NCBI GenBank assembly: GCA_900546225.1 | Contig: URBZ01000002.1 | Span: 78,411-142,410 of the forward strand | Length of the DNA stretch: 64,000 nucleotides | Reading direction: 5' to 3' | DNA from: an uncultured Rickettsiales bacterium | GTDB lineage: Bacteria > Pseudomonadota > Alphaproteobacteria > Rs-D84 | Part shown: positions 1 to 64,000 of the stretch, in pieces | Numbering within the stretch: the first letter of the stretch is position 1 | Layout of the letters: every line of letters begins with the position of its first letter | Notes under the pieces: generated by a model | Database searches by the model: none | Told to the model about the DNA's origin: nothing | Seen by the model: only the letters and a program-made list of their open reading frames with translations | Position numbers and translations under genes: made by a program

Positions 1-963
1 ATTTTTCCACAATTCCCAACTGGCCCCGATGCCACTGGGCCGCGGTGCGGGCGTGTTGTTGTCGCCATACGTACTGTTTTCGGTAATAGAACCATTGGTG
101 ATAAATACCAAATCGTCCGGCGACAGATTGATTTTTTTCTTGCGACCGGCGTGCACTGTTTCAATGGACTTTGCAATCTTGTTCGATGCACCGGAATCAA
201 TGACTACATTGGTCACACGCGTATCATAGTGGAACTTTACGCCGCGCGCGGTCAGCCACCGAACCAATGGCGTAATCAGCGATTCATACTGGTTATATTT
301 TGTAAATTTCAATGCAGACATGTCCGCCAAACTGCCCACATGATGAATAAAGCGCAATATATAGCGACGCATTTCCATCGCACTGGACCACGGTTCAAAC
401 GCGAACATTGTCGCCCAATAAATCCAGAAATTAGATTCAAAAAATTCCGATGTAAATACTTGGTCAATACGGACGTCTTGCAATTTGTCTTCGGGCGTCA
501 TTGCCAAATCGACCATTTCGCGTATAGCGCGTGGTGTCAGTGTCAATTTACCATCAGTTGGAATTTGCTGGCCACGATTTTCAATTACACGTGTGTGCGA
601 AAAACTGGGGTCTTCTTTGTTCAGCCAATAAAATTCATCCAAAACAGATACATTTTCATCTTCGAGTGATGGAATAGACCGAAACAAATCCCACAGGGTT
701 TCAAAGTGTGCCTCCATTTCACGGCCACCGCGAATGATATAACCCAACTTTGGATTCTTGATGCCGTCCATACTGCCACCAGAAACGGACAATTCTTCCA
801 GAATTTGAATCTTTTTACCGGACATTTTTGCGTCGCGTATCATAAATACTGCCGCCGCCAATCCGGCCAATCCCCCACCAATAATGTATGCTGATTTTTT
901 ATCTGCACCGACGGGCTGGCGCGGGTCGGCAAATGCCTCGTAATTACCGTTACTGTAATACAT
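1..963 (-). CDS. ohyA: oleate hydratase (FAD-dependent fatty-acid hydratase, MCRA family), N-terminal 321 codons; 3' end lies beyond the window start
   Basis: My own reverse translation from ATG at 963 gives [38 protein letters not shown]..., the signature oleate hydratase N-terminus with an FAD GxGxxG fold. RBS AAGGGGA precedes the ATG. The six-frame track lists only spurious plus-strand ORFs here because the gene is truncated by the window edge. Confidence 0.8.
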
Positions 964-1227
964 AATTTGTTTCCCCTTTGGTTGAAAAAAGTTATGTATC
1001 AATCATAACGCGCGGGGCAATACCGTTTAACAGGACAGTAATCCGCATCAGGTAAATATTTGACTAATGCCCATGGCGCGATTATAATTGTGGGTATGAA
1101 GCGAGTATTTATTGGATTTTTGTTGGTTGCGACATTGGCGACGGCGGCGTGCGGGGTAAAATCAGATCTGAGTCACCCTGACCCATCGTACCCCCGCAAT
1201 TACCCAGTGTATTAAAAAATCCCTTGT

Positions 1228-1312
1228 GCAGGTATGGCGAAACTGGTAGACGCGCTGGATTTAGGTTCCTGTGGGGTAACCCGTAAGAGTTCAAATCTCT
1301 TTACCTGCACCA
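1228..1312 (+). tRNA. tRNA-Leu (anticodon TAG), type II with long variable arm, CCA encoded
   Basis: Acceptor stem GCAGGTA/TACCTGC. Anticodon loop TTTAGGT. Variable stem-loop GGGG-TAA-CCC. T-arm AAGAG-TTCAAAT-CTCTT. 3' end ACCA. Confidence 0.8.
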
Positions 1313-1395
1313 ATATTTATAATAAATAAAAAACACTTGCTTTCTGGTAATTTTTAACATAAAATCGGCATCAGAATAATCAAAAGGTAATAAAC

Positions 1396-1575
1396 ATGGC
1401 ATCTAAAAAAGGCAGCAAGGAAGTTGTAAAGCTGGAAAACAAGGAAACCGGCTATTTCTATACAACAACCAAGAATACCAAGTCCGAAAATACGGCTGGC
1501 AAAATGAAATTCCGCAAGTATGACCCAAAATTGCGCAAGCACGTGGTCATGACCGAAGGCAAAATGCCTCACTAA
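1396..1575 (+). CDS. rpmG: 50S ribosomal protein L33
   Basis: 59 aa MASKKGSKEVVKLENKETGYFYTTTKNTKSENTAGKMKFRKYDPKLRKHVVMTEGK.., the canonical L33 pattern (GxFYTTTKN...KLxLxKYDPxxRKHV). Not in the ORF track (<60 aa); found by reading the sequence. Confidence 0.85.
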   Translation: MASKKGSKEVVKLENKETGYFYTTTKNTKSENTAGKMKFRKYDPKLRKHVVMTEGKMPH

Positions 1576-1580
1576 TAAAA

Positions 1581-1610
1581 CCGCCCCAAATGGGGCGTTT
1601 TTTTTAACAA
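1581..1610 (+). terminator. rho-independent terminator after rpmG (CCGCCCCAAATGGGGCGG + T8)
   Basis: GC hairpin followed by a T-run seen directly in the sequence. Confidence 0.6.
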
Positions 1611-1639
1611 ATGATTGATGAAGTTAAACAAATGATGTA

Positions 1640-1670
1640 AAAAACGCCCGTTTGGGCGTTTTTTTATTTT
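1640..1670. terminator. bidirectional terminator (AAAAACGCCCGTTTGGGCGTTTTTTT) serving the parC 3' end
   Basis: Symmetric hairpin flanked by an A-run and a T-run. Confidence 0.55.
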
Positions 1671-3895
1671 GTAAATTTACCGGTGCGGGGGAATCCCAAT
1701 GGTACGGTGCGCCCCTGTGACGCACGGCGACCCATCCATGGCGACCAATCGTCCAACTTGGTCGTGCCGCGCCCCGTTGTCCAACCGAACCCGTCCGCCG
1801 CGTTAAAGAACATAACGTCCAAAACATATGTGCGGTCGGCGTTATACTTTTGTAATATCACACCCTTGCCACGGGTCATTTCTGGGATTTCACTGGCGGG
1901 GAATATCAACAGTTTGTCGTTTGACCCCGACATCGCAATCGTATCGCCAGTTACCGGCACGCACATAATCGCAATGTTTGCGGCGTCTGTGTTCATAACC
2001 TGTTTGCCGTTCTTGGTCTGGGCCAAGCAATTTTCGCCCGACACAATGAATCCCGTGCCATGGCGCGCCACCAACAGGTACTTTGCCGACATGTCCAAAA
2101 CGAACGCGCGCACGATTGTTTCGTCCGCGGCGATGTCAGCCATCAAACGCACAGATTCGCCAAAACCACGTGCCGACGGCAATTCGTTTGCCGCCAATGT
2201 GAACATTTTGCCCGCAGATGTGAACAGGTTGATTTTGTCGGTTGACATCGCATGAAATGCGAATTGCAGTTCGTCGCCCTCTTTGAATTTCAAATCCAAA
2301 TTATTCAAATCCAGTGTGCCTTTGGCCGCACGAATCCATCCCATTGTGGACAAGATTATGGTCAATGGTTCTTTTTCAATAAATTCGTCGGCGTTGACCA
2401 CGATTTCTTCGGTCTGTTCCGCCCATGTGGTACGGCGACGACCCAATGCGGTCTTTTTATCATAACGCTTTTTAATATCGGTGAACCACGCCTTTAACTG
2501 GTCATTTTGCATTTGATCAGATGCCAGTAATTCCTGCAAATTCTTTTGTTCCGCCAATAATTCGGCATCTTCGCGACGGATTTCCATTTCTTCCAGTTTA
2601 CGCAAACTGCGCAGGCGGGTGTTCAGGATTGCCTCTACCTGAACCTCGCTCAACTTAAATTCCGACATCAAGACGGATTTCGCGTCATCTTCGGTTCTGA
2701 TGATTTCAATCACCCGATCCAAATTCAGGTACACAATCAGCAATCCGCCCAAGATTTCCAAGCGGCGCGTAATATTACCCAAACGCCAATTTGTACGACG
2801 AATTAAAACATTTTTCTGGTGCGCAATAAATTCACGCAAGACCGCACCAATGCCCATCACGCGCGGCGCGCCATTGGTATCGATGACGTTAAAGTTCATA
2901 TTGAACCGATATTCTAAATCGGTCATTGCAAACAGGTGCGCCATCATTTTGTCCAATGGGACATTACGGCTCTTTGGGGTGATAACAATACGAACATCGG
3001 TTGTGGATTCATCGACAATATCGTCAACCAATGGCAATTTGCGCGCATCAATCAGGCCGGCGATTTGCTCCACCAATTTGGATTTCAGCAAACCATACGG
3101 GATTTCGGTGATAACAACCTGCTCTGCGCCACGATCCAGTTTTTCAAATTCCCATTTTGCACGGATGCGGAATGCGCCACGGCCAGTTTCATAGTTTTTA
3201 ACGATTGTGTCAAAACTGTCAATCAAAACGCCGCCCGTTGGGAAATCAGGCCCGACCAGTTTCTTCATAATCTGGGCGGTGGTGGCGTCCGGCTTGTCAA
3301 TTACCAAGTTCAGGGCATCGCAAACCTCTGCCACATTGTGCGTCGGGATATTTGTTGCCATACCCACCGCGATACCCATACCGCCGTTGGCCAGCAAGTT
3401 TGGAAATGCCCCCGGCATAACCACGGGTTCAGACGTTGTGCCGTCAAAATTCGGCATCATATCAACGCTGTCTTCGTCAATCCCCTCCATAATCAGCATG
3501 GCGGCATCGGTCATTTTGGATTCGGTATAACGGTACGCCGCCTGGGGGTCACCATCGATATTACCAAAGTTACCCTGACCATCAATCAATGGATAGCGCA
3601 CCGAGAAATCCTGGGCCAAGCGCACCATTGCGTCATAGACCGAACTGTCCCCATGGGGATGATAATGACCCAGCACGTCGCCGACCACCGTCGCGCATTT
3701 ACGAAACGCCGCCGATGGCGACAATTTCTGGCGCAACATGGAATACAAGATGCGACGATGTACGGGCTTTAACCCATCGCGAACATCAGGCAGCGCGCGC
3801 GATACAATCGTGCTGACCGCGTATGACAAATACCGCTGTGACAGTGCGTCAGACAGTTGTTGTGATTCAATATTTTCGATTATTTCCTTGCTCAT
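1664..3895 (-). CDS. parC: DNA topoisomerase IV subunit A (GyrA/ParC family)
   Basis: 743 aa. N-terminal [12 protein letters not shown], the catalytic Tyr region [19 protein letters not shown] and the C-terminal beta-pinwheel. The length (743 vs about 850+ for GyrA) favours ParC. Confidence 0.75.
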
Positions 3896-4240
3896 TTCCC
3901 CCGAAATTTAGAACATTTGAAAAAAAATAACAACAGAAAAAATCCTTTTTTTCAGGGGCAAATTAAAAATTCATTAAAAAATTTAATAATTTTTCAATTT
4001 TCCACTTGAATTTTCGTTATGCATAACTATTATATGTATATACAAACTTTGGTTCCCCGTATGGGGCGGGCTGCCGGTGAATAATTATGGCAAGTCGGGG
4101 CGGTTTGGTTTTCCAAATTGTCTGAATGTACATCGCGAAATTTTTGTATCGCGGTGAACCAATCAAAAACAAAAAACAATATCAACATACCATGACCGTA
4201 CGGTCTGGGTGTGTCTGTTTGATTGCAAAGGAGGTAAAAA

Positions 4241-5377
4241 ATGTCATTCAAAAAAATTGTTCCATATGTGCTGATTCCGGCGTCTGTTATTTTGGCGGGG
4301 CTGTCGCGCGCTAATAATTCTAGTGCCAGCGCACAAACAGCAACCGGCACGTATGCTATTGCGACAATGGATTCCGGTATTACGCCTTTTAATGCAATAA
4401 TTGATATTGCAAACCCAGAAATGAAATCGCAACTGGATCAGATGTCTTTGGATAAAAAGGCCGACGATTTGGTTGGTAAATATGTCGACAATATGTTGAC
4501 CGCACAGCAGAAATTGAAACCATTGCTGGGTACGACCAAATACCGCAGTGCGGTTCGCCAAGAATTACCAGGTGCGCCGGTTGGGTATCACTGTGTTTAT
4601 GGGCAATACACACAACTGAACCGCGCATTGCGCGATATGGGCGACACATTGACCATTGTGCCGACAGATGCCAGCCGCGCATGCATTGCGTTCAAATCCG
4701 AAATGCGCAAAAAATATGCCGCGCCAGAATATCAGAACGCCATTCACGAAGGGCAAATGTTCGAATCTGACAGTGCATATAACGTCGCGTTGGGCAAATA
4801 CATGACCCGTCGCAAGGTTGCGCAAAACGCGCCTGATTCCGTGCGCAATGCGGTTGCCGCACAGTTTGCGGCCAAGAATTTTTCCGCAGACGAACTGTCT
4901 GCTGGCACGATGCTGGTTGTGCCCCGCTATCGCGGCAGCAAGAACAAGTTCCATATGATTATGCTGTTGGGTCGCGGACGCATTGAAAATGGGAAATTTG
5001 TCCCAGATGAAAACGGTCGCTATATCTATACCGGTCACAACCGCGAAACAATCGGTGACCTGTTTGAAACATGGGACGCGTCGAATGTATTTGCCGCCGA
5101 CACACGTAAAATTGCACGTGCCCAATATGCCGCCGAATGGCAACGCATAGAGGCAATGCCTGATTCCGCATTGATTTCATTTTTGGAACGCAATGACACG
5201 ACGACTAAACCGTGCCCAGTTTATTCCAATATGCCACGTCCTGTGTTGTTGGATTTGGTACGCAGTCGCTATTTCAAAGAGCCCGCGCCCAAAAACATTC
5301 CAAACCAGAACAATGCGCTGGCATATGCGCCACAGCAAAACATTATGTTGCGTGAATTTGCCCAGCATACAATGTAA
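4241..5377 (+). CDS. secreted hypothetical protein (Sec signal peptide)
   Basis: Strong RBS AAGGAGGT. N-terminal MSFKKIVPYVLIPASVILAGLSRA signal. Hairpin terminator GCGCCCAAATGGGCG at 5385-5405. Confidence 0.55.
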   Translation: MSFKKIVPYVLIPASVILAGLSRANNSSASAQTATGTYAIATMDSGITPFNAIIDIANPEMKSQLDQMSLDKKADDLVGKYVDNMLTAQQKLKPLLGTTKYRSAVRQELPGAPVGYHCVYGQYTQLNRALRDMGDTLTIVPTDASRACIAFKSEMRKKYAAPEYQNAIHEGQMFESDSAYNVALGKYMTRRKVAQNAPDSVRNAVAAQFAAKNFSADELSAGTMLVVPRYRGSKNKFHMIMLLGRGRIENGKFVPDENGRYIYTGHNRETIGDLFETWDASNVFAADTRKIARAQYAAEWQRIEAMPDSALISFLERNDTTTKPCPVYSNMPRPVLLDLVRSRYFKEPAPKNIPNQNNALAYAPQQNIMLREFAQHTM

Positions 5378-5405
5378 AAAGAAACGCGCCCAAATGGGCG
5401 TGTTT

Positions 5406-5684
5406 TTATTGTGCAATTTTATGTTTAATTTCACGGATTCGTGCCAAGATTTCCTTTAAGTCCGCATCGGTTGCAGCAGGCGTTGGTCTGTTATGCACTT
5501 CGTCCGCCAGAACTATACACAATGTCGCCAACAGTGCGTTTTCAGGCAGTGGGCCGATTTTATCCAAAATCTCGCGCGCACGCATATCAACCATTTTACC
5601 CAATTCAATCAGGCGCGATTCTTGGCCATCTTCGCACCCCATGGGATAATTTTTGTTCACAATGGGTATTGAAACGACACTCAT
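5406..5684 (-). CDS. zapA: cell division protein ZapA-like
   Basis: 92 aa. The pattern SIPIVNKNYPMGCEDGQESRLIELGKMVD...LLATLCIVLADEV aligns with the ZapA core (I.I.GR.Y.L.C...Q..L...A..L....AL..A.E). ATGA overlap with the upstream coiled-coil gene. Confidence 0.5.
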   Translation of the reverse strand: MSVVSIPIVNKNYPMGCEDGQESRLIELGKMVDMRAREILDKIGPLPENALLATLCIVLADEVHNRPTPAATDADLKEILARIREIKHKIAQ

Positions 5685-5890
5685 TTTAACTTCTTTAATA
5701 TAGATACAGATTTATCAATCATTTGGACGGCACGGGCATTTTTATCGCGCAGGGTACGAACCTGTTCGGTTAAAATTGCAACCTCTAGATCCGTTTGTTT
5801 GCCGGCGGCGACGGCCGTTCCACGCAGGCGGGCGGCGGCCTCTTCCAATGCGTTTAATTCTTGAAAAATTTGCTGTTTTATGTCTGCCAT
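5681..5890 (-). CDS. small coiled-coil protein (ZapB/ZauP-like partner of ZapA)
   Basis: 69 aa heptad-rich sequence, translationally coupled to the putative zapA. Confidence 0.4.
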   Translation of the reverse strand: MADIKQQIFQELNALEEAAARLRGTAVAAGKQTDLEVAILTEQVRTLRDKNARAVQMIDKSVSILKKLK

Positions 5891-5971
5891 ACCCCCAGTG
5901 TAAGATATTTTTTATATGCGTTCAACACTAAAATGTGATATAATAGCCCTGTTTATTGGGGGACAGGTTTT

Positions 5972-7066
5972 ATGAAAACGAAAATAATCTATATTTCTGG
6001 CAGTGAAATCTTTGATATGGCCGATATTCGCGCCGCTTTTGAAGAGGTACGCGGTGCATTAGGTTTGGATTCTGACACGGTTTTGTTTGGTGTTCCGGTG
6101 GACAATGATAACGCATTGGGCGCAACCGATGATGCGCATGTGCAACCCGAAACGCCGGTCGCGGTGGACGTGGACGACGCCCCTGTTATGGAAATGGTCA
6201 CCCCAGAAGTTGTACCAGAACCTGTTATTGATATAGAACCCGCCCCAGAAATTGAACCTGAAAAACCCAAAAAGAAATCACGTGGTCGCCCCGCAAAGGT
6301 CGCCAAGGCCGCAGAAGTTACGACGGAGGCAGAAATTGTGGCAGGAGCCCCAACAGCCCCTGTGGCGGCAGAAACTGAATCCGAACCGGCCGCAGTGGCG
6401 GATGCGCCCGCGAATGTTAGTTCAATTCTGTCCGTGCTGACGTCAAAGTCGGTGGTCGAACCCGAACCAGTGGTTGCCGACGTAACAGAAAGCACGCCAG
6501 ACATCGACATTGCGGACACCGCCGAACCGGTTGATGTTGTTGCAGAAACCGTCACAGAAAGTGTTGTCGCCGAACCAGCCGTTGCCGATGCCGAACCCGT
6601 TATTACCGAAACCGACACGGTTCAGGTTGCAACAACCGACATTACCGACGAGGCCCCCGAAGAACCGATTGAAAAAACACTGGAACAGTTGTTGGAAAGC
6701 ATGACGCCACTGCGTGAAGATCATATGGACGAAGATGTGGCACAAAGCGCAGACGATGAATTTGATATGTCGCCCGCCCCTGTTGATACCGTTGATGTCC
6801 CATCGGACACCGATGACGACGACACGGACGCAACACTGGCCCAGTTGGCAACAGAATTTGCAGAAAATCAGGACAAAATACCAACACCAAAGAAAACCGA
6901 GGCACGTGGTAAAATCGGCAAACTGAAAAACATTTTGCCATTCAAAAAGGCAAAACGTGACGATACCGGACTGATGGGTGATTTGTTCGGGTGGGCGGGC
7001 ATTGCCGCAAATGATGACGATTTTGCTATGCCGGGGTTCTTTACAGGTGTTGCATCGAAAAAATAG
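5972..7066 (+). CDS. highly acidic low-complexity (P/E/V/D/T-rich) hypothetical protein
   Basis: 364 aa ORF, long and uninterrupted. The antisense ORFs in the same span are compositional artefacts. Confidence 0.5.
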   Translation: MKTKIIYISGSEIFDMADIRAAFEEVRGALGLDSDTVLFGVPVDNDNALGATDDAHVQPETPVAVDVDDAPVMEMVTPEVVPEPVIDIEPAPEIEPEKPKKKSRGRPAKVAKAAEVTTEAEIVAGAPTAPVAAETESEPAAVADAPANVSSILSVLTSKSVVEPEPVVADVTESTPDIDIADTAEPVDVVAETVTESVVAEPAVADAEPVITETDTVQVATTDITDEAPEEPIEKTLEQLLESMTPLREDHMDEDVAQSADDEFDMSPAPVDTVDVPSDTDDDDTDATLAQLATEFAENQDKIPTPKKTEARGKIGKLKNILPFKKAKRDDTGLMGDLFGWAGIAANDDDFAMPGFFTGVASKK

Positions 7067-7083
7067 GCAACGAATGAGCGCAC

Positions 7084-8334
7084 ATGGAAACCGCAACAAT
7101 TATTAGATTGCTGTCCAATGCCGGATTCCACGTTTTGGGGGCGGACGGGGCAAACCTGTACATCGAAGACCCGTCTTGCATTCTGCGCAGTTTTCAGACA
7201 TTCACCGAATATGCATGGATTATCATAACCTTTATCACAGGTATGTTGATTTTTGGCTGGGCCATATCAATGATACGCGGTGCAAAAAACAACATATTTA
7301 TGAACCTGCGTAATTTAACGATTATGTTTGGAACACTGGCCGCCGCCGGTGCAATACTGAATATGATATACGGCGGGGATTTATTTGCCCGCGGTTGCCG
7401 GACGGTTGCGGTAAATATTGACACGGTCAATGAAATGCTGGACATGCGCCAGAAAAAAATGTCGCCCCAGCAGACCGATTTGTACGAAAGCATTGATATA
7501 TACGATTCTGGTGTGGTGCGTGCGAATGTTGCAACGGACGACGATAACACAGATGATGCGCCGACCGGTAATGCGGTTATTGGTGATAAAATTGATATGC
7601 CAGATGACACCGACAACGTTTTTGAACCGATTTCACAACAATTATCAGACGAAGATAAAGAACGGTTACTTGATATTCTGGGGCGTGCGCCCAATGGCAC
7701 GATAACCGTACCACGCGACAAGATAAAAATTGATGATGGCGTGTTTGGCAAATTGCCGAATGGCGAATTACCGGTGGAAAATATGCCGTCTGTTGACATA
7801 CCACGCGACCGCCTGATACCACTGCCGTCCCAACGCGATCAGATACCAAATAATCCGTCCGTGCGTCACCCAGACAATCCGTCCGCCCAAGAATACACAT
7901 CGGCCACCGCCGCGGGGCGTGATGTTGTGTACACGACCGCCGATGGACGTCGCGTGCGTCGTACGGGTGGTACACGTGCATGGCGAAACCTGAACCCAGG
8001 AAATATTCGTTATTCTGAATTTTCGCGCAAGGCGGGCGCGATTGGTCAGGCGGGCGGATTCGCCGTATTTCCAGACGAAGAAACGGGTACACGTGCGGTT
8101 TCATCGCTGTTGCGCGGAAAATCATATAATAACCTGACCATTGCGCGTGCAATCACGCGATATGCACCACCGTCTGAAAACAATACCGCGGCGTATCACA
8201 GACGGATTCAACAGATTACAGGTCTGAACATCAATCGTCGCATCAGCGATTTAAGCGATGGCGAACTGTCCCGTGTGGTTGACGCAATTCGCGCGATTGA
8301 GGGCTGGGAAGCGGGCCGCATCATAGAGGAATAA
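7084..8334 (+). CDS. membrane protein, hypothetical (2-3 TM helices, then a soluble C-terminal domain)
   Basis: 416 aa; hydrophobic segments IIITFITGMLIFGWAISMI and IMFGTLAAAGAILNMIYGG. Confidence 0.5.
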   Translation: METATIIRLLSNAGFHVLGADGANLYIEDPSCILRSFQTFTEYAWIIITFITGMLIFGWAISMIRGAKNNIFMNLRNLTIMFGTLAAAGAILNMIYGGDLFARGCRTVAVNIDTVNEMLDMRQKKMSPQQTDLYESIDIYDSGVVRANVATDDDNTDDAPTGNAVIGDKIDMPDDTDNVFEPISQQLSDEDKERLLDILGRAPNGTITVPRDKIKIDDGVFGKLPNGELPVENMPSVDIPRDRLIPLPSQRDQIPNNPSVRHPDNPSAQEYTSATAAGRDVVYTTADGRRVRRTGGTRAWRNLNPGNIRYSEFSRKAGAIGQAGGFAVFPDEETGTRAVSSLLRGKSYNNLTIARAITRYAPPSENNTAAYHRRIQQITGLNINRRISDLSDGELSRVVDAIRAIEGWEAGRIIEE

Positions 8335-8337
8335 TTC

Positions 8338-8961
8338 ATGAACACACAACGTGGCAGTATCGGATTCAATATTATGTTCGCCATTATGCTGGTGGCGATT
8401 GGGGTTATGCTGTACATCTTATTGGGTGGGAAAAATCCATTTGTAACCAGTACCAACACCGTTGTGTCACCAGCCGCCATTGTGGACGAAACGACGCCAT
8501 CACGTGACGCAAACGGCGAATTTAACGATGGGTTGGGCACACCAGACGCCGCCACGGCGGGCGAACTGGACGAATATGGTGCGGGCATTGCCGCCATTGA
8601 TGTATTCAATCGCGACATAAATTCAGATGGCCGCATTGACCGCATAACCCGCACCCGCGTTGAAAACGGCACAGACCATTTCTATTATGAATATAAGCTG
8701 GAACTGAATACCCAGAACGGGTACATGGACATTACGCCAGATGGATTCCGCACAACCGAAGGGGCGGAATGCGCCCTGCGCAAATTGCGCTTTGTTTTTC
8801 GACCTGTGTTCAAGATTGATATTATTTCGCGCGAATGGGCGGACACGTGGCTAACCCCAACAATGGCGACAAAAACAACATACACGTTTCGTCATGGCGA
8901 ATTGAATGCATCTGACGCGACACAGATGCGCGTTGTATGTGATGTTGCGGATTTATTTTAA
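8338..8961 (+). CDS. membrane-anchored hypothetical protein
   Basis: 207 aa with an N-terminal TM helix (IMFAIMLVAIGVMLYILLGG). Starts 4 nt after the stop of the upstream gene, so an operon. Confidence 0.5.
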   Translation: MNTQRGSIGFNIMFAIMLVAIGVMLYILLGGKNPFVTSTNTVVSPAAIVDETTPSRDANGEFNDGLGTPDAATAGELDEYGAGIAAIDVFNRDINSDGRIDRITRTRVENGTDHFYYEYKLELNTQNGYMDITPDGFRTTEGAECALRKLRFVFRPVFKIDIISREWADTWLTPTMATKTTYTFRHGELNASDATQMRVVCDVADLF

Positions 8962-9622
8962 CAAAAACATATTACGTGCCGAATATACAATAGTTCCCGA
9001 CACAACAAAATGATCAAACAATTCTATTCCCGCCGCGGCCAATAAATCCCTGACCACGGTGGTGATTTCTATGTCTGCGGTTGAAAAAGATTTATTTGGT
9101 GTTGGGTGATTATGCACCAGAACAACACTGCGCGCATTCAGCACCAGCGCACGTTTCAGAATTTCACGTGGGTACACGACCGCTTCGTCATTTGTGCCAC
9201 AACTGTGCACGTCGTCCGCCAGCATACATAATTCAGAGCCCAGATAGAACACATGCATTTCTTCGGTTGTTTTGCCGGACAATATCGTGCGACAATAATT
9301 TGCAACCGCCGTCGCATCGCGAAAGATTGGCTGTTCGCTCAGTTTTTCGCGGTATAATCTGGTTTATTGATTTCAGGAAAATTGCGGTGTTACGCCCCAT
9401 ACCACGAAACGCAACCAATTTGTCCAATGGCGCGCTCAAGATTTGATGAACACCGCCAAACTGTGCCATCAGGCCGCGCGCCAACGGTCGCACATCGCGA
9501 CGCGGTATTGCATAGCCCAACAGCATTTCCAGCAATTCATAATCGGCCAATTTGCCGTCCAAGAATTTCTGGCGCAGGCGTTCGCGATGTCCCGTATGAA
9601 AATCAGTGTCCGAACCCGCCAT
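8953..9622 (-). pseudogene. radC: radC/yicR (JAB/MPN-domain protein), disrupted by a frameshift near 9356-9370
   Basis: N-terminal ORF (9233..9622): HTGHRERLRQKFL....FRGMGRNTAIFLKS. The C-terminal frame, read by hand upstream to the stop at 9364-9366, gives TRLYREKLSEQPIF...LVHNHPTPNKSFSTADIEIT...ELFDHFVV (JAB motif HNHP..S.D). The two halves are in frames offset by 1. Confidence 0.5.
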
Positions 9623-9638
9623 TGTTGTGCGCCCGCCC

Positions 9639-10400
9639 CTACATCATGCGTTCGGTGAAAATGGTAACGCCATCTTCGGTGATGCCCAACGTGTGTTCCC
9701 ACTGGGCGGACAGTCCACCATCAACCGTACGCGCCGTCCAACCGTCGGCATCAATTTTGCAATCGGGACGGCCCGTGTTTATCATCGGTTCAATCGTGAA
9801 CACCAAACCGGGTACCATCTTTACCTTGTCCCACATGGGGTCGTAAAAGTGATAGATTTGTGGGTCATCATGCATAACCTTGCCAATGCCATGGCCAACA
9901 AAATCGCGCGAGATTGAAAATCCGTGTGGTTTAACAACGGCCTCTATCGTTTTGCCGATTTCAGACAACGGCACACCTGGGGCGCAAACGGCGATGGCGG
10001 CGTTCAGCGCATCTTGACATGTTTGAACCAATTCACGCGCACGTGGCGTGACGTGGCCAATCATAAACATACGCGACATATCGCCATGAAACCCCTTGTA
10101 TTCCGCGGTCAGGTCGACGTTTACAATATCGCCATCTTTCAAAATACAATCATCACTGGGGATACCGTGTACAATAACATCATTGACCGATGTACAGATG
10201 CTTTTTGGATACCCTTCGTATCCCAAGTCAGATGAACGTGCGCCATTTGCGTGCAACCACGATGCAACCATACGGTCAATTTCACCGGTGGAAATACCCG
10301 CCTGAATATATGGTGTAATATAATCAAAACAACGCGCCACCAAATCGCCAGACGCACGCAGGCGTTTGAAATCTTTTGGTGCATAAACAGATGCTAACAT
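9639..10400 (-). CDS. map: type I methionine aminopeptidase
   Basis: 253 aa; VVHGIPSDDCILKDGDIVNVDLTAEYKGFHGD and other metal-ligand motifs. Confidence 0.85.
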   Translation of the reverse strand: MLASVYAPKDFKRLRASGDLVARCFDYITPYIQAGISTGEIDRMVASWLHANGARSSDLGYEGYPKSICTSVNDVIVHGIPSDDCILKDGDIVNVDLTAEYKGFHGDMSRMFMIGHVTPRARELVQTCQDALNAAIAVCAPGVPLSEIGKTIEAVVKPHGFSISRDFVGHGIGKVMHDDPQIYHFYDPMWDKVKMVPGLVFTIEPMINTGRPDCKIDADGWTARTVDGGLSAQWEHTLGITEDGVTIFTERMM

Positions 10401-10405
10401 TTTTC

Positions 10406-11398
10406 TTAGTTCCTTCTCTTGATAGACAAACGGTTTGCGCGCAGGGCCAATTTCAGTGCGAAATCACGAAATAAAACCTCTACCGGCATACCGGTTGTAC
10501 GAATTTGTCGTTCCAATTCAGACAGGCGTACCAGCACCCCATCAATTTCCGATGCAGGCCAAATTTTCATTGCCATGTTGAATTTATCGCGAACTTTCCA
10601 AAACAGGTTCGGCAGTTGTCCATCAACAACCGCAACCTGTAATTTTTTGAAATGCATTTGTAATTGGCGCAACAGTTTGTTTGAATCAACGCCCGTGTAC
10701 AGCAATCTGTCCAGTGCCTGCATCGTTTGGGCAATATACCCCGCCGTCAGCGAATAAAAGAAATCGTCCGCGACAACCGCGCCCGTATCCGGCAGACATT
10801 TTTCCACATCGTCTAATTCAACGGTCTTTTTATCATCAACATACAATGCAATTTTGGTCAAGAACCCACGCGTAATTGCGCGGTCACCACCCAAGTGCGC
10901 CGTCATATACGCCATCGCGTCGGGGGTTATTTGCTTGATACCCGCCGCCGCAGACAGTTCACTGCGTATCAATGTCGCCAATGCACGTGCATCGTCGGTA
11001 TAGCATGGCAATGCGGCAACATTTGTTTTTTTATCGTCTTCGAAATATGTACGCAATGATCCCGTGCGCAAATCGCCGGCACATACCAACACCGTTGCGC
11101 ACAGGCCACTGTGTTCAATCAGTTCGGCAATGCGCGATGTCATCGCATCGCCCGCCCCAGATATAATAACCATCTTGCGTCCACCAAACATTGATGGTGT
11201 GCAACTTTCCGCGAACAAGGCATCTTGCTTGTCCCGAAAATCATCAGCGTCCAGCGCAAACAGGTTGTCCTTGTCTATTTCCAGTTTTTTGATTGCCGTA
11301 TCACAGTATTCATCAATACGACCGGCATCCGGCCCATACAGCAATACCGCCGTGATTTTTTCAATACCTGTGTTAAAATCTGGTTCTTTCCATTTCAT
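10406..11398 (-). CDS. holA: DNA polymerase III delta subunit
   Basis: 330 aa; N-terminus ...VLLYGPDAGRIDEY. Length and position downstream of lptE match the conserved lptE-holA arrangement. Confidence 0.65.
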   Translation of the reverse strand: MKWKEPDFNTGIEKITAVLLYGPDAGRIDEYCDTAIKKLEIDKDNLFALDADDFRDKQDALFAESCTPSMFGGRKMVIISGAGDAMTSRIAELIEHSGLCATVLVCAGDLRTGSLRTYFEDDKKTNVAALPCYTDDARALATLIRSELSAAAGIKQITPDAMAYMTAHLGGDRAITRGFLTKIALYVDDKKTVELDDVEKCLPDTGAVVADDFFYSLTAGYIAQTMQALDRLLYTGVDSNKLLRQLQMHFKKLQVAVVDGQLPNLFWKVRDKFNMAMKIWPASEIDGVLVRLSELERQIRTTGMPVEVLFRDFALKLALRANRLSIKRRN

Positions 11399-11883
11399 TA
11401 TTTCTGACCACCGGATTGTGATTGTGCGCGTGATGTTTCGGCGATTGTACGTGTGCTGATTTTATCGGCCAATACCATAATAGCGTTTCTGACGGCATTA
11501 TTATATGACGCGTTCGCCGCAACCAAGTACCGCACAAATGTGTATGATTCAGACGCCTGTTCGACACCATGCGCGATTTCCACGTCCCCGCGGCGCAATG
11601 TATAGTTTGCACGCAAGCCAACCTCTTGCCAGGTGGCGTCACCGGTTGTTTCCAGTGCCTTGTACTTGGTATATGGTTCGGCCAAATCGATGGTCAAAGT
11701 ATATTCGGCATCAGACGTGCGTGCACCACCAAATTTTGCGTTCAATGCGTTACGCAATTCAATACCATTGATGCCACGGATTGGCGCAACATAGATGTCT
11801 GTATCGCCCCCAGAAAACATAGGACGAAAACCACATGCACCCAAAGCAAAAATACATAAAATCATCAGAATTTTTTTCATCAC
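11398..11883 (-). CDS. lptE: LPS-assembly lipoprotein LptE
   Basis: 161 aa; signal peptide with LGAC-type cleavage context; overlaps the holA start, as in other proteobacteria. Confidence 0.5.
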   Translation of the reverse strand: MMKKILMILCIFALGACGFRPMFSGGDTDIYVAPIRGINGIELRNALNAKFGGARTSDAEYTLTIDLAEPYTKYKALETTGDATWQEVGLRANYTLRRGDVEIAHGVEQASESYTFVRYLVAANASYNNAVRNAIMVLADKISTRTIAETSRAQSQSGGQK

Positions 11884-11969
11884 GCTGGCACCCTTGTTAT
11901 GTTTATGTGCGTTTTCCTGTTGCTTTTTTTTATTATATTACTTAGAGTTTTAATAAATCGCAAGAGGGA

Positions 11970-13208
11970 ATGATGAATATTTTTCTGATGGTATTGGTGG
12001 CTATATTCATGTTGGGATACTATATCATCGACAGCCCCAGCCTGCGCGTTCCAGAAATTGAAACAGAATATGCCGCACGACGCGCCGATTTGCACGCGAT
12101 TGCCCAATGCGCAGCGGCGGTTCATAATGCCCAGATAAAGGGGACAACATTTGATGATGTTTGCGTCACCCAGAACCAGATTGTCAGCCGATTGTTCTGT
12201 ATGAATGCCAGCATGAAGGAAATCGAATGCAAAATCGTCAAGAATAAAAAACCCACGTACAGTTATATCATCACAGCAACTGGTGCGCTGGACCCAGACG
12301 AATACAACAGTATGTTTGAAATACTGGAACAATATTATGCTGATGCCGGCACATTCGGAATTTTAATGGACGGGAAAATTGTATCAGGCGCGATTGGTTC
12401 AAAATACACCGTGCCAAAAAACGTCATGAAAACAATGGAACTGGGTAATGGGCAACTGGTGTATATGACACAATATGATATTACAAACATCACCAGTACC
12501 AGCAACACAAACACCACCACAGATATCAAATGCCCAACAGGGACAATCAAAACATATCGATTTGGACGCTGGCAGTGCATTGGCATAAATACAAAAACCG
12601 ATTGCGGCGGCGATATGATTTGGGATTCTGCTTTGTTGGAATGCGTGGCAGACGAATCCAGAAAACCGTTATGCGCATCGCAACAGACCGCGGTTATTGT
12701 TGATGATGTGTGGGAATGCATAAACCCGTTTCCAACAAAATCATGTCCTGATGATATGGTTGCGCGTTTGAATTACGACACGCTGGAATGGGAATGCATA
12801 GCGGACGCAACCAAGGGTAACAATATCACGAAATGCAGCCGTTTTACCAGTGGCGCGATATATGGTTCAGTTGGGGCAACATTGCGTGCGTCCCAGACAT
12901 CGTGCACCCCGTGCGAGAAAATGATACTGGACACCGACACATGCACATCATATTGCATACCCGACGCATCTAAACTGGGGACACCAGAATGTTATGCCGA
13001 TACACGTCAATGCAGCGGACGCAGTCGTGCATTTTATTTTGGTTTTCCAAACAAAAATTATGCCGGCAATATTCCAGAAATGTCTGGCAAGAATGTCCCA
13101 ATTGACCGCACACATAACCAGAACAGACGATTTAATTGTCTGGACTGTGGCGATGGTGAAATAGATACCGAAAAATCGTTTGCGCCATATACAGCGGTTT
13201 GCAAATAA
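11970..13208 (+). CDS. Cys-rich exported hypothetical protein (N-terminal TM/signal anchor, about 30 Cys)
   Basis: 412 aa ORF; terminator GCCCAAATGGGC at 13214-13235. Confidence 0.5.
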   Translation: MMNIFLMVLVAIFMLGYYIIDSPSLRVPEIETEYAARRADLHAIAQCAAAVHNAQIKGTTFDDVCVTQNQIVSRLFCMNASMKEIECKIVKNKKPTYSYIITATGALDPDEYNSMFEILEQYYADAGTFGILMDGKIVSGAIGSKYTVPKNVMKTMELGNGQLVYMTQYDITNITSTSNTNTTTDIKCPTGTIKTYRFGRWQCIGINTKTDCGGDMIWDSALLECVADESRKPLCASQQTAVIVDDVWECINPFPTKSCPDDMVARLNYDTLEWECIADATKGNNITKCSRFTSGAIYGSVGATLRASQTSCTPCEKMILDTDTCTSYCIPDASKLGTPECYADTRQCSGRSRAFYFGFPNKNYAGNIPEMSGKNVPIDRTHNQNRRFNCLDCGDGEIDTEKSFAPYTAVCK

Positions 13209-13238
13209 AGAAACGCCCAAATGGGCGTTTTTATTTAT

Positions 13239-14048
13239 TTAGTACGTGCGTGCATCACGCAATGATTTAACCAGGTCTAAATCCTGCTGGGCCTGTTCAA
13301 ATTGTGCACCACTGACGTATTGTGCGTTGTCCAGTGTGATTTGTGCACTTTCTGCCATTTCATCCAGTCGACATTCTTCATCAATAACAGGTGCACTGAC
13401 TGGCTGGGGCGCGACCGACATTGGCGCGATTTGTGCAGACATACCCTTGCGCGTGCCGTTTGGATAACGCGCCGATACCGCGGCAACAATACCGTGGCGG
13501 AAACGTTTCAAACGAAAGTCCTTCAAATTTTGCGATGCAATGGCATGAACGCTGGCATTTAATTTGGCCAACATTTTGTATTGTTTGTTTGGACTGCCAT
13601 CTGCACCCAAAAAAATATTTATCGTGCCACCAGACATAGTCAACATATGATCGCGCCACGAATTATTAGCCGTCTTGTTCAATGTCATATACGCAATCAG
13701 ATTACGACGGATTTTGCCCAACAGTTTCCCTTGTGGGGTTGATGTGTCCGCGATATTTGTTTTACAGAAACGATATATATCATTCTTGCCATTAAATACA
13801 AATGGGGAAACCATACCAAAACGCACAGGGTTTAACGACATTTCTTTCCACAAGGCATTACAAATAACGTTGCCATCAATATCACCAATACGAATGGTGA
13901 CCGAATGTTTTGGTTTATCCCATGAACTGGAAGTTTTAATTTGGCCATAAGCATCATGCAACGCCGCCGGCGTCATTTTATCAAAATATGGAATACTAGT
14001 GCTGTAACTGATGATACCCCGCACCTGTTCATTGCTCAGTGTTGCCAT
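13239..14048 (-). CDS. hypothetical protein
   Basis: Start moved to ATG 14048 (MATLSNEQ), which has RBS AAAAGGGG 7 nt upstream. About 269 aa. Confidence 0.45.
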   Translation of the reverse strand: MATLSNEQVRGIISYSTSIPYFDKMTPAALHDAYGQIKTSSSWDKPKHSVTIRIGDIDGNVICNALWKEMSLNPVRFGMVSPFVFNGKNDIYRFCKTNIADTSTPQGKLLGKIRRNLIAYMTLNKTANNSWRDHMLTMSGGTINIFLGADGSPNKQYKMLAKLNASVHAIASQNLKDFRLKRFRHGIVAAVSARYPNGTRKGMSAQIAPMSVAPQPVSAPVIDEECRLDEMAESAQITLDNAQYVSGAQFEQAQQDLDLVKSLRDARTY

Positions 14049-14168
14049 ATATAACCCCTTTTGTTTCCTCACACTGTTTAATATAGCCCAAATGTACGTT
14101 TTGTCAATATGTTATATTACACAAAAAGAAAACCGCCCGCATTCGCGGGCAGTTTTATATTTGCGCAA

Positions 14169-15752
14169 TTATTCCGCGCGTTGAAACGCGCCATTGTCCA
14201 ACATTTCTTTGACCGCGAAATGCTTGATTTTCTTGGCCGATGTTTGTGGCAATTCTTCTTCGGTGATTGCAAAGTGTTTAACCCATTTGTATGGCGCAAT
14301 CTTCAAATTAGATGCCTTTAACAACATGGCGACGCGGGTAACCGTTGTACCGGGCTTTACCTGAAATACTGCAAACGGTACGATTTTGCCAGCGATGACG
14401 TATTCAAATACCGCCGCCGCCAATATTTCGTCGTTTTGCAGATACAGGTCTTCCAATTCATCGGGGTAAACGTTTTTACCGCTGTCCAGAACGATGACCT
14501 GTTTTTTGCGTCCTTTGACAATCAGACGGCCATACTTGTCCAATTTACCCAAATCGCCTGTTTTGAACCAGCCATCTTCGAATGCTGCGGCGTTGGCCTC
14601 GTCATTATCCAAGTACCCTGGCATAACCATATTGCCACGCATCCAAATTTCACCGACGCCGTCTTTGTCTGGATCGTGAATCTGGATTTCATTGCCTGGC
14701 AATGGGCCGGCATAATACATAGAACCATCAGGACGACGGAATGCAAAGTTAAAGTTTGCAGGCCCCGTGGTTTCTGTCAGACCATAGCAATCACCAACCA
14801 CAAAATCCAAACTTTCAAAGAATTTGCGAATTGTTGGTTTCAGTGTTGCGCCAGCGGACACCAACACCTTGGTATTGCCGCCAAAGATATCGTGAACCGG
14901 TTTTGTAACCTTGTCCACAATACAGCCCAATCCGATTGCGCGCAGTACACGACGTGATGACATCACCATACGCATAACGGTGTACATGTGTTTTTCACGT
15001 GCGCTGTCCACAATCTTTTTATAGAACCCCTCCCATATACGTGGGACGGCGGGAATAACCTCTGGTCTGTATTCTTTGAAGTCCTTCAAAAATTCGCGTG
15101 GGTTCAAAATTGGTTGCAGCAATAATTGGCCACGCAAAATAATTGGGGCAATAATATTGATGACGACACCATATATATGATACAGCGGCAAGAACCCATA
15201 GAATGTGTACCCCGGATGAATTACCGGTTCATAAAATAATGCGCCCTGTGCCAATGACAACAGATTATCATGTGTCAGACCAACAACCTTTGGATTGCCG
15301 GTTGAACCCGATGTAAAAGACATCATTGCGATATCGTTACGGTCAACGTCCGCCGCGACGAAATCGTTTTCGTCGGTGTCGTCGATGGTTTCGATATCAA
15401 ACATTGTCGGGCCACCGTCCACAAAATGCGATTTTTGCGCCAATGCCAATTTGCAATTTGTGCGCGCCATCATGTTCAGGTGTTCTGCCTGTGACAGACC
15501 AGTGTCCAGCATCAGCGCATGTGCCCCTTGGGACAAAATGGCAAAATACGATTTGATAAATTCTGGGGTGTTACCCGACAGAATCGCAACCGTGTCGCCC
15601 TTTTTAATACCAAAACGTTGCGCCAGTACCACTGCACGTTGCTTTACTTTCTTTAACAGGTCTGCATATGTTTCATTCTGTCTGACAAAGAAAATACGGT
15701 CTTTATTCTGGGAACAAACATCACGCAGCATTTCATATACATTTTTCATCAT
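14169..15752 (-). CDS. long-chain fatty-acid--CoA ligase (AMP-binding enzyme family)
   Basis: 527 aa; AMP-binding motif SFTSGSTGNPKVV and a C-terminal lid domain. Confidence 0.8.
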   Translation of the reverse strand: MMKNVYEMLRDVCSQNKDRIFFVRQNETYADLLKKVKQRAVVLAQRFGIKKGDTVAILSGNTPEFIKSYFAILSQGAHALMLDTGLSQAEHLNMMARTNCKLALAQKSHFVDGGPTMFDIETIDDTDENDFVAADVDRNDIAMMSFTSGSTGNPKVVGLTHDNLLSLAQGALFYEPVIHPGYTFYGFLPLYHIYGVVINIIAPIILRGQLLLQPILNPREFLKDFKEYRPEVIPAVPRIWEGFYKKIVDSAREKHMYTVMRMVMSSRRVLRAIGLGCIVDKVTKPVHDIFGGNTKVLVSAGATLKPTIRKFFESLDFVVGDCYGLTETTGPANFNFAFRRPDGSMYYAGPLPGNEIQIHDPDKDGVGEIWMRGNMVMPGYLDNDEANAAAFEDGWFKTGDLGKLDKYGRLIVKGRKKQVIVLDSGKNVYPDELEDLYLQNDEILAAAVFEYVIAGKIVPFAVFQVKPGTTVTRVAMLLKASNLKIAPYKWVKHFAITEEELPQTSAKKIKHFAVKEMLDNGAFQRAE

Positions 15753-16122
15753 AATGATTATGCTCTTTTGTTAGTTTTAAGTAAAAATCTGGATAACCAT
15801 TACCCAGACATATTTACACTAAATCATTTTTAGATGGGAAACACAACCTATTTTAGCATTTAGGGAAATTTTGCACAGAAAAGCGCATCAATTTGTCAAC
15901 ATATAGACGCGATTTTGTAAAAACACACCTATATTTTGTATTTTTTGCGTTTTACGAATCGTTTTCTGGCGCGTTTTGGTCAAATTATTGACACAAAAAC
16001 ATATTTAGTATTCCGATTCGAGGAATCGGTCACAGCGCAAACGTACGGAAAACCCGCCTTTTGAAAAGTAAAGTAAAAAATGAAAAATTTTTTCTGTTTT
16101 ACGTGTTGATAGGAAACCTATA

Positions 16123-16170
16123 AAACTATATATTGGTATCAAATAAACAAAATAACCACTAGATATTGTG
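16123..16170 (+). promoter_or_regulatory. two candidate NrdR boxes (AAACTATATATTGGTA and ACCACTAGATATTGTG), 32 bp apart, upstream of nrdD
   Basis: Imperfect 16-bp palindromes resembling the acaCwAtATaTwGtgt consensus, separated by three helical turns, 26 bp before the nrdD ATG. Confidence 0.3.
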
Positions 16171-16195
16171 TTTTTACAAAACAAGGGACAGAAAG

Positions 16196-18238
16196 ATGTC
16201 TGATGCAGAAAACGAAACAAAAATTCAGGTTATTCCAACGCTGACGACCAAATTGGTCGCGGTACAAAAGCGCGGTGGCGAAACTGTCCCGTTCGATTCC
16301 AAAAAGATATTTGATGCAATTAAAAAGGCCGTTGCGGTCACGGGTGAAATATCTGATGCGGACGTGGCAACAATTACCCAAAACGTTTTGAACACGTTGG
16401 ACGCCAAGTTCACAGACCGTGTGCCATCGGTTGAACAGATTCAGGAAACCGTGATTCAGGCACTGATGGATGCCAAGGCGTACAAGACCGCAGAATCATA
16501 TATCATATATCGCCAGAAACGCAGCGAAATTCGCGATTCATACGTTGATGCCGTAGAGGTGATTGAGGGTTACGTTGGCGGGTCAAACTGGCGCATCAAG
16601 GAAAATGCAAATGTTGGCTATTCCATTGGTGGGTTGATTTTGCGTACCAGTGAACGCGTAACGGCGGAATACTGGCTGAACCTGTATCCACGTGAAATTG
16701 CAGAGGCCCACAAAAACGCATCTATTCACATTCACGATTTGGGCTGGCTGACGGGTTATTGTGCGGGCTGGTCGTTGCGTGAATTGTTGTACGAGGGGTT
16801 CAATGGTGTTCCGGGGTATTTGCAATGCGAACCGGCGAAACATATGGCGACCGCGATTTCGCATATGGTGAATTTCTTGGGTACATTACAGAATGAATTT
16901 GCGGGTGCACAGGCATTTTCGTCCGTGGACACGTATCTGGCACCATACGTCAGAATTGATAATCTGACATATGCCGATGTTAAAAACGCAATGCAGACGT
17001 TGATATTTAACTGTGCTGTGCCATGTCGTTGGGGTACGCAGACACCATTTATCAACTTTACATTCGATTGGACATGTCCAAAGGATTTGCGTGATCAGCA
17101 TCCATTTATTGGTAAAAAACAGGTTGATTTTACATATGGTGACCTGCAAAACGAAATGGACACAATCAACAAGGCGTTCTTGGAGGTTATGACCGAAGGT
17201 GACGCGTTGGGTCGTCCGTTTACGTTCCCAATTCCAACATATAACATTACCGACGATTTCCCATGGGAACACCCAAATGTCAAACCTTTGTTTGATTTGG
17301 CGGCAAAATACGGGATTCCAAATTTCCAGAATTTCTTAAATTCTGACCTGAATCCGACCGACGTGCGTTCTATGTGTTGCCGTCTGCGTTTGGACGTGCG
17401 CGAATTGTTAAAGCGCGGTGGTGGCCTGTTTGGGTCGGCGGAAAAGACCGGTTCAATCGGTGTTGTTACAATCAATTTGGCGCGATTGGGCTATGTACAT
17501 CGTGGCGATCGCGACGGGCTGTTCCGTGAACTGAAACGTTTGCTGGACATGGGTCGTGATTCACTGGAAATCAAGCGCAAGATTATTACCAAGAATATGG
17601 AACGCGGACTGTATCCGTTCACACGCCGTTACTTGGGCAACTGGGATCATCACTTTTCAACCATTGGCGTAAATGGTGCGAATGAAATGGTTCGCAACTT
17701 TACAGGCGACCGCGAAAACATCGCAACCCCAATGGGCAAGAAATTGGTTCTGGACGTGATGGATTTCATTCGTGAAAATCTGGCAAATTTCCAAGAACAA
17801 ACAGGCAACCTGTATAATTTGGAAGCCACCCCAGCCGAGGGTTGTTCATATCGCTTTGCCAAGACCGATGTGAAAAATTTCCCAGACATCATCACGGCGG
17901 GTACACATGATGCACCATACTATACCAATTCGACACAGTTGCCGGTGAACTTTACAGATGACCCATTTGTCGCGTTGGAACACCAAGAAGAATTACAGCG
18001 CAAATATACTGGTGGCACGATGTTGCACCTGTATATGGGCGAACCTGTATCCAGTGGCGAAGCCGCCCAGAAAATCGTACGTACAATCTTTGAAAACTAC
18101 AAGATTCCGTACATGACATTGACACCGACATTCTCGATTTGCCCGAAACACGGGTATTTGCCGGGGCGTCATGAATTCTGTCCGAAATGCGACGCAGAAG
18201 TTGTCGCAAATCAGAACTGTGAATGTAATCACGAATAA
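16196..18238 (+). CDS. nrdD: anaerobic ribonucleoside-triphosphate reductase (class III RNR) large subunit; appears to end after the Zn-ribbon, before the glycyl-radical motif
   Basis: N-terminal ATP-cone (VAVQKRGGETVPFDSKKI). Catalytic-domain motifs CCRLRLD and GSIGVVTINLARLG. C-terminal CPKH...CPKC...NCEC. Start moved to ATG 16196 (RBS AAGGGA). Confidence 0.85.
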   Translation: MSDAENETKIQVIPTLTTKLVAVQKRGGETVPFDSKKIFDAIKKAVAVTGEISDADVATITQNVLNTLDAKFTDRVPSVEQIQETVIQALMDAKAYKTAESYIIYRQKRSEIRDSYVDAVEVIEGYVGGSNWRIKENANVGYSIGGLILRTSERVTAEYWLNLYPREIAEAHKNASIHIHDLGWLTGYCAGWSLRELLYEGFNGVPGYLQCEPAKHMATAISHMVNFLGTLQNEFAGAQAFSSVDTYLAPYVRIDNLTYADVKNAMQTLIFNCAVPCRWGTQTPFINFTFDWTCPKDLRDQHPFIGKKQVDFTYGDLQNEMDTINKAFLEVMTEGDALGRPFTFPIPTYNITDDFPWEHPNVKPLFDLAAKYGIPNFQNFLNSDLNPTDVRSMCCRLRLDVRELLKRGGGLFGSAEKTGSIGVVTINLARLGYVHRGDRDGLFRELKRLLDMGRDSLEIKRKIITKNMERGLYPFTRRYLGNWDHHFSTIGVNGANEMVRNFTGDRENIATPMGKKLVLDVMDFIRENLANFQEQTGNLYNLEATPAEGCSYRFAKTDVKNFPDIITAGTHDAPYYTNSTQLPVNFTDDPFVALEHQEELQRKYTGGTMLHLYMGEPVSSGEAAQKIVRTIFENYKIPYMTLTPTFSICPKHGYLPGRHEFCPKCDAEVVANQNCECNHE

Positions 18239-18270
18239 ACACGCATTGCACAAATAAAAGGAGGAAAATT

Positions 18271-18456
18271 ATGCAGGCAGCCAGCAATCAGAGAACACAA
18301 TGTGAAGTTTTCTCACGTTCTATGGGATTCATCAGACCAGTGTCCAATTTCAATATTGGTAAATACTCTGAATTTTGCGAAAGAAAAACGTTCACAGAGG
18401 CAAACAGTTTGACCACCGGTGCGCGTCACAGTGAATTGTTAAAGAAGGCCGCATAA
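18271..18456 (+). CDS. small protein resembling the detached NrdD C-terminal glycyl-radical domain
   Basis: 61 aa with a strong SD AAAGGAGGA. The segment RSMGFIRPVSNFNIGKYSEF resembles the NrdD C-terminus as I recall it (RVCGYLGSPDARPFNAGKQEE). Lies between nrdD and nrdG. Confidence 0.4.
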   Translation: MQAASNQRTQCEVFSRSMGFIRPVSNFNIGKYSEFCERKTFTEANSLTTGARHSELLKKAA

Positions 18457-18460
18457 TAAA

Positions 18461-19162
18461 ATGTCTGACATTCAAATTGGGGGTTTGGTATCGTTTACAA
18501 CAATCGATTACCCAGGGAAACTGGCCGCGGTGCTGTTCCTGCGTGGGTGTCCGTTGCGATGCGTGTACTGTTCAAATCCCCATTTGTTGAATGTTGGCGA
18601 TGGCGAATACGACCCAGACAAAGTTTTTGATTGGTTACGTAATCGCGTCGGTAAATTAGAAGCCGTCGTCTTTTCCGGCGGCGAGGCATTGATGCAGGGG
18701 GACGCGGCGATTGATTATATGCGACGTGTTCGCGATTTGGGTTTCAAAATCGGCCTGCATACAAATGGATTTTACCCCGAAAATTTGGCACGCGCCGCCG
18801 ATACAGTTGACTGGATCGGGTTGGATTATAAAACCACGCGTGATAAATATGGTGCGCTGTCGGGTCAAAATATTGCCCACGACCGCATGATTCACAGTTT
18901 GGACATATGGCAGGCGACCGGCAAGGATTATGAGGTTCGCATTACATGTGATCCACGATTTGTTTCAAAACTGGATTTAATGGAAATCACCCGCGACTTG
19001 CACAATCGTGGTGTTCCAAAAATCGCAATTCAAAAATACATTCCACATTTCGAAGATAACGAACACGGCACAACCCCTGCCCAGCGCAATCAGTTCTTTG
19101 ATGATGCGAATTTGCGCGACGTGATAAATGGAATGTTTACGTCTGTTATTTGGCGGGAATAA
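18461..19162 (+). CDS. nrdG: anaerobic ribonucleotide reductase activating protein (radical SAM)
   Basis: 233 aa; CPLRCVYC (Cx3Cx2C) cluster near the N-terminus. Confidence 0.8.
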   Translation: MSDIQIGGLVSFTTIDYPGKLAAVLFLRGCPLRCVYCSNPHLLNVGDGEYDPDKVFDWLRNRVGKLEAVVFSGGEALMQGDAAIDYMRRVRDLGFKIGLHTNGFYPENLARAADTVDWIGLDYKTTRDKYGALSGQNIAHDRMIHSLDIWQATGKDYEVRITCDPRFVSKLDLMEITRDLHNRGVPKIAIQKYIPHFEDNEHGTTPAQRNQFFDDANLRDVINGMFTSVIWRE

Positions 19163-19628
19163 CGCCCTGCTCCCCGTTCAATAATTTTTCCTTGGTTGCA
19201 ATGCCACCGGCATAGCCCGTCATTGCACCGTGCGCGCCAACAACGCGATGGCATGGGACAATAATTGAAATCGGGTTGCGACCGACCGCACCGCCAACCG
19301 CCCGCGAGGACGCGCAACCGATGCGACGGGCGATATCAGAATACGACGCACGCGCACCATATGGTATTTCACGCAATGTGCGCCACACCGCGCACTGAAA
19401 TGCCGTGCCGCGCGGTGATAATTCAAAATCAACGGCTGGGCGGCCGCCCGCAAAATATTCGTCCAGCCAACGCGACACGCGGCGCAATATTGCATTATCG
19501 CCAAATGGAATACCCGACACATCGCCGTGATGACGTTGCCCCGCAATCCACAGGCCAACCAGCGCATTGTCAGATGCGACCAATGTCAATTTACCGATTG
19601 GCGATGCGTATTCTGATTTAATCAACAT
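19146..19628 (-). CDS. ogt: methylated-DNA--protein-cysteine methyltransferase
   Basis: 160 aa; active-site PCHRVV and the C-terminal helix-turn-helix. Confidence 0.8.
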   Translation of the reverse strand: MLIKSEYASPIGKLTLVASDNALVGLWIAGQRHHGDVSGIPFGDNAILRRVSRWLDEYFAGGRPAVDFELSPRGTAFQCAVWRTLREIPYGARASYSDIARRIGCASSRAVGGAVGRNPISIIVPCHRVVGAHGAMTGYAGGIATKEKLLNGEQGVIPAK

Positions 19629-19631
19629 AAT

Positions 19632-20531
19632 TTAACATACCCGTTCCACAGGTATATTATGTTTTTTACAGAAATCGTCAAGGAATCTGATAAACGCCCG
19701 AATTTTTGGTGAATTAATCAGTTTCGGACTGCACGCGGCAATCATGCGGTGCTCGTATTCAAAATCTATGTTCGGTACACGTATCAGTTTTGGTGGCTGT
19801 TGCACCATCCATGCCGGCAATAATCCAATACCGTCGCCATCACGTATCAGACGAAAAACCAAACCAACAGAATCCGTTGTCGTATTCAGTTTACGTGCAC
19901 GCTTTGCAATGAAAGAACATTCGGGTATATTCAAATATGACTGGTACATACACAGGTCAAAATTTTCCAACATATCGTCTATATCGCGTGGCACACCATG
20001 CGTGTCCAGATATTCCTGTGTGGTAAAGAAATACGCGGGTGTGCACAAACGAAACAATGTACGCCCAGGTATTTGATAGTTGGATTTTGCATCAACCACC
20101 GCCACCTCTATATTTGACAAGTTCTGTTGTCGATTGGTCAATAAATCCAAACGAATTTTTGGATACAACGCATAGAATCGTGATAATTCGCGCAAGATAT
20201 AACTGCCAACCAAACCTTCGGCAACCATGACAGAAATATAACCTGTCAGTTCTTCTTCGGGGGTAACCTGTTCTATTTTATCCAATGTGCTGCATATTGT
20301 TTCAATCGCAGAATAAATTTCTGAGGTCGCATTGGTTGGCAAACTGCCCGCGGGGGTGCGCTGTAACAATGTTGCATTCAGGCGCGTTTCCAAATCAGAA
20401 ATCAGTTTGGACATGTTCGAATGTTTGATACCGTTTTTATTCGCGGCAATTTGAATTTGGCCTGTATCGATGACTTCTTTTAACGCTAACAGTTCTTTCA
20501 ACAGGGTCACTCTGGTCTTGATGGTAGCCAT
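19632..20531 (-). CDS. LysR-family transcriptional regulator
   Basis: 299 aa; N-terminal winged HTH (LLKELLALKEVIDTGQIQIAANKNGIKHSNMSKLISDLE) plus a substrate-binding domain. Confidence 0.8.
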   Translation of the reverse strand: MATIKTRVTLLKELLALKEVIDTGQIQIAANKNGIKHSNMSKLISDLETRLNATLLQRTPAGSLPTNATSEIYSAIETICSTLDKIEQVTPEEELTGYISVMVAEGLVGSYILRELSRFYALYPKIRLDLLTNRQQNLSNIEVAVVDAKSNYQIPGRTLFRLCTPAYFFTTQEYLDTHGVPRDIDDMLENFDLCMYQSYLNIPECSFIAKRARKLNTTTDSVGLVFRLIRDGDGIGLLPAWMVQQPPKLIRVPNIDFEYEHRMIAACSPKLINSPKIRAFIRFLDDFCKKHNIPVERVC

Positions 20532-20704
20532 CGCTATACCTTTTGATTAAAGAATAAAAAAATAACAAAAACACGTGAATATAATTGTTTATTCTCATTA
20601 TACACGATTATTTAACCTAAAAACAGCATAAAAGACAGATTTTTGAAATTTTTTTATAAATACATAATACCGCATGCACAAACATGCGGTATTATTTTTA
20701 TATT

Positions 20705-20947
20705 TTACAATTCGTTTTGTTTGTTTGCAAAGTATTTGGTGAAATTACTGACGCTTTCGCCGGTCGCCGCCAAGATTTTTGCAATACTGCCAGTTGATGG
20801 CCAACGTGGCTGGCCATATTTTGACCAACGTTTACTTTTGTTAAAAATTGTTGGATCCAAACCGCTGCGACGCGCCAAGCCAGAACAGGACATTTTGTGC
20901 GCACTGGCAAAGCAATCGATTGCGTACCATACATCACTGTGTGTCAT
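20705..20947 (-). CDS. small HTH DNA-binding protein (XRE/CI-like)
   Basis: 80 aa; MSCSGLARRSGLDPTIFNKSKR resembles an HTH recognition helix. The overlapping plus-strand ORF 20643..21050 is less plausible. Confidence 0.35.
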   Translation of the reverse strand: MTHSDVWYAIDCFASAHKMSCSGLARRSGLDPTIFNKSKRWSKYGQPRWPSTGSIAKILAATGESVSNFTKYFANKQNEL

Positions 20948-21248
20948 TTATTTTTTCACCTTTGTCTGTTTGTTGTTTTGTCTATATTCACAATATAACC
21001 CCAGTGGGGATTTTTCCGGCTATACTCTTTTTATATGTGACCGTGTATAAATCGGAGCAGGCAGCAAAAACCGCAGAAATCTGGGAAAAAACTTACAATA
21101 AAGGGAAAATGCAACGATTTTTTTCTTAGCACAAATTTTTTTATTGTGACATATGTCCTGCGCTTCTAAGACAAATGTCTTGTGGTTATTTATTATCAAC
21201 CGATTCGTTTGAGAAACAAAAAACGGGGCGATGCCCCGTTTGGTATTT

Positions 21249-22610
21249 TTAAGCATTTATGATTTCGGTCACTCGACGCGGTACGTCTGCAATGGCGACG
21301 CGTTCCTGACTCATATCATCACGATGACGCAATGTTACAGTACCGTCTTCCAGCGTCTGGTGGTCAACCGTTATGCAAACTGGTGTACCGATTTCATCGT
21401 GACGACGATAGTTTTTACCGATGTTACCGGAATTTTCCAGCTCAATACGGCCGATATGCAGCGCACGCAATGCATTTTCAATATCGTTTGCGGCCTGAAC
21501 CAATTCGGGTACATTACGCGCCAATGGAATAACCGCCGCCTTGACCGGTGCAAGTTTTGGTTTCAATTTCAAAACCGTGCGGGTCTTGCCATCTGGCAAT
21601 GTTTCTTCGGTATATGCCTCTATCATAACTGCCAACATTGCGCGGTTCACGCCCATTGCGGTTTCAATGACGAATGGAATAAAACTTTCGCCCGTCTGGG
21701 GATCAGAATACGCCAATTTAACCGTACTGTCGTGATTTTCCATGACATGCGCAGAAATATGAAATTCATTTTGCGCCTTGGTATGCGAACCCAAATCAAA
21801 GTCCTGACGGTTGTGAACACCTTCGACCTCGTCAAAGCCATCTGGGAATGCGTATTCGATGTCACCCGCGGCCTTGGCATAATGGGCCAATTTTTCGTGT
21901 GGTGTGAAACGCAATTTGTCCGCAGGAATGCCCAGCACATTTACCCACCATGCCATACGCGTCTTCTTCCATTCTTCGAAATATTTCGCATCATCGGCAG
22001 GATTGATAAAATACTGCATTTCCGCCTGTTCAAATTCGCGCATACGGAATACAAATCCACGTGGGGAAATTTCGTTACGGAATGCCTTGCCAATTTGGGC
22101 AATACCAAACGGCAATTTATGTGGGCACGCGTCCAAAACGTTTTTGAAATTCACATATGTTGTGGTCGCTGTTTCTGGGCGCAGGTACGCGTTGATTGCA
22201 CCATCGGCGGTTGCACCAATGGACAGCCCCATCATCAACTGGTACGCGCGTGGGTCGGTTAAATCCGTGCTGCCACAATTATCACACTTGGTTGGATCTT
22301 TCATTTTATCCTGACGCATGCGCGCGCCACATTTTTTGCATTCAACCAATGGATCAGAAAAACTGCCCTCGTGCCCTGAATATTTCCACATCAGTCGGTT
22401 GGAAATCAACGCCGCATCCAGCCCTTCGATATCATTACGGGAATAAATCATGGCGTTCCACCATGCGTTCTTAATATTCTTCATCAATTCAACACCGTAT
22501 GGGCCGTAATCGTATGCGCCACCCAAACCGCCATAGATTTCAGAACCTGTGAAAATAAAACCGCGCCGCTTGCACAATGCGACGATATCATTTACTGATT
22601 TTGCTGGCAT
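21249..22610 (-). CDS. glyQS: glycine--tRNA ligase (dimeric alpha2 type)
   Basis: 453 aa; class II motifs, N-terminus VALCKRRGFIFTGSEIYGGLGGAYDYGPYG. Confidence 0.85.
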   Translation of the reverse strand: MPAKSVNDIVALCKRRGFIFTGSEIYGGLGGAYDYGPYGVELMKNIKNAWWNAMIYSRNDIEGLDAALISNRLMWKYSGHEGSFSDPLVECKKCGARMRQDKMKDPTKCDNCGSTDLTDPRAYQLMMGLSIGATADGAINAYLRPETATTTYVNFKNVLDACPHKLPFGIAQIGKAFRNEISPRGFVFRMREFEQAEMQYFINPADDAKYFEEWKKTRMAWWVNVLGIPADKLRFTPHEKLAHYAKAAGDIEYAFPDGFDEVEGVHNRQDFDLGSHTKAQNEFHISAHVMENHDSTVKLAYSDPQTGESFIPFVIETAMGVNRAMLAVMIEAYTEETLPDGKTRTVLKLKPKLAPVKAAVIPLARNVPELVQAANDIENALRALHIGRIELENSGNIGKNYRRHDEIGTPVCITVDHQTLEDGTVTLRHRDDMSQERVAIADVPRRVTEIINA

Positions 22611-22710
22611 TTTAATCCTCTATTTTTAACGCACCAATTATTATACTGTTTTTGCGTATTTGCAACAAAAAGAAACGGGGCGTTTGCCCCGCTTTATTAC
22701 CAATGCATAC

Positions 22711-22893
22711 TTACTGTACATCGGGGGCAATCGCCGCAACCGGACACACCGCCGCACATGTACCGCACGAAATGCACTTTGCTGGGTCAATCGCACACTT
22801 GCCATCAGATGTGGTCGCAATCGCACATACAGGACATGCGCCCATACATGTGTGACAGCCGATGCATTTAGATGGGTCAATTTTATACGCCAT
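22711..22893 (-). CDS. 2x[4Fe-4S] ferredoxin
   Basis: 60 aa with two CxxCxxCxxxCP motifs; terminator at 22668-22698. Confidence 0.75.
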   Translation of the reverse strand: MAYKIDPSKCIGCHTCMGACPVCAIATTSDGKCAIDPAKCISCGTCAAVCPVAAIAPDVQ

Positions 22894-22918
22894 TTTTTCT
22901 TTCCTTTTTTGGTTTTAC

Positions 22919-23650
22919 TTAGTCGCGGTTAAACAAACTCAGCAAATACTGGAACATCGCAATGAACGAGATGTACAGGTGCAACGCGCCCAATACCGCC
23001 AACTGGTTTTTCTGGTGTTCATCACCGCCCATTGCATTGTATGCATATTTCAAATTCTGCATATCATACGCGGTGAACAGTGCGAATACCAATACGCCAA
23101 TCAGGCATACGACTGTGCCAAATGTACCGCCGATAATCGCCGGCCAAATGAATGACGCCAATCCGACCAAGATTAAACCAATCATGCCCATGGTCAAGAA
23201 TACACCCAAGAATGACAGGTTCTTGATGGTCTTGTAACCGAACAACGCCATGCACGCGAACATAACCGCCGCCAGTACAAACGCCGCGATAATTGTAATC
23301 GGGTTGTTATACAATGCGAACAGCAACAAAGGTGTCATCACGATACCCAATGTCGCGGCATAGACGAACAGAATTGCCGCCGCGCGCGCCGGTGACATTG
23401 AAAATGCACGTGCCTGTGCCCATAAGGACAACCCCAATCCACCGAACATCAAAATGTAATACAGTGGTGACATGCCTGTTTCGGTGAACATCATGCCAAT
23501 CAGTGGCGTTACCATCGTGATAAACGACGCCAATGCCGTTACGCCAATCGCAGCAAACATCAGTGCGAATACGCGTTTCAGGTACAATCCCATGCCGTTA
23601 TTGTGTGCGGCGGCGGGCGACACCTGGTTCAATGATTTCTTTGCAATCAT
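22919..23650 (-). CDS. Bax inhibitor-1/YccA family membrane protein
   Basis: Start trimmed to ATG 23650 (RBS AAGGAGA). 243 aa, seven TM helices. N-terminal FLRKVY-like motif (GLYLKRVFALM). Confidence 0.65.
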   Translation of the reverse strand: MIAKKSLNQVSPAAAHNNGMGLYLKRVFALMFAAIGVTALASFITMVTPLIGMMFTETGMSPLYYILMFGGLGLSLWAQARAFSMSPARAAAILFVYAATLGIVMTPLLLFALYNNPITIIAAFVLAAVMFACMALFGYKTIKNLSFLGVFLTMGMIGLILVGLASFIWPAIIGGTFGTVVCLIGVLVFALFTAYDMQNLKYAYNAMGGDEHQKNQLAVLGALHLYISFIAMFQYLLSLFNRD

Positions 23651-23714
23651 AACTTTCTCCTTGTTATTCACCGAATATATAATACAATGCCCCCGTAATT
23701 TCAAGGGATTTAAG

Positions 23715-24569
23715 ATGGCAATAACAGTCAACCCAATTTCACCTGTTGCGTTTTCTGTCCTGGGCGTGGACATTCGTTGGTACGCGTTGGCGTATATTGC
23801 CGGATTCATTGCGGGGTACTATTTGTTCCGCCACCTGATGCGGCGCAGTGACAGCCAGATTAAATTAAACAAGACCCAAATGGACGACCTGTTGACCGCC
23901 GTGATTTTGGGCGTGATTCTTGGGGGACGTTTGGGATACGTGTTGTTCTATAACCTGCCCTATTTTCTGGCGCACCCGTTACAGATATTTATGGTGTGGA
24001 ATGGCGGTATGAGTTTCCATGGCGGGCTGATTGGTGTAATCGTGGCGACATTTTTCTATGCACACAAATTGCATCGCGCATCAAACAGTGGCATCACGGG
24101 TGGCACAGTGAATATCGCGCTGCGCATACTGGACTTGCTGGCCGTGGTGACACCGATTGGATTCTTTTTCGGGCGCATTGCAAACTTTATAAATATGGAG
24201 GTTATGGGTCGTCCAACCGACATGCCATGGGGCGTTGTGTTTAACGGCTACACCCAAATCCCATTGCACCCCAGCCCATTGTACGAGGCCACCGCCGAAG
24301 GCATTGTCTTGTTCACGTTTATGTATTGTATGTATCGTTTCACGGGACTGCGCCGGCACGCGGGCGCGATTGGCGGGGTGCTGGGTATGGCATATGCCAC
24401 CGCGCGTATATTCTGTGAACAGTTCCGTATGCCGGACGCACAAATCGGATTTTTAACAAATTGGGGGCTGACCATGGGCCAGTTGCTGTCGGCGATAATG
24501 TTTGCCGCCGGCGCGACGCTGTTTGCCTGTGCGATGCGGGGGGACAAAACCAAAGGACAAATCAAATGA
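23715..24569 (+). CDS. lgt: prolipoprotein diacylglyceryl transferase
   Basis: 284 aa from ATG 23715 (RBS AAGGGA); Lgt signature GGMSFHGGLIG and N-terminal ISPVAF...IRWYALAYI. Confidence 0.85.
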   Translation: MAITVNPISPVAFSVLGVDIRWYALAYIAGFIAGYYLFRHLMRRSDSQIKLNKTQMDDLLTAVILGVILGGRLGYVLFYNLPYFLAHPLQIFMVWNGGMSFHGGLIGVIVATFFYAHKLHRASNSGITGGTVNIALRILDLLAVVTPIGFFFGRIANFINMEVMGRPTDMPWGVVFNGYTQIPLHPSPLYEATAEGIVLFTFMYCMYRFTGLRRHAGAIGGVLGMAYATARIFCEQFRMPDAQIGFLTNWGLTMGQLLSAIMFAAGATLFACAMRGDKTKGQIK

Positions 24570-24832
24570 TTCTGGATTACAAGTTGCCCGATGTCTTGGT
24601 TGCGAACCTGACCGACACTGGCGCGTGTGATAAATGTTGCTTTAACGGATTCTTTCCGGCGTGTTTCAAATTACAATGCGAAGCACCCAATGGCAAGGTT
24701 GTGCACTGGACACTGGCACATGATTGTAACCCATTTTATATACCCGACCTGTGGCGCGAATACGCACGCACAGCCCCAAATTACACAAAAATGTGCACAG
24801 CCAAAATTGCACAGGCGCAAAAAACAAAATAA
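24566..24832 (+). CDS. Cys-rich small protein, translationally coupled to lgt (ATGA overlap)
   Basis: 88 aa, 9 Cys; terminator hairpin CCCGTCGCG..CGTGACGGG + T-run at 24855-24890. Confidence 0.35.
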   Translation: MILDYKLPDVLVANLTDTGACDKCCFNGFFPACFKLQCEAPNGKVVHWTLAHDCNPFYIPDLWREYARTAPNYTKMCTAKIAQAQKTK

Positions 24833-25171
24833 GACAGCAGTTGCATATCCCGTCGCGCGTTCTGGAATCGTGACGGGTTCTTTTTCTTGAATTTATCTGG
24901 TAAATGTGTCAACATATACACCAGAATCAACCCGGAATGTTGGTTCGGGGCTGTGGTAAGCCCAATATATTCGGTGCAAGTGCATCGTAATCTGATGTTT
25001 CCGGTGCATTTTGCATCGTAATCATCCCCTTGCCATTTGGTTGGGGGGCTGTTCGCTATAAGGATTTATCCAAAGGCAACAGAATCACTGATATATTGAT
25101 TTACCAACTCCCCAACCGCCATTTCCGTGGGCGGTTTCTTTGTTTTGTTTATATGCCAAGGGGGAATTGAC

Positions 25172-26038
25172 ATGACACAGGTTGCAATTTTGTATATTGC
25201 GCTCGGTCGCTATACGGTGTTTTGGGACGATTTTTACAAATCGTGTGAAAGATATTTGACACCGTGTGACAAACATTACTTTATCTGGACGGACAGTCCG
25301 ACGTCCGCGATGCGTGGTAAAAACATCACGATTATCCCGACACAAAAACGTGGGTGGCCGTATGACAGCCTGATGCGTTTTGAGATGTTTCTGGGGGTGG
25401 CAGATAAACTGAAACAGTTTGATTATGTTTTCTTTTTTAATGCGAATTTCCAATTTTATAACCCGGTGGATTTGGCAGAAATCACCCCGCGCGAATGGCA
25501 TAATGGACTGGTTGCCGGGTTGCATCCGGGGCCGTCCGGCGATATCCATCAGGTCCCAGATAATTACCCGTATGAACGGCGTCCTGAATCCACCGCGTGC
25601 GTGCCGTATTGGCGCGGCCGCCACTATGTGTGCGGTGCATTTAATGGGGGAACGGCGGCCGCGTTTCTGAAAATGTGCCGCGTGCTGGCGAAAAACGTCC
25701 AAACCGATTTGCAACATAATATTGTGGCATGTGTTGATGATGAATCACACCTGAACGCATATTTGGTTGAACATCCGGATTTCTTGCTGTGCGGCCGCGC
25801 ATATGGTTTCCCCGAAGGAGCAATAAAACATATCCCGCGGCGCCAACGCGTAATGATAAAAATAATCAGTCGGGCCAAGGACAGCACAAAATACGGCGGA
25901 ACACAGTGGTTGCGCGGAAATACGGATAAAAAGATGTCAACCAGTATATTCGCAGCGATTATTCGTAAATTGTTGCGCGTGGTTGCATGCATGGTGCCGT
26001 CACAAAAATTGCGTCGTAAAATTCGCGGTCTGTATTAA
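25172..26038 (+). CDS. putative glycosyltransferase-like protein (hypothetical)
   Basis: 288 aa from ATG 25172 (RBS AAGGGGGA). The family assignment is a guess from WDDF...YFIWTD...YVFFFNANFQ hydrophobic/acidic patterning. Confidence 0.35.
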   Translation: MTQVAILYIALGRYTVFWDDFYKSCERYLTPCDKHYFIWTDSPTSAMRGKNITIIPTQKRGWPYDSLMRFEMFLGVADKLKQFDYVFFFNANFQFYNPVDLAEITPREWHNGLVAGLHPGPSGDIHQVPDNYPYERRPESTACVPYWRGRHYVCGAFNGGTAAAFLKMCRVLAKNVQTDLQHNIVACVDDESHLNAYLVEHPDFLLCGRAYGFPEGAIKHIPRRQRVMIKIISRAKDSTKYGGTQWLRGNTDKKMSTSIFAAIIRKLLRVVACMVPSQKLRRKIRGLY

Positions 26039-26158
26039 AGAAAACACTTGCCAACCGGGTCACATTAAACTATACTGCCACCACACAGCATTAAAACATG
26101 CGACGTGGTGCGAACAAAACCGCAGGTTTGAAAGACCGGCGGAAAAAGAAACAGTTTC

Positions 26159-26248
26159 GGATGGGTGGCAGAGCGGTCGAATGCGACGGTCTTGAAAACC
26201 GCTGAAGGGGCAACTCTTCCGGGGGTTCGAATCCCTCCCCATCCGCCA
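26159..26248 (+). tRNA. tRNA-Ser (anticodon TGA), type II, CCA encoded
   Basis: Acceptor GGATGGG/CCCATCC, discriminator G, CCA. Anticodon loop CTTGAAA. Long variable arm. T-arm GGGGGTTCGAATCCCTC. Followed by terminator hairpin CATCCCGTGG..CCACGGGATG + T-run (26258-26292). Confidence 0.8.
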
Positions 26249-26476
26249 GGAAAATTAGACATCCCGTGGTAATCCCACGGGATGTTCTTTTTCGCCCCAT
26301 TTCCGGCGGTTTTTCTGCACGATGTTACCGGTGTATATTATCCCTTGCACTCAATCCGCCCAAAATCCAGCAACTTATATACCTTGCCCAAAATCTCGAC
26401 GCCAGTTTCTTGTTGTTTTTTGTGGATTTTATAATAATTTGTTTTAACATAAAACGAATAAAACGACAGAAATCAA

Positions 26477-27451
26477 ATGACACAAGATAATAAAGTAATA
26501 AAATTAGAAACTTTTTCCACTCATTTCTTTACAAATGGGGCAGACAAGCATTTTATAATAGCGGAAGATTATAAAATATTTATAGAAAGCATAGAACAGA
26601 TACTAGCGAACATAAATACGGAATTACTGAAAGGACAAGCAAAGTACGAATTATGCATTGTTGCAAATAAAGAAGGTGGTTTTTGGAGTACTGTTGGTGT
26701 GCTTGGGACTTTAATAAGTATACCTGCTGCATTGGATTCAGAACTTATACATGGTTTCTATACAGGATTAACTGGACACGATTATGATTTAAGAAGTGTC
26801 GGTGAAAATGTTGGAAGTTTTTTACGAGATGCAACTGTCGGTATTTTTTCTAAAAATGCGACAGAACTGTCGAAAATTATACCCAAAGAATTGAATCTAG
26901 ACAAAGCGATTTATGCTAAAAATGGGTTCTATCGTATGTGCGCTACAAATCAAGACATTAGGGGGGTGTCTTTTTCTGATAGCAATGAGCCAGAAATTCA
27001 AAAGAAAGATTTTGTAAATTATATTGTGTCCGATACCGACAAAAATTTGCCAGCAGAACAGTTTATAGATATTGTTACAATTGTTAAATCGGTAAATGTA
27101 AAAAGTGATGCTAAATGGTCGGTAAAAATTGGCGAAAGTGCCAAACCTAAATCTGTAGAAATGTTAGACGACGAATTTAAAAAAGAATTCCTATCTGGCC
27201 GATATGCAATAAAACAGACCGAACAAGATGACACGATGACGGTTTTATTAGAAAAAAAGAAAAAATATGTCAACGGACATGAACAAGACGCAGGTTTATC
27301 CATAGTAAAAGTATATAAATTTAATGATACACAAATATTACCAATTCCATCAGATATCGCTCATAAAACACGCCGTCCAAAAATAGATTTGTTTAATTTT
27401 CAAGATAATATTACAACTGATTCTTCCATGCAATCTGAAACAAATCGTTAA
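26477..27451 (+). CDS. hypothetical protein (first gene of the AT-rich island)
   Basis: 324 aa ORF, low GC, no recognisable motif. Confidence 0.4.
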   Translation: MTQDNKVIKLETFSTHFFTNGADKHFIIAEDYKIFIESIEQILANINTELLKGQAKYELCIVANKEGGFWSTVGVLGTLISIPAALDSELIHGFYTGLTGHDYDLRSVGENVGSFLRDATVGIFSKNATELSKIIPKELNLDKAIYAKNGFYRMCATNQDIRGVSFSDSNEPEIQKKDFVNYIVSDTDKNLPAEQFIDIVTIVKSVNVKSDAKWSVKIGESAKPKSVEMLDDEFKKEFLSGRYAIKQTEQDDTMTVLLEKKKKYVNGHEQDAGLSIVKVYKFNDTQILPIPSDIAHKTRRPKIDLFNFQDNITTDSSMQSETNR

Positions 27452-27710
27452 CGTTGATTTTGAATTTCCCTGACAAGATTTCGTTAATCTTGTCCGGATT
27501 CATATATGCCAGGTCGAGGTGGCGATAAAACTGACGTGGGGATGTGTGTTCGGATGCGATGATTTTGTCTGCATCGCCACATTCTTCATATGTTTCCCGA
27601 TACTTCCATGCGATGGCAAAGGCTTTGACGATCAGGAGATTATTATCGGTGACGGTCAAGACTCTGTTCTTGGATTTATTAAACACTGTGTTCACATACT
27701 GACGTAGCAC
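27411..27710 (-). pseudogene. N-terminal fragment of a P4-type tyrosine integrase (arm-binding DUF4102-like region only)
   Basis: 99 aa; LLIVKAFAIAWKYRETY...SPRQFYRHLDLAYMNPDKI matches the LYLxVxPxGxKxWxxRYR...LGxYPxxSLAxAR N-terminal integrase pattern. No catalytic domain follows. Confidence 0.3.
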
Positions 27711-27979
27711 AATCGGTATGGTTAAAACTATTCTGTTGCCGCCACAGCTGTAGAATTGGCCGGTAAATCACCAGAAATGACCAAGAAATTATTGGCAGCA
27801 TCGGTGGGAAATAATGTACTGATTGCAACCGGTTACACCATATACCATTACTTTGCTTAGCATTTAAAAGTTTATTATAATCTTATAATCATCAATAAGT
27901 TATGCCAGAAGCCGCGATATAATTTTGTTGCAATTGTTCGTTTTTGTACTAGTATCAAGTGGGTGGGGAGAGGACAACT

Positions 27980-29152
27980 ATGAAAGGTGCCACAATGCTT
28001 TTACGCAATAATTTATTTCGTTTTGAGAAGCCGGACAATTTCCAAAATCTTTCAACTTCCAGATTAATGAATGGTTTGGTTTATGATTTTAACGATCCTT
28101 ATATTCCATTTTTTACACCAATTGGTACACGACTGTTCAACAACATAGAAAATATATTTAAACAAAATGCTATGCGTATTGATTGTAATGAGGTTATTAT
28201 TCCACAATTAATGACCACAGAGTTATTGACCCAAGGTCAAGAAATTGGTGAATTGTTTGGGCGTAAAGTAATGCATCTATCAGGTACGATGGCAGAGTTC
28301 CATCTTCTTACATCTCCGGAGATGATGTTTATAAATATGTTGAAAAAAAATAACATAGAGAGTAATGCGCTGCCAATACATTACTATTTTGTATCTAATT
28401 TTTTCAGAGATATGCATGATCCAAAAAACATACTTCGAACTAAGCAATTGCGTGTTATTGCAGGTATTTCTTTTGACAAAACACAGAATGATAGATTGAA
28501 GACAGAAAATAAACTGTTACAAACTTTGCACAACACGTTTGTTGATTGTAAAGTCCCATTCTTAGCAGAGTATGGCTCTAGTGGATTTACGTGCGAATAT
28601 TTTTACATGAATTCCAAAGAAACAGAAAACTATATAATTCCAAGCATAAATCCGCACAAGAAAACAAAAGCTCTCAGCTTCGCAATGATTTATGATTATG
28701 GTCAAGAATGTCCATTTGATGTTTTACACAAAAATTCAGTAACAGGGCTAAAAGACAAAACCTTTATGACATCATACGCAATAAGCGCCCAGCGATTACT
28801 TTATGTAATAATGGATTCGTGCAGAGATAGCAAAGGCTTTTCAATGCCATCTAATATCCGTCCATACGATGTCGCGCTCATAACAAATGAACAGCAATCG
28901 GATATAGCGCAGAAAATGGCGCGAGATTTGTCATGCAGTGGTATCTCTTCCTATATAGACAATATGTTTACTAAGGCGCACGTTAAGCGTCTGGATGTTG
29001 CCGATTACATAGGAGTCGGATTAAAAATTGTTAATAAGAATGATAAGTTTACTGTCTTTAACCGCGATGGAGAGATGCTGATAACAGGCTTCGCACCAGA
29101 CCTGATTATTTCAGCGGTTAAGGATTCGATTATAGCACAAAAACAAAAATAG
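27980..29152 (+). CDS. class IIa aminoacyl-tRNA synthetase paralog (ProRS/HisRS/ThrRS-like catalytic core plus a C-terminal anticodon-binding-like domain)
   Basis: 390 aa from ATG 27980 (RBS GGAGAGGA). Motif-1-like VIIPQLMTTELLTQGQ. Motif-2-like FFRDMHDPKNILRTKQLRVIAGISFD. Motif-3-like SYAISAQRLLYVIMD. C-terminal PYDVALITNEQ...GISSYIDN...DYIGVGLKIVNK..FTVFNRDGE resembles the HGTP anticodon-binding fold. Confidence 0.55.
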   Translation: MKGATMLLRNNLFRFEKPDNFQNLSTSRLMNGLVYDFNDPYIPFFTPIGTRLFNNIENIFKQNAMRIDCNEVIIPQLMTTELLTQGQEIGELFGRKVMHLSGTMAEFHLLTSPEMMFINMLKKNNIESNALPIHYYFVSNFFRDMHDPKNILRTKQLRVIAGISFDKTQNDRLKTENKLLQTLHNTFVDCKVPFLAEYGSSGFTCEYFYMNSKETENYIIPSINPHKKTKALSFAMIYDYGQECPFDVLHKNSVTGLKDKTFMTSYAISAQRLLYVIMDSCRDSKGFSMPSNIRPYDVALITNEQQSDIAQKMARDLSCSGISSYIDNMFTKAHVKRLDVADYIGVGLKIVNKNDKFTVFNRDGEMLITGFAPDLIISAVKDSIIAQKQK

Positions 29153-29221
29153 TTAAACTGCTTTGCGAGAAGAAAGATACTGTAATTTTCAGAAACAGTA
29201 TAGTGGCTTTTTGAAAAACCA

Positions 29222-29252
29222 GAAAATGCTTGGTAATAATTACATTACTACC
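29222..29252. terminator. bidirectional terminator between the convergent aaRS-like gene and the MccF-like gene (GCTTGGTA...TACCAAGC flanked by A/T runs)
   Basis: 8-bp inverted repeat with A-run upstream and T-run downstream. Confidence 0.5.
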
Positions 29253-29271
29253 AAGCAAAATTTTTACCCGC

Positions 29272-30312
29272 TTAGATAACAGCATTTTCTAAGATAGAAA
29301 ACTTTTTATTTATCATATCCATCTCTGCCAATGCGCCATATGGCAGGTAAAACATAGGGTCTGTGTGTCCGAAATCCATTTGGGTTATAATAGGCATATC
29401 ACTACGACCACATTCGCGTGTGATTGTCAGTAATGCATTTTCGTAAATTGATAAATTGTCTCTGCTGCCTTTTGCCCGTCCCATAATAATCCCCGATATT
29501 CTGTTAAGGATTCCTTGGGCTGCTAAACTGCGCAACCAATACAAAAGCATATCTTCTGGTGGCAAGCTTTCGGACGTTTCAAGAAATAAAATTGCTTTAT
29601 CAAATTCATCCGTTTTAGGAAATAGCTCTGTCCCTGTCAGCATCAATAATACCTCAAAACAACCACCAATCAATCTGCCACGCACTACAGAATTACCTTG
29701 CAAATAATTTGGCCCAGTATATGGATACAGTTTCCGTTTGATTTTTAAATTTTCAGGATATGTCCAATCTAAAAATTCGTCTGTCCAACCATCGGTTGCG
29801 GGTAAAATTTCCCCGATGACATCAGTAGCAAATAATGTTTTCTTTGTTTGCTCTATTGTATATGGAAACAAGCTGACATTTTCGCCGAACCCAGCCATTA
29901 CGGTAGGTCCATAGATAGAGCTTAATCCCGCTTTATAGCACATAAAGTGAATTGCGGTTGGATCAGAATACCCCAAAAAAATCTTTGGATTATTTTTGAT
30001 GATATTCAAATCCAGATATGGGAATAATCTGATACAATCATCACCACCAATGATAGAAATAATCGCTTTTACTTCTGGATTTTCAAACGCCCACATCAGG
30101 TCTTTTGCACGTTCTTCGGGATGTTCATATAAATAATCAATTGATTGCAAAGCGTTCGGAGTTTCTATCACTTTTAGCCCAAAGTTATTTTCTATTTGAC
30201 TTTTCCCCCATTGATATTGATGCGGGAAACGACTTGCTGAACCATAAGAGCAACTAATTGCTGCAACTGTATCGCCAACTTGCAGGGCTTTGGGTTTTAT
30301 TAATGTTTTCAT
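29272..30312 (-). CDS. S66-family serine peptidase, MccF-like (microcin C7 self-immunity / LD-carboxypeptidase fold)
   Basis: 346 aa (MccF is about 344, LdcA about 304). Motifs VGDTVAAIS, IIGGDD, GYSDPTAIH (nucleophile Ser), ...MDFGHTDPMFYLPYGALAEMD (catalytic His). RBS AAGGGAGAA. Confidence 0.75.
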   Translation of the reverse strand: MKTLIKPKALQVGDTVAAISCSYGSASRFPHQYQWGKSQIENNFGLKVIETPNALQSIDYLYEHPEERAKDLMWAFENPEVKAIISIIGGDDCIRLFPYLDLNIIKNNPKIFLGYSDPTAIHFMCYKAGLSSIYGPTVMAGFGENVSLFPYTIEQTKKTLFATDVIGEILPATDGWTDEFLDWTYPENLKIKRKLYPYTGPNYLQGNSVVRGRLIGGCFEVLLMLTGTELFPKTDEFDKAILFLETSESLPPEDMLLYWLRSLAAQGILNRISGIIMGRAKGSRDNLSIYENALLTITRECGRSDMPIITQMDFGHTDPMFYLPYGALAEMDMINKKFSILENAVI

Positions 30313-30345
30313 GCTGTTTTCTCCCTTGGTTTTATATTCGGAGCA

Positions 30346-38987: not shown

Positions 38988-39224
38988 TCAAAAACGTAAT
39001 GCCATGGATATTAAAACAAGCCCGTGTGACCGCTGATTTGTTCGTTGTCGATGTAAATGACCCCTTGGGAAAACGCATCGCATTGGTCTTTGAATATGCA
39101 CCCCAGAAACGCCAACAATTCCTTTTTGAATTCTGTCCACCACGGACCAGCTTCGTTCGGGAATAATATGTGATTTTATAAGTTCCCTTTCTTGCCCACA
39201 AAATTTACAAATTCTAACTACCAT
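38988..39224 (-). pseudogene. truncated HNH-type protein fragment (N-terminal CxxC...HIIPE only)
   Basis: 78 aa. MVVRICKFCGQERELIKSHIIPE resembles the N-terminus of the 346-aa HNH-like protein at 55602..56642 (CIFCGKKPENKNKEHVIPQWL). The rest of the fragment is low-complexity. Confidence 0.3.
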
Positions 39225-39434
39225 ACGGTAAAAATAGTTTTTTTAATGTGATTGTCAAGATTTAGAACCACCCATACTCAATATAGACATCATTTGAAAT
39301 ATCGACAAAAAACATTCAACTCCAAGTTGTATTTTTCAAATACATACACAATATTTCCTAAAAACGCATAAGACAGTCAATAAATACATAACACACATGC
39401 AAATTCAATCAATCATAAAAAGGGACTTATAAAA

Positions 39435-41735
39435 TTATATTTTTATACTCAATGCGTTAAAATGCTTTTTGTCTGTACTTTTGATAAAATGGAACAAATC
39501 TGCAATTTCGTCTCGGCCAGCCACATAGCTAAAGTTCTGACATCCGGAAATCGCGCCAACACCATTCGAATGAGAAAACGCATTGGCCACGCCCCATAAA
39601 TAGTGAAATCTATTATTATCATTTTCTGTCAGACAGTTAAACTTTTTCAAATACGAATTTGTATTAGGAATCTTTGCATCCAAGTAAGTTTCTAGTACCC
39701 GTCGAATAAGATTACCTATGCATACGTCTGGGGGTGTTCGTTTATTCTGATAAAATTCATTTAATTTCTGTACAAGATCCAAATATTCAGAAGTACTGTT
39801 TTGTAAGTAATCACTAGCCATTCTAATCTTTGAACCCACTGATGCTATTTTTTGTATTTCAAATATCTTGAAATTATTCTTATCTATATGTTTCATAGCT
39901 TCTCTAATTTTTACAAAAAAATAGAAATTATGTGTCAGCAATATTACTTGCTCACATTTTTTTATAGTGGTAACTATCCAGTCACCTATTTGGAATAGAT
40001 TCTTACTATCCAAGCTAGAAACAGGATCATCAATAACTATTATTGGACTTTCCTTTCCGGCTTTTTTCATCGATTGAATTGGAATGATAAAATACAAAAA
40101 TGCGATAAGAGTTTTCTCACCTTCGCTTAGATTTTTTGCATCAACGAATGTACCATCGTCAAGCTTTCTTTGTATTGTATAAACATTCTCCCTTGGGCCC
40201 TCTCTAAAAGAGATATTATTTAATGCAGATTGTTCCAATGCTTTATTGATCAACATAATAATTTTAGACTTCTCGGCCAACTTACGCTTACAATCCAGTT
40301 TCTGCTTTTCTAAATCACCTAATCTTTGTTTGTCTGTATCCCTATCTTTTGTTTTTTGTTTTATTTTTTCATCCATTATATTTAATGTCTGTGAATTCTT
40401 TTGGATATAAAACAGAACCACTTGCTGCTTATATTTTACTTTTCTACTTTCCAGAGAATCTATAATTGCATTGTGTTGTTGTATTATAACCTCTATCGTC
40501 TTTATCGATTTTATTAAACATTGTAAATTATCATATATCTGATTTTCGTACGTTATAGAATACGTTGTCTCCAAATTAAGTGCTTTTTTTGCAACAGATT
40601 CATCTAATTTTTCTAAGAGTGGTTTCAGCTCTATCAATATGTTATTTATTTGATTCTTTTCTGCAATATACCTATCATACGCACTGTCCCTAGATAATTT
40701 AGAAGCATCCGGCAAAGATATTTCAACTTGTTCTATAAGTTCCCTATTATCTCTCAAGACATCTATTAACGTCCAAAAAGCTTTTTCTTGCATATCAAAA
40801 ACAACATCTTTCTTGACCAACTCTTTTATTTCTTGATAACGCTGCTGCCAGAAATCATCGGCAATCTTTTGATTACAAAACAAACAATTAGAATGATTAC
40901 CCCGGTGCAATGCCAAGCCACTTTCTAACCACTGTTTTATATTCTCTGTTCCAGGATTGGAATTTCTGGATAACGATGTCTGCAAAATATCTATTATCGA
41001 TTTATACGCATCAATATTGAAATCTGCATCAAAGTTTCTTAATTTATTGACTATATTTAATTCTATTTTCGTTTTTATTGGTTCAATAAAAATATCTCTT
41101 GCGTGATTTTTTTCTTCTTCACTAATGCGTTCCTCTTTATCCTGTTGCACACGTTCTAAATCTATCTTTAATTGCTTTTGTGTATACTTCTGCGGGCTAT
41201 CAATATGCAAGCAAATACGTATTTCTTTTGCAACATTACTTAGAAAATCATTTTTTTGTTGTTCTAGCTTTTGCAGCTCTATATTTGACTTTAAGTCCGT
41301 ACCACCACCAACAACAAGGGTTTCAATATCCGCATTGATTTTATTTAGTTTTTCTGTAATTTTTATATTTTGATCACCAATAATAATATCAACTTTGTTT
41401 GCTCGAGATTTTTTTAAGGAAAGATTATTCTCTATAAAATCCGTATTAAAAACTTTTATTTTATCTATCAATGGCCCATCTACTACAGAACGAAAAACCT
41501 TTCTTTTTCCGCCAACTTTGTAACACAACTCGCCTTTAGAAAAATTGTACAGCACGTTATTTTCATTGTCTACGTATTGCATTTGACCACGACTGATACA
41601 TTCAAACATTCGACTAAGAGTTGTTTTCCCAGTGCCATTGTAACCATAAAACAGATTGTATTTTGCTAATTTTACTGTTTCTGACTGCTTACGAAAACTA
41701 CCTATGTTAGAAATCTTTTGAATAGCATCTATCAT
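39435..41735 (-). CDS. RloC/PrrC-family AAA ATPase with coiled-coil insertion (predicted anticodon-nuclease-type abortive-infection protein)
   Basis: 766 aa. Walker A GYNGTGKTT. Long coiled coil with CLFCNQ (CxxC, zinc-hook-like). ABC signature NLSEGEKTLIAFLYF. Walker B IIVIDDPVSSLD. H-loop LLTHNFYF. C-terminal about 160 aa with IRRVLE (RxxxE), then His about 33 aa later in RFHYLW (PrrC-like ACNase spacing). Confidence 0.55.
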   Translation of the reverse strand: MIDAIQKISNIGSFRKQSETVKLAKYNLFYGYNGTGKTTLSRMFECISRGQMQYVDNENNVLYNFSKGELCYKVGGKRKVFRSVVDGPLIDKIKVFNTDFIENNLSLKKSRANKVDIIIGDQNIKITEKLNKINADIETLVVGGGTDLKSNIELQKLEQQKNDFLSNVAKEIRICLHIDSPQKYTQKQLKIDLERVQQDKEERISEEEKNHARDIFIEPIKTKIELNIVNKLRNFDADFNIDAYKSIIDILQTSLSRNSNPGTENIKQWLESGLALHRGNHSNCLFCNQKIADDFWQQRYQEIKELVKKDVVFDMQEKAFWTLIDVLRDNRELIEQVEISLPDASKLSRDSAYDRYIAEKNQINNILIELKPLLEKLDESVAKKALNLETTYSITYENQIYDNLQCLIKSIKTIEVIIQQHNAIIDSLESRKVKYKQQVVLFYIQKNSQTLNIMDEKIKQKTKDRDTDKQRLGDLEKQKLDCKRKLAEKSKIIMLINKALEQSALNNISFREGPRENVYTIQRKLDDGTFVDAKNLSEGEKTLIAFLYFIIPIQSMKKAGKESPIIVIDDPVSSLDSKNLFQIGDWIVTTIKKCEQVILLTHNFYFFVKIREAMKHIDKNNFKIFEIQKIASVGSKIRMASDYLQNSTSEYLDLVQKLNEFYQNKRTPPDVCIGNLIRRVLETYLDAKIPNTNSYLKKFNCLTENDNNRFHYLWGVANAFSHSNGVGAISGCQNFSYVAGRDEIADLFHFIKSTDKKHFNALSIKI

Positions 41736-41752
41736 CGTGTAACTTCTTATGC

Positions 41753-43078
41753 TTATTTTAGATCCTCAAATGCTTTCGCCATTGTCGGGTTATTTCTTGT
41801 CAAACGTTTTATTGATAAATTCTGCGCTTTATCATTAGCCAAACGCAGATTATTTTCAGTCCCGAGTAAGGCATCCTTTATTTTTTGCAAGTGATCTATT
41901 GTCTTATCAATTTCTTCTATAGCCTTCTTGAATTTGTCGCTGGCTGTTTTATAATTCCGACCAAAGCGATCTCTAAACTCATTCATTTCTGCTTCAAAAT
42001 TTGAGACATCGATATTGGCCTGCTTGTATTCTGCAATTTGTTGTTTGTATTGAACAGAATTCAGTGCCGCATTCCGTAACAATGTTATAATTGGAATAAA
42101 ACATTGTGGTCTTACAACATACATTTTTGGATATTTGTGCGACACATCAACAATACCAGCATTATATAATTCATTGTCAGATTCCAGCAACGAAACCAAA
42201 ACAGCATATTCACAATTTTTATCCTTTCGGTCTTTATCAAGTTCTTTGAAAAAATCTTCATTTTTGTGTTTTGTGGCTGTTGTATCCATCTCGTTTTTCA
42301 TTTCAAACATAATGGATATAAATTCCGTTTTTTTATCAACATCTGCATAATCACGAAATATAAAATCGCCCTTACTTCCATTCTTGACTTCGTTGTCTTT
42401 TTCGAAATATGCATTTGGGAATGCTGCAGGCCGCATCCGTTCAAATTCAATATGACAGTGTTGTTCCAATGTCTCTCCTACCATTTTTGTGGACATTTTT
42501 GTTTTCATGTCCTTGTATAGCGCAATTTCGACATCTTTTGCCTTTAATTGTGCATCATATTCACTTTTTAATGTTTGTTGTTTTAATTCAATATCTTGTG
42601 CGGCCGCCTTTACTTCGCCCTGCAAGGCAAGAATTTGCGCGTCTTTTTCAAAAAGCATATCCTTTGATTTACTTAATGCCTTTTCTACTGCAATTACCTT
42701 TTCCTGCTCTGATGCATTTATACGTGCTTTGAATTCGACAATTTGTTCATTCAAACATGCAATAGACTTTGCTTTGTCCGCTTCTATACCCGCAATTTTT
42801 AACTTCATTTCAGCCGCAGCATCGCGCTCTGCCGATGAAATTTTCTCTTTGAGTGTTGCTATTTCTTCTTTTAACGCAGAAATTGATAATTCTTTATCGT
42901 TTTTTGCCTGTTCTTTTAATAAGTCGATTTCACTTTTTGATTGCGCCTTATATTGTTGTAATCGCAACGCAACCTCCTTGTCAAACTCAACATTTTTAAT
43001 TTGACTTACAATCGCTGCATAACCCGATTCATCAATAGTGAATTGCGTATTACATTTCGGACATTTTATCTCGTGCAT
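41753..43078 (-). CDS. DUF2130 family protein (N-terminal zinc ribbon, long coiled coil, C-terminal nuclease-like domain)
   Basis: 441 aa from ATG 43078 (RBS AAGGAGAAATAT). N-terminus MHEIKCPKCNTQFTIDESGYAAIV is typical of DUF2130. 17 nt upstream of the RloC-like gene. Confidence 0.65.
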   Translation of the reverse strand: MHEIKCPKCNTQFTIDESGYAAIVSQIKNVEFDKEVALRLQQYKAQSKSEIDLLKEQAKNDKELSISALKEEIATLKEKISSAERDAAAEMKLKIAGIEADKAKSIACLNEQIVEFKARINASEQEKVIAVEKALSKSKDMLFEKDAQILALQGEVKAAAQDIELKQQTLKSEYDAQLKAKDVEIALYKDMKTKMSTKMVGETLEQHCHIEFERMRPAAFPNAYFEKDNEVKNGSKGDFIFRDYADVDKKTEFISIMFEMKNEMDTTATKHKNEDFFKELDKDRKDKNCEYAVLVSLLESDNELYNAGIVDVSHKYPKMYVVRPQCFIPIITLLRNAALNSVQYKQQIAEYKQANIDVSNFEAEMNEFRDRFGRNYKTASDKFKKAIEEIDKTIDHLQKIKDALLGTENNLRLANDKAQNLSIKRLTRNNPTMAKAFEDLK

Positions 43079-43088
43079 ATATTTCTCC

Positions 43089-43421
43089 TTAAATCTTGGA
43101 CACATCTAGGTCAACATGCGCGACACACTGCTGCTCACATTTGTGTTGACACTGTTCATCTGTGTACCATTGACCATCACGCACAACCAAGCGAGACATT
43201 TTTGCAATTTTAAAGCAACGCCACGACGCAGGTATTTCCGTTGGTATCTGCCCTTTGCTGCTTTCTCCAGCAAACTGATACCCTAGCAACTGTTCTTGGC
43301 CTTGGTCATTCAATCCGATTATATGTGGACACACTTCTCGATGAAATCCGTCATAATCAAAAAACAATTGCTGTTTGTGCTCAATTGCACCCCTAATAAC
43401 CATATAGTTTTCAGACGCCAT
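43089..43421 (-). CDS. small WYL-like domain protein (no HTH)
   Basis: About 110 aa from MASENY (RBS AAGAGGAAAAAGC). QLFFDYDGFHREVCPHIIG...LLGYQF...IPASWRCFKIAKMSRL fits the WYL-fold pattern (R.v.P..l...W.R.FrldRI). Stop is 10 nt before the DUF2130 start. Confidence 0.35.
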   Translation of the reverse strand: MASENYMVIRGAIEHKQQLFFDYDGFHREVCPHIIGLNDQGQEQLLGYQFAGESSKGQIPTEIPASWRCFKIAKMSRLVVRDGQWYTDEQCQHKCEQQCVAHVDLDVSKI

Positions 43422-44021
43422 GCTTTTTCCTCTTGTTTTACAATAAAGAGATAGCACACATTAGGAACAAAAGCAATAACTTATTGTAATTACTGTATTT
43501 TAGGAAATTTTTCCCAATATTTTTGTGATATATTGCTTTTATGTGCAACATAACTGGATATATTGTCGCGCATCACGCGCTTTTTTGCACCAATACAGAG
43601 TATTACAGACCACAATTCAACCACAGGTTGTACAAAGACGAAAATTCAATTTATTTTTTACAAACATCCTAACCATCAGACAAAATTCGCGTGATACGCG
43701 AATTTATGCAAATATTCAATCACCGGTTACACAATGCGTTTTTTATAAAGAAATCAACCAATACTAGAATTTACACCTAATTTTGTACTATATGCAAACT
43801 TTTTTACAACTTTACACATTTATACCATTTAGACAATCGACATCTGAAAACCGCCCTGCAATTCAACCATTGGTTGAATTGTTTATATTTTTCTATCACT
43901 GCTTACAAAAACAGCTGTTTTTTCTACCACAGATTGTATTTTATGACAAAATCAACTTATTGTAGAATACACTGTTCGTTTTTTGAGATTTTACGTAATT
44001 ATCACACAAAAAACATATCTC

Positions 44022-44915
44022 GTTATAGGCTGCTTCTCAAATCGTCTTTGATATAATCATTTTTTCGTTCGCTTTTCGCAACTTACAGTTATAGGTTGCT
44101 TCTCAAATCGTCTTTGATATAATGTGAATTACCAGAAATAGGCAATTTAACCTGTTATAGGTTGCTTCTCAAATCGTCTTTGATATAATTTATATGCTTA
44201 GCATGTGCGAGCGTCTACGGTTATAGGTTGCTTCTCAAATCGTCTTTGATATAATCCAGCATTCGCAACGGTACAAATCAACCCGGTTATAGGTTGCTTC
44301 TCAAATCGTCTTTGATATAATCGAAATATGTAGAACAGAGCACTCGAAGGAGTTATAGGTTGCTTCTCAAATCGTCTTTGATATAATGGCACATCTTTGT
44401 CAACCTGCGCCTGCAAAGTTATAGGTTGCTTCTCAAATCGTCTTTGATATAATGTCAACAGTCGCAATAACATTTCCCATCGTGTTATAGGTTGCTTCTC
44501 AAATCGTCTTTGATATAATAAAAAGGATTAAGCTATGATACTCAGAGATGTTATAGGTTGCTTCTCAAATCGTCTTTGATATAATGTCAACAGTCGCAAT
44601 AACATTTCCCATCGTGTTATAGGTTGCTTCTCAAATCGTCTTTGATATAATAACACAATCCCGGTGTGGTATGTAAACCTGGTTATAGGTTGCTTCTCAA
44701 ATCGTCTTTGATATAATCGAATTCAAAGACCTTGATTGGGCGCATTTGTTATAGGTTGCTTCTCAAATCGTCTTTGATATAATATTCGGGGTTGTACCAC
44801 GTAACACAATTCCGTTATAGGTTGCTTCTCAAATCGTCTTTGATATAATAAACCATTCGAACACATTTACACGTGCAATGTTATAGGTTGCTTCTCAAAT
44901 CGTCTTTGATATAAT
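44022..44915 (+). CRISPR. CRISPR array, 14 x 36-bp repeats (GTTATAGGTTGCTTCTCAAATCGTCTTTGATATAAT), 13 spacers of 30 nt, period 66
   Basis: Repeat starts at 44022, 44088, 44154, 44220, 44286, 44352, 44418, 44484, 44550, 44616, 44682, 44748, 44814, 44880. The first repeat is degenerate (GGC for GGT). Spacers 7 and 9 are identical. Each repeat ends in TTTGATATAAT (extended -10). Confidence 0.95.
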
Positions 44916-44922
44916 AGACACA

Positions 44923-44957
44923 CAAAAACCCACTGATAAAAGTGGGTTTTTGTGTAT
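44923..44957. terminator. bidirectional hairpin terminator between the array and cas2 (CACAAAAACCCACT-GATAAA-AGTGGGTTTTTGTG)
   Basis: 14-bp inverted repeat seen directly in the sequence; symmetric, so functional on both strands. Confidence 0.5.
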
Positions 44958-45018
44958 TATATTCAACAAAAAACGTACGTATTGCCATCGGCTGATGACG
45001 AATCGTCTTGTTTTTTTA

Positions 45019-45351
45019 TCAAAACATCAGTAATTGTTGCGAACTGATTTTTTCTGCCGTGGGCGCATCGCCAACCAAAAACAGCATATCTGCGAATTGT
45101 TTTTCCGTGACGGTTAAAACCCTGATTGAACCAGATGGCGGCGTCAAATGTCGCAATCGTTGTAAATGCTTCTCCATTCCGGCCAACCCCTTGACTATTC
45201 GGGAATATACCGAGAATTGCATCATGTAATACCCGTCGTTCAACAAGTCGTTTCTGAAACGCGTAGCATATTTCCGTTCACGCTTTGTGCCAACGGGCAA
45301 ATCAAAGAATACTATTATACGCATAAATTTTTCCTGACGGTTGTACAACAT
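45019..45351 (-). CDS. cas2: CRISPR-associated endoribonuclease Cas2
   Basis: 110 aa; MLYNRQEKFMRIIVFFDLPV...RFRNDLLNDGYYMMQFSVY. Confidence 0.85.
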   Translation of the reverse strand: MLYNRQEKFMRIIVFFDLPVGTKRERKYATRFRNDLLNDGYYMMQFSVYSRIVKGLAGMEKHLQRLRHLTPPSGSIRVLTVTEKQFADMLFLVGDAPTAEKISSQQLLMF

Positions 45352-45352
45352 T

Positions 45353-46267
45353 TTAGTTCTGGGTATTTACTATTTCTGGTGCTGATTTTATAGATGGCAA
45401 TTTCAATGCATCTAAGTTTTTATTACAAAAACATGTTGCCACGGATTCTGCATACAGCGGCATGGCATTCAGCACCGAATGTCGAACACCACCAAAGGCG
45501 CAACTGTGCAATAATACCGACACCAATCGTTGTTTGATATTTGGGGTTAAATGCGCACAACCATCAAAATCAAATGACAGCACAATAAAGTCCACAAATG
45601 GCCGCCACGGTTCAATCATGTCGTCGACCATGCAAAAATTATCAAGTTTGTTACAATGATGTACGCCATAAAAAGGTAACAGACCCGCACCAACCGCGCT
45701 GCGTGCGACACACCCGCGTAATATGGCATAGCCGTAATTCAATGCATGATTTCGTACATCGGCATCATCACTGCGGTTGAAATTTTCCCACAGGGCCGAC
45801 CAATAGATACGAGCCGCAAGCCCCTCTATATTTTTAGTGTCACCAGACGCGACATTTTCAGCCAAAATTTCCAAACGCTTATATGCGGGATTATCACACA
45901 ACTTTAAGATTGCCGATTGATTTCGAATTTTTTGTTTAACAATTTCTTGCCACATACGTTTACGGAATGGCAACGACGATGCAATTTGTGCATGCGCAAT
46001 TTCAGTATATCTGGAATTATTATGAAACGGAAAGAATGCACCATTCGGCAGGTGTGACGCATCACAAGAAAACGCAACCACGCCGTTTTCAGCCAATTCA
46101 GACATCAGCGCAGATGTAATTTGAATCTGGGGATTTTCCAGTATGACAACCGCGATATCTTCTAATGGGATATCTTGGACACCACCGGTGTCACCAGTCC
46201 AGTGCAGTTGCTTGTGCCGAACACAAATCCGACATGGATTTGTCAGGGTCAGAATACGCCAAGACAT
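45353..46267 (-). CDS. cas1: CRISPR-associated endonuclease Cas1 (type II)
   Basis: 304 aa; typical Cas1 beta-sandwich and alpha-helical domain motifs (HALNYGYAILRG...); 1-nt gap to cas2. Confidence 0.9.
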   Translation of the reverse strand: MSWRILTLTNPCRICVRHKQLHWTGDTGGVQDIPLEDIAVVILENPQIQITSALMSELAENGVVAFSCDASHLPNGAFFPFHNNSRYTEIAHAQIASSLPFRKRMWQEIVKQKIRNQSAILKLCDNPAYKRLEILAENVASGDTKNIEGLAARIYWSALWENFNRSDDADVRNHALNYGYAILRGCVARSAVGAGLLPFYGVHHCNKLDNFCMVDDMIEPWRPFVDFIVLSFDFDGCAHLTPNIKQRLVSVLLHSCAFGGVRHSVLNAMPLYAESVATCFCNKNLDALKLPSIKSAPEIVNTQN

Positions 46268-46315
46268 TTAATTGTCCTTTGTTTGTATCCTTTCCCACAC
46301 AGGTGATATAGTGCA

Positions 46316-49264
46316 CTATTTTCGTTTTACAACCGGCGTGCGCTGTTCTGGCAACTTTATCGGTTTTGGTGTACCCAGTAATGACACAGCAAACTTTTCA
46401 ATGTTTGTGCATTTACCAACAGATTTTTTCACAACCTGTGTCCGATTGTTATCTTGGCGATACAATATGAAGTTTGTGCCATGATCCATTTTGGTGATAT
46501 ATCCTTCGTACACACCATCTGCAGCGGTCAGGCGAACATAATCGTCCTTGTGTAACGAACAGACAAATTCACCATCTGGGACTTTGAAGACATCGTCATC
46601 TTTCCCCTTGGTATCGGTAACAAAAATCGGAACACACACGTATTTGCCATGCGCATTGCGCCAAATATCAAATCGAAACATATCGCCACGAACAGCGCGT
46701 CCATGTCGAATTTCCAGTGATCCTTTGTCGCGATTTTTATTCAGACCACGTTTTGAACGATATGATTTTGGATCTGCGTAAATTGTTTCATCGTGCGCCG
46801 CACCCGTGGCGTTACAACGTGGCGGGCGCGATACAATAATATCGTTCAAGCAGGAGATAACATCAGTACGAAAACCGTTCCATGGTTCTTGGATAGAAGT
46901 TTTCAGTGCGGTATACCATGCCTGACCATATTTTTGAATCAGCGCATATTTGTTTTCAAATCGCGCCGACAGCGTTGACAGGTACTTTACCATACCCTGT
47001 GTCGCACATGCGATTACAATCGCGTCTTGGGCATGATGTTTGTCTGATTCATCACGATTTTTGACCAAGCCCCACTGGTGACGCAGATAGTCCGTCAAAG
47101 AACCAGTACGCACCAATACTCGCTTTTTTATATCATCAGATGCAGGCCAATCGATACCATATTCCAAATATTCCGTGGCGAACTTGGCAATAGTGGCATT
47201 ATCATTCGCGTTACGTTCAATAAAACCGTTTTGTTCGGCATCACACTTGGGTAAATCGGTGTTCGTCAATTTTTTGAACTTTGCAGGATTATGCAAGGCA
47301 CGCGCACGCACCGTCATGTCATAAAATTGTTCAGATGTCAGAAACTCATATGGCGTTTTGCTGCCCTTGCGTTGATTACATTCGTGACAGACCAAAACCC
47401 TGTTGCTCTGCGAATTATCAAGGGAACGCGAATATGGCAAAATATGGTCTATTTCATACGCCCCCCAATCACCAGCAGCCAATACCGCATTACAGTATGG
47501 GCACTTGCCACCCTGCTCCATATACAATTTATACTTAAAGTAATTTTTGCCGTACTCTTTGCGGGCTTCTTCGGTTGCCTGACGATTGCGTTCCTGTTCG
47601 CGATTCATGCGCGCAATATCATCGGGCGAATTTTTTAATTCACGACCGATTTCCAAATGGATTCTGTCGGGCGCGCCAAACCGATAAACCATCGCATTAT
47701 AAACCTTGCGTAATTGGACAAGGGTTCGCTTGGCAACTGGTGATGTAATACGATTACCCAGCAAAGTCCAATTTATCTGGTGCAGATGCCCCGCTGGCGC
47801 GCCGTCGTCGCGATTTATATACGACACGTTTTGTGCCCTGAAATCTTTGTTCAGGCCAGATGCAACCGCTTCGTTATACTTTTTGCCATTCTCCATTTCA
47901 GGAATAATTTTTTGCAATGCAGAGATAGACAACTTGATAAATTCTGAACTGGTGATTTGTGCGATTGCGGCGGCATGTTCTGGCAATATTTCAGACACAG
48001 CGCGTTCAATATTTTCCGGCGTTTTCTGGGTTGCGATGACATCAAATATCTTGTCCATCGTGTCTATATCGGTTGTGTATTTGGCCAGTTTATGCCAACC
48101 CGTAAATGCATAGAATTTCTGACATTCGATTTTCTTGATATCAGGTTCAATCCACACCTTGTTTTCTTTGTCATATATACGGGAATAGTTCAACGTTTTG
48201 AACTGTTTATCATCGTCCCATTTCAACAGGTTACGCACGTCGGCATATTTCAGCCCCGTTTTCTTTTTATATAACTCATCTATAACTGTCTGGGTTTCAG
48301 CAACCGTAAAATCATTTTGGCGACACTTGGTCAATGCGACAAACTTTTGCGCCGTTGGCGATTCCTTGGGCGCGACCGGTTCATTCGTGAACGGACATTT
48401 GCCACGCATTTCCGCAATAGATTTGGCCAATGGCGATGCAGATTCATTAAATTTACGTTGGCGACACGCAACAGCCCACCATTTTTCAAACGCGTCCGAA
48501 AAATCATTACCAAAGTCACGTTGCGCGTGCAAAATCATTTCTGCTTCGCGCTTGATTTCCGAACGCGGAATAGAACTTGAATACGTTGATTGCACTTCTG
48601 TTTTTTGCGTGCCGTCTTTTGCGATTTTGACAACGCTTTTTCTGCCGTTGCGCATCTGAGCGTGTTCGGTGGCATACAGCATTTGGCACATTGTTTGATC
48701 CGGATTTTCACGTTGCAGTTTGGCCAAATTATCTTTGATTGCACCAATGGCTTTTAATTCCTCTTTGGACTCTGCGTCGTCCGCCTTTTCTGATTTTGCA
48801 CCAGCTGGCACAGGGTATGTTATATCATCGTACCCGCGATGCTTTGCCAAATGGTACAAGATGCGTCCTGTTTCACGCGGCGTCAGTTTTCGCGTAAAAG
48901 CGTCAACCGCACGCAGTTGCCAGATGTTTATATCCGTATCACGGTTCAGATAAAAATTATTTTGTCCGTCAGATTTTGGTTCTGGAATATCAATCAGATG
49001 GTATTGACGTAAAATATCGCGAATTTCGCGCATACGCTGTGCACGATGTCTGATTCTGCGACGCGCACCACGCGCCGTGCGACGATCGGCGGCATTTTGT
49101 GCCTGATCAAAACAGCGCACACCCGCACCCACTATTTCACCCACGGGGCGGCTGTCGGGCGCGGACGCATCTGTGGTTGATGCCGTTGGATCTGACATTC
49201 TAACAGCGGCCCAACCGATACTGGCGATACCCAAATCGAATCCAAAAATCAAAGACATGTGCAT
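46316..49264 (-). CDS. cas9: Cas9, compact type II-C
   Basis: 982 aa. RuvC-I IFGFDLGIASIGWA. Arg-rich bridge helix. HNH YEIDHILPYSRSLDNSQSNRVLVCHECNQRKG. RuvC-III HHAQDA. No csn2 or cas4 nearby, so subtype II-C. Confidence 0.95.
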   Translation of the reverse strand: MHMSLIFGFDLGIASIGWAAVRMSDPTASTTDASAPDSRPVGEIVGAGVRCFDQAQNAADRRTARGARRRIRHRAQRMREIRDILRQYHLIDIPEPKSDGQNNFYLNRDTDINIWQLRAVDAFTRKLTPRETGRILYHLAKHRGYDDITYPVPAGAKSEKADDAESKEELKAIGAIKDNLAKLQRENPDQTMCQMLYATEHAQMRNGRKSVVKIAKDGTQKTEVQSTYSSSIPRSEIKREAEMILHAQRDFGNDFSDAFEKWWAVACRQRKFNESASPLAKSIAEMRGKCPFTNEPVAPKESPTAQKFVALTKCRQNDFTVAETQTVIDELYKKKTGLKYADVRNLLKWDDDKQFKTLNYSRIYDKENKVWIEPDIKKIECQKFYAFTGWHKLAKYTTDIDTMDKIFDVIATQKTPENIERAVSEILPEHAAAIAQITSSEFIKLSISALQKIIPEMENGKKYNEAVASGLNKDFRAQNVSYINRDDGAPAGHLHQINWTLLGNRITSPVAKRTLVQLRKVYNAMVYRFGAPDRIHLEIGRELKNSPDDIARMNREQERNRQATEEARKEYGKNYFKYKLYMEQGGKCPYCNAVLAAGDWGAYEIDHILPYSRSLDNSQSNRVLVCHECNQRKGSKTPYEFLTSEQFYDMTVRARALHNPAKFKKLTNTDLPKCDAEQNGFIERNANDNATIAKFATEYLEYGIDWPASDDIKKRVLVRTGSLTDYLRHQWGLVKNRDESDKHHAQDAIVIACATQGMVKYLSTLSARFENKYALIQKYGQAWYTALKTSIQEPWNGFRTDVISCLNDIIVSRPPRCNATGAAHDETIYADPKSYRSKRGLNKNRDKGSLEIRHGRAVRGDMFRFDIWRNAHGKYVCVPIFVTDTKGKDDDVFKVPDGEFVCSLHKDDYVRLTAADGVYEGYITKMDHGTNFILYRQDNNRTQVVKKSVGKCTNIEKFAVSLLGTPKPIKLPEQRTPVVKRK

Positions 49265-49380
49265 TCCTCTTTGTTTTTACCCTTGTATTATGAATATAGA
49301 CCCAACAAGCACAAATTACAACCCGACACCATAAAAACAAAAAACTTGACGTCAGCAATAATCTATCATAGCATAGTGAC

Positions 49381-49503
49381 GTAAGAAATCTTTATTGACG
49401 GACGATTTGAGAAGCAACCGTTTATATAATAAAGAATATTTTCTGTGGGGTTTTACGATTACGTATCCCCTGCGCCGTCCCCCAACGGGGGACGGCTTTT
49501 ATT
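49381..49503 (+). ncRNA. tracrRNA (divergent from cas9)
   Basis: GACGATTTGAGAAGCAACC (49401-49419) is perfectly complementary to repeat positions 7-25. Upstream TTGACG-17-TAGCAT promoter (49346-49374). 3' terminator CCGTCCCCCAACGGGGGACGG + TTTTATTTAT (49475-49505). Confidence 0.7.
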
Positions 49504-49515
49504 TATGGCAAACAC

Positions 49516-49548
49516 ATCAAAAAACACCCGCGGGCGGGTGTTTTTGTT
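49516..49548. terminator. terminator AAAAACACCCGCGGGCGGGTGTTTTTGTTTT (3' of the 49549 gene)
   Basis: GC hairpin flanked by A/T runs. Confidence 0.5.
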
Positions 49549-51324
49549 TTATCGGTTGATCATTGTGGGGATTACGATTTCGTCGTTGTAATAGCCCAAG
49601 AATCGTTTTCCGGTGGCGCAGTATATTTTCTGCAACGAATCCTTGTATTCGCGCACGGCCGTGACCCAACGGTTTTCAATATCGGATTGCGCCCCTTGGT
49701 ATCCGGCGTATGCACCCAACGCACCACCAGCACCCGCGCCAATCAATGTGCCTTTTAATCTGGCCTTGTTACCAAAGTCAATAATACCACCATCGGACGC
49801 ATCGACCATTATTGGGTAGAAGTCGCTGATGCTGTATTCGCCGTCCAAAGCATATCCAGCACCACTGGACGTGCGGCCCAAGATTGTATGCCCTGATAAA
49901 TCTGTTTTCAATTTGGCCCAATCAGAACGCTTGTAACCAAATGCCTTGTCATTGACGTCGGCAATCATCGCAGGAATCTGTGTACCGGTGGCAATGGTGG
50001 CACTGGAAATCTTGGCATACATCGCACTGTCAGGATTTGCACCATTTTTCATTTCGTTTTTTTCGGTCAGATAAAACTGTTTTGCTGAATCAGCTTTGAC
50101 CTTTTCGAACCCTTCCTTGGCCACAGCTTCAATGTCTTTGTTCGGGTATGCCTCTAGTTTAATATTCAACAGGGTTTCTTGTTTACAACCAGTATCGTCT
50201 GAGTTACATACTAATGTTGTTTCGTCGCCAGTGTTGTAATAAGCGTTTTTACCAGACAGTGCCGTACTCTTTCTGATAACACCCCACAGGCACTTGGAAT
50301 TTTTATTCTGTGGCTCGGCGGGTTTATCGTCCGTTGTGGCACTGGCGGACGCGGACGCAGTCGCGCTGGCTGAACCGGTATTATTGGACGTATCTGACTT
50401 TTCCTGATTTGATTTTGGTTTTTCGGTGATGCTGGGTATTTTGCAATCCTCGATACGCAGGACAGATTCCCCACTGGCGGCAATGTTGCCAATCATACTG
50501 CCCGCGGCGGCGTTGACACCAGTTGACAGAATTGTGTCACCTGCAACCTTGCCAGAATAGGCATTGCCCGCCATCAGTGCTGCGCCGCTGAGTGCGCCGA
50601 TGATTGTGCCGGTGGTTTTATGTTTGCCACCGCCCAATATACTGTCACTGCCGATTTCGTTTTTGCCGGCGGCATTGCCCGCCAGACCACCAATCACCGT
50701 GCCCGCCGCGATGCGCAGGCCGGCGTTTTGTTTCTGTTCCGCATTTAATACCTGAACCACGTCCGCACGGGTCGGTTCGTTGTCCGCGGGGAATGTAACC
50801 TGTGCCGCGTCGGTGGTGTATGAAAATTCAGGAAAGTCAGAGATATTACATTTGACCGCATCGCCAGCCGCCAAATTTGCGCGCGCCAAAACGGCATCAG
50901 AACCGTCCAGTCCCATTTGATAGCCACGCAATTCGACAACCGCGACACACGTTGATGCGCCACCCGCACCATTGCCAACCGTCGGCGAATCCCATGCAAA
51001 TTCGCCATTTGGATATACCATTGCGCAAGAATCCAGTGTTGCAATACTGACACGCGAATCCGTTTCGCCACGTGATAACTTTTGTGCCAATTCACGATTT
51101 GCCACCCGCACCGGCAGGTTTGTTTCCGCGTCCGCCGACTGGGTCGTGGCAGTTGGTGTGGCGGCGGCCGCTGCGGCCGCTGCAATCTGTTCACGTTGGG
51201 CATTTACCTGTTGATAGCCGGCTGCATAACTGCGCGATGCGTTGCCAACACGCACTGCGGCGGCGGCGTGGCCGCCAGATAATAGAGCATAGATAATAGA
51301 TAATAGATAATAGTTATATTTCAT
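49549..51324 (-). CDS. secreted Gly/Ala-rich (glycine-zipper-like) hypothetical protein
   Basis: 591 aa. N-terminal signal-like MKYNYYLLSIIYALLSGGHAAAA; these first codons are encoded by the left inverted repeat of the adjacent cassette. Many GxxxG repeats. Confidence 0.45.
   Translation of the reverse strand: MKYNYYLLSIIYALLSGGHAAAAVRVGNASRSYAAGYQQVNAQREQIAAAAAAAATPTATTQSADAETNLPVRVANRELAQKLSRGETDSRVSIATLDSCAMVYPNGEFAWDSPTVGNGAGGASTCVAVVELRGYQMGLDGSDAVLARANLAAGDAVKCNISDFPEFSYTTDAAQVTFPADNEPTRADVVQVLNAEQKQNAGLRIAAGTVIGGLAGNAAGKNEIGSDSILGGGKHKTTGTIIGALSGAALMAGNAYSGKVAGDTILSTGVNAAAGSMIGNIAASGESVLRIEDCKIPSITEKPKSNQEKSDTSNNTGSASATASASASATTDDKPAEPQNKNSKCLWGVIRKSTALSGKNAYYNTGDETTLVCNSDDTGCKQETLLNIKLEAYPNKDIEAVAKEGFEKVKADSAKQFYLTEKNEMKNGANPDSAMYAKISSATIATGTQIPAMIADVNDKAFGYKRSDWAKLKTDLSGHTILGRTSSGAGYALDGEYSISDFYPIMVDASDGGIIDFGNKARLKGTLIGAGAGGALGAYAGYQGAQSDIENRWVTAVREYKDSLQKIYCATGKRFLGYYNDEIVIPTMINR
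51278..51324. repeat. left inverted repeat (GATAATAGAGCATAGATAATAGATAATAGATAATAG) of the four-helix-bundle cassette, with AGATAAT tandem units
   Basis: Its reverse complement TATCTATGCTCTATTATC recurs at 51684-51701. Confidence 0.6.
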
Positions 51325-51683
51325 TTTTTCTTTACCTGCTTTTTTGTCTTGATGGTGGCCGTCAATAATTTCATTATCTCTTCACAGTCAGAATTTATAC
51401 TCTCATACCATTCTGTTGGAATTAAACCAACATTCTTTAACAAATCTAACCAATACAACGTTTCTGAACACTCCTTGTACGCAATATAAACTTTGGCTAA
51501 AAAATCATCTGCCGATATTGCGCATTTGGCCTCTGATAGATTTGCGCCGATGCTTGTTCCCGACCGCAACAACTGACGAGATAAAATTATTTCGTTTTTC
51601 TCTCCTGTTAAATATTTACACAACTTATAGATACGAACAGCGAAATCCTTACTCTTTTGTACCGTTACGCTATTTGCCGTCAT
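51321..51683 (-). CDS. four-helix-bundle protein (23S rRNA intervening-sequence protein family, PF05635-like)
   Basis: 120 aa; LLRSGTSIGANLSEA....KECSETLYWLDLL matches the family signature (RSxxSIxANIAEG...KExxETxYWL). Confidence 0.75.
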   Translation of the reverse strand: MTANSVTVQKSKDFAVRIYKLCKYLTGEKNEIILSRQLLRSGTSIGANLSEAKCAISADDFLAKVYIAYKECSETLYWLDLLKNVGLIPTEWYESINSDCEEIMKLLTATIKTKKQVKKK

Positions 51684-51720
51684 ATCTATGCTCTATTATC
51701 TATGCTCTATGCTCTAAAAC
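51681..51720. repeat. right inverted repeat (CATATCTATGCTCTATTATCTATGCTCTATGCTCT), with TATGCTC tandem units
   Basis: Shares the 18-bp core TATCTATGCTCTATTATC in inverse orientation with 51278-51324. Contains the start codon of the 4HB gene and the stop codon of the OMP gene. Confidence 0.6.
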
Positions 51721-52793
51721 TGCAAACGCGCGCGGACACCCAAATCAACCATGCCCAGACGGCCACTTTCGTACCAGTTGGTATAGTGGAACACGCTGTC
51801 GTATGGTGCTTGGTATTCACCGCCCGCATCGTCGCCCAACCATTCGGTTTGGGAAACAACGATACTGCCCGATGTTTTAACCTTGCCTAAATTGGCATAG
51901 CGAACAAAGAAATCCAATTTAATGCCGCCGTCCAGTTCGGTGGTTAAACCACCCTCGACCGAAAAGGCCAACTGTTCTGTTGTGCCGCCGTTGTGATATG
52001 CATATACGTCCGAGATACCCGTCAGGTCACCCGCACCCGCCGCCGATGGATCCATCACGTCATAAAACGTGCCATCGTACACGACATAGTCGGCGATTGT
52101 GTTCAACGAAATACCAACACCAGCCCCGATGTACGGACGCAACGCGCCCCCCGCCAGATAGCCAGTATAAGAATCGATATTATAATACACGTTCAACATC
52201 GTCGTGTTTGCGGTGATTGCGCCACCACTGACCTTGCCCGTGATATAGCCACCATTACCATCGGCGGATTCAACCGTGTCTGGGTAACTGAGGCCCGAAT
52301 AACGCAAGAACGAGAAATCAATACGCACATCGTTATTGATTGCCGCGCCAACCGATACCTGTAATGGAATCACGGTATCAGACGAAAAGTTTGCATCTTT
52401 GAATGCGCCGGGGACGACATACGATTTATCTTCGCCGGCATAGTCGGCGGACATGCTGCCCGTGATTGATGCAGAATACCCCGCGGAAACACCGATGTAC
52501 AGACCACTGTCCGCCAAACGGTCATAGTCCGCTGGCTGGTAATACTGGCGTCCTGCATTTGTTGCAGACGACCCGACACGTGGTAATGCGCCCGTGACAC
52601 GGGTATTGGCCGGCAAACTGGTACTGGTCGTGACCGACGTTTGATTTGGCAATGCGATAACCTGACCCTGGGCGGTGGTTGCCTGATATGTTGTTGGATA
52701 CGCCGCCTGATACACAGGATACGCGGCACGCGCGTCAAATGATACGCCCGCCAAAACACCCGTTAAAACGGCAAAAACAGCAGATTTTTTCAT
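51714..52793 (-). CDS. outer-membrane beta-barrel protein
   Basis: Start at MKKSAVFAVLTGVLAGVSFDARA (signal peptide, ATG 52793). Alternating amphipathic strands. C-terminal ...RARLQF (terminal Phe). Confidence 0.6.
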   Translation of the reverse strand: MKKSAVFAVLTGVLAGVSFDARAAYPVYQAAYPTTYQATTAQGQVIALPNQTSVTTSTSLPANTRVTGALPRVGSSATNAGRQYYQPADYDRLADSGLYIGVSAGYSASITGSMSADYAGEDKSYVVPGAFKDANFSSDTVIPLQVSVGAAINNDVRIDFSFLRYSGLSYPDTVESADGNGGYITGKVSGGAITANTTMLNVYYNIDSYTGYLAGGALRPYIGAGVGISLNTIADYVVYDGTFYDVMDPSAAGAGDLTGISDVYAYHNGGTTEQLAFSVEGGLTTELDGGIKLDFFVRYANLGKVKTSGSIVVSQTEWLGDDAGGEYQAPYDSVFHYTNWYESGRLGMVDLGVRARLQF

Positions 52794-52903
52794 GTAAAAT
52801 CCATTTCCTTTTGCGTACATTATATCATAAAAATCCCTAAGAGTACAAAACAAAAATCCCGCATTACGCGGGATTTAGTCCAATATGTTTTGTTGTTTTA
52901 TGT

Positions 52904-53965
52904 TTAGAACGTAAAGTTCAGGCGAACGCCCATTTCGGCCTTGACATCTGTCCCGTTTTGGGATTTACGATGCGAGTCGTCCAGCGTATATTCGCCATAA
53001 AGCGTAATCTGGGTGTTATCAGTCAACTGGTTTGAAAATGACGCGCCGATAACGTATTCGTCCCAACCGTCTTCCATATCAGCCAACTGTTTTTCCAGCG
53101 CAGCCGCCAATCCCTTGGTGCGCGCATTTGGCATTTCGGTTGTGATTTTATCAACGCCATGATCAGAATGACGATTGAATTTGAACCAGCCGCCCATGCT
53201 CCAACGGTTTGAAAATTCATAGAACCCTTGGACACCGGTACTCAAATCAGTATTTCCTTTTAATTTTGCGGAAATCTGGGTTGGTGCATCAATGGCGGCC
53301 AATGCCAATCTGTTTCCCTTGTTTGCACCGACAACACGTATCATATTGTTGTCATCTGCGAATGTTTGCAGGATTTCAACAAATGCCTGTGCGGTAAATT
53401 TGTCCCATACGTGACCAAATTTTGTTCCCGCGTGGAATCCCCACATACCGTCGGAATAGTTATCATAATCAAACACGCCGTACACAGTGCTCGGGTTATT
53501 CAAGTCACCCTTTACATTGTATGTGCCGCGCATTTCACCGACACCACCCAAGTGGATATCGCCGTACACGTCCCACACAAAACCCTTGTACAGGTTCAAG
53601 ATACGATATGTTGTACCCAAACGGCCGCCGGACAGACCGGTACGACCAATGTCGTTATCGTGGGTGTATTGCAACATAAAGTGTGCCGCCCAACGATCTG
53701 TAATACCATAGCCCATTTCTTCTTGGACGCGGACGATTGGAAATTCAAATCCGCCGCTGTGATTTTTTTCGCGGTGCGCCCATGAATTATCGGCGACCTT
53801 TAACATAATACCGTTGGATAATTTGGAATAGAACATATTCTGTTCTGGCAAATATAACGGATTTTCCATGTTATGAACCGTAGAATACGGCCCAGGAATG
53901 TTTGCAGCCATCGCAGGCGCAGTCAGCGCAGCCACTGCTGTCGCCAACGTAATTGTTTTTTTCAT
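52904..53965 (-). CDS. outer-membrane beta-barrel protein
   Basis: Start at MKKTITLATAVAALTAPAMA (ATG 53965, RBS GAAGGAG). C-terminal ...VRLNFTF. Confidence 0.6.
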   Translation of the reverse strand: MKKTITLATAVAALTAPAMAANIPGPYSTVHNMENPLYLPEQNMFYSKLSNGIMLKVADNSWAHREKNHSGGFEFPIVRVQEEMGYGITDRWAAHFMLQYTHDNDIGRTGLSGGRLGTTYRILNLYKGFVWDVYGDIHLGGVGEMRGTYNVKGDLNNPSTVYGVFDYDNYSDGMWGFHAGTKFGHVWDKFTAQAFVEILQTFADDNNMIRVVGANKGNRLALAAIDAPTQISAKLKGNTDLSTGVQGFYEFSNRWSMGGWFKFNRHSDHGVDKITTEMPNARTKGLAAALEKQLADMEDGWDEYVIGASFSNQLTDNTQITLYGEYTLDDSHRKSQNGTDVKAEMGVRLNFTF

Positions 53966-54134
53966 CAAATAACTCCTTCGTTGTGATGAAATTCTGCGGC
54001 CCCCATTATTGGCAAGACCGGAGGTCATATCCACACCGCCCATTATTGGCAACAGTGCGTTTTTGTGACACGACCGTTTATCATGGTATACCTATTTTGG
54101 GAATAAAGTCAAAGAAATCTTTTTCTTGCAAAAT

Positions 54135-55379
54135 TTATTTATGCTGGTATGCGACAACGCACGGCGCAAATTTTTCCCAGTTTTCCGCCGAAATCCACGC
54201 GCGCGGTATTGTAATACTGTTATGCTGGCCCGCCGACATTTTTGGCAACGCATCGCCATTTTTTGCATTTATAATTTGATTCAGGTGCACCGTTGCGCCA
54301 CCGATTACCCCAGGCAACACGAATGTAATGTCGGTATCGGCGCGCAATTCATTGCGTAATTCCAGTGTAATTTTGTCCGTGTCCACCGCGGTTACCACGC
54401 CCACCGCATGCCAATCAGACGTTGAACGCGTTGTTTCGTAATCATGCGCGTCTGCCCCCAAGTTCCCGTCAAAGAACGCCGTGGTGTATCCGCGCGTTTC
54501 CAACTTGTTCAGCAAATCCATAAATGGCGCGGGGTCAAAATTATCAGGCCCCGCCGCATACGCGTCCAGCGCACAGCGATATGCATTCGTCACCATGGCG
54601 ACATAGTATTCGCTGCGATTGCGCCCCTCTATCTTTAATGAATCAGGGTGCGCGGCAATAATTTCTGCCAAGCGTGGCATCAGGCACAAATCGCGCGAGT
54701 TCATGATGTATGCGCCACGGGAATCTTCCTCTATCGGCATTTCAACGCCGGACTGGGCCTCGCGCAAAATAACATCGTATTTCCATCGGCACAGTTGCGC
54801 GCACGCCCCGCGGTTTGATGGACGCCCCGTGATAAAGTTTGATAACAGGCAACGGCCCGAATAACTCATACACATTGCGCCATGAACAAATATTTCCAGA
54901 CCAACATCGGGGCACGCAGCGCGGATTTCACAAAATTCGTTAAATGGGACTTCGCGCGCCAAAACGCACAATTTTGCGCCCGCTTTTTGCCAGAACTTTA
55001 CCGACGCCGATGAACAAATATTCGCCTGTGTCGACACATGAATTGGAATATCAGGATGATGTTCGCGCACCCACATCATAACCCCAGGGTCGGCGACAAT
55101 CAGCGCATCAGGGCGCAGGTAATCTATCACCGCACTGACACGGGGCATATTCGCATATTCGCGTTCGTGTGCAAACAGATTAAAAGCCAAATAAACCCGT
55201 TTGCCCGCAGCATGGGCCAGATCTATGCCCTGCTTTACCTCGTCAACTGTAATTTTTGCACGCGCACGCATTGAAAAACCCGGCAGACCAGCATAAATTG
55301 CGTCTGCGCCATATAAAATTGCGGTTTTGAATGCGTCCAGCGTGCCCGCCGGTGCAAGTAATTCTGGTAATTTAATCAT
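54135..55379 (-). CDS. peptidase U32 family protein
   Basis: 414 aa; N-terminal MIKLPELLAPAGTLDAFKTAILYGADAIYAG... is characteristic of the U32 (PrtC/YegQ/YhbU) family. Confidence 0.75.
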   Translation of the reverse strand: MIKLPELLAPAGTLDAFKTAILYGADAIYAGLPGFSMRARAKITVDEVKQGIDLAHAAGKRVYLAFNLFAHEREYANMPRVSAVIDYLRPDALIVADPGVMMWVREHHPDIPIHVSTQANICSSASVKFWQKAGAKLCVLAREVPFNEFCEIRAACPDVGLEIFVHGAMCMSYSGRCLLSNFITGRPSNRGACAQLCRWKYDVILREAQSGVEMPIEEDSRGAYIMNSRDLCLMPRLAEIIAAHPDSLKIEGRNRSEYYVAMVTNAYRCALDAYAAGPDNFDPAPFMDLLNKLETRGYTTAFFDGNLGADAHDYETTRSTSDWHAVGVVTAVDTDKITLELRNELRADTDITFVLPGVIGGATVHLNQIINAKNGDALPKMSAGQHNSITIPRAWISAENWEKFAPCVVAYQHK

Positions 55380-55487
55380 AATCCGTGCCCTTTGCTGTAT
55401 ATTTTTTACGGTTATTGCATAAAATCAAGCGATTTATGATTTTTACACTTGAAATTATTTTTTTAACCATGTATAGTAAAGCCCGTT

Positions 55488-55563
55488 GCCAGTTTAGCTC
55501 AGCTGGTAGAGCATCTGATTTGTAATCAGAGGGTCGTTGGTTCAAGTCCGACAACTGGCACCA
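55488..55563 (+). tRNA. tRNA-Thr (anticodon TGT), CCA encoded
   Basis: Acceptor GCCAGTT/AACTGGC. D-arm AGCTCAGCTGGTAGAGC. Anticodon stem TCTGA/TCAGA with loop TTTGTAA. T-loop GGTTCAAGTCC. Terminator CCGCGGTCACCCGCGG + T-run follows (55568-55592). Confidence 0.8.
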
Positions 55564-55601
55564 GAATTACCGCGGTCACCCGCGGTTTTTTGTTTGTGTT
55601 T

Positions 55602-56642
55602 TTAACGTTGATGTTTGTCCAGTTCGTGCATCAGGCGTTTGTAACGTTCTGTTTCATTCTTTAATGAATCAGCCACTGATTTGAAATATTCTGTGCGGCC
55701 GGCGTAATCGAACAGATTCAAAACCGTGTGTTGTAAATCGTACACCTTGGCCGTCATTTGATACAGCGATACGTTTTCGGGTGACTTGCGCGGTACGATA
55801 TTTATTTTGTCGTTTGCGCCCAGATATCTGACCGTGTTATCGCCACGCTGGTAAAACACACCGCCCACGCCGTTTTCCATATCCAATGAATGTGACAGGA
55901 CATATGGCACATTGTAATATTCCGTGCGCGTTGTGGGCGCAAAGCATTTGAACATTGGCTGATAAATCAATGTGCGATATGGTGATGCCTGTAACGATGC
56001 CACCACAGGGTGTTTGGTTTTGTTGCGTCCGGGGGTAATGTCACAGGTTGTTTCCGCGTCCTTTCTGATTTTTGATATTTGTGGGTATCCCAAACGGTTT
56101 GCCACCAATCCCATTTCAGATGCATTTGTGAACAGGTAATCGCCAATACACAGTTGAAACGCACTGGGGCATGTCATAAATGTTTCTGTGTTTGTACCCG
56201 CAAATCCGATTCTGGCCTCTGGCTGGTGCAGGCGTTCAACAATCAACATACGATCTTTTGTGCCAATGCGGTCGGCAATATGAAACTGGGGTTCAATGTC
56301 ACGCTTTTCGTCCACCAGCATCAGTTGCCCCAACCACAGGCCAACACGAACCTTGTCAAACCAATCCAATAATGTGTTGATTTCGGTTGCGGTGATGGCG
56401 TTGCCCGCCATTACTTTTTCCAAGACGATTTTGGCGGCGGCCTCCAATTCCCCAAATTTGGTATTGCACGCGGTGCACGCCGGAAATGTCAGTTTGCCAA
56501 ACGTAATCTGCTTTTCGGTCAACGCACCAAAATTACAGACGTGATCATAACTGCCCACCAGTTTACTGAGCCACTGGGGAATAACGTGTTCCTTGTTTTT
56601 ATTTTCCGGCTTTTTACCACAAAAAATACACTGCTGTGCCAA
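55602..56642 (-). CDS. HNH-endonuclease-like domain protein (hypothetical; possibly phage-defence related)
   Basis: 346 aa; N-terminal CIFCGKKPENKNKEHVIPQWL (CxxC...H-IP, an HNH-like motif) plus a second Cys pair PACTACN. Lies immediately after tRNA-Thr. Confidence 0.45.
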   Translation of the reverse strand: MAQQCIFCGKKPENKNKEHVIPQWLSKLVGSYDHVCNFGALTEKQITFGKLTFPACTACNTKFGELEAAAKIVLEKVMAGNAITATEINTLLDWFDKVRVGLWLGQLMLVDEKRDIEPQFHIADRIGTKDRMLIVERLHQPEARIGFAGTNTETFMTCPSAFQLCIGDYLFTNASEMGLVANRLGYPQISKIRKDAETTCDITPGRNKTKHPVVASLQASPYRTLIYQPMFKCFAPTTRTEYYNVPYVLSHSLDMENGVGGVFYQRGDNTVRYLGANDKINIVPRKSPENVSLYQMTAKVYDLQHTVLNLFDYAGRTEYFKSVADSLKNETERYKRLMHELDKHQR

Positions 56643-56744
56643 TTTAATTTCCTTTTGTCACACCTATTATATATTGACAAATATTTTTTTCCACAACAAA
56701 ATATGCCCCGCGTGGGGGCATACCGGATACCAAGGAAATCGTTA

Positions 56745-57266
56745 TTATCGGTCATGACGCGGGCGATAATTGCGACGTGGGGCGTTGCGATCATCATCGT
56801 CGTATTCGTCGTCATCGTATTCCGTATCGTCAAAGTCGGACGCATCGGCATAATAATTTGGGTTATTGATTTCGTCCAACCAGCGACGAATATTTCCATG
56901 ACGGCGCGCATAGCGTTTAACGCCCATCATCAATGCTGCCGCAATCATTTTTTCCATATCTGGTTGGCTGATGTGGCCCGCAACATGGTCACGGACATTT
57001 TCGGCGATTGCGCGCACCGCGCCACGCGCCCGACGCAATACCGAATGACGCCGGCGGCGCACCACCACAATTTCACGAATCCACATTGCAATTAAAAATG
57101 CAATCATTGGCACAGCCGCACAAACAATAAAATATTTATACACTGCGTCTGAACAAAACGGCAGGCCAAACAATGTCGCGCACGTATTGGGCAAATGCAG
57201 CAATATCACCGCGATAATTTCATACAAGAAAAATACAGTTGTGCAAATTTTTAATCTGAAAAACAT
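56745..57266 (-). CDS. membrane protein with acidic D/E/Y-rich C-terminal tail (hypothetical)
   Basis: 173 aa ORF, start uncertain; terminator CCCCGCGTGGGGG at 56700-56724. Confidence 0.3.
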   Translation of the reverse strand: MFFRLKICTTVFFLYEIIAVILLHLPNTCATLFGLPFCSDAVYKYFIVCAAVPMIAFLIAMWIREIVVVRRRRHSVLRRARGAVRAIAENVRDHVAGHISQPDMEKMIAAALMMGVKRYARRHGNIRRWLDEINNPNYYADASDFDDTEYDDDEYDDDDRNAPRRNYRPRHDR

Positions 57267-57387
57267 TCTGCGCCCCCATTGGTTTATGTACCACTATTTT
57301 TGCATATGTGGCGCATCATGTCATCGGGAACGATTTCATAAAAAAAACACCGCACGAATGTGCGGTGAATAATTTCTGATATGCGCC

Positions 57388-58140
57388 CTATTCTGCATCA
57401 ATATCAGGGTTGGCGGCATCGCGCGCCTCTTCGGCACGGGCGGCGGTTTCAATCTGTAATAACTGATTTTCCAATGCGGTGCGTTCAGACGATTTATACC
57501 CTGTTTCAGGGGCCGCGGCATTTTCTGTTTTTGTGCCGTCGCTTGCTTTCTGTTTTGAATCAGACACCGCCGGATTTATCAAATTATTATAGATTTCAAT
57601 CGATTCACGAGAACCCGCCATATCGCGCGCCAGCAACTTGTTCTCAGCCCCAGGCACGAACCATTCGTCCAATTTTACCGCCGTCAACTGCATAACCGGA
57701 CGCGTGCGCGCATCGGCAATCCACTGGGGCATTTGTGGTGCATCGGAATAATACCACAGCATAATCCAATACACGACACCCATAACGAATATACCGCGCA
57801 CAATACCAAATATTACGCCCAATGTGTGGTCGGTAACCTTTATCATGCTGGCCTGAATTTTGTCGCGTAATTTCTGGTTAAAGAAACCAACCAACAGCAA
57901 AATTGCAAAGAACACGATAAAGTACGATGCAACCAATGTTCCGACCGTTGAATCCGTCAGGTCAAACCAACGTTGCAACAACGAATCCAATAATGGGGAC
58001 GCAAATCGCGCAGACACCGCCGCCGCAACCCATGACAGGGTTGCGATTGTTTCGTAAACCCCACCACGGATTGTTGCCCAAACAGTAGATGCCAATAAAA
58101 CACCCACATAGATATAGTCAAGCGTTGTTAAATCAAACAT
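57388..58140 (-). CDS. cvpA: CvpA family (colicin V production) membrane protein
   Basis: 250 aa; MFDLTTLDYIYVGVLLASTVWATIRGGVYE and four TM helices typical of CvpA. Confidence 0.65.
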   Translation of the reverse strand: MFDLTTLDYIYVGVLLASTVWATIRGGVYETIATLSWVAAAVSARFASPLLDSLLQRWFDLTDSTVGTLVASYFIVFFAILLLVGFFNQKLRDKIQASMIKVTDHTLGVIFGIVRGIFVMGVVYWIMLWYYSDAPQMPQWIADARTRPVMQLTAVKLDEWFVPGAENKLLARDMAGSRESIEIYNNLINPAVSDSKQKASDGTKTENAAAPETGYKSSERTALENQLLQIETAARAEEARDAANPDIDAE

Positions 58141-58178
58141 ACGGTATCCCCAGCGATTCTGTTACATGCGTGACGCGA

Positions 58179-58757
58179 TTATTTTTTCTTGCGAACCAGA
58201 ACAAATCCCAATGCAGCAACCAGTACAATCAGCAAACCATAGAAGTATGCAGTTGTGCCGTGCTTTACATCATTTTTTTTTTGCGCGGTTTCATCAGATG
58301 CCGCGGTCGCACTGTATTCAGAAACCGCATTTGCACGATCAGCATGTGCGGCCTTGAACCCTTCGGCGTCTTGTTCATATGCCTTGCGGTTTTCAGCGGC
58401 GGTTGCCTTGTCAGCATCGCTCATATCTGCTTCGACAGCGTTACGCAAATCCTGTTGCATGAAATCTGCATATCCTTGGAAGCATTTGTCGCCGATAACG
58501 ATTACAGGTACGCCACCAGAATCATATTCACATTTTGCCAATGCGTCTTGGAATTTTTCAACATTTTCAGGAACCATAACGTTGATTTCACTGACCGACA
58601 GTGTTGGATATTCATAGACCAACTGGCCCTCGATAAAATCACGGGCGTGATGACAGTGTGGACATGTTGGCGAATGATAAATAGCAATATCCGCAGCAGA
58701 CGCCGCACCAAACACAGCCATACACAATACAGCCGACAAAATAGATAATTTTTTCAT
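58179..58757 (-). CDS. periplasmic thioredoxin/glutaredoxin-fold protein (CPHC active site) with C-terminal TM anchor
   Basis: Start at MKKLSILSAVLCMAVFGAASA (ATG 58757, RBS AAAGGAGAAAAA); YHSPTCPHCHHARDF. Confidence 0.55.
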   Translation of the reverse strand: MKKLSILSAVLCMAVFGAASAADIAIYHSPTCPHCHHARDFIEGQLVYEYPTLSVSEINVMVPENVEKFQDALAKCEYDSGGVPVIVIGDKCFQGYADFMQQDLRNAVEADMSDADKATAAENRKAYEQDAEGFKAAHADRANAVSEYSATAASDETAQKKNDVKHGTTAYFYGLLIVLVAALGFVLVRKKK

Positions 58758-58831
58758 TTTTTCTCCTTTTCCTGCCGTGATTATAGAAAGACCGCGCAAG
58801 TGGCGCAAGACATTTTTTCAAAATATCTGAC

Positions 58832-59137
58832 TTACAACTGGCTGTGATTCATTAAACGCACGTCATCAAATTCCGCGTATCGGCCGAACATCGCGCGGGC
58901 AAAGGGGCACAAGGGTATAATCTTGCGATGTTGTTGTCGCGCCAGATTGCATACCTGACGTACCAGATTTCGACCAACCTGTGCATTGCGATATTCGGGC
59001 ACAACCGCGGTATGGTCGATAACAAATTTATCAATGCCAACGCGAAAGAATGTAATTTCACCGATATGCCGTCCTGACACGTCGGCACTGAACCCCAGAC
59101 CATTTGAATACAGCGTATATATAATTTTATCTGGCAT
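58832..59137 (-). CDS. small GNAT-like acetyltransferase-fold protein
   Basis: About 101 aa from ATG 59137 (RBS GGGGGA); ...VVPEYRNAQVGRNLVRQVCNLARQQHRKIIPLCPFA resembles the short GNAT_acetyltran_2 family. Confidence 0.45.
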   Translation of the reverse strand: MPDKIIYTLYSNGLGFSADVSGRHIGEITFFRVGIDKFVIDHTAVVPEYRNAQVGRNLVRQVCNLARQQHRKIIPLCPFARAMFGRYAEFDDVRLMNHSQL

Positions 59138-59235
59138 GTAAAAATCCCCCATCTGTATGCAAATTATACCAATGGGGGTAATGATATTAAATATGATTGA
59201 ATCCATAAACGCCGCGGTTACGTGTCCGCGTGTGA

Positions 59236-60171
59236 TTATTTGCCAATCGAATCGTAATTCTTGCGAATGATTTTTGCGCACTTGCGCAACGCCGCAGATT
59301 CCGACGCCGACATTTTCGGCATAATTGGGGCGGACGCGCCGTCGGCCCCGACCACGCGCGGCAAAGACATTGCGACCATATTTGCACCCACGCCATTTAC
59401 ACAACTGACGGTCAAAATACGATGTTCGTTATTGATGATGCAACGCAGCAAATCCGCCGCCGCCGCACCGATACCGTCCCATGTTGCACCGCGACCCTGA
59501 ATGATTTCATATGCCGCATTACGCACGCGATGTTCAATCGTTGCACGCGTTGTCGCGGGCAATGGCGTTTTCATCTGGCGACAGAAATCGTCCAGTGCAA
59601 CCGCACCAATCGTGGCAGACGTCCAATTTATCATACTGGAATCGCCGTGTTCGCCCAATACGTATGCATTGATGGACTGGGTCGACACCGACAGTTGACG
59701 TGACAAAATTGTGCGCAGGCGTGCGGAATCCAACATAGTACCCGTACCAATTACGCGGGACGCCGGCAACTTGGACAATTTCTGGGCCAACATAACCATC
59801 ACATCCAACGGATTTGTCACAACGATAATACGAACGCGCTTTGGGTCAACATTTGCCATAACACGCGGCACAATGTCAGAAATTACCGCAACGTTTTTAT
59901 TCAACAAATCTGTGCGCGTTTCACCGGGTTTCTGGTTTGCGCCCGCAGAAATAATCACGATGTCAGACCCACGAATGCCGCGATAGTTGCTGACCGCGGA
60001 AATTTTAACGTCAAACCCAAAACTGGCGGCGTGGCCTAAATCTTCGGCGGCGGCGCGTGCGCGAATTGCGTCACGGTCGAACAAAACTATTTCGTGTACG
60101 AACCCAGTATTCTTTACCGCGGTGGCAACCGCCGAACCAACCGTACCAATACCAATAATTGCAATTTTCAT
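59236..60171 (-). CDS. ldh: L-lactate dehydrogenase (LDH/MDH superfamily)
   Basis: 311 aa. Rossmann MKIAIIGIGTVGSA. Substrate loop GANQKPGETRTDLL (Gln at the specificity position favours LDH). Catalytic His in GEHGDS. Confidence 0.75.
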   Translation of the reverse strand: MKIAIIGIGTVGSAVATAVKNTGFVHEIVLFDRDAIRARAAAEDLGHAASFGFDVKISAVSNYRGIRGSDIVIISAGANQKPGETRTDLLNKNVAVISDIVPRVMANVDPKRVRIIVVTNPLDVMVMLAQKLSKLPASRVIGTGTMLDSARLRTILSRQLSVSTQSINAYVLGEHGDSSMINWTSATIGAVALDDFCRQMKTPLPATTRATIEHRVRNAAYEIIQGRGATWDGIGAAAADLLRCIINNEHRILTVSCVNGVGANMVAMSLPRVVGADGASAPIMPKMSASESAALRKCAKIIRKNYDSIGK

Positions 60172-60261
60172 GTGATTCCTCTCTCTGTTTTTTTGTCGGT
60201 CTGATTATATCAAATTTTTACCCCACCGTCCAGAAGACCGCATAGGATTTATTATCAGATT

Positions 60262-60290
60262 GATTTTGTATGAGATTTGTGGTATAATAT
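60262..60290 (+). promoter_or_regulatory. sigma70 promoter TTGATT-17-TATAAT upstream of the tail-fibre-like gene
   Basis: Consensus-like hexamers with 17-nt spacing, followed 25 nt later by hairpin AGACC-GCGTC-GGTCT + T7 (60313-60335). Confidence 0.4.
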
Positions 60291-60369
60291 GCGCACTTGC
60301 CGATGCAGACCGCGTCGGTCTTTTTTTATTCAAACAACCGACCGACGAACAATCAACAAAGGAATAAAA

Positions 60370-60837
60370 ATGTCCAGACAAATTCAGTTTCGTCGGGGAA
60401 CCGCCGACGAACATAAAAACTTTACCGGGGCCGAGGGCGAAATAACCGTTGACCTGACCAACAAGACCCTGCGCGTGCACGATGGCGTGACCGCCGGCGG
60501 CACAATGCTGGCGCGACAAAGCGCGCTGAACGGCGCAGATTATGTCATCGCATGGCAAACGCCCACCGCCGAAAATAATTACACATGGTATCGTAAATAT
60601 AAAAGCGGCTGGGTGGAACAAGGGGGCAATTATAACCAAAGGAACACGCAAATCATACTGCCTGTAAAAATGCAAAACAATGCGTATATGGTCATGTTGT
60701 CATTCAGTACAACATCAGGCAATAATTCACAATATAACTCATTCAGTTATACAAACAAAACCTGTACTGGCTTTGTGATAAATAACAGCGGAACCGTTCT
60801 TGGCGAATGGTGCGCGTATGGTTTTTGCGAACAATAA
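60370..60837 (+). CDS. phage tail-fibre N-terminal-domain-like protein (short, 155 aa)
   Basis: MSRQIQFRRGTADEHKNFTGAEGEITVDLTNKTLRVHDGVTAGG matches the conserved tail-fibre N-terminal pattern (QxRRGTxxExxxxxxxxGExxxDxxxxxLxxxDGxTxGG). RBS AAGGA. Confidence 0.5.
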   Translation: MSRQIQFRRGTADEHKNFTGAEGEITVDLTNKTLRVHDGVTAGGTMLARQSALNGADYVIAWQTPTAENNYTWYRKYKSGWVEQGGNYNQRNTQIILPVKMQNNAYMVMLSFSTTSGNNSQYNSFSYTNKTCTGFVINNSGTVLGEWCAYGFCEQ

Positions 60838-60859
60838 TATATGGGGTAACCCCCATATA

Positions 60860-61897
60860 TTATTTATAATTTTTTAGTATATCCAGATAGTCGTTTGCAG
60901 TTTTTACCCAGTCAAAATTCTTGACAACAGCATATCCTCGCTCAATCATATCAGATGAATTTGATGATTCAAACGCGTCCAAACATCTGGTCAAATCACC
61001 CGGACAATCTGGTTCAAAATATATTGCAGCATCACCACAGACCTCTGGTATAGATGTATACTTGGTCGTAAACACTGGTGTGCCCAGTTGCATTGCTTCT
61101 AACGGGGGCAATCCAAACCCTTCATATTTTGAAGGATAAATAAGCGCACGCGCATTTGATATTAAATTTGCTAATGTTTTTTCGTCAACATATCCATGCT
61201 GAACAAGAATATTTTGCTTTTCCGCAATATTGACAAGTCGCTTGAAATCGGACGAAAAATACTGTATTTCACCAACGAAATGCAATTTACGATGTGGGCA
61301 CTTATATACAAACTCTTCTAACAAAGGAATCAAACCCTTGCGGGGGTGATAACCGCCAGCATAAATATAATAATCGGATTTATCTTTGTTTTGTAAAATT
61401 GGCATAGCAGTAAGTCCATGTTTCAAAACAAAAATCCCGCAATTTATTAGAAAATTATCACATATTTTATTTTTTGAATATACTGATGGTGTTAATAATA
61501 TATCGGCTTCATTTATATCTTTTTGCAATTTTTCTTTATATTTTTTCAATGCATGTTGCGATGGGAAAAAATCAGGAATATCCAATGGCAAAACATCGTG
61601 AATCATCACTATATTTTTGTGTTTTTTTATACTTGAAACAATGCCACCGTTCCAGTGGTAATGAACCCAATCACAATTACGCAATTTGTATTTTAACAAC
61701 ATGCGCCCCAGTTTTGAGTTTTTATAAACAATGTTTGTTGTTGGAAAATCAAAACTATAAGACACAGGTTTATTTGAAAATAAAATAAATTCCAACGATG
61801 GACATATTTTATGAACATTATTTATCAAATATATTAAACTTTTTGCCACGCCTGTTGGCGCCATACATAAAACATTTGCTTCTATTGCAATTTTCAT
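60860..61897 (-). CDS. glycosyltransferase family 4 (GT-B, EX7E motif)
   Basis: 345 aa; KYEGFGLPPLEAMQLGTPV. Confidence 0.75.
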   Translation of the reverse strand: MKIAIEANVLCMAPTGVAKSLIYLINNVHKICPSLEFILFSNKPVSYSFDFPTTNIVYKNSKLGRMLLKYKLRNCDWVHYHWNGGIVSSIKKHKNIVMIHDVLPLDIPDFFPSQHALKKYKEKLQKDINEADILLTPSVYSKNKICDNFLINCGIFVLKHGLTAMPILQNKDKSDYYIYAGGYHPRKGLIPLLEEFVYKCPHRKLHFVGEIQYFSSDFKRLVNIAEKQNILVQHGYVDEKTLANLISNARALIYPSKYEGFGLPPLEAMQLGTPVFTTKYTSIPEVCGDAAIYFEPDCPGDLTRCLDAFESSNSSDMIERGYAVVKNFDWVKTANDYLDILKNYK

Positions 61898-62493
61898 GAC
61901 ACATTCCTTTTTATCTGACCACGTAATCTTTCTATACTTTGCAAAAAATCACCGGGGGGGGTAGAAAAATCTACTGTTTTCAATAGGTTATACGGCAAAT
62001 CCCACCATTTGCTCTCTAGCATTCTTTTTATTGTCGCTTTTGGATAACGATAACGTATAACCCGCCCCGGTGCGCCAACAACAACGGCATAAGGCGGCAC
62101 ATCATGTGTTATAACTGCACCCGCGCCAATTATTGCACCTGTTCCTATTTTACAAGATTTCAAAACCAGAACATTATACCCAATCCACACATCATTACCA
62201 ATCTCTACCTTGGGGAATCTTTGGATATCGCCATTAGCATAGTGTTCACACATTAGGCATGGCGATGTTGTTATATAATCGGTTGGGTGAAAATCTGCCC
62301 CAATCTTGACCCCAGTGGCAATAGAACAATATTTTCCAATTATTGTACCAGGTGCAATAAAATCCGCACCACTATACGAATGTTCTCCCATAGTATAATT
62401 TAATACAACGGGGACGAGTTTCTTTCGCAATTTATGCCGTATATGTTTAATCGGAATAAACTTTATTAAAAATAATTTTGTCTGTGTTTTCAT
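61894..62493 (-). CDS. hexapeptide-repeat (LbH) acetyltransferase
   Basis: 199 aa; left-handed beta-helix repeats (IGNDVWIGYNVLVLKSCKIGTGAIIGAGAVIT). 4-nt overlaps on both sides indicate an operon. Confidence 0.7.
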   Translation of the reverse strand: MKTQTKLFLIKFIPIKHIRHKLRKKLVPVVLNYTMGEHSYSGADFIAPGTIIGKYCSIATGVKIGADFHPTDYITTSPCLMCEHYANGDIQRFPKVEIGNDVWIGYNVLVLKSCKIGTGAIIGAGAVITHDVPPYAVVVGAPGRVIRYRYPKATIKRMLESKWWDLPYNLLKTVDFSTPPGDFLQSIERLRGQIKRNVS

Positions 62494-63665
62494 CTGATTA
62501 ATGCCTGTTTCAAATTTTTCAAAGATTCATCGTGTACACACTTCTCTAATTTTGCTAATTCAGATTGCATTTGTTTATACTCATGGTCTCGTATTACCAA
62601 CGCTGTCTCTATCGCGCCAGTCAGTTCATTGTTCGTATAAACTATTGCATTTGTCGAATTCAATCCAACAGGTTTTGCAAATTCTGATGCGATTATCATA
62701 GGAGTGCCAAACCCCAATGACAATTGCAAACTTCCTGATGTTGATGTTTTGTTCTTGAAACGATCATATATCGGATTACCTGGATCTAATAGCCCCAAAA
62801 TAAAATCTGCGCCTGCAACATGGTCATACATATCTTGATAATTCAAGCGGCCTAAAAATTGCACATTGGTTCTAATCTGATTTGGTACTTTGAAATTGCC
62901 TTTGCCTATAATTTCTATGATAAAATCCGTATGCCCGTGGGCACGTAATTGCATAACTGTATTTATTATTGTCTGTCTAGATAAACCGCCTCGGATGCCG
63001 ACCGCAACAAATATTTTTCGCTTGTTTAATTTATGTACAGATACTGGCCCAAAATAATGTGGATTTACACGCGGGATACCATTGTTTTCCGTTAAGGCAA
63101 ACAATCTGTTTTCTTTCAAATATTTATATTCATTATATTCCAATAGGCATGGCACCGCATTATGCTCAACCATAATAATTCCATGTTCGGCATAAGGTTC
63201 ACGTCCCAGAAAATCTAAATATGCGCCATAGAATTCTGGCAAATTCCAAAACGCAGACGATGTCAAAAATATATATTTATACTCTGTACCTTTTAATTTT
63301 AATAACCAATCACGCAACATATCTGCAGTCCCAGCAAATATACGCGGTGGATTTGGATAAATTGCAAACGGATTTTCTTCAAGATTTTCATATCGACACA
63401 TAACATCTACGGTATAACCCAGTTCTTGAAAATATCTAACATACCCAGGTATAATTTCACCATGATATGGATTTGGTTCTACCAATAACACACTGTTTTG
63501 TTCTGTGTCTCCATAAAATTTTGGTGCCTTTGCATATTTTCTCGCCAATCTTTGCTGTCGTTTCGTAAAATCTGAAACCGCAATTTTAGACCTTATATAG
63601 CGTCGTAACGATTTCACAGGCGTTATGTGCAAAAATAACTTTAATAAAATTATTGTCATTTCCAA
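62490..63665 (-). CDS. glycosyltransferase-like protein (GT-B fold, probable)
   Basis: 391 aa; C-terminal GTPMIIASEFAKPVGL... resembles the GT1/GT4 donor-binding region. Assignment is tentative. Confidence 0.45.
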   Translation of the reverse strand: MEMTIILLKLFLHITPVKSLRRYIRSKIAVSDFTKRQQRLARKYAKAPKFYGDTEQNSVLLVEPNPYHGEIIPGYVRYFQELGYTVDVMCRYENLEENPFAIYPNPPRIFAGTADMLRDWLLKLKGTEYKYIFLTSSAFWNLPEFYGAYLDFLGREPYAEHGIIMVEHNAVPCLLEYNEYKYLKENRLFALTENNGIPRVNPHYFGPVSVHKLNKRKIFVAVGIRGGLSRQTIINTVMQLRAHGHTDFIIEIIGKGNFKVPNQIRTNVQFLGRLNYQDMYDHVAGADFILGLLDPGNPIYDRFKNKTSTSGSLQLSLGFGTPMIIASEFAKPVGLNSTNAIVYTNNELTGAIETALVIRDHEYKQMQSELAKLEKCVHDESLKNLKQALIR

Positions 63666-64000
63666 AACTCCGACATTGCGTGTGTTATTTTTTGGGCGGC
63701 ATGACCATCGCCGTATGGATTCTTGGTGCCATCCAGACGAGTTTCTGATTTTGGGCGTGCCAGAATTGCGCGTGCCGATGACAAAATCAAATCAACATCC
63801 GCACCAACTAATTTTGCAAATCCTGCGGTCACACCCTCGGTTCGTTCGGTTTCATAACGCATTACCAATACAGGTGCACCAAATGTCGGTGCTTCTTCCT
63901 GTATACCGCCAGAATCGGTCAAAACCAATTTTGCGTCTTTCATAATTGATACCAATTCGGGATAATCCAATGGCTCGGTCAATATTACATTTGTAATATT
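63656..64000 (-). CDS. wecB: UDP-N-acetylglucosamine 2-epimerase, C-terminal part (gene continues beyond the window end)
   Basis: LVLTDSGGIQEEAPTFGAPVLVMRYETERTEGV is the conserved epimerase C-terminal motif. The ORF-track start at 63982 is an internal Met. Confidence 0.8.
   Translation of the reverse strand, partial: NITNVILTEPLDYPELVSIMKDAKLVLTDSGGIQEEAPTFGAPVLVMRYETERTEGVTAGFAKLVGADVDLILSSARAILARPKSETRLDGTKNPYGDGHAAQKITHAMSEFWK

What the first reader, a model, noticed from the sequence alone, without database searches (positions are those of the whole stretch)
18238..18460. Class III RNR with the glycyl-radical tail apparently encoded as a separate 61-aa gene
nrdD stops after a CPKH...CPKC...NCEC zinc-ribbon-like segment. 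32 nt later, behind a strong SD (AAAGGAGGA), a small ORF encodes ...QCEVFSRSMGFIRPVSNFNIGKYSEF... This resembles the extreme C-terminus of NrdD that carries the radical glycine (RVCGYLGSP...FNAGK in E. coli, from memory). A detached glycyl-radical subunit would be analogous to GrcA/YfiD for pyruvate formate-lyase.
Basis: partly seen in the sequence, partly recalled or inferred. Interest (0 to 1): 0.6.

Follow-up and report, generated by a model that had tools for sequence, protein, structure and literature searches.

The report
Two-piece anaerobic ribonucleotide reductase
In this gut bacterium the oxygen-sensitive enzyme that makes DNA building blocks is encoded in two pieces, with the glycine that should carry its radical on a separate 61-residue protein; the same layout is conserved in hundreds of related species and many phages and, as far as I could find, has not been described.

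Summary
nrdD (16196-18238) stops just after its zinc ribbon. A 32-nt spacer follows, then AAAGGAGGA, then a 61-codon ORF (18271-18456) that encodes exactly the missing end. Pfam NRDD positions 1-529 lie in the large ORF and 530-562 in the small one, including the radical glycine (Gly19, SRSMGF). nrdG starts 4 nt later.

It is not a sequencing error. The identical 61-aa protein occurs in 131 assembly blocks. All 80 inspected species genomes of Candidatus Enterousia-like gut Alphaproteobacteria (232 species matched) have the same three genes. The spacer is 20-53 nt, the reading-frame offset varies, a ribosome-binding site is always present, and dN/dS is 0.06.

Best reading: a class III reductase made of a 77-kDa core plus an obligatory 7-kDa radical-bearing subunit.

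The layout is widespread. About 80 of the 144 nearest NrdD cluster representatives end at the same point. Partner ORFs lay beside 4 of 6 inspected, and beside 18 of 21 tail-less viral NrdDs. Many phage contigs carry only the small gene.

I found no description of this. A 2026 review states that spare-part radical proteins are known only for formate lyases. No biochemistry has been done.

The parts
16106..16134 (+). sigma-70-like promoter match upstream of nrdD (TTGATA-17-TATATT)
   Evidence: Consensus scan, 10 of 12 matches. This is a pattern match only, not evidence of function.
16123..16138 (.). NrdR-box-like palindrome 1 (aaactatatattggta)
   Evidence: Read from the sequence. It is conserved at the same spacing in related species. 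The NrdR consensus was recalled from memory and not tested.
16156..16171 (.). NrdR-box-like palindrome 2 (ccactagatattgtgt)
   Evidence: Same caveat as box 1.
16196..18238 (+). nrdD core gene: 680 aa, tail-less class III RNR catalytic subunit (ATP-cone, barrel, zinc ribbon). The ORF is open from TTG 16166.
   Evidence: Pfam ATP-cone E 2.6e-21 and NRDD E 2e-170, profile 1-529 of 562. NCBIfam PRK08270 scores 1030.9 bits. Gene callers give 680 aa. The AF2 model matches class III RNR structures.
17372..17383 (+). finger-loop motif MCCR (residues 393-396), expected site of the catalytic thiyl radical
   Evidence: C395, R396 and L397 are invariant and M393 and C394 nearly invariant in alignment A3. 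It aligns to the T. maritima CCRL. The motif class is described in PMC9669993.
18140..18190 (+). zinc-ribbon segment C649-x2-H652 ... C662-x2-C665 (CPKHGYLPGRHEFCPKC)
   Evidence: It aligns to the T. maritima CEDGH...CPVC. AF2 pLDDT is 84-97. Metal binding was not tested.
18191..18238 (+). variable 15-residue tail of the core (DAEVVANQNCECNHE) plus the TAA stop
   Evidence: The tail varies in length and sequence between species, and the stop is TAA in 80 of 81 loci. AF2 pLDDT is 58-65.
18239..18270 (+). 32-nt spacer with Shine-Dalgarno AAAGGAGGA at 18257-18265
   Evidence: An SD is present in 81 of 81 related loci, and the spacer is 20-53 nt. No terminator or promoter match falls in the spacer.
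18271..18456 (+). small ORF, 61 aa: variable head (residues 1-8), Gly loop (Cys11, SRSMGF, Gly19 codon at 18325-18327), helix, and C-terminal tail TEANSLTTGARHSELLKKAA
   Evidence: NRDD profile 530-562 of 562. dN/dS is 0.06. C11, S15, R16, G19, R22, N28, G30, E34 and R38 are invariant across five independent lineages. AF2 pLDDT is 93-96 for residues 11-40.
18461..19162 (+). nrdG, radical-SAM activase (CPLRCVYC at 18548-18571)
   Evidence: TIGR02495 NrdG2, E 1.3e-51, 174.7 bits against a cut-off of 131. It is present directly downstream in 81 of 81 related loci.

Best explanation
nrdD, the 61-codon ORF and nrdG form one operon for a class III (anaerobic, glycyl-radical) ribonucleotide reductase whose catalytic subunit is made as two polypeptides.

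- The 680-aa core carries the ATP-cone, the ten-stranded barrel with the MCCR finger loop, and the zinc ribbon.
- The 61-aa protein, translated from its own strong ribosome-binding site, supplies the rest of the glycyl-radical domain. That is the buried loop with Gly19, plus the C-terminal tail that in solved NrdDs runs over the protein surface.

Inferred steps:
1. The small protein docks non-covalently, with its Gly loop inside the barrel opposite Cys394/395.
2. NrdG, with S-adenosylmethionine and a reduced flavodoxin or ferredoxin, abstracts the C-alpha hydrogen of Gly19.
3. The radical then shuttles between Gly19 of the small chain and the finger-loop cysteine of the core in each turnover.

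The small protein would therefore be an obligatory subunit, not a spare.

The break lies in the 4-6-residue connector between the zinc ribbon and the Gly loop, a permissive site that is broken in many NrdD lineages.

Why the split is kept is speculative. One possibility is that it is a tolerated product of mobile-element activity in an intein- and endonuclease-rich gene family. Another is that a detachable 7-kDa radical carrier is cheap to replace after oxygen cleaves it at the glycine.
For: Shown by sequence:
- Profile coverage of the two ORFs is complementary, 1-529 and 530-562 of 562.
- Unsplit relatives have only 4-6 residues between CPxC and EVYSRVVGY. Here 15 tail residues and about 10 head residues flank the break.
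- NrdG sits 4 nt downstream.
- No terminator or promoter match lies between the genes.

The layout is real and maintained:
- The identical 61-aa protein occurs in 131 assembly blocks with the same gene order.
- 232 GTDB species encode a relative. All 80 inspected, plus the window, have core stop, spacer, SD, ATG and nrdG.
- The frame offset is 0, 1 or 2 in 34, 28 and 19 loci. It differs even between strains whose NrdD is 99.7% identical.
- dN/dS is 0.06 with dS near 1.3-1.5, and the Gly is kept through all four codons.
- The 15 listed members of the core's 1362-member sequence cluster (40 were read) are 674-682 aa, that is tail-less.

The layout is general:
- 88 of 144 usable nearest 50%-identity representatives were scored tail-less. 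At least 6 of those are full-length proteins with long C-terminal extensions, and 2 have aberrant ends. That leaves about 80 that end at the zinc ribbon.
- Partner small ORFs with canonical RVxGY...NxGK motifs lie beside 4 of 6 inspected.
- They also lie beside 18 of 21 tail-less viral NrdDs.

Structure:
- An AF2 model of the concatenated chains has mean pLDDT 90.7.
- The junction scores low (58-65). The small-ORF core scores high (93-96), as a hairpin around Gly699 followed by a helix.
- Best structural matches are class III RNRs.

Context from the literature:
- In P. copri NrdD the glycyl-radical domain is a zinc site, then the buried Gly loop, then a surface tail. It behaves as a mobile unit (PMC11226230).
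- A split class II RNR is functional as (NrdJa-NrdJb)2 (PMC4520616).
Against: - There is no transcript, protein, EPR or activity evidence. Docking, activation and catalysis are inferred from homology.
- The AF2 model is an artificial fusion. Its alignment contains fused homologues, so the confident Gly-loop geometry is largely inherited from them and says nothing about affinity between separate chains.
- I could read only 64 kb of this genome. A second, full-length nrdD or another RNR class elsewhere cannot be excluded. None is in the window.
- A glycyl radical on a free 61-aa protein would be exposed and unstable, so tight association is required but unproven.
- The adaptive argument (a cheap replaceable part) has no direct support.
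Confidence: 0.8

Rival explanations
1. Artefact or recent pseudogene: a sequencing or assembly error, or a fresh nonsense or frameshift mutation, broke an ordinary nrdD.
For: A single stop and a 32-nt gap are what a small lesion could produce. The fragmented nrdD of Aeromonas phage phiAS4 looks like such a case (PMC3653736).
Against: The same layout occurs in 131 assembly blocks and in 80 of 80 inspected species genomes. A conserved SD and ATG precede the small ORF in 81 of 81 loci. The small ORF has dN/dS 0.06. The core's tail and the small ORF's head are added sequence, not a simple interruption.
Confidence: 0.01
2. Recoding: ribosomes join the two ORFs by stop-codon readthrough, frameshifting or bypassing, so the cell makes a normal full-length NrdD.
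For: In some strains (L001, L003-L010, L012) the ORFs are in frame, separated by one TAA and 33 nt. Translational bypassing is known in phage T4 gene 60 (my own knowledge).
Against: - The frame offset is spread over 0, 1 and 2 (34, 28 and 19 loci). It flips between near-identical strains through a 1-nt indel.
- Spacer length varies from 20 to 53 nt.
- In the window, resuming after the only GAA in the spacer that could match the last sense codon reads out of frame into a stop (read).
- In other lineages the ORFs overlap by 14 nt or lie 90 nt to 2 kb apart with genes between them.
Confidence: 0.03
3. Accessory only: the small protein is a GrcA-like spare or regulator, and the working radical domain sits on another, full-length NrdD elsewhere in the genome.
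For: I could not read the whole genome. Phage contigs carry orphan copies of the small gene with no core nearby. That is how a spare part or an add-on would look.
Against: The adjacent core has no Gly motif at all. The 15 listed members of its 1362-member cluster are 674-682 aa. The best 120 relatives of the small ORF are all short proteins, and none is the end of a full-length Enterousia NrdD. The core is conserved (82-100% identity across species) and always flanked by the small ORF and nrdG, which fits a working unit.
Confidence: 0.08
4. The core has changed function or is inactive, and the small ORF is a decoy substrate or regulator of NrdG rather than a catalytic partner.
For: Nothing specific. 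This is simply allowed by the lack of biochemistry.
Against: Hallmarks of a working NrdD are kept: ATP-cone, NAN flap motif, MCCR finger loop, zinc ribbon and many invariant barrel residues. The residues invariant in the small ORF are those of the canonical Gly loop.
Confidence: 0.03

Closest known systems
Canonical single-chain class III RNR, double-cysteine (MCCR) lineage typified by Thermotoga maritima NrdD (PDB 4COI, 4U3E), with NrdG
   Same: Same domains in the same order, same finger-loop motif, the same C-x-H...C-x2-C zinc ribbon, the same Gly-loop motif, and the same NrdG2-type activase next door.
   Different: The chain is broken between the zinc ribbon and the Gly loop. The radical glycine is on a separately translated 61-aa protein, and about 25 extra residues flank the break.
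GrcA/YfiD, the autonomous glycyl-radical 'spare part' of pyruvate formate-lyase
   Same: Both are small stand-alone proteins homologous to the radical-bearing C-terminus of a glycyl radical enzyme. Both are presumably activated by that enzyme's activase and inserted into its barrel.
   Different: GrcA belongs to the PFL family and rescues an enzyme that has its own radical domain. Here the core has none, the homology is to NrdD rather than PFL, and the gene is fixed inside the nrdDG operon. [quoted passage not shown]
Split class II RNR NrdJa/NrdJb (Pseudomonas aeruginosa; also Thermus phage phiYS40)
   Same: The RNR catalytic subunit is encoded by two consecutive ORFs, the split is conserved in a bacterial lineage, and both pieces are needed (PMC4520616, PMC3653736).
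   Different: It is a different class (B12-dependent). The detached NrdJb carries the zinc finger and the cysteine pair for re-reduction. Here the zinc ribbon stays with the core and the detached piece carries the radical itself.
'Genes in pieces' NrdA-a/NrdA-b of Aeromonas phage Aeh1, and intron- or intein-interrupted phage nrdD (T4 sunY, Lactococcus phage 949, Jug phages)
   Same: These RNR genes are interrupted in phages yet still functional. The NrdD family studied here is full of inteins. One split locus (L091) has an HNH homing endonuclease between the pieces. The Jug-phage paper notes an nrdD gap before a 91-aa fragment with no splicing evidence (PMC12880540).
   Different: The window has no mobile element, intron or intein at the break, only a 32-nt spacer with an SD. 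The break is at one conserved position and is inherited by hundreds of cellular species.
Class I RNR alpha/beta organisation
   Same: In concept, the stable radical is stored on a separate small subunit and passed to a cysteine in the catalytic subunit.
   Different: The radical chemistry is unrelated (a metallo-cofactor or tyrosyl radical on a ferritin-like protein, with long-range transfer). This is an analogy, not homology.

Membership tests
Class III ribonucleotide reductase (NrdD/NrdG) | [quoted passage not shown] | tested here: met
   PF13597 E 2e-170, PF03477 E 2.6e-21. PRK08270 scores 1030.9 bits against a cut-off of 548. Foldseek best matches are class III RNRs.
Class III ribonucleotide reductase (NrdD/NrdG) | Finger-loop cysteine motif (MGCR or MCCR) | tested here: met
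   MCCR at residues 393-396. The motif is invariant or nearly invariant in A3. Motif classes are from PMC9669993.
Class III ribonucleotide reductase (NrdD/NrdG) | Zinc-binding ribbon at the start of the glycyl-radical domain | tested here: met
   C649-x2-H652...C662-x2-C665, aligned to the T. maritima ribbon. Metal binding itself cannot be tested here.
Class III ribonucleotide reductase (NrdD/NrdG) | Radical glycine motif (RxxG[YF]...NxGK) at the C-terminus of the same polypeptide | tested here: not met
   The large ORF ends at profile position 529 of 562 without the motif. The motif is on the separate 61-aa ORF, positions 530-562. The two ORFs meet the feature only when taken together.
Class III ribonucleotide reductase (NrdD/NrdG) | Cognate radical-SAM activase NrdG with a CxxxCxxC motif | tested here: met
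   TIGR02495 NrdG2, E 1.3e-51. CPLRCVYC is at residue 30. NrdG is adjacent in 81 of 81 loci.
Class III ribonucleotide reductase (NrdD/NrdG) | Glycyl radical formation and NTP reduction | not testable with these tools
   Needs anaerobic reconstitution, EPR and an activity assay.
GrcA/YfiD autonomous glycyl radical cofactor | Small stand-alone protein homologous to the radical-bearing C-terminus of a glycyl radical enzyme | tested here: met
   61 aa with its own SD and ATG. It matches the NRDD C-terminus.
GrcA/YfiD autonomous glycyl radical cofactor | Sequence membership in the PFL-type Gly_radical family | tested here: not met
   The Pfam scan at E up to 0.1 returns only NRDD for the small ORF, with no Gly_radical hit.
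GrcA/YfiD autonomous glycyl radical cofactor | The partner enzyme keeps its own radical domain, and the small protein replaces it after oxygen damage | tested here: not met
   The adjacent core lacks the Gly loop, and the listed members of its cluster are tail-less. Whether damaged small subunits are exchanged was not testable.
Split RNR of the NrdJa/NrdJb type | Catalytic subunit encoded as two consecutive ORFs, conserved in a lineage of cellular organisms | tested here: met
   80 of 80 inspected species genomes.
Split RNR of the NrdJa/NrdJb type | Class II (B12-dependent) enzyme whose detached piece carries the zinc finger and the reducing cysteine pair | tested here: not met
   This is a class III enzyme. 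The zinc ribbon stays on the core, and the detached piece carries the Gly loop.
Intron-, intein- or homing-endonuclease-interrupted phage RNR genes | A mobile element (group I intron, intein or endonuclease gene) at the break | tested here: not met
   The spacer is 32 nt with only an SD. There is no Rfam hit in the region. The feature is met in one distant relative, L091, which has an HNH endonuclease.

The most novel reading that the evidence does not exclude
The 7-kDa radical-bearing chain is an exchangeable, consumable protein cofactor, in effect a 'GrcA for ribonucleotide reductase'. On this reading it is made from a stronger ribosome-binding site than the core, is the only part destroyed when oxygen cleaves the chain at the glycine, and is replaced without rebuilding the 77-kDa enzyme.

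Phages of these bacteria would exploit this by carrying only the small gene.
- Phage contigs hold orphan copies 65-75% identical to the window's small protein, with the same unusual SRSMG motif.
- The copies sit behind tail-fibre genes, and there is no reductase core or activase on a fully read 26.9-kb contig.
- The same phage group shares a tail-fibre module with a gene in this window.

If true, class III RNR in these lineages is a two-component radical system whose small component moves between genomes.
Probability: 0.25. Interest if true: 0.85.

Novelty: new variant of a known kind. Interest (0 to 1): 0.72.

Why it matters
Glycyl radical enzymes are taught as single chains that bury their radical glycine at their own C-terminus. 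The one known exception is the GrcA spare part of pyruvate formate-lyase.

A class III reductase whose only radical glycine lies on a separate 61-residue protein would change that picture. It would be a natural system in which the radical carrier and the catalytic barrel can be made, labelled, mutated and mixed independently. Several open questions would then become directly testable:
- how the activase reaches the glycine;
- whether activation happens on or off the barrel;
- how the domain leaves and re-enters;
- whether oxygen-damaged carriers are exchanged.

It also matters for annotation. Thousands of tail-less NrdDs and their small partners, now labelled 'hypothetical protein', would otherwise be read as broken genes. 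If no other reductase is present, the organisms concerned (small-genome gut and rumen Alphaproteobacteria) depend on this enzyme for DNA synthesis.

The phage orphans hint at a new kind of auxiliary metabolic gene.

Tried and rejected
- phmmer of the 61-aa ORF against PDB sequences found nothing, even at E 10. The ORF is too short, so the profile scans were used instead.
- The first AF2 run, with a 22-row alignment, left the junction and the small ORF at pLDDT 39-60. It was uninformative and was replaced by a 78-row run.
- tblastn of the small ORF against GenBank phages gave two hits. The one I inspected (MT835493) is an ordinary fused 802-aa NrdD. The other lies under an annotated reductase gene. 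Neither helps with split forms.
- A viral scan with the single core protein found one locus, 91% identical and probably a host fragment. An alignment was needed.
- I looked for complementary coiled-coil ends as a general 'velcro'. Only L095 shows this. For two other NrdDs with coiled-coil tails, no small ORF lay within 2.5 kb. I kept it as an anecdote.
- Translational bypass was considered and rejected, because landing at the matching GAA codon is out of frame. Readthrough and frameshifting were rejected from the frame statistics.
- A split intein or a group I intron at the break was rejected. The spacer is 32 nt, Rfam finds nothing there, and the ends carry no intein motifs.
- An inter-chain metal site built from the wandering CxC motif was rejected as essential, because many species lack the motif on both sides.
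- Six literature searches found no description of a tail-less NrdD with a separate Gly protein. The library holds only open-access papers, so this is not proof of novelty.
Full report
**1. What is in the window**

The stretch 16196-19162 (+ strand) holds three tightly packed genes.

The first is nrdD.
- The ORF is open from TTG 16166 (690 aa). The likely start is ATG 16196 (680 aa), which follows AAGGGA and is the start used by the gene callers on ten independent contigs.
- It ends ...TPTFSICPKHGYLPGRHEFCPKCDAEVVANQNCECNHE, with TAA at 18236-18238.

A 32-nt spacer follows, with AAAGGAGGA at 18257-18265, 5 nt before an ATG.

The second gene is a 61-codon ORF (18271-18456) in another frame. It encodes MQAASNQRTQCEVFSRSMGFIRPVSNFNIGKYSEFCERKTFTEANSLTTGARHSELLKKAA.

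Four nucleotides after its stop, nrdG begins (18461-19162). No terminator-like or promoter-like site separates the genes, and a promoter-like match lies at 16106-16134.

**2. The two ORFs are complementary pieces of one NrdD**

- Pfam NRDD covers profile positions 1-529 of 562 in the large ORF (E 2e-170). It covers 530-562 in the small ORF (E 8.7e-05). An ATP-cone precedes the NRDD domain.
- NCBIfam PRK08270 gives 4-655 and 649-682 of 684. The third gene is an NrdG2-type activase (TIGR02495, E 1.3e-51).
- The core keeps the MCCR finger loop (residues 393-396) and a C-x2-H...C-x2-C zinc ribbon (649-665) like that of T. maritima NrdD.
- In unsplit relatives only 4-6 residues join the last zinc cysteine to EVYSRVVGY. 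Here the core runs on for 15 variable residues, and the small protein has about 10 residues before CEVFSRSMGF.

In P. copri NrdD the glycyl-radical domain is described as a zinc site, then the buried Gly loop, then a tail across the surface (PMC11226230). On that description, the break falls inside the domain. The zinc site stays on the core, and the Gly loop and tail are on the small protein.

**3. It is not an error, a pseudogene or a recoding site**

- The identical 61-aa protein is indexed in 131 blocks of public assemblies, on contigs up to 933 kb. They come from human gut metagenomes, Hadza samples among them, and always with the same neighbours.
- A scan of one genome per GTDB species found 232 species with a relative. 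The best 80 are all Candidatus Enterousia or unnamed gut and rumen Alphaproteobacteria.
- In all 80, plus the window:
  - the core (82-100% identical) stops after CPKCDAE plus a variable tail (TAA 80 times, TAG once);
  - the spacer is 20-53 nt;
  - an SD precedes the ATG in 81 of 81 loci;
  - nrdG follows in 81 of 81 loci.
- The frame offset between the ORFs is 0, 1 or 2 in 34, 28 and 19 loci. It flips between strains whose NrdD is 99.7% identical, because the spacer is 32 or 33 nt. No conserved readthrough or frameshift can be at work.
- Pairwise dN/dS of the small ORF over 79 distinct sequences is 0.06, at dS about 1.3-1.5. The C-terminal extension is also constrained (0.09). The glycine is encoded by GGA, GGT, GGC and GGG.
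- The 120 best relatives of the small ORF are all 59-92 aa. The longer ones are gene-caller extensions into the spacer.
- The 15 listed members of the core's 1362-member cluster are 674-682 aa.
- Public records call the small protein 'hypothetical protein' (for example MBR6364231.1).

**4. The architecture is widespread**

I searched the core against 1.84 billion cluster representatives. This returned 150 relatives at 42-65% identity. Most carry inteins: 134 of 151 sequences (the 150 representatives plus the window's core) have more than 120 inserted residues.

- Of 144 usable sequences, 88 were scored tail-less. At least 6 of these are in fact full-length proteins with long C-terminal extensions, and 2 have aberrant ends. 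That leaves about 80 that end right after the zinc ribbon.
- The tails are of several kinds: CPxCDxE... (the window's clade), CPYPHTEE..., CPHCK, CPNHV, and heptad-like tails.
- A rough neighbour-joining tree with parsimony suggests 16-22 changes of state.

I looked up six tail-less representatives.

| Locus | Context | Small partner ORF |
|---|---|---|
| L093 | bacterial genome | 60 aa, 90 nt downstream |
| L094 | phage with terminase | 42 aa, 16 nt downstream |
| L095 | phage-like | 63 aa, overlapping the core by 14 nt |
| L091 | phage-like | 61 aa, after an HNH homing endonuclease and nrdG |
| L348, L349 | – | none within 2.5 kb |

Across the five independent small ORFs, C11, S15, R16, G19, R22, N28, G30, E34 and R38 are invariant.

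Viral contigs were chosen by similarity to the core. Of 80 loci, 58 NrdDs are fused and 21 are tail-less. Of the 21, 18 have a small Gly ORF 92-2064 nt downstream.

**5. Structure**

I modelled the two chains as an artificial fusion, using 78 aligned relatives. The model has mean pLDDT 90.7 and pTM 0.86.

| Region (residues of the fused chain) | pLDDT |
|---|---|
| Zinc ribbon | 84-97 |
| Core tail and small-ORF head (671-690) | 58-65 |
| Small-ORF core (691-720): strands 692-696 and 701-703 around Gly699, helix 709-717 | 93-96 |
| Last helix | 82, falling to about 60 |

The best structural matches are class III RNRs.

This fits a flexible, non-structural break beside a canonical Gly loop. But the geometry is largely inherited from fused homologues in the alignment, so it does not show that separate chains associate.

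**6. Most likely mechanism**

Shown: the gene layout, the complementarity, the conservation, the selection and the presence of the activase.

Inferred:
- The three genes are co-transcribed.
- The small protein docks its Gly loop into the barrel and lays its tail over the surface.
- NrdG generates the radical on Gly19.
- The radical passes to the finger-loop cysteine in each turnover.

So the small protein would be an obligatory subunit (confidence about 0.8).

Why the split persists is open.
- The family is full of mobile elements, and the connector is evidently a permissive site. A neutral origin is therefore plausible.
- Alternatively, a detachable 7-kDa carrier would be cheap to replace after oxygen cleavage.
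- The small ORF's SD (AAAGGAGGA) is stronger than that of the core (AAGGGA). This is compatible with an excess of carrier, but no more than that.

**7. Phage orphans (a side result)**

I searched IMG/VR with an alignment of small ORFs. This found 343 stretches. Of the best 80, 76 are stand-alone small ORFs. The search pattern required the Cys-containing motif, so the sample is biased.

With 10-kb flanks, only 11 of the 80 have an NrdD core nearby, and about 69 have neither core nor NrdG.

One group is 65-75% identical to the window's protein and shares its unusual SRSMG motif.
- These phages place the gene behind tail-fibre genes.
- I rebuilt one whole 26,902-bp contig. It has terminase, portal and tail genes, but no core or NrdG even at E 1. 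Its completeness as a genome is unproven.
- The same phages share a tail-fibre module with a gene in this window at 60367-60837: 46% amino-acid identity, E 3e-23, and 75-83% local nucleotide identity. This modestly links them to Enterousia-like hosts.

In other phages the core and the small gene can lie far apart. An unseen core therefore remains possible.

**8. What is known**

- Split RNR genes are known in phages, through introns, inteins or endonucleases. nrdD is the most often interrupted (PMC3653736).
- Aeh1 NrdA is the classic 'genes in pieces' case.
- The Jug-phage paper notes an nrdD gap before a 91-aa fragment with no splicing evidence (PMC12880540).
- A survey of insertions and extensions in 1,375 class III sequences does not mention tail-less forms (PMC9669993).
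- Six full-text searches found no description of this architecture. That is absence from an open-access library, not proof of novelty.

**9. Verdict**

The GrcA analogy should be corrected to 'obligatory subunit'.

I rate it a new variant of a known kind. It is surprising to specialists and directly testable. Its weight comes from its breadth: hundreds of cellular species and many phages. The main gaps are the total lack of biochemical evidence and the unread remainder of the genome.

Noticed in passing
window 16123-16138 and 16156-16171: Two AT-rich palindromes (aaactatatattggta, ccactagatattgtgt) lie 33 bp apart centre to centre, just upstream of nrdD. They are conserved in related species and resemble a tandem NrdR operator. 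The consensus was recalled from memory.
   Followed up: partly
window 18239-18270; L001-L012: A strain-level 1-nt indel makes the spacer 32 nt (window, L002, L011) or 33 nt (L001, L003-L010, L012). This puts the two ORFs out of frame or in frame in genomes whose NrdD is 99.6-99.7% identical.
   Followed up: yes
window 18221-18229 (NCEC); small ORFs P0009, P0030, P0068, P0075, P0086: A CxC motif wanders across the break. It sits at the end of the core in the window, at the start of the small protein in other species (MTNCECQRT..., MQTANCSCSQRT...), and is absent in many.
   Followed up: partly
window 18301-18303 (Cys11 of the small ORF); L091, L093-L095, L178-L248: A cysteine 5-9 residues before the radical glycine is present in 17 of 18 genuine stand-alone small ORFs found through core-based searches. 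It is present in only 19 of 61 fused representatives. The counts are not corrected for phylogeny. It may be a clasp or an extra metal ligand.
   Followed up: partly
L258-L337; contig IMGVR_UViG_3300021440_000101 (L345, L338, L261): Phage contigs carry orphan copies of the small glycyl-radical gene, often behind tail-fibre genes, with no NrdD core or NrdG within 10 kb. One 26.9-kb contig, read in full, has neither.
   Followed up: partly
window 60367-60837 (+): A phage tail or tail-fibre-like gene (phrog_9648, phrog_1396) shares 46% amino-acid identity (E 3e-23) and 75-83% local nucleotide identity with the tail-fibre gene that sits next to the orphan small ORF in phage L261/L262. This hints that those phages infect Enterousia-like hosts.
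   Followed up: partly
P0121-P0270 (relatives of the core): 134 of the 151 sequences analysed (the 150 nearest NrdD cluster representatives plus the window's own core) carry more than 120 inserted residues, often in several places. These are inteins. The subfamily is unusually rich in mobile elements.
   Followed up: partly
L091 5116-6177: An HNH homing endonuclease (DUF7487, phrog_3339) lies between a tail-less nrdD and nrdG in a phage-like contig, and the small Gly ORF comes after nrdG. This suggests one possible way such splits arise.
   Followed up: partly
L095 6340-6644: The core tail KDEKLHEIDKKIEKLQKELEVEDEQE and the small-ORF head MNKNKEELKKELNDLRALRQEILNG look like complementary charged helices, and the ORFs overlap by 14 nt. 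They may form a zipper that holds the two chains together. This was seen in one locus only.
   Followed up: partly
window 19146-19162: The 3' end of nrdG overlaps by 17 nt the 3' end of a convergent O6-methylguanine-DNA methyltransferase-like gene (19146-19628, minus strand).
   Followed up: no
protein-collection cluster of window 18271-18453: The 90%-identity cluster that holds the 61-aa protein also holds 233-aa NrdG sequences, and its representative is an NrdG. This looks like a clustering oddity, perhaps caused by some fused gene calls across the 4-nt gap.
   Followed up: no
L178 (IMGVR_UViG_3300029906_000277): A 23.6-kb 'viral' contig carries a core 91% identical to the window's, with the small ORF 92 nt downstream. 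It is probably a host fragment or a prophage-flanking region filed as viral.
   Followed up: no

What the first reader, a model, noticed from the sequence alone, without database searches (positions are those of the whole stretch)
26249..43460. Low-GC accessory island downstream of tRNA-Ser(TGA), with a decayed P4-type integrase
Base composition drops sharply after the tRNA-Ser terminator. The block contains only hypothetical, biosynthetic and defence genes. A 99-aa ORF (27411..27710) matches only the N-terminal arm-binding region of P4-family integrases. This suggests an old tRNA-targeted integrative element whose integrase has been inactivated. The CRISPR-Cas locus (to about 49.5 kb) may be part of the same accessory block.
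Basis: partly seen in the sequence, partly recalled or inferred. Interest (0 to 1): 0.5.

Follow-up and report, generated by a model that had tools for sequence, protein, structure and literature searches.

The report
Decayed serine-integrase phage island at tRNA-Ser
The low-GC block after tRNA-Ser is a real accessory island, but its 'integrase relic' is the tail end of a phage serine integrase rather than a P4-type integrase, and the island is an ordinary patchwork of decayed phage insertions carrying defence genes and an uncharacterised enzyme cassette.

Summary
GC falls from 0.47 to 0.36 just after tRNA-Ser(TGA), and DNA similarity to the closest relatives stops 4 nt past the tRNA.

The integrase call is wrong. 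The 99-aa ORF has no Pfam hit at all. It is 50% identical to the last 107 residues of 500-550-aa large serine recombinases (Resolvase + Recombinase domains). Intact copies sit at the same spot, pointing at the same tRNA, in related gut Alphaproteobacteria (Candidatus Enterousia-like MAGs). One of these lies in a prophage-like element with a terminase.

An att-type direct repeat exists, at 33.4 kb rather than 43-49 kb. CCGCCAGGAA (the tRNA 3' end plus 4 nt) recurs at 33415-33424, flanked by arms that match phage att arms elsewhere. It bounds a 7.2-kb dead element. A second element's arm follows; its integrase is gone here, but a fragment survives in a 99%-identical strain.

The site is a clade-wide hotspot with varied cargo. 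Empty sites run tRNA-Ser to NrdG/NrdD, never to U32/OMP. CRISPR-Cas borders the hotspot in other species too and has near-core GC.

Verdict: a new member of a known kind. One side lead: a recurring cassette of AsnA-like ligase, MccF-like peptidase, methyltransferases and a variable second ligase.

The parts
26159..26248 (+). tRNA-Ser(TGA), the integration target. Its last 6 nt plus the next 4 nt (26243-26252, CCGCCAGGAA) form the common core.
   Evidence: ARAGORN; Rfam. Similarity to the closest relatives L003 and L005 ends at 26252.
26253..26420 (+). Arm (a): phage-derived P' arm with its own terminator hairpin. Together with the tRNA it forms attL.
   Evidence: The same arm follows tRNA-Ser only in genomes carrying family-2 serine recombinases. 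In an IMG/VR viral contig it lies next to an X-like arm and the core, with no tRNA, which is the attP arrangement.
26477..27451 (+). 324-aa low-GC gene (GC 0.33) in the slot between attL and the integrase. It may be a phage accessory (moron) or defence-candidate gene.
   Evidence: Weak hits to NCBIfam LAPAL_fam 'putative phage structural protein' (9.6e-11, below cutoff), phrog_3243 and PADLOC PDC-S42. Different genes occupy this slot in relatives.
27411..27767 (-). C-terminal remnant of a large serine recombinase. The ORF is 27411-27710, and the reading frame stays open and conserved up to 27767. It corresponds to residues ~424-532 of a 532-aa enzyme. The catalytic Resolvase and Recombinase domains are missing.
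   Evidence: Profile search; Pfam on full-length hits; BLASTP against P0089, 50% identity, E 8e-33; tblastn. It is 81.6% nt identical to the 3' end of the intact gene in L007, with similarity ending at 27738.
27959..33090 (.). Five-gene cassette: ProRS-like class II paralog (27959-29152, +), MccF-like S66 peptidase (29272-30312, -), two SAM methyltransferases (30346-31236 and 31238-32068, -), and an AsnA-like/AsnRS-core ligase (32086-33090, -).
   Evidence: Pfam and NCBIfam; PDB sequence search, with S66 at 3e-103 to the B. anthracis MccF homologue 5f5x. The cassette recurs in four other fetched contexts.
33230..33414 (+). X arm: the P-type arm at the right end of the 7.2-kb element, containing AAATTCCC/GGGAATTT repeats.
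   Evidence: Homologous arms sit immediately before the core in L009, L083, L002, L053, L087 and L090. Repeats.
33415..33424 (+). Second copy of the core CCGCCAGGAA, a direct repeat of 26243-26252.
   Evidence: Exactly two copies in 64 kb, both on the + strand; 0.08 expected.
33425..33585 (+). Arm (b): P' arm of a second (family-1) serine-recombinase element. The integrase that should follow it is deleted here.
   Evidence: It aligns with the 167-nt spacer between the stop codon of the intact recombinase and tRNA-Ser in L085. The same arm is followed directly by a recombinase or a fragment of one in L009, L070, L083 and L085.
33576..39158 (+). Strain-variable 5.6-kb low-GC module of hypothetical proteins: 369 aa, a 327-aa protein with a MORN repeat, 128 aa, a 228-aa protein with a DnaJ domain, and 408 aa.
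   Evidence: Strain L083 (99% identical on both sides) replaces it with ~1 kb that carries a 101-aa family-1 recombinase fragment. Pfam, PHROGs and PADLOC are uninformative.
39435..43457 (-). Defence-type genes: AAA_13 ATPase (39435-41735), DUF2130 (41753-43105) and a 122-aa protein (43089-43457).
   Evidence: AAA_13 at 5e-88; PADLOC candidate system PDC-S06 at 3e-91; DUF2130 at 5e-90. Present in strains L083 and L084.
44022..49264 (-). Type II-C CRISPR-Cas. The array spans 44022-44915 (14 repeats of 36 nt and 13 spacers of 30 nt, one spacer duplicated). cas2 is 45019-45351, cas1 45353-46267 and cas9 46316-49264.
   Evidence: The same locus lies next to the X-core-arm(b) site in L087 and L090. 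GC is 0.447.
49549..55379 (-). The conserved core resumes here (591-aa, 379-aa and 382-aa proteins, then U32 peptidase). This is the right-hand synteny boundary.
   Evidence: tblastn synteny across 80 loci; blastn similarity to L007 and L002 resumes at 49582-49583.

Best explanation
The region is the local state of a clade-wide integration hotspot at the 3' end of tRNA-Ser(TGA) in small-genome gut Alphaproteobacteria (Candidatus Enterousia / UBA6376-like MAGs).

Temperate phage-like elements that encode a ~530-aa large serine recombinase integrate by crossover in or next to CCGCCAG(G)AA, the end of the tRNA. The integrase gene ends up within 0.2-1.4 kb of the tRNA and points towards it.

The window holds the wreck of at least two such elements in tandem.

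Element 2 (26253-33414):
- It keeps both junctions: tRNA/core/arm (a) on the left, and X arm/core on the right.
- Its integrase is cut down to the last ~109 codons, so it cannot move.
- Its interior is now a five-gene aaRS-like/MccF-like cassette.

Element 1 (from 33425):
- It keeps only its integrase-proximal arm.
- Its integrase is deleted in the window. A fragment remains in a sister strain.
- Low-GC cargo follows: a strain-variable module, then AAA_13/DUF2130 defence genes.
- CRISPR-Cas is an older resident at the distal edge of the hotspot.

Shown: the identity of the relic, the repeat and arms, intact elements at the same site elsewhere, variable content, and composition.

Inferred: the order of integrations, that deletions and replacements produced the present content, and that the recombinases use this core.
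For: Identity of the relic:
- A profile built from the ORF family finds 500-550-aa proteins, matching only at their C-termini.
- All eight of the ~470-550-aa (near-)full-length proteins tested have Resolvase + Recombinase domains.
- BLASTP to P0089 covers residues 426-532 of 532, at 50% identity and E 8e-33.

Intact elements at the same site:
- tblastn finds full-length recombinases at the same position and orientation after tRNA-Ser in L007, L011, L033, L035, L057, L070, L076, L082 and L085.
- It finds only C-terminal fragments in the window and in about 12 other loci.
- In L085 the intact gene ends 167 nt from the tRNA.
- The L007 element carries DUF2924, a ParB/methylase, DUF5681 and a large terminase.

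att structure:
- CCGCCAGGAA occurs twice, in direct orientation, 7.17 kb apart.
- Arm (b) after the second copy aligns with the L085 spacer between integrase and tRNA, and the alignment stops exactly at the core.
- Arm classes after the tRNA track recombinase families.
- A viral contig has X-like arm, core and arm (a) together with no tRNA, which is the attP arrangement.
- Elements bounded by direct repeats also occur in L068 (8.15 kb) and L002 (9.8 kb).

Hotspot behaviour:
- 51 of 68 related species have LGT followed by tRNA-Ser. Downstream content varies from 0.9 kb (empty sites, next gene NrdG) to more than 10 kb, and is usually lower in GC.
- The closest relative, L003 (93% nt), has a type I restriction-modification system and a reverse-transcriptase-like gene there instead.

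Composition.
Against: - No phage structural or packaging gene is left in the window, so a phage origin rests on relatives.
- Serine integrases do not normally recombine attP with a hybrid attL or attR site. A tandem array therefore needs either an attR that still looks like attB (the X arm matches the tRNA 3' end at only about 18 of 24 positions) or homologous recombination.
- No distal attR or native terminator arm was found for element 1.
- The aaRS-like cassette travels with other integrases elsewhere, including a P4-type tyrosine integrase in L091. How it entered element 2 is unknown.
- The relic has core-like GC3 (0.54), unlike its neighbours. This fits a host-adapted phage but was not tested.
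- All comparisons use MAG or metagenome contigs, which can be misassembled at repeats.
Confidence: 0.75

Rival explanations
1. One reading: a single old integrative element with a P4-type tyrosine integrase at tRNA-Ser, whose integrase survives only as its N-terminal arm-binding domain.
For: The block is next to a tRNA, is low in GC and holds a short recombinase-related ORF. A P4-type integrase (Arm-DNA-bind_3 + Phage_integrase) does accompany the same aaRS-like cassette in another genome, L091.
Against: Pfam gives no hit at E<=10. The ORF aligns to residues 426-532 of serine recombinases. Intact serine recombinases occupy this position in relatives. No tyrosine integrase ORF occurs anywhere in 26-50 kb.
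Confidence: 0.03
2. Hotspot turnover without site-specific integration. Most of the present content arrived or was swapped by homologous recombination between conserved flanks or shared arms, as in a defence island. On this view the serine-recombinase relics are incidental scars, not the vehicle of the low-GC cargo.
For: - The 33.6-39.2-kb module differs between 99%-identical strains and has no att sites at its ends.
- L003 has unrelated cargo downstream of a native-type terminator with no recombinase arm.
- The cassette occurs with different mobile-element relics elsewhere.
- The relic has core-like GC3 whereas the cargo does not.
Against: The first 7.2 kb is bounded precisely by the core repeat and by matching att arms. 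Intact elements integrate at exactly this nucleotide in relatives. The two models are not exclusive. This one probably explains 33.6-43.5 kb better than it explains 26.2-33.4 kb.
Confidence: 0.25
3. The 99-aa ORF is not junk. It is a retained small helix-turn-helix protein derived from the recombinase C-terminus, acting for example as a regulator or as a blocker of new integrations.
For: - C-terminal fragments recur in many genomes: 82 short homologues and about 12 loci.
- One relative's matching region hits the resolvase HTH_7 model.
- The frame is intact, GC3 is core-like, and dN/dS is about 0.1.
Against: - The dN/dS comparison is mostly against the C-termini of intact recombinases, so it says nothing about the fragment.
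- The fragment from L001 has the same amino-acid sequence as the intact L033 gene over the compared region, so that truncation is recent.
- Fragment starts differ between genomes, and one carries an in-frame stop (L068).
- The 3' end of the integrase is simply the part nearest the essential tRNA, so it survives deletions.
- The conserved frame extends upstream of any start codon in the window.
Confidence: 0.12
4. The low-GC stretch is native DNA with unusual composition rather than acquired DNA.
For: Another low-GC stretch (60.8-64 kb, glycosyltransferases) shows that this genome tolerates such regions.
Against: None of the island genes from 26.3 to 43.5 kb has a counterpart at this site in the 80 species-level relatives. 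The exceptions are one recombinase C-terminus, one S66 and one DUF2130. Similarity to the closest relatives stops at 26252.
Confidence: 0.02

Closest known systems
Temperate phages and integrative elements that use large serine recombinases (phiC31, Bxb1, TP901-1 and A118-type serine integrases; named from general knowledge)
   Same: Intact relatives have the Resolvase + Recombinase + long C-terminal architecture. The integrase sits next to one att junction. The common core is short (10 bp here). One intact relative has phage-type neighbours: DUF2924, a ParB-methylase and a terminase.
   Different: The target is the extreme 3' end of a tRNA gene, which is the classic habit of tyrosine integrases; serine integrases more often sit in protein-coding genes (general knowledge, not tested here). 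The window copy lacks all catalytic domains and all phage genes. Two elements lie in tandem.
tRNA-linked genomic islands with P4-family tyrosine integrases (pathogenicity-island type)
   Same: It lies next to a tRNA 3' end, has a direct repeat of the tRNA end, is low in GC, carries accessory and defence cargo, and has a degraded recombinase.
   Different: The recombinase family is different, and the Arm-DNA-bind and Phage_integrase domains are absent. The repeat is only 10 bp.
Defence islands and integration hotspots between conserved core genes
   Same: The interval between the same flanking genes holds different defence systems in different relatives: CRISPR-Cas, AAA_13/PDC-S06 and DUF2130 here, and a type I restriction-modification system plus a reverse-transcriptase-like gene in L003. 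Empty sites exist.
   Different: Here the hotspot can be tied to a defined att core and to a specific family of integrases.
Microcin C (mcc) clusters and stand-alone MccF immunity peptidases
   Same: The S66 protein is a close MccF homologue: 3e-103 to B. anthracis Ba3275, and about 1e-37 to 1e-34 to MccF chains. MccF homologues hydrolyse aminoacyl- and peptidyl-adenylates (PMC8323819).
   Different: No MccB-type ThiF adenylyltransferase or precursor peptide was seen. Instead the partners are an AsnA-like ligase, methyltransferases and a second, variable ligase.

Membership tests
P4-type (tyrosine) integrase genomic island | Tyrosine recombinase with a Phage_integrase catalytic domain and/or an Arm-DNA-bind N-terminal domain | tested here: not met
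   Pfam finds nothing for the ORF at E<=10. No such domain occurs in any ORF from 26 to 50 kb. The ORF belongs to serine recombinases.
P4-type (tyrosine) integrase genomic island | Insertion at the 3' end of a tRNA gene, with a direct repeat of that end at the far boundary | tested here: met
   The left junction is at 26252. The 10-bp repeat recurs at 33415-33424. This feature is shared with other element types and does not discriminate.
Large serine recombinase integrative element or prophage | Recombinase with an N-terminal Resolvase catalytic domain, a Recombinase domain and a C-terminal extension | tested here: not met
   The window retains only residues ~424-532. Full-length genes are present at the same site in 9 related loci. 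The window copy is therefore a remnant, not a functional member.
Large serine recombinase integrative element or prophage | attL and attR junctions that share a short core, with arms matching an attP | tested here: met
   The core occurs twice. Arm (b) matches the L085 spacer between integrase and tRNA. Arm (a), the core and an X-like arm are contiguous, with no tRNA, in an IMG/VR contig.
Large serine recombinase integrative element or prophage | The recombinase actually catalyses attP x attB recombination at this core | not testable with these tools
   This needs an in vitro or in vivo recombination assay.
Prophage | Phage packaging, structural or lysis genes | tested here: not met
   None in the window (Pfam, PHROGs). 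The only trace is a weak LAPAL-like hit, below cutoff. These genes are present in the relative L007.
Genomic island or defence hotspot | Content that varies between close relatives, lying between conserved flanks, with anomalous composition | tested here: met
Type II-C CRISPR-Cas | cas9, cas1 and cas2 with an array, and no csn2 or cas4 | tested here: met
   Pfam; array of 14 repeats. No tracrRNA was identified (nothing above gathering threshold in Rfam).
Microcin C-type (mcc) biosynthetic cluster | MccB-like adenylyltransferase with a short precursor peptide, together with MccF | tested here: not met
   Only the MccF-like S66 peptidase is present. Its partners are an AsnA-like ligase, a ProRS-like protein and methyltransferases.

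The most novel reading that the evidence does not exclude
The five-gene cassette at 27959-33090 may be a mobile, uncharacterised small biosynthetic module. Its fixed parts are an AsnA-like (AsnRS-core) ligase, one or two SAM methyltransferases and an MccF-type S66 peptidase. Its variable part is a second amino-acid-activating enzyme: ProRS-like here, and MetRS-like, AlaRS-like or ATP-grasp in other genomes. The proposed product is an aminoacyl or dipeptidyl (possibly nucleotide-linked) antimetabolite, with MccF as self-immunity and the swappable ligase setting the variable residue. The module travels on integrative elements and sits among defence genes in gut Alphaproteobacteria and in a Draconibacterium (Bacteroidota) genome.
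Probability: 0.3. Interest if true: 0.6.

Novelty: new member of a known kind. Interest (0 to 1): 0.33.

Why it matters
For annotating this genome, the report corrects a wrong integrase call. It also gives nucleotide-level boundaries for a dead mobile element: cores at 26243-26252 and 33415-33424.

For the biology of these poorly known, small-genome gut Alphaproteobacteria, it identifies tRNA-Ser(TGA) as a clade-wide docking site for serine-integrase phages. This site is where defence systems and odd enzyme cassettes accumulate, even in genomes of 0.7-1 Mb.

The intact recombinases and their inferred attP and attB pairs are directly testable, and could be of practical interest as new serine integrases.

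The AsnA-like/MccF-like cassette is the only element here that might lead to new chemistry.

Tried and rejected
- A 25-nt search for the tRNA 3' end with up to 3 mismatches found only the tRNA itself.
- The generic repeat finder did not flag the 10-bp core. The repeat was found only after aligning the integrase-tRNA spacer of L085 to the window.
- The word-indexed homologue search returned only short proteins of 168 aa or less. This briefly suggested a stand-alone conserved small protein. The exhaustive profile search and tblastn showed full-length recombinases.
- dN/dS of about 0.1 first looked like evidence that the fragment is functional. I rejected it because the comparison partners are C-termini of intact genes.
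- No extra att cores or X-arm motifs were found in 39-50 kb.
- Short tRNA-Ser k-mers at 38.2 and 38.9 kb fit chance: by my own estimate, about 3 such hits are expected.
- CRISPR spacers gave no match in any fetched locus. Two spacers tried against IMG/VR also gave none.
- PHROGs and PADLOC gave nothing for the hypothetical proteins at 34-39 kb, DUF2130 or the 122-aa protein.
- Literature searches found no description of the AsnA-like/MccF cassette. The search for serine integrases at tRNA-Ser in Alphaproteobacteria listed no title on the subject, and none of the 12 listed papers was opened.
- I did not resolve how the window lineage came to have its flanks swapped. At least two inversions are needed.

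Full report

Yes for composition and gene content. ARAGORN and Rfam both place tRNA-Ser(tga) at 26159-26248 on the + strand. In 1-kb windows GC is mostly 0.43-0.53 up to 26 kb, 0.32-0.39 from 26 to 45 kb, and 0.42-0.51 from 45 to 61 kb. Pooled values:

| Region | GC |
|---|---|
| Flanking core | 0.469 |
| 26253-43460 | 0.359 |
| CRISPR leader and array | 0.34 |
| cas genes | 0.447 |

Third-position GC is about 0.23-0.38 for island genes and about 0.43-0.63 for flank genes.
- a ProRS-like class II paralog;
- an S66 peptidase;
- two SAM methyltransferases;
- an AsnA-like AsnRS-core protein;
- five hypothetical proteins, one with a MORN repeat and one with a DnaJ domain;
- an AAA_13 ATPase that matches the PADLOC candidate system PDC-S06 (3e-91);
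- DUF2130;
- a type II-C CRISPR-Cas locus with 14 repeats.

**2. The 'P4-type integrase' is not one.**

The ORF at 27411-27710 (-) has no Pfam hit, even at E<=10 and even when extended to the 118 codons of open frame. PHROGs and PADLOC also find nothing.

A word-indexed search found 82 homologues, all 168 aa or shorter. One of them was fused to a Resolvase N-terminus. An exhaustive profile search with an alignment of these (A1) then found 466-551-aa proteins that match only through their last ~140 residues. Eight of these proteins were tested. All eight carry both Resolvase (PF00239) and Recombinase (PF07508) domains; in P0130 (466 aa) only the C-terminal part of the Resolvase model is matched. 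The window ORF aligns to residues 426-532 of the 532-aa protein P0089, at 50% identity and E 8e-33.

The ORF is therefore the C-terminal tail of a large serine recombinase. tblastn with P0089 finds nothing else of that gene in the window. Nucleotide similarity to the intact gene of relative L007 ends at 27738. About 423 codons, including the whole catalytic part, have been deleted.

**3. Whose genome, and what do relatives look like?**

A scan of one genome per GTDB species, using the neighbouring Lgt protein as query, returned 80 loci. All are uncultured gut Alphaproteobacteria: Candidatus Enterousia, UBA6376 and MAGs labelled Rickettsiales. The two complete chromosomes among them are 0.72 and 0.96 Mb.

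Sixty-eight of these loci had at least 400 nt after Lgt. In 51 of the 68, tRNA-Ser(tga) follows Lgt in the same orientation.

The content downstream of the tRNA is highly variable:
- In L028 and L080 the next conserved genes, NrdG and NrdD, start 0.9 kb after the tRNA. These are empty sites.
- In other loci they are 2.7, 3.5, 5.9, 6.8 or 8.4 kb away, or beyond the 10 kb fetched.
- GC downstream is lower than upstream in most loci.

The closest relatives are L003 (93% nt), L005 and L006. L003 and L005 lose similarity to the window at position 26252, 4 nt after the tRNA; L006 loses it at 26341. L003 carries a type I restriction-modification system and a reverse-transcriptase-like gene at this site instead. 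The block is therefore acquired, and the site is a hotspot.

**4. Intact integrases at the same nucleotide.**

tblastn with P0089 shows full-length serine recombinases just downstream of tRNA-Ser in L007, L011, L033, L035, L057, L070, L076, L082 and L085. All are on the opposite strand, so they point at the tRNA. Only C-terminal fragments are found in the window, L001 (two copies), L002, L009, L022, L031, L032, L039, L046, L068 and L083 (two copies).

In L085 the intact gene follows a DUF2924 gene and stops 167 nt from the tRNA 3' end. In L007, the closest relative with an intact copy, the gene order is recombinase, DUF2924, ParB-N/DNA methylase, DUF5681, large terminase. That is a prophage-type element.

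C-terminal fragments probably predominate because the 3' end of the integrase is the part nearest the essential tRNA. Deletions that remove the element interior tend to spare it (inference).

**5. The att sites.**

Aligning the L085 spacer between integrase and tRNA to the window showed that 33425-33585 is the same sequence. The similarity stops exactly at TTCCTGGCGG, which is the reverse complement of the tRNA end.

CCGCCAGGAA is the last 6 nt of the tRNA plus the next 4 nt. It occurs exactly twice in the 64 kb, at 26243-26252 and 33415-33424, both on the + strand. Shuffled sequence gives 0.08 copies on average, and none of 100 shuffles had two.

Three kinds of arm can be told apart:
- **Arm (a)** is the sequence after the tRNA in the window (26253-26420). 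It follows tRNA-Ser in the loci that carry family-2 recombinases, the group to which the window relic belongs (76-81% amino-acid identity to L007 and L033).
- **Arm (b)** is 33425-33585. It is followed directly by family-1 recombinases (P0089-like) or their fragments in L085, L070, L009 and L083.
- **The X arm** is 33230-33414. It carries AAATTCCC/GGGAATTT repeats and sits immediately before the core in L009, L083, L002, L087 and L090; a copy also lies ~9.2 kb downstream of the tRNA in L053.

Genomes with an empty site, or with other cargo, have a plain terminator after the tRNA (AAAACGCCCC....GGGGCGTTTT).

An IMG/VR viral contig gives the attP arrangement. It carries family-2-like recombinases (57% identical to P0089). 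About 0.9 kb past each gene it has X-like arm, CCGCCAG(T/G)AA and arm (a) together, with no tRNA.

From these arms I read the window as follows:
- attL is tRNA / core / arm (a).
- A dead family-2 element of 7.17 kb follows.
- Its attR-type end, X arm / core, comes next.
- That end is fused to arm (b) of a second, family-1 element.

Elements bounded by the same repeat also occur in L068 (8.15 kb) and L002 (9.8 kb). Longer partial copies of the tRNA 3' end (24-34 nt) occur in L014, L032, L034, L045 and L070. These point to repeated integrations at this site across the clade.

**6. Structure of the rest of the block.**

A 99%-identical strain (L083) shares 26279-33575 and 39159-42264 with the window. 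In place of 33576-39158 it has ~1 kb that holds a 101-aa family-1 recombinase fragment, directly after arm (b). The window has therefore lost even that fragment and gained a 5.6-kb low-GC module of hypothetical genes. This is strain-level turnover with no recognisable att sites.

A second strain (L084) links h122 and the 5' part of DUF2130 to cas2 and cas1 across a collapsed CRISPR array. No further core or X-arm copy occurs between 33.6 and 49.5 kb, so the distal end of element 1 cannot be defined.

**7. CRISPR-Cas and the right boundary.**

Similarity to the core of relatives resumes at 49582-49583, about 35 nt inside the 3' end of the 591-aa gene, whose stop codon ends at 49549. By synteny, then, the accessory interval is 26253 to about 49548.

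CRISPR-Cas nevertheless differs from the low-GC cargo. Its GC is 0.447. In two other species (L087 and L090, Cas9 89-90% identical) the same locus lies immediately after an X arm-core-arm (b) site and just before LysR-Ogt-NrdG-NrdD. It is 84-87% nt identical to the window there, against 78% for the NrdD region. It looks like a longer-term resident at the distal edge of the hotspot, or one exchanged within the clade.

The compositional boundary is at about 45.0 kb.

**8.

None of the 51 loci does.

The common order is U32, h382, h379, OMP, then ProRS(-), Bax1(-), Lgt(+), tRNA-Ser(+), the variable region, then NrdG(-), NrdD(-). The window, L003, L005 and L006 instead have NrdD-NrdG-Ogt-LysR upstream of ProRS. 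In the window, OMP-U32 follows the island.

With L087 and L090 as the reference, write S1 for the U32-OMP block, S2 for ProRS through tRNA-Ser and the variable region to the X-core-arm (b) site, S3 for the cas locus, and S4 for LysR-NrdD. The relatives read S1-S2-S3-S4. The window, read in reverse complement, is S1-S3-(S2 inverted)-S4. That needs at least two inversions. I did not resolve the path.

**9. Mechanism, and how sure I am.**

- Near certain (about 0.95): the ORF is a serine-recombinase C-terminal remnant, and the block is acquired DNA at a hotspot.
- Well supported (about 0.75): serine-integrase phages dock at the tRNA-Ser 3' end through the CCGCCAG(G)AA core, and 26253-33424 is a dead element of this kind.
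- Less sure (about 0.6): the tandem two-element history. Serine integrases do not normally use hybrid sites. The X arm resembles the tRNA 3' end at about 18 of 24 positions by manual alignment of the sequences, which might make attR a usable pseudo-attB. Homologous recombination between related elements is an alternative.
- Unknown: how the cassette and the later modules got in.

**10. Side lead: the cassette.**

The S66 protein is a close MccF homologue: 3e-103 to B. anthracis Ba3275, and about 1e-37 to 1e-34 to MccF chains. MccF homologues hydrolyse aminoacyl- and peptidyl-adenylates and give resistance to microcin C (PMC8323819).

The AsnA-like protein has 1322 homologues at E<=1e-20. In every context fetched, it sits with an S66 peptidase and a second amino-acid-activating enzyme that varies, and in all but L093 with one or two SAM methyltransferases:

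| Context | Second enzyme |
|---|---|
| Window | ProRS-like |
| L091/L092 | two ProRS-like genes |
| L093 (Draconibacterium) | faint AlaRS-like, plus ATP-grasp |
| L094 | ATP-grasp, plus an Orn/Arg decarboxylase |
| L096 | MetRS-like class I |

The neighbours are mobile-element relics and defence genes. They include a P4-type integrase in L091, GmrSD with a KAP NTPase, and Thoeris.

Relatives carry other S66 or S51 genes at the tRNA-Ser hotspot: a radical SAM + LPG_synthase_C + S66 + PNP_UDP_1 set in L001 and L090, and an S51 peptidase in L002. S51 peptidases also give microcin C resistance (PMC9239234).

I found no paper describing this cassette. A small biosynthesis-plus-immunity module is my preferred reading, at about 0.3 probability. 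A resistance or metabolic cassette is the alternative.

**11. Verdict.**

The finding is real but ordinary in kind. It is a tRNA-linked, mosaic accessory island built on decayed integrative elements. It is a new member of a known kind, and interest is modest.

Noticed in passing
window 27959-33090; also L091/L092, L093, L094, L096: A recurring mobile cassette. An AsnA-like (AsnRS-core) ligase sits with an MccF-like S66 peptidase and a variable second ligase (ProRS-like, MetRS-like, AlaRS-like or ATP-grasp), and in all contexts but L093 with 1-2 SAM methyltransferases. It always lies among mobile-element relics or defence genes. No description was found in the literature.
   Followed up: partly
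window 13.7-26.2 kb and 49.5-55.4 kb, compared with L007-L082, L087 and L090: The flanks of the ProRS-Bax1-Lgt-tRNA-Ser segment are swapped relative to most related species. NrdD/NrdG/Ogt/LysR now lie upstream of ProRS, and OMP/U32 lie after the island. CRISPR-Cas has also changed side. At least two inversions are needed. L003, L005 and L006 share the NrdD-side arrangement.
   Followed up: partly
window 24834-26100: A glycosyltransferase family 6 gene (25127-26038) lies in a 1.27-kb insertion between Lgt and tRNA-Ser. It is absent from L003, L006 and L007, where ~180 bp takes its place, and present in L005, L008 and L013. Its GC is core-like (0.48).
   Followed up: partly
window 60800-64000: A second low-GC stretch (0.37) encodes a GT1/GT4 glycosyltransferase, a hexapeptide-repeat acyltransferase and a 391-aa hypothetical protein. 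It is probably a variable surface-polysaccharide locus.
   Followed up: partly
window 44454-44483 and 44586-44615: One CRISPR spacer (GTCAACAGTCGCAATAACATTTCCCATCGT) is present twice in the array. The first repeat (44022) has one mismatch. In strain L084 the array is collapsed to about one repeat.
   Followed up: partly
L001 8072-13331; L090 3492-9314: Relatives carry a different S66-containing set next to ArgRS: radical SAM, an LPG_synthase_C domain (of the aminoacyl-tRNA-dependent transferase type), S66 and a PNP_UDP_1 nucleoside phosphorylase. L002 has an S51 peptidase beside its recombinase fragment. Genes related to aminoacyl-nucleotide antibiotic resistance recur at this hotspot.
   Followed up: no
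L032 12240-12420; also L014, L034, L041: In several species tRNA-Ser is followed by a native terminator. After that comes a ~170-500-nt segment ending in a second, partial copy of the tRNA 3' end (GGAATCCCTCCCCATCCGCCAGGAA), and then an element arm. These look like scars of earlier integrations, or a pseudo-tRNA.
   Followed up: no
IMGVR_UViG_3300029904_000303 (L098, L099): A 37.5-kb viral contig carries two serine-recombinase genes in the same orientation, ~14.7 kb apart, each followed by an attP-like X arm-core-arm (a) site. It may be a tandem pair of small elements rather than a single phage genome.
   Followed up: no
window 43460-44020: A 560-nt AT-rich non-coding stretch between the 122-aa gene and the CRISPR array contains an imperfect repeat, CAATTCAACCACAGGTTG / CAATTCAACCATTGGTTG, at 43613 and 43859. 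It may be the leader or a tracrRNA region. Rfam found nothing above its gathering threshold.
   Followed up: no

What the first reader, a model, noticed from the sequence alone, without database searches (positions are those of the whole stretch)
27980..29152. Compact divergent class IIa aaRS homolog convergent to the operon
About 390 aa, with recognisable but degenerate motifs 1, 2 and 3 and a C-terminal domain resembling the ProRS/HisRS/GlyRS anticodon-binding fold. There is no editing domain. The housekeeping glyQS is elsewhere in the window. This could be a resistant or decoy target copy, a tRNA-dependent tailoring enzyme, or a HisZ-like regulatory paralog.
Basis: inference. Interest (0 to 1): 0.55.

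Follow-up and report, generated by a model that had tools for sequence, protein, structure and literature searches.

The report
ProRS-derived enzyme of agrocin-like cassette
This gene encodes a shrunken, re-purposed copy of prolyl-tRNA synthetase that always travels with partner genes matching the core of the agrocin 84 antibiotic pathway, so it most likely helps build a nucleotide-type inhibitor of protein synthesis and does not charge tRNA.

Summary
The ORF is real: 27995 (or 27980/27959) to 29152, + strand, 385-397 aa. A high-confidence model (pLDDT 95) has a prolyl-tRNA synthetase fold, with catalytic core, anticodon-binding-type domain and no editing domain.

It is not a working ProRS. 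It scores 85 bits against a 558-bit family cutoff. It lacks the adenine-N6 glutamate, the Glu/His that hold the metal and alpha-phosphate, five residues of the proline-binding loop, and the first Arg of the RPR loop that reads the tRNAPro acceptor stem.

It lies in a portable 5.6-kb cassette (27839-33421) inside a low-GC island at tRNA-Ser. The partners are an AsnRS-core paralogue 45% identical to AgnA ("agrocin 84 synthetase"), a methyltransferase 45% identical to AgnB1, a second methyltransferase, and an MccF-type S66 hydrolase (29% to AgnC5). The compact ProRS-like family matches the AgnC1 family by profile-profile comparison (91%, E 1e-6).

The quartet recurs from Alphaproteobacteria to Xenorhabdus and Streptomyces. 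It often sits beside an extra LeuRS gene, as with AgnB2 in pAgK84.

Best reading: a biosynthetic component of a minimal agrocin-84-like pathway. It is neither housekeeping nor a resistant ProRS. Its exact reaction is unknown.

The parts
27995..29152 (+). Compact ProRS-derived paralogue (ProRSL; counterpart of AgnC1). Alternative upstream starts at 27980 (ATG) and 27959 (GTG).
   Evidence: ORF. The best NCBIfam hits are ProRS models, at 84.6 bits against a cutoff of 558. PDB phmmer gives 2i4l at E 4e-14. The AF2 model has pLDDT 95.2 and reaches TM 0.80-0.81 to R. palustris and E. faecalis ProRS. Family signature. hhalign against the AgnC1 family gives 91%, E 1e-6. pN/pS 0.12.
29227..29257 (.). 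Hairpin between the convergent genes (terminator-like).
   Evidence: 14-bp stem followed by a T run, found by the consensus scan. This is a consensus match only.
29272..30312 (-). S66 serine hydrolase of the MccF type (AgnC5 counterpart).
   Evidence: Pfam S66 N- and C-terminal domains. E 3e-103 to B. anthracis Ba3275, about 1e-35 to E. coli MccF, and only 1e-7 to 1e-16 to LdcA enzymes. 29% identity to AgnC5, E 3e-39. The conserved GYSD, ETSE and GHTDP motifs are kept; that these hold the Ser/Glu/His catalytic triad is from memory.
30346..31236 (-). Class I SAM-dependent methyltransferase (MT296), an accessory member of the cassette.
   Evidence: Pfam Methyltransf_25/12/11. Present in L007, L017-20, L009 and L014; in the last two it sits directly upstream of ProRSL on the same strand. 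No clear agn orthologue.
31238..32068 (-). Class I SAM-dependent methyltransferase (MT276), orthologue of AgnB1.
   Evidence: Pfam. 44.8% identity to AgnB1 over 270 aa, E 1e-74. Always adjacent to the AgnA-like gene.
32086..33090 (-). AsnRS catalytic-core paralogue without an anticodon-binding domain (AsnAL), orthologue of AgnA 'agrocin 84 synthetase'.
   Evidence: PF00152, E 8e-33. NCBIfam 'asparagine synthetase A', 245 bits, below the cutoff of 389. 44.9% identity to agnA of pAgK84 over the full length, E 8e-90. Class IIb motifs 2 and 3 and the GE..G.G.R segment are intact.
27839..33421 (.). Portable five-gene cassette.
   Evidence: 98.5% identical over 5584 bp to L017/L018, where the flanking genes are different.
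26159..26248 (+). tRNA-Ser(TGA) at the edge of the low-GC island that carries the cassette.
   Evidence: ARAGORN and Rfam. GC drops from about 0.47 to about 0.36 between 26 and 46 kb. The L017 copy lies downstream of a tRNA-Ser(GGA).

Best explanation
The gene encodes a neofunctionalised ProRS derivative. It is one of four co-inherited proteins: an AgnA-like AsnRS core, an AgnB1-like SAM methyltransferase, an AgnC1-like ProRS derivative, and an AgnC5/MccF-like S66 hydrolase. Together these form the conserved core of agrocin-84-type gene clusters. In this gut alphaproteobacterium the core plus one extra methyltransferase forms a 5.6-kb mobile cassette.

Shown: the ProRS fold; purifying selection; the cassette and its orthology to agnA, agnB1 and agnC5; the profile-level match to AgnC1; the loss of ProRS-specific catalytic and tRNA determinants; and the recurrent LeuRS neighbour in relatives.

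Inferred: the cassette makes a non-hydrolysable aminoacyl-adenylate mimic (an N-acyl-phosphoramidate nucleotide like TM84), probably aimed at LeuRS. The ProRS-like protein uses its retained amino-group clamp (TXE), motif-2 Arg and motif-3 Arg to hold an amino- or hydroxy-acid next to an adenosine nucleotide, and forms or helps form the acyl-N link. It does not charge tRNAPro. The S66 hydrolase cleaves that same type of bond, either protecting the producer or processing an intermediate.
For: (1) Fold and origin. The 50 best listed structural hits are all ProRS, with TM 0.80-0.81, and the best HMMs are bacterial-type ProRS.

(2) It is not a canonical ProRS. It scores 84.6 bits against a cutoff of 558. 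Alignment with canonical P-type ProRS shows FRDE changed to FRDM, RPR to DPK, E-x-G-H to S-x-A-M, and a 5-residue deletion in the G.iGG loop. According to PMC13629369 these positions bind adenine N6, the ribose and the metal/alpha-phosphate, and shape the proline pocket. According to PMC11229370, the first Arg of RPR is needed for tRNAPro aminoacylation (270-fold to more than 1000-fold loss when mutated).

(3) The retained residues are TXE (S-P-E; Glu invariant), the motif-2 Arg and the motif-3 Arg, which are invariant or nearly so in 57 diverse members.

(4) Gene context. ProRSL occurs with S66 in every locus that has enough flanking sequence. It occurs with AgnA-like and AgnB1-like genes in most loci, down to 22% ProRSL identity and across Alpha- and Gammaproteobacteria and Actinomycetota. 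It is co-operonic with them in L015/16/22, L028 and L031.

(5) Orthology to pAgK84: AsnAL-AgnA 45%, MT276-AgnB1 45%, S66-AgnC5 29%. ProRSL family against AgnC1 family by hhalign: 91%, E 1.1e-6, 301 collinear columns.

(6) The review PMC8323819 independently notes that AgnC1 is remotely ProRS-like and a candidate for attaching the acyl moiety.

(7) LeuRS genes lie next to ProRSL in at least five different arrangements, two of them on plasmids. This points to LeuRS, not ProRS, as the target.

(8) pN/pS is 0.12.
Against: There is no biochemical evidence for any member, and the function of AgnC1 itself is unknown.

The AgnC1 link is visible only at profile-profile level; blastp, phmmer and hmmsearch find nothing, and a single-sequence hhalign is not significant.

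Loss of the Glu/His metal and alpha-phosphate ligands argues against ordinary ATP-dependent adenylation by this protein.

Retention of the anticodon-binding-type domain is unexplained.

The window's cassette has no LeuRS copy and no exporter, unlike pAgK84, Xenorhabdus and Streptomyces, so an antibiotic role is less secure here.

ProRSL also occurs without AgnA, in clusters with sulfotransferase, APS-kinase-like and NTP-transferase genes.

In L001-L003, ProRSL and S66 stay intact although AgnA and AgnB1 are gone and MT296 is truncated. That pattern also fits an immunity role.
Confidence: 0.6

Rival explanations
1. It is an aminoacyl-tRNA-dependent transferase, like AcmF in ascamycin or SbzA in SB-203208 biosynthesis. 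It binds a charged tRNA through its retained anticodon-binding-type domain and transfers the aminoacyl group onto the nitrogen of an AMP analogue sitting in the former ATP pocket.
For: AcmF is an aaRS-like protein that lost ATP and amino-acid activation residues, kept its tRNA-recognition domain, and makes an aminoacyl-sulfamoyl nucleoside (PMC12945691). ProRSL has likewise lost its metal/alpha-phosphate ligands but keeps the anticodon-binding-type domain, TXE and the two Arg residues. Some ProRSL clusters carry sulfotransferase, APS-kinase-like and aminotransferase genes reminiscent of nucleoside-sulfamate pathways. Many clusters carry a LeuRS that could supply charged tRNA.
Against: The first Arg of the RPR loop, which is essential for tRNAPro acceptor-stem recognition in P-type ProRS, is an invariant Asp in the window's subfamily. 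A ProRS-type anticodon domain would not be expected to read tRNALeu. The acyl group of agrocin 84 is a hydroxy acid, which is not carried on tRNA.
Confidence: 0.15
2. It is a non-catalytic binding protein. It would either be an immunity or decoy protein that sequesters the aminoacyl-adenylate mimic, or a HisZ-like regulatory or scaffold subunit for the AgnA-like enzyme.
For: The metal/alpha-phosphate ligands are lost, while the residues that clamp an aminoacyl-adenylate (TXE, motif-2 Arg, motif-3 Arg) are kept. ProRSL and S66 persist intact in L001-L003 after the AgnA and AgnB1 genes were lost, which resembles orphan immunity. ProRSL is the fastest-evolving cassette protein: 71% identity against 88-92% for MT276 and S66 between the window and L007.
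Against: Stoichiometric sequestration is a weak defence, and the cassette already carries a catalytic hydrolase. The gene is co-operonic with the biosynthetic genes in distant lineages. Conservation of active-site residues across 57 diverse members, together with pN/pS of 0.12, fits an enzyme. There was no HisZ/HisRS model hit and no hisG nearby.
Confidence: 0.13
3. It is a drug-resistant second ProRS that keeps translation going while the cell makes a ProRS inhibitor.
For: Resistant aaRS copies inside clusters for aaRS inhibitors are well known, for example AgnB2. The protein is ProRS-derived and sits in such a cluster.
Against: It fails the ProRS family cutoff by a wide margin. It lacks the first RPR Arg, the adenine-N6 Glu and E-x-G-H, and has a shortened proline-binding loop. 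The extra synthetase found in related clusters is LeuRS. None of the partner enzymes is predicted to handle proline.
Confidence: 0.05
4. It is simply the housekeeping ProRS of an organism with a reduced enzyme.
For: Insertion-less ProRS enzymes exist in Alphaproteobacteria (2i4l), and the host is an alphaproteobacterium.
Against: The gene lies in a low-GC island at tRNA-Ser. The identical cassette sits at other genomic sites. The word-indexed search of 5.8 billion proteins found 20 relatives. The cluster also contains a 246-aa member. The catalytic and tRNA determinants are missing.
Confidence: 0.02

Closest known systems
AgnC1 of the agrocin 84 (agn) cluster, plasmid pAgK84, Rhizobium rhizogenes K84
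   Same: About 400 aa. A remote ProRS-like fold with a catalytic core plus a C-terminal class IIa-type domain. It has an FRN-V type motif 2 without the Glu. It is encoded beside AgnA, AgnB1 (a SAM enzyme), an MccF-like S66 protein (AgnC5) and, in relatives of the window gene, a LeuRS. The two families match by profile-profile comparison at 91%, E 1e-6. Its function is equally unknown.
   Different: No pairwise sequence similarity is detectable. The motif-3 Arg appears to be Lys in AgnC1; this is my reading of the sequence printed and has not been checked structurally. The agn cluster has about 12 further genes (hydroxylase, radical-SAM, SDR, PEP-utilising enzymes, pump, resistant LeuRS) that the window cassette lacks.
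Bacterial (P-type) prolyl-tRNA synthetase, especially the insertion-less alphaproteobacterial form (R. palustris, PDB 2i4l)
   Same: Same fold and domain order, with TM 0.80-0.81. It shares the TXE loop, the motif-2 Arg, the motif-3 Arg, the Glu of the HEF segment, and the anticodon-binding-domain signatures (P..RPFD, DDR, AD.(I/L)G.P).
   Different: 17% identity. FRDE is FRDM, RPR is DPK, REF is KQL, E-x-G-H is S-x-A-M, and five residues are deleted from the G.iGG loop. It scores 85 bits against a 558-bit cutoff. It is encoded on a mobile cassette.
AcmF (ascamycin) and SbzA (SB-203208): aaRS-like enzymes that build aminoacyl-sulfamate or sulfonamide aaRS inhibitors
   Same: An aaRS scaffold re-used inside a cluster for an aaRS inhibitor. 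There is partial loss of activation residues with the tRNA-binding domain retained.
   Different: AcmF derives from AlaRS and SbzA from IleRS. Their use of aminoacyl-tRNA has been demonstrated. No such evidence exists here, and the acceptor-stem Arg is lost.
Microcin C system (MccB, MccD/E, MccF)
   Same: The predicted product class is an N-acyl-phosphoramidate nucleotide that mimics an aminoacyl-adenylate. An MccF-type S66 hydrolase and a SAM-dependent enzyme are in the cluster.
   Different: There is no ThiF/MccB-type enzyme in the cassette, no precursor peptide gene conserved upstream and no pump. The adenylating enzymes are aaRS-derived.
Known non-translational class II aaRS paralogues (HisZ, AsnA, EpmA/PoxA, amino acid:carrier-protein ligases)
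   Same: A class II core recruited to a reaction other than tRNA charging.
   Different: From general knowledge, those paralogues derive from HisRS, AsnRS/AspRS, LysRS or SerRS and mostly lost the anticodon-binding domain. This one derives from ProRS and keeps it.

Membership tests
Functional prolyl-tRNA synthetase (proS) | Scores above the curated whole-protein cutoff of a ProRS equivalog model | tested here: not met
   NF006625 84.6 bits against a cutoff of 558; NF008979 81.8 against 550; TIGR00409 76.7 against 306.7. Pfam PF00587 20.5 bits against 29.3.
Functional prolyl-tRNA synthetase (proS) | Class II catalytic fold followed by a class IIa anticodon-binding domain | tested here: met
   The AF2 model has pLDDT 95.2, and the 50 best listed Foldseek hits are all ProRS with TM up to 0.81.
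Functional prolyl-tRNA synthetase (proS) | TXE loop, motif-2 Arg and motif-3 Arg (contacts to the amino group, the carbonyl/alpha-phosphate and the adenine) | tested here: met
   S107-P108-E109, R138 and R267 (385-aa numbering) are invariant or nearly invariant in 57 family members. Residue roles are taken from PMC13629369.
Functional prolyl-tRNA synthetase (proS) | Motif-2 Glu that H-bonds adenine N6, and the E-x-G-H residues that bind the ribose and the metal/alpha-phosphate | tested here: not met
   FRDE is replaced by FRDM, and E-V-G-H by S-F-A-M. The same substitutions occur throughout the compact family.
Functional prolyl-tRNA synthetase (proS) | RPR motif-2 loop, whose first Arg recognises G72/A73 of bacterial tRNAPro | tested here: not met
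   The loop is DPK, and the Asp is invariant in the 14-member subfamily. Mutating this Arg costs 270-fold to more than 1000-fold in aminoacylation (PMC11229370).
Functional prolyl-tRNA synthetase (proS) | Full-length proline-binding loop (the G.iGG segment) | tested here: not met
   There is a five-residue gap relative to nine canonical ProRS sequences. I equate this segment with the proline-binding loop by position; no structural superposition was made.
Functional prolyl-tRNA synthetase (proS) | Pro-tRNAPro formation; the only or essential proS of the genome | not testable with these tools
   Only a 64-kb window is available. Indirect evidence against: the island location, and the same cassette at other genomic sites.
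AgnC1-like component of agrocin-84-type clusters | Sequence homology to AgnC1 | tested here: inconclusive
   Pairwise and HMM searches are negative. A single-sequence hhalign is not significant. Profile-profile comparison of A2 against A3 gives Prob 91%, E 1.1e-6, with 301 collinear columns.
AgnC1-like component of agrocin-84-type clusters | Clustered with orthologues of AgnA, AgnB1 and the MccF-like AgnC5 | tested here: met
   45%, 45% and 29% identity over the full lengths. The same quartet is found in 10 or more distinct loci.
AgnC1-like component of agrocin-84-type clusters | Cluster carries a resistant LeuRS (AgnB2) and an export pump (AgnG) | tested here: not met
   There is no LeuRS or transporter in the cassette, and no LeuRS-sized ORF in the 64-kb window. 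LeuRS is present next to relatives in L015/16/21/22/26/28.
AgnC1-like component of agrocin-84-type clusters | Required for production of an N-acyl-phosphoramidate nucleotide | not testable with these tools
   This needs genetics and chemistry. Even for agrocin 84 the pathway is unknown.
Self-resistance aaRS copy (AgnB2, MupM type) | Retains full catalytic and tRNA-recognition determinants of the target synthetase | tested here: not met
   See the ProRS rows above.
HisZ-like regulatory paralogue | HisRS-derived and partnered with hisG | tested here: not met
   There was no HisZ or HisRS model hit at E up to 1 for this protein. No hisG is in the neighbourhood.
aa-tRNA-dependent aaRS-like transferase (AcmF type) | Lost activation residues but kept the tRNA-binding domain | tested here: inconclusive
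   The metal ligands are lost and the anticodon-binding-type domain is kept, but the acceptor-stem Arg is also lost.
MccF-type S66 hydrolase (neighbouring gene 29272-30312) | S66 fold with conserved active-site motifs; closer to MccF than to LdcA | tested here: met
   The GYSD, ETSE and GHTDP motifs are kept; assigning them to the Ser/Glu/His triad is from memory. E about 1e-35 to E. coli MccF and 3e-103 to Ba3275, against 1e-7 to 1e-16 for LdcA enzymes.

The most novel reading that the evidence does not exclude
The four conserved proteins could form a complete, ribosome-independent route to a microcin-C/TM84-type warhead, in which each has a chemical role.

The AgnA-like enzyme keeps the AsnRS-type Q..LE and GE..G.G.R residues; their roles in binding Asn are from memory. 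It would convert asparagine plus ATP into an aspartamidyl-adenylate (N-P bond), as MccB does on a peptide. The methyltransferase might promote succinimide formation.

The MccF-type S66 enzyme would cleave this intermediate to release adenosine 5'-phosphoramidate.

The ProRS-derived protein would then acylate that nitrogen with a leucine-like acid, giving a non-hydrolysable leucyl-adenylate mimic.

In this gut alphaproteobacterium the exporter-less cassette sits in a defence-gene island. It might therefore act inside the cell (for example as abortive-infection-type translation arrest) and not as a secreted antibiotic.
Probability: 0.1. Interest if true: 0.85.

Novelty: new variant of a known kind. 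Interest (0 to 1): 0.64.

Why it matters
Agrocin 84 has been used commercially for biocontrol, yet its biosynthetic pathway is still described as unknown (PMC8323819). In particular, nobody knows how the N-acyl-phosphoramidate bond of its leucyl-adenylate mimic is made.

This window shows that the aaRS-like pair AgnA and AgnC1-like, together with a methyltransferase and an MccF-type hydrolase, is a deeply conserved and portable core. It is found from gut and rumen Alphaproteobacteria to Xenorhabdus and Streptomyces plasmids.

Here it is stripped down to five genes in 5.6 kb. That is a much simpler system than the 17-gene agn cluster for working out the chemistry.

It also defines a sizeable, unannotated family of ProRS-derived proteins: 76 representatives at 50% clustering with E below 1e-30. 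The family has a consistent altered active-site signature.

Finally, it suggests that animal-gut commensals may make aaRS-targeting nucleotide compounds.

Tried and rejected
- Rfam scan of 25500-35000 at E up to 1 found only the tRNA-Ser. There is no T-box or riboswitch that could indicate amino-acid specificity.
- I searched 700 bp upstream of the AgnA-like gene in nine loci for a conserved MccA-like precursor ORF. Nothing is shared.
- PADLOC found no defence family for any of the five cassette proteins, beyond generic methyltransferase-domain hits.
- blastp, phmmer and family HMMs for ProRSL against AgnC1 were all negative. A single-sequence hhalign was not significant. Only the comparison with an AgnC1 family alignment succeeded.
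- The first AF2 model, from 14 sequences, was mediocre (pLDDT 68.5). It was superseded by the 57-sequence model.
- The exact-sequence look-ups of two other window ORFs (16166-18238 and the cas9 ORF) failed, probably because of start-codon choice. The host was instead inferred from GlyRS similarity.
- A literature search for Ba3275 found nothing. A search for newer AgnA/AgnC1 biochemistry found only the 2021 review and one aaRS-drug-target review.
- I considered the J-domain protein that follows ProRSL in several relatives as an obligatory partner and rejected the idea. It is absent from the window and from L009, L013-L017, L022 and L028.
- I could not check the whole source genome for a canonical proS or leuS.
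Full report
**Observation.** An uninterrupted ORF runs from 27959 (GTG) to 29152 on the + strand. The start shared by most homologues is ATG 27995, 'MLLRNN', giving 385 aa. Pfam sees only a sub-threshold class II core (PF00587, 20.5 bits against a cutoff of 29.3). NCBIfam ranks ProRS models first, but far below their cutoffs: 84.6 bits against 558, and 81.8 against 550 for the insertion-less alphaproteobacterial model. ThrRS and SerRS models give trace scores and HisRS and HisZ give none. PDB sequence search gives only ProRS entries, best R. palustris 2i4l at E 4e-14.

A first AlphaFold model from 14 sequences was mediocre (pLDDT 68.5). A second model from 57 family members is very confident (pLDDT 95.2, pTM 0.93). 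Its 50 best listed Foldseek matches are all ProRS, with TM 0.80-0.81 to the R. palustris and E. faecalis enzymes at 13-17% identity. The parent family is ProRS. The gene is under purifying selection. Against a 98.5%-identical copy elsewhere there are 13 synonymous and 6 non-synonymous changes, pN/pS about 0.12.

**Setting in the window.** GC content falls from about 0.47 to about 0.36 between roughly 26 and 46 kb, starting just after a tRNA-Ser(TGA) at 26159-26248. The gene is convergent with a tightly packed minus-strand operon:
- 32086-33090: an AsnRS catalytic core without an anticodon domain. The 'asparagine synthetase A' models give 245 bits, below their cutoff.
- 31238-32068 and 30346-31236: two class I SAM methyltransferases.
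- 29272-30312: an S66 hydrolase.

The S66 protein is of the MccF type. It matches B. anthracis Ba3275 at E 3e-103 and E. coli MccF at about 1e-35, against 1e-7 to 1e-16 for murein LD-carboxypeptidases. The conserved GYSD, ETSE and GHTDP motifs are kept. [quoted passage not shown] The window's housekeeping GlyRS (alpha2 type) is at 21249-22610. Its closest named relative, at 89% identity, is from Candidatus Enterousia, an uncultured gut alphaproteobacterium.

**The cassette is portable and conserved.** Window 27839-33421 is 98.5% identical to metagenomic contigs in which the five genes lie between different neighbours, one of them downstream of a tRNA-Ser(GGA). The word-indexed search found 20 relatives. 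Their contexts were examined:
- The same five genes occur at 71% ProRSL identity in a related species (L007).
- In gut Alphaproteobacteria MAGs (L009/L014, 43%) the second methyltransferase has moved to just upstream of the ProRS-like gene.
- In Micavibrio-like genomes (L015/L016, 33-35%) there is a single operon: AsnRS-core, methyltransferase, a second S66 and the ProRS-like gene.

An exhaustive profile search of 1.84 billion representatives shows that the compact family (370-410 aa) is much larger. It has 76 representatives with E below 1e-30, grading into canonical 560-580 aa ProRS at about 100 bits. A member only 22% identical (L024) still sits with the methyltransferase, the AsnRS core and S66. 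A scan of all fetched loci finds S66 next to the ProRS-like gene wherever the flanks are long enough, and the AsnRS core plus methyltransferase in most of them.

**Link to agrocin 84.** A tblastn search of plasmids with the AsnRS-core protein hit agnA, annotated 'Agrocin84-synthetase', on pAgK84 at 44.9% identity over the full length (E 8e-90). The record's gene order is agnA, a SAM methyltransferase (AgnB1), agnB2 (resistant LeuRS), agnC1 (hypothetical), C2, C3 (methyltransferase), C4, agnC5 ('MccF-like protein'), C6 and C7. MT276 is 45% identical to AgnB1 (E 1e-74) and the S66 protein is 29% identical to AgnC5 (E 3e-39).

The ProRS-like protein shows no pairwise or HMM similarity to AgnC1. 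However, an alignment of 57 compact ProRS-like proteins matches an alignment of six AgnC1 homologues by hhalign with probability 91%, E 1.1e-6, over 301 collinear columns spanning both domains. The review PMC8323819 states that:
- the agrocin 84 pathway is unknown;
- AgnA was proposed to make the phosphoramide bond;
- AgnB2 is a LeuRS about 1000-fold less sensitive to the toxic moiety TM84, a leucyl-adenylate mimic with a non-hydrolysable P-N bond.

**More relatives.** The Xenorhabdus bovienii CS03 megaplasmid carries, in order: an AgnA-like gene (46%), a methyltransferase (46%), S66, a nucleoside phosphorylase, two VOC-type genes, leuS (42% to AgnB2), a ProRS-like gene (29% to the window's; 400 bits to the family HMM) and an MFS transporter. 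A Streptomyces plasmid carries an AgnA-like gene, a methyltransferase, FAD/molybdopterin enzymes, a ProRS-like gene and S66 in one operon.

A LeuRS gene lies next to the ProRS-like gene in at least five different arrangements (L015/16/22/23, L021, L026, pAgK84 and Xenorhabdus). Where these clusters carry a spare synthetase, it is LeuRS and not ProRS.

**What the protein can and cannot do.** I aligned family members with nine canonical P-type ProRS sequences (consistent with the HMMER alignments). I read the result against the ligand contacts reported for M. tuberculosis ProRS (PMC13629369) and the tRNA determinants in PMC11229370.

Retained:
- the TXE loop that clamps the substrate amino group (S-P-E here; the Glu is invariant in 57 sequences);
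- the motif-2 Arg that binds the carbonyl and alpha-phosphate;
- the motif-3 Arg that stacks on the adenine;
- the Glu of the HEF segment;
- the signatures of the anticodon-binding-type domain.

Lost, throughout the family:
- the motif-2 Glu that H-bonds adenine N6 (FRDE becomes FRD-M/I/V);
- the E-x-G-H residues that hold the ribose and the metal/alpha-phosphate (S-x-A/G-M here);
- five residues of the G.iGG loop that closes over proline;
- in the window's subfamily, the first Arg of the RPR loop, which is an invariant Asp. Mutating this Arg in canonical enzymes costs 270-fold to more than 1000-fold in tRNAPro charging while leaving activation nearly intact.

This is a stable, selected remodelling and not decay. 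The site should still hold an amino- or hydroxy-acid beside an adenosine nucleotide. It is unlikely to activate proline with Mg-ATP in the normal way or to recognise the tRNAPro acceptor stem.

By contrast, the AgnA-like neighbour keeps all class IIb catalytic residues and the AsnRS-type Q..LE and GE..G.G.R segments. The assignment of those residues to Asn recognition and Mg binding is from my memory of the AspRS/AsnRS literature and was not verified here.

**Interpretation.** The best-supported reading is that this gene is the AgnC1-type component of a minimal agrocin-84-like pathway. The cassette is predicted to make an aminoacyl-adenylate mimic with an acyl-N link to a nucleotide. By analogy with its relatives the target is probably LeuRS. 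The MccF-type hydrolase would act on the same kind of bond.

I consider membership in this gene-cluster type well supported. The specific role (forming or helping form the acyl-N bond) is an inference; overall confidence is 0.6. Alternatives:
- An AcmF-like aminoacyl-tRNA-dependent transferase. The precedent is in PMC12945691. It would explain the retained anticodon-binding-type domain and the lost metal ligands, but not the lost acceptor-stem Arg.
- A non-catalytic binder, whether immunity, decoy or regulatory. This is favoured by the L001-L003 loci, where the ProRS-like and S66 genes stay intact after the AgnA and AgnB1 genes were lost.
- A resistant ProRS. This is disfavoured by the missing determinants and by the LeuRS association.
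- A housekeeping ProRS. This is very unlikely.

**Caveats.** Unlike pAgK84, Xenorhabdus and Streptomyces, the window's cassette has no LeuRS copy and no exporter, so its product and biological role may differ. The island also carries defence-type genes, and an intracellular role cannot be excluded. ProRS-like genes also occur without AgnA, in clusters with APS-kinase-like, sulfotransferase, NTP-transferase, PEP-utilising, NUDIX and aminotransferase genes plus S66. AgnA-like genes occur without a ProRS-like gene, next to an ATP-grasp ligase in B. pseudomycoides or fused to a GNAT domain in Pantoea. No conserved precursor peptide, riboswitch or T-box was found, and PADLOC does not recognise the cassette. 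I could not check whether the genome has a canonical proS.

**Novelty.** The agn cluster and the ProRS-like nature of AgnC1 are in the literature. According to the 2021 review, its BLASTP searches of RefSeq found agn-like clusters in Ensifer sp. ENS09 and in Actinobacteria. In the literature I could search, I found no description of the points below:
- the compact ProRS-derived family with its altered active-site signature;
- the conserved four-gene core;
- its occurrence as a five-gene mobile cassette in gut Alphaproteobacteria.

I rate this a new variant of a known kind, of above-average interest. It offers a small, tractable system for an unsolved biosynthetic problem.

Noticed in passing
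window 44022-44916, 45019-49264: A type II CRISPR-Cas locus. The array has about 13 copies of the 36-nt repeat GTTATAGGTTGCTTCTCAAATCGTCTTTGATATAAT. Next to it are cas2 (45019-45351, -), cas1 (45353-46267, -) and a compact 982-aa cas9 (46316-49264, -; TIGR01865, 567 bits). cas1 and cas2 were identified from their translations only.
   Followed up: partly
window 39435-43105 (-) and 26477-27451 (+): The low-GC island carries defence-type genes. These are an AAA_13 ATPase matching the PADLOC candidate PDC-S06 (E 3e-91), followed by a DUF2130 protein. The 324-aa ORF just upstream of the cassette gives a weak PDC-S42 match (E 1e-5).
   Followed up: partly
window 35422-38953 (+); L001/L007 11171-12400; L004/L011/L012 11155-12399: The island encodes a J-domain protein (37041-37727), a MORN-repeat protein (35422-36405) and a 408-aa protein with no family hit (37727-38953), all of unknown role. 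In several related loci an unrelated 409-414 aa protein with a C-terminal J domain directly follows or overlaps the ProRS-like gene. It is absent from the window.
   Followed up: partly
L004/L005/L006/L012 (12400-21100); L025: ProRS-like genes also occur without an AgnA-like gene. They sit next to GATase, PPDK/PEP-utilising, methyltransferase, APS-kinase/zeta-like, NTP-transferase, sulfotransferase, NUDIX, aminotransferase-HAD and S66 genes. This gene set resembles nucleoside-sulfamate pathways.
   Followed up: no
L015/L016 12361-14929; L021 336-2894; L022 10368-12899; L026 1425-1904; L028 12813-15278: A LeuRS gene lies beside the ProRS-like gene in several different arrangements, including on the Xenorhabdus bovienii megaplasmid. 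These LeuRS proteins are only 37-42% identical to AgnB2. Whether they are second, resistant copies was not tested.
   Followed up: partly
L029 (B. pseudomycoides pBTZ_2); L030 (Pantoea agglomerans plasmids): AgnA-like genes occur without a ProRS-like or S66 gene. In Bacillus the order is methyltransferase, AgnA-like gene and an ATP-grasp ligase, with ahcY nearby. In Pantoea there is a GNAT-AgnA fusion next to an MFS transporter.
   Followed up: no
L001-L003 versus L007 (13521-16266): In one lineage the AgnA-like and AgnB1-like genes are missing and the second methyltransferase is truncated to 214 aa, while the ProRS-like, J-domain and S66 genes stay intact. The truncated gene is followed by an RsmB/F-type methyltransferase gene instead.
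   Followed up: partly
L024 1-2778 and 15883-16287: Next to a very distant copy of the quartet lie two ThiF-FeeM gene pairs and a HIT-family hydrolase. MccB of microcin C is reported as a ThiF-like adenylyltransferase (title of PMC12250964), and HIT hydrolases give resistance to peptide-nucleotide antibiotics.
   Followed up: no
window 21249-22610 (-): The housekeeping GlyRS is the dimeric alpha2 type. It is 89% identical to that of Candidatus Enterousia intestinigallinarum, which places the window in an uncultured gut alphaproteobacterium.
   Followed up: yes

What the first reader, a model, noticed from the sequence alone, without database searches (positions are those of the whole stretch)
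29272..30312. S66 peptidase with MccF-like rather than LdcA-like size and C-terminal motif
It is 346 aa, matching MccF at about 344 aa (LdcA is about 304 aa). It carries the GYSD nucleophile elbow and a C-terminal FGHTxPMxxLPxG motif, as in MccF. It sits in an AT-rich island rather than with murein recycling genes. In known systems MccF confers immunity to aminoacyl-adenylate mimics.
Basis: partly seen in the sequence, partly recalled or inferred. Interest (0 to 1): 0.6.

Follow-up and report, generated by a model that had tools for sequence, protein, structure and literature searches.

The report
MccF-like peptidase in agrocin-like cassette
This gene encodes a peptidase of the type bacteria use to disarm antibiotics that mimic amino-acid-AMP intermediates, and it sits in a small mobile five-gene cassette, related to the agrocin 84 antibiotic genes, that probably makes such a compound in uncultured gut bacteria.

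Summary
The ORF is real: 29272-30312 on the minus strand, 346 aa, an intact Ser116/Glu245/His316 S66 peptidase. It lies on the MccF side of the family, not the LdcA side. Supporting points are PDB E-values, a bootstrapped tree, the ~30-residue MccF-type inter-domain insertion with the adenine-stacking Trp, and failure of the LdcA equivalog cut-off. Its nearest solved relative is the uncharacterised B. anthracis paralogue BA3275.

The gene ends an operon AgnA-like -> AgnB1/MccD-like methyltransferase -> second methyltransferase -> S66, convergent with a degenerate ProRS-derived gene. AgnA is the AsnRS-like enzyme proposed to form the phosphoramidate bond of agrocin 84, and the agn cluster also has an MccF-like gene (agnC5). 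This 5.6-kb block (27839-33421) is 98-99% identical in several gut metagenome contigs whose flanks are only 71-84% identical, so it is mobile. Of 62 evaluable metagenomic loci with an AgnA-like gene, 44 have an MccF-type S66 within 6 kb. The aaRS-type partner varies (Pro, Ala, Met, His-like; true Gly/Lys/LeuRS).

Best reading: the S66 hydrolyses the aminoacyl-N bond of an aminoacyl-nucleotide made by its neighbours, as self-protection. There is no exporter, and the substrate is probably not Asp/Glu-type.

The parts
29272..30312 (-). S66 serine peptidase, 346 aa, of the MccF/AgnC5/BA3275 branch. Catalytic triad Ser116/Glu245/His316. MccF-type inter-domain loop with Trp183. Last gene of the operon.
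30346..31236 (-). Class I SAM-dependent methyltransferase 'MT296' (296 aa), with weak BioC/Tam-like similarity. It is an optional cassette component: present in the window, L012, L023 and L029, absent in L007, L019 and L022.
31238..32068 (-). Class I SAM-dependent transferase 'MT276' (276 aa). Homologue of AgnB1 (45% identity over 270 aa, E 4e-78) and of E. coli MccD (27% identity, E 8e-30). It always lies directly downstream of the AgnA-like gene.
32086..33090 (-). AgnA-like truncated class IIb aaRS paralogue (334 aa), with an AsnRS/asparagine-synthetase-A-type catalytic core and no anticodon-binding domain. 45% identical to AgnA of pAgK84 over its full length (E 9e-104). Class II motifs 2 and 3 are intact. 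First gene of the operon.
27995..29152 (+). ProRS-derived two-domain protein (385 aa from the ATG; an upstream GTG at 27959 would give 397 aa). It has a catalytic core plus an anticodon-binding-like domain. The motif-2 and motif-3 arginines are kept, but the motif-2 Glu and the motif-3 glycines are lost. It scores 84 bits against a ProRS cut-off of 558. It is convergent with the S66 gene.
29227..29257 (.). Hairpin with a 14-bp stem and 3-nt loop, lying between the convergent S66 and ProRS-like genes. Probably a shared bidirectional terminator.
   Evidence: (I13)
33091..33421 (-). Conserved upstream non-coding part of the mobile block, with sigma-70-like hexamers (for example 33156-33129). Presumed operon promoter region.
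27839..33421 (.). The whole mobile block of about 5.6 kb. It is 98-99% identical in gut-metagenome contigs L001-L005, whose flanking DNA matches the window at only 71-84%.

Best explanation
The ORF encodes an active Ser-His-Glu hydrolase of the MccF/AgnC5 branch of family S66. I propose that it cleaves the carboxamide bond between an aminoacyl group and the nitrogen of an N-acyl-phosphoramidate nucleotide, that is, a non-hydrolysable aminoacyl-adenylate mimic. That compound would be made inside the same cell by the other four genes of the cassette.

Proposed pathway:
1. The AgnA-like AsnRS paralogue forms the P-N (phosphoramidate) linkage to the nucleotide.
2. The ProRS-derived enzyme selects and installs the amino acid, probably proline or a proline-like acid. 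By analogy with AcmF and SbzA it may take the amino acid from aminoacyl-tRNA.
3. The AgnB1/MccD-like SAM transferase and the second methyltransferase decorate the product.
4. The S66 enzyme removes the aminoacyl group from any warhead that accumulates in the producer. This protects the producer's own tRNA synthetase, which is the role MccF plays for microcin C.

Shown here: family placement, intact catalytic residues, the MccF-type loop, homology of the partners to AgnA/AgnB1/MccD, conservation and mobility of the gene set, and the statistical association of S66 with AgnA-like genes.

Inferred: the chemistry of each step, the identity of the amino acid and nucleotide, and the immunity role.
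For: Family placement and active site: (details under the first-reader interpretation).

Operon structure: the four genes are co-directional with gaps of 1-33 nt and share a terminator hairpin with the convergent ProRS-like gene.

Homology to a proven aminoacyl-nucleotide antibiotic cluster:
- AgnA-like vs AgnA: 45% identity over 336 aa, E 9e-104.
- MT276 vs AgnB1: 45% identity, E 4e-78, in the same gene order as agnA-agnB1.
- MT276 vs MccD: E 8e-30.
- S66 vs AgnC5: E 5e-39. S66 vs EcMccF: E 4e-37.

Literature:
- AgnA is proposed to attach the pentanamide to AMP through the phosphoramide bond. MccD transfers a SAM-derived group to the peptidyl-nucleotide. MccF cleaves the aminoacyl or peptidyl part from the nucleotide (PMC8323819).
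- Truncated aaRS-like enzymes AcmF and SbzA N-aminoacylate nucleoside sulfamates or sulfonamides from aa-tRNA (PMC12945691).

Conservation:
- The core AgnA-like > MT276 > S66 < ProRS-like is kept at 62-67% identity in L007, L022, L023 and L019.
- S66 plus ProRS-like persist even when the other genes are exchanged, as in L012, L020 and L011.
- Census: 44 of 62 evaluable AgnA-like loci have an S66 within 6 kb.
- All 46 of those S66 proteins have the triad and the long loop, and all score closer to MccF/AgnC5/BA3275 than to LdcA.
- The aaRS-type partner varies: ProRS-, AlaRS-, MetRS- and HisRS-like, and true GlyRS, LysRS and LeuRS. This is what one would expect if the cassettes make different aminoacyl warheads.

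Other context:
- NUDIX genes recur next to the S66 gene or the cassette, as they do on pAgK84.
- The block is mobile: 98-99% identity against flanks of 71-84%.
Against: - No biochemistry exists for this protein, for BA3275 or for AgnC5. A literature search for BA3275 found nothing. The role of AgnC5 in agrocin synthesis is not established in the papers I could read.
- No exporter or any membrane protein is encoded in the cassette. Only 2 of 48 AgnA+S66 clusters have even a small multi-TM ORF nearby. This is unlike mcc (MccC) and agn (AgnG), and it is odd for a secreted antibiotic.
- EcMccF is specific for Asp/Glu adenylates and does not cleave Pro-SA, so activity on a Pro-type substrate is an extrapolation.
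- The ProRS-like protein shows no sequence relationship to AgnC1 (hhalign probability 0.5%), and its structural model is poor (pLDDT 58).
- The BA3275-type S66 subfamily is very large (3041 hits) and mostly occurs outside such cassettes, so the subfamily as a whole may have a different or broader role.
Confidence: 0.55

Rival explanations
1. Biosynthetic or maturation role. The S66 enzyme is needed to make or activate the product, not to destroy it. For example, it could trim a precursor, remove a protecting aminoacyl or peptidyl group, or convert a pro-form to the active form. AgnC5 may do this within the agnC biosynthetic operon.
For: The gene lies inside the biosynthetic operon, not on a separate immunity transcript. 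AgnC5 lies in the middle of agnC1-C7. S66 is the most constant partner of AgnA-like enzymes (71%), more frequent than the methyltransferase, as one would expect of a core pathway enzyme. Some clusters also carry a bona fide second aaRS that could already supply immunity.
Against: The only characterised members of this branch (E. coli and B. anthracis MccF) are detoxifying enzymes (PMC8323819). A 75%-identical S66 occurs without any AgnA-like or aaRS-like gene, next to NUDIX and phosphatase genes (L006), which looks like a degradation or resistance set. Immunity genes also occur inside biosynthetic operons in other systems.
Confidence: 0.17
2. Intracellular toxin-antidote or anti-phage module. 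The cassette makes an aaRS-inhibiting aminoacyl-nucleotide that stays in the cell and arrests translation on phage infection, or it stabilises the mobile island. The S66 enzyme is the antidote that keeps basal levels harmless.
For: No exporter is present in any variant. The cassette is a mobile AT-rich block in a tRNA-Ser-linked island next to a PDC-S06 ATPase, DUF2130 and a CRISPR-Cas9 locus. In other genomes it sits beside type I R-M, Hachiman-like HamA plus helicase, Thoeris ThsA/ThsB, DNA methylases, and CTD10/MC6-7/DUF2326.
Against: There are no PADLOC hits for the S66, ProRS-like or AgnA-like proteins. The closest characterised homologues belong to a secreted antibiotic pathway. No sensor or regulator is evident. 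Mobile bacteriocin and antibiotic cassettes also accumulate in variable islands. The association with defence genes was not tested against a baseline.
Confidence: 0.13
3. Independent resistance gene. The S66 enzyme protects against exogenous microcin C-like or other aminoacyl-nucleotide antibiotics made by competitors, and is only physically linked to its neighbours.
For: Stand-alone MccF homologues are numerous, and the B. anthracis one confers McC resistance (PMC8323819). L006 has the S66 gene without the cassette.
Against: The tight operon arrangement, the 71% co-occurrence with AgnA-like genes across phyla, and the shared conservation and mobility of the block.
Confidence: 0.07
4. Ordinary LD-carboxypeptidase (LdcA) that recycles murein tetrapeptide. 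This is how public sources label it.
For: JGI labels a fragment of the same protein cluster 'LdcA involved in peptidoglycan recycling'. It does belong to the same Pfam family.
Against: It scores 65 bits against the LdcA cut-off of 378. Its E-values to LdcA structures are 20 or more orders of magnitude weaker than to MccF. It carries the long MccF-type insertion and lies outside the LdcA group in the tree. There is no murein-recycling context.
Confidence: 0.03

Closest known systems
MccF of the E. coli microcin C (mcc) cluster, and B. anthracis MccF (PDB 3tla, 3gjz)
   Same: Same S66 branch. Same Ser/Glu/His triad. Same ~30-residue inter-domain insertion with the adenine-stacking Trp (W186 = window W183). 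Same H-T-x-P-M motif. 31% identity, E about 1e-35 to 1e-37. Encoded next to a MccD-like SAM transferase.
   Different: There is no MccA peptide, no ThiF-like MccB, no MccC exporter and no MccE. The positions aligned with EcMccF N220/R246/K247 are E/E/S. EcMccF accepts only Asp/Glu adenylates and not Pro-SA, so the substrate here is probably different.
AgnC5 and the agrocin 84 (agn) cluster of pAgK84, Rhizobium rhizogenes K84
   Same: The gene vocabulary is the same, and partly the gene order: AgnA-type AsnRS paralogue (45% identity) followed by an AgnB1-type SAM transferase (45% identity), an MccF-like S66 (29% identity, same long loop, E/E at the 220/248 positions), an additional aaRS-type gene, and NUDIX genes nearby in related loci. 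Both are on mobile DNA of Alphaproteobacteria.
   Different: The cassette has only 5 genes, against 17 in agn. There are no AgnC1-C4, C6, C7, D, E or F homologues and no AgnG exporter. The extra aaRS-type gene is a degenerate ProRS derivative, not a functional resistant LeuRS. The host is an uncultured gut alphaproteobacterium.
BA3275 of Bacillus anthracis (PDB 5f5x/5f1y/5f9m/5jyb, deposited as 'MccC family protein')
   Same: It is the closest solved structure (E 3e-103, 49% identity, colinear over the whole length) and falls in the same 100%-bootstrap clade.
   Different: I found no published function, and its genomic context was not examined here. Most members of this large subfamily are not next to AgnA-like genes.
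LdcA (murein tetrapeptide LD-carboxypeptidase, E. coli b1192)
   Same: Same Pfam family, same fold and same catalytic triad.
   Different: LdcA is 304 aa with a 68-residue Ser-to-GG segment, against 100 residues here. It has H-E-Q-R-T in place of H-T-D-P-M. The window protein fails the LdcA equivalog model, and LdcA does not protect against McC-like compounds (PMC8323819).
Ascamycin (acm) and SB-203208 (sbz) pathways: AcmF/AcmD/AcmE and SbzA
   Same: The logic is analogous. A truncated or degenerate aaRS-like enzyme installs an amino acid on the NH2 of a nucleoside sulfamate or sulfonamide, giving an aminoacyl-adenylate mimic. A separate hydrolase (AcmE) is proposed to remove it.
   Different: The enzyme families differ (AlaRS/IleRS-like enzymes and an alpha/beta-hydrolase). 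The linkage is sulfamate, not the presumed phosphoramidate. The hosts are Streptomyces. The resemblance is functional only.

Membership tests
Peptidase family S66 | Both Pfam domains (Peptidase_S66 N-terminal and S66C C-terminal) score above the gathering thresholds | tested here: met
   112.1 bits against a cut-off of 25, and 91.2 bits against 23.7
Peptidase family S66 | Ser-His-Glu catalytic triad in the conserved motifs | tested here: met
   Ser116, Glu245 and His316 fall in invariant columns of alignment A2, aligned with EcMccF S118/E243/H311
MccF-type aminoacyl-nucleotide hydrolase (S66 branch) | Closer to characterised MccF proteins than to LdcA | tested here: met
   PDB E-values of 1e-35 to 1e-37 for MccF, against 1e-7 to 1e-16 for LdcA. 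NJ tree with 100 bootstraps.
MccF-type aminoacyl-nucleotide hydrolase (S66 branch) | Inter-domain insertion loop carrying the Trp that stacks on the adenine (EcMccF W186) | tested here: met
   The Ser-to-GG segment is 100 aa, against 98 in EcMccF and 68 in LdcA. W183 aligns with W186. In a larger alignment MAFFT also places the single Trp of E. coli LdcA in this column, while the other three LdcA-like proteins have a gap there.
MccF-type aminoacyl-nucleotide hydrolase (S66 branch) | Side-chain pocket for Asp/Glu (EcMccF cleaves only Asp/Glu adenylates) | tested here: not met
   The positions aligned with EcMccF N220/R246/K247 are E220/E248/S249. That these EcMccF residues bind the Asp side chain is my recollection and was not verified here. 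The specificity itself is from PMC3817062.
MccF-type aminoacyl-nucleotide hydrolase (S66 branch) | Hydrolyses the carboxamide bond of processed McC or aminoacyl-sulfamoyl-adenosines, and confers resistance | not testable with these tools
   Needs an enzyme assay or a resistance assay
mcc (microcin C) gene cluster | MccA precursor peptide plus a ThiF-like MccB adenylyltransferase, and usually a MccC exporter | tested here: not met
   No ThiF or MFS domain appears among the neighbours. No TM protein is present. Only a MccD-like transferase is present. Small ORFs were checked only by eye.
agn-type (agrocin 84-like) aminoacyl-nucleotide cluster | AgnA homologue (truncated AsnRS-like adenylating enzyme without an anticodon-binding domain) | tested here: met
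   45% identity over 336 aa, E 9e-104. 334 aa, catalytic core only, with motifs 2 and 3 intact.
agn-type (agrocin 84-like) aminoacyl-nucleotide cluster | AgnB1-type SAM-dependent enzyme directly downstream of agnA | tested here: met
   45% identity, E 4e-78, same order and orientation
agn-type (agrocin 84-like) aminoacyl-nucleotide cluster | MccF-like S66 gene in the cluster (AgnC5) | tested here: met
   29% identity, E 5e-39. Same long loop and same tree neighbourhood.
agn-type (agrocin 84-like) aminoacyl-nucleotide cluster | Functional second-copy aaRS that gives immunity (AgnB2 LeuRS) | tested here: not met
   The ProRS-like gene scores 84 bits against a ProRS cut-off of 558, and has lost the motif-2 Glu and the motif-3 glycines. 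Bona fide GlyRS, LysRS and LeuRS do occur in other AgnA+S66 clusters.
agn-type (agrocin 84-like) aminoacyl-nucleotide cluster | Dedicated exporter (AgnG) and the remaining tailoring genes agnC1-C4, C6, C7, D, E, F | tested here: not met
   blastp of all Agn proteins against the cassette proteins found only the A, B1 and C5 counterparts. hhalign of the ProRS-like family against AgnC1 gave probability 0.5%. No TM proteins are present.
LdcA (murein tetrapeptide LD-carboxypeptidase) | Passes the NCBIfam equivalog model NF008424 | tested here: not met
   65.2 bits against a cut-off of 378
LdcA (murein tetrapeptide LD-carboxypeptidase) | Short inter-domain linker (protein of about 300 aa) and murein-recycling context | tested here: not met
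   346 aa with a 100-aa segment, against 63-72 aa in four LdcA-type proteins. The neighbours are aaRS-like genes and methyltransferases.
Known anti-phage defence systems (PADLOC-DB v2) | Any cassette protein matches a defence-system model | tested here: not met
   There is no hit for the S66, ProRS-like or AgnA-like proteins. The two methyltransferases give only generic methyltransferase-domain hits.

The most novel reading that the evidence does not exclude
The AgnA-like + S66 cassettes may not be secreted-antibiotic clusters. They could be a widespread, exporter-less class of intracellular 'small-molecule toxin plus enzymatic antidote' modules carried in defence islands. On phage infection, or on loss of the island, the cell would make a non-hydrolysable aminoacyl-adenylate mimic that shuts down one of its own tRNA synthetases, a form of abortive infection or addiction. 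The MccF-like peptidase would be the antidote, and the variable aaRS-derived gene would set which synthetase is hit.
Probability: 0.13. Interest if true: 0.85.

Novelty: new variant of a known kind. Interest (0 to 1): 0.66.

Why it matters
[quoted passage not shown] That review found agn-like clusters only in one Ensifer strain and in some Actinobacteria.

The data here indicate that the AgnA-type phosphoramidate-forming enzyme is widespread in metagenomes. The scan confirmed 310 loci, and the protein search gave 1,323 hits. About 70% of the evaluable loci pair the enzyme with an MccF-type peptidase and with an aaRS-derived gene whose amino-acid class varies.

If these compact cassettes do make aminoacyl-nucleotide inhibitors, three things follow:
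- They would be a reservoir of tRNA-synthetase-targeting natural products, including in human-gut Alphaproteobacteria.
- They would supply a matching set of hydrolases with different aminoacyl specificities. Such hydrolases are potential resistance determinants against aminoacyl-sulfamoyl-adenosine-type drug leads, including Pro-SA, which classical MccF cannot cleave.
- They would give the large, uncharacterised BA3275-type S66 subfamily a testable function.

The analysis also corrects the public 'LdcA, peptidoglycan recycling' label.

Tried and rejected
- E. coli origin: megablast of the cassette region against E. coli genomes found no match.
- Known defence system: PADLOC gave nothing specific.
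- ProRS-like protein as the AgnC1 counterpart: this was suggested by the review's remark that AgnC1 is remotely ProRS-like. hhalign found no relationship, so I keep it as an analogy only.
- ProRS-like protein as a resistant ProRS immunity copy: disfavoured, because it and the MetRS-like and AlaRS-like partners in other cassettes score far below the synthetase cut-offs. It is not excluded.
- Structure prediction of the ProRS-like protein: low confidence (pLDDT 58). The fold search only confirmed ProRS ancestry.
- DnaJ-domain ORFs in the window island (37041-38953) as the DnaJ409 partner seen in related cassettes: tblastn found no similarity.
- Terminal repeats or att sites at the ends of the block: none convincing.
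- MccA-like small peptide gene upstream of the operon: only a 4-codon ORF was seen by eye. It was not pursued.
- Phage carriage: no AgnA-like gene was found in IMG/VR.
- Primary papers (Agarwal 2012, Tikhonov 2010, Kim 2006) are not held, so I relied on reviews.
- Literature on BA3275: none found.
- Co-variation of S66 subtype with partner type: same-partner proteins cluster together, but this cannot be separated from vertical inheritance of whole cassettes.
Full report
**Observation.** The ORF at 29272-30312 on the minus strand encodes 346 aa with an ATG start. It carries both Pfam S66 domains, at residues 16-135 (E 2e-32) and 211-331 (E 1e-25). GYSD is at residues 114-117 and FGHTDPMFYLPYG starts at residue 314. 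The gene lies in an AT-rich stretch from about 26 to 45 kb, where GC is 0.32-0.39 against 0.41-0.53 elsewhere.

**MccF-like or LdcA-like?** Four lines of evidence agree.
- Solved structures. The best match is the uncharacterised B. anthracis paralogue BA3275 (5f5x, E 3e-103, 49% identity). Next come B. anthracis MccF (2e-37) and E. coli MccF (8e-35). LdcA structures score only 2e-16 to 4e-7.
- LdcA model. The NCBIfam LdcA equivalog gives 65 bits against a cut-off of 378.
- Alignment with EcMccF (344 aa, plasmid MccC7-H22), AgnC5, BA3275 and E. coli LdcA (304 aa). The triad is Ser116/Glu245/His316. The segment from the catalytic Ser to the conserved GG is 100 aa, against 98 in EcMccF, 99 in AgnC5 and 68 in LdcA. 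Trp183 aligns with EcMccF W186, which stacks on the adenine of processed McC (PMC8323819). H-T-x-P-M is shared with MccF and AgnC5, while LdcA has H-E-Q-R-T.
- Tree. In an NJ tree with 100 bootstraps, LdcA-sized proteins group apart (89-92%). The window protein sits in a 100% clade with BA3275 and the other cassette-borne S66 proteins, with AgnC5 and EcMccF as the next outgroups.

There is a caveat. EcMccF cleaves only Asp/Glu adenylates, and Pro-SA is not a substrate (PMC3817062). The positions aligned with EcMccF N220/R246/K247 are E/E/S here, and E/E in AgnC5 and BA3275. I recall these three EcMccF residues as contacts for the Asp side chain, but I could not verify that.

**Neighbourhood.** The S66 gene is the last of four tightly spaced co-directional genes.
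- 32086-33090: a 334-aa class IIb aaRS catalytic core without an anticodon domain. Pfam tRNA-synt_2 gives E 8e-33. Its best NCBIfam match is archaeal-type asparagine synthetase A at 245 bits, below the cut-off of 389.
- 31238-32068: a 276-aa class I SAM enzyme (MT276).
- 30346-31236: a 296-aa class I SAM enzyme (MT296).
- 29272-30312: the S66 gene.

A 385-aa ProRS-derived gene (27995-29152) converges on this operon. A 14-bp-stem hairpin at 29227-29257 lies between the two stop codons.

The ProRS-like protein has these properties:
- It aligns with the minimal alphaproteobacterial ProRS over both the catalytic and the anticodon-binding domains (2i4l, E 4e-14; Foldseek TM about 0.55; the model has low confidence, pLDDT 58).
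- It keeps the motif-2 and motif-3 arginines, but has FRDM in place of FRDE and SYAISAQR in place of G.GIG.SR.
- It scores 84 bits against a ProRS cut-off of 558.
- Its family is tiny: 17 clusters among 5.8 billion proteins. In GTDB genomes it occurs only in uncultured gut or rumen Alphaproteobacteria MAGs.

**Link to agrocin 84.** A tblastn of the S66 protein against plasmids hit agnC5, annotated 'MccF-like protein', on pAgK84. The annotated region shows agnA > SAM-MT (agnB1) > agnB2 (resistant LeuRS), then agnC1-C7 including agnC5, with two NUDIX genes nearby. Pairwise blastp gave:

| Comparison | Identity | E-value |
|---|---|---|
| window 334-aa protein vs AgnA | 45% over 336 aa | 9e-104 |
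| MT276 vs AgnB1 | 45% over 270 aa | 4e-78 |
| MT276 vs E. coli MccD | 27% | 8e-30 |
| S66 vs AgnC5 | 29% | 5e-39 |

What the literature says about these proteins:
- AgnA is a truncated AsnRS homologue proposed to attach the amide moiety to AMP through the phosphoramide bond (PMC8323819; PMC4392301).
- MccD transfers the 3-amino-3-carboxypropyl group of SAM to the peptidyl-nucleotide.
- MccF removes the aminoacyl or peptidyl part.
[quoted passage not shown] ENS09 and in some Actinobacteria.

AgnC1 is said to be remotely ProRS-like, but hhalign found no relationship to the ProRS-like family here.

**The cassette is a conserved, mobile unit.** The identical S66 protein is on at least 22 contigs read, listed in 81 blocks of the collection. 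The block 27839-33421 is 98-99% identical in L001-L005. The flanking DNA of those same contigs matches other parts of the window at only 71-84%, and the cassette lies in at least three different neighbourhoods.

Architectures of more distant versions:

| Locus | Arrangement |
|---|---|
| L007, L022 | AgnA-like > MT276 > S66 < ProRS-like |
| L023 | MT296 > ProRS-like < S66 < MT276 < AgnA-like |
| L019 | the same core plus a DnaJ-domain gene and two NUDIX genes |
| L012 | ProRS-like > DnaJ < S66 (92% identity) < MT296 < RibD_C < RsmB-like MT |
| L020, L011 | ProRS-like and S66 combined with APS-kinase/zeta-like, PPDK-like, GATase, NTP-transferase and sulfotransferase genes |

**Census.** AgnA-like proteins are numerous: 1,323 hits. 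Sampled contexts include Draconibacterium (AgnA-like > AlaRS-like > S66 > ATP-grasp) and an alphaproteobacterial MAG (AgnA-like > MT; < MT < S66 < MetRS-like). Both of these partners score far below real synthetase cut-offs.

A metagenome scan confirmed 310 loci and returned 80. Of the 62 evaluable loci, the partners found within 6 kb of the AgnA-like gene were:

| Partner | Loci |
|---|---|
| S66 | 44 (71%) |
| AgnB1/MccD-like MT | 34 |
| AlaRS-like | 12 |
| MT296-like | 10 |
| ProRS-like | 6 |
| NUDIX | 6 |

Other clusters carry bona fide GlyRS (596 bits against 312), LysRS (542 against 468) or LeuRS, or HisRS/HisZ-like genes.

All 46 AgnA-associated S66 proteins have the triad and the long segment (90-103 aa). 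The Trp183 position is aromatic in 42 of 46. All 46 are closer to MccF, AgnC5 or BA3275 than to LdcA.

**Mechanism (inferred).** An AgnA-type enzyme makes the P-N link. The aaRS-derived partner chooses and installs the amino acid. The retained anticodon-binding domain and adenylate-binding arginines of the ProRS-like protein fit an AcmF/SbzA-type transfer from aminoacyl-tRNA to the NH2 of a nucleotide amidate (PMC12945691). The SAM enzymes decorate the product. The S66 enzyme hydrolyses the aminoacyl-N bond.

A prolyl phosphoramidate methyl ester nucleotide, phosmidosine, exists in Streptomyces. Its class is confirmed in PMC6429109, but its exact structure is from my memory. It shows that such chemistry is plausible. 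I found no gene cluster reported for it.

I favour a self-immunity role for the S66 enzyme (0.55) over a maturation role (0.17).

**Unusual points.**
- No cassette protein has a transmembrane segment. Only 2 of 48 AgnA+S66 clusters have even a small multi-TM ORF within 3 kb. This differs from mcc and agn.
- The cassette lies in defence-rich variable regions. In the window these are tRNA-Ser, a PDC-S06 ATPase, DUF2130 and a CRISPR-Cas9 locus. Elsewhere they are type I R-M, HamA plus helicase, Thoeris and DNA methylases.
- This keeps open an intracellular toxin-antidote or defence reading (0.13). PADLOC has no model for these proteins, and no AgnA-like gene was found in viral contigs.

**Verdict.** The gene is a new member of the MccF/AgnC5 branch. 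It sits in a compact, mobile, exporter-less variant of the agrocin-84-type gene set, and that variant appears to be undescribed. Public annotation as LdcA is misleading.

Noticed in passing
window 44022-49264: A type II CRISPR-Cas locus forms the right edge of the AT-rich island. The array has about 13 copies of the 36-nt repeat GTTATAGGTTGCTTCTCAAATCGTCTTTGATATAAT (period 66) at 44022-44916. It is followed by a 110-aa ORF (45019-45351, possibly Cas2), Cas1 (45353-46267) and a 982-aa Cas9 (46316-49264, 567 bits to TIGR01865).
   Followed up: partly
window 26159-26248; L004 13163-13252; L001 15913-16003: A tRNA-Ser(TGA) gene marks the left edge of the AT-rich island, 1.6 kb from the cassette. 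tRNA-Ser genes also lie 0.7 kb (L004) and 3.4 kb (L001) from the cassette in other genomes. This suggests a tRNA-linked integration hot spot.
   Followed up: partly
window 39435-43457: A 766-aa AAA_13 ATPase matches the PADLOC candidate system PDC-S06 (E 3e-91). It lies next to a 450-aa DUF2130 protein and a 122-aa ORF on the same strand. This is probably a separate defence module in the same island.
   Followed up: no
L015, L016, L018, L021, L020, L011 (for example L015 7001-15158): Relatives of the ProRS-like gene occur with a set of APS-kinase/zeta-toxin-like, PPDK/PEP-utilising, GATase, UbiE-type MT, NTP-transferase and sulfotransferase genes, and PAP-phosphatase-like genes in L011. In most of these loci a ~410-aa protein with a C-terminal J-domain is also present. 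In L011 and L020 there are one or two S66 genes as well. This looks like a sulfate/sulfamate-based counterpart of the phosphoramidate cassette.
   Followed up: partly
L006 8001-10609; L019 15746-16656; L001 12683-13090; pAgK84 (L024) 5678-6619: NUDIX hydrolase genes, often in pairs, recur next to the S66 gene or the cassette, and also next to the agn cluster. In L006 a 75%-identical S66 is followed by two NUDIX genes and a histidine phosphatase, with no aaRS-like gene. The window copy of the cassette has no NUDIX gene.
   Followed up: partly
L002 11161-12317: In one otherwise 98%-identical copy of the cassette, the ProRS-like gene is split into two ORFs (246 + 120 aa), apparently by a frameshift. 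The S66, MT and AgnA-like genes stay intact.
   Followed up: no
window 27411-27710 and 33209-33541: Two small ORFs (99 and 110 aa) just outside or at the edge of the 98%-identical block are partly conserved (64-90% and 71-79% aa identity) next to the cassette in all other contexts. They have no family match, and orf110 overlaps the block end. They may be remnants of the insertion site or of a recombination module.
   Followed up: partly
window 26477-27451: A 324-aa ORF lies between tRNA-Ser and the cassette. It weakly matches 'LAPAL motif-containing putative phage structural protein' (41.6 bits, below the cut-off of 60) and the PADLOC candidate PDC-S42 (E 1e-5).
   Followed up: no
window 37041-38953: A 228-aa protein with an N-terminal J-domain (E 8e-15) is followed by an overlapping 408-aa ORF with no family match. 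By tblastn these are not related to the DnaJ409 partner of ProRS-like genes in other loci.
   Followed up: partly
L028 8001-16954 (Marinimicrobium locisalis): An AgnA-like gene (48% identity) is followed by LuxD-like acyltransferase, LuxC-like reductase, LuxE-like acyl-protein synthetase, an unknown 688-aa protein and a YcaO protein, with no S66. This is a different use of the AgnA-type enzyme.
   Followed up: no
L071, L077, L079, L081, L082, L085, L091, L092, L094, L099-L101, L105, L106: A 491-aa RelA/SpoT-family protein (587 bits to TIGR00691) lies within or beside AgnA-like clusters in 15 metagenomic loci. I could not tell whether it is a conserved chromosomal neighbour or a functional partner.
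   Followed up: no
window 21249-22610, 23472-24569, 25127-26038: Core genes lie just left of the island: a dimeric-type GlyRS (536 bits, above cut-off), Lgt, and a family-6 glycosyltransferase. Parts of this region match L004 at 75-83%, which shows that L004 comes from a related but distinct genome.
   Followed up: partly
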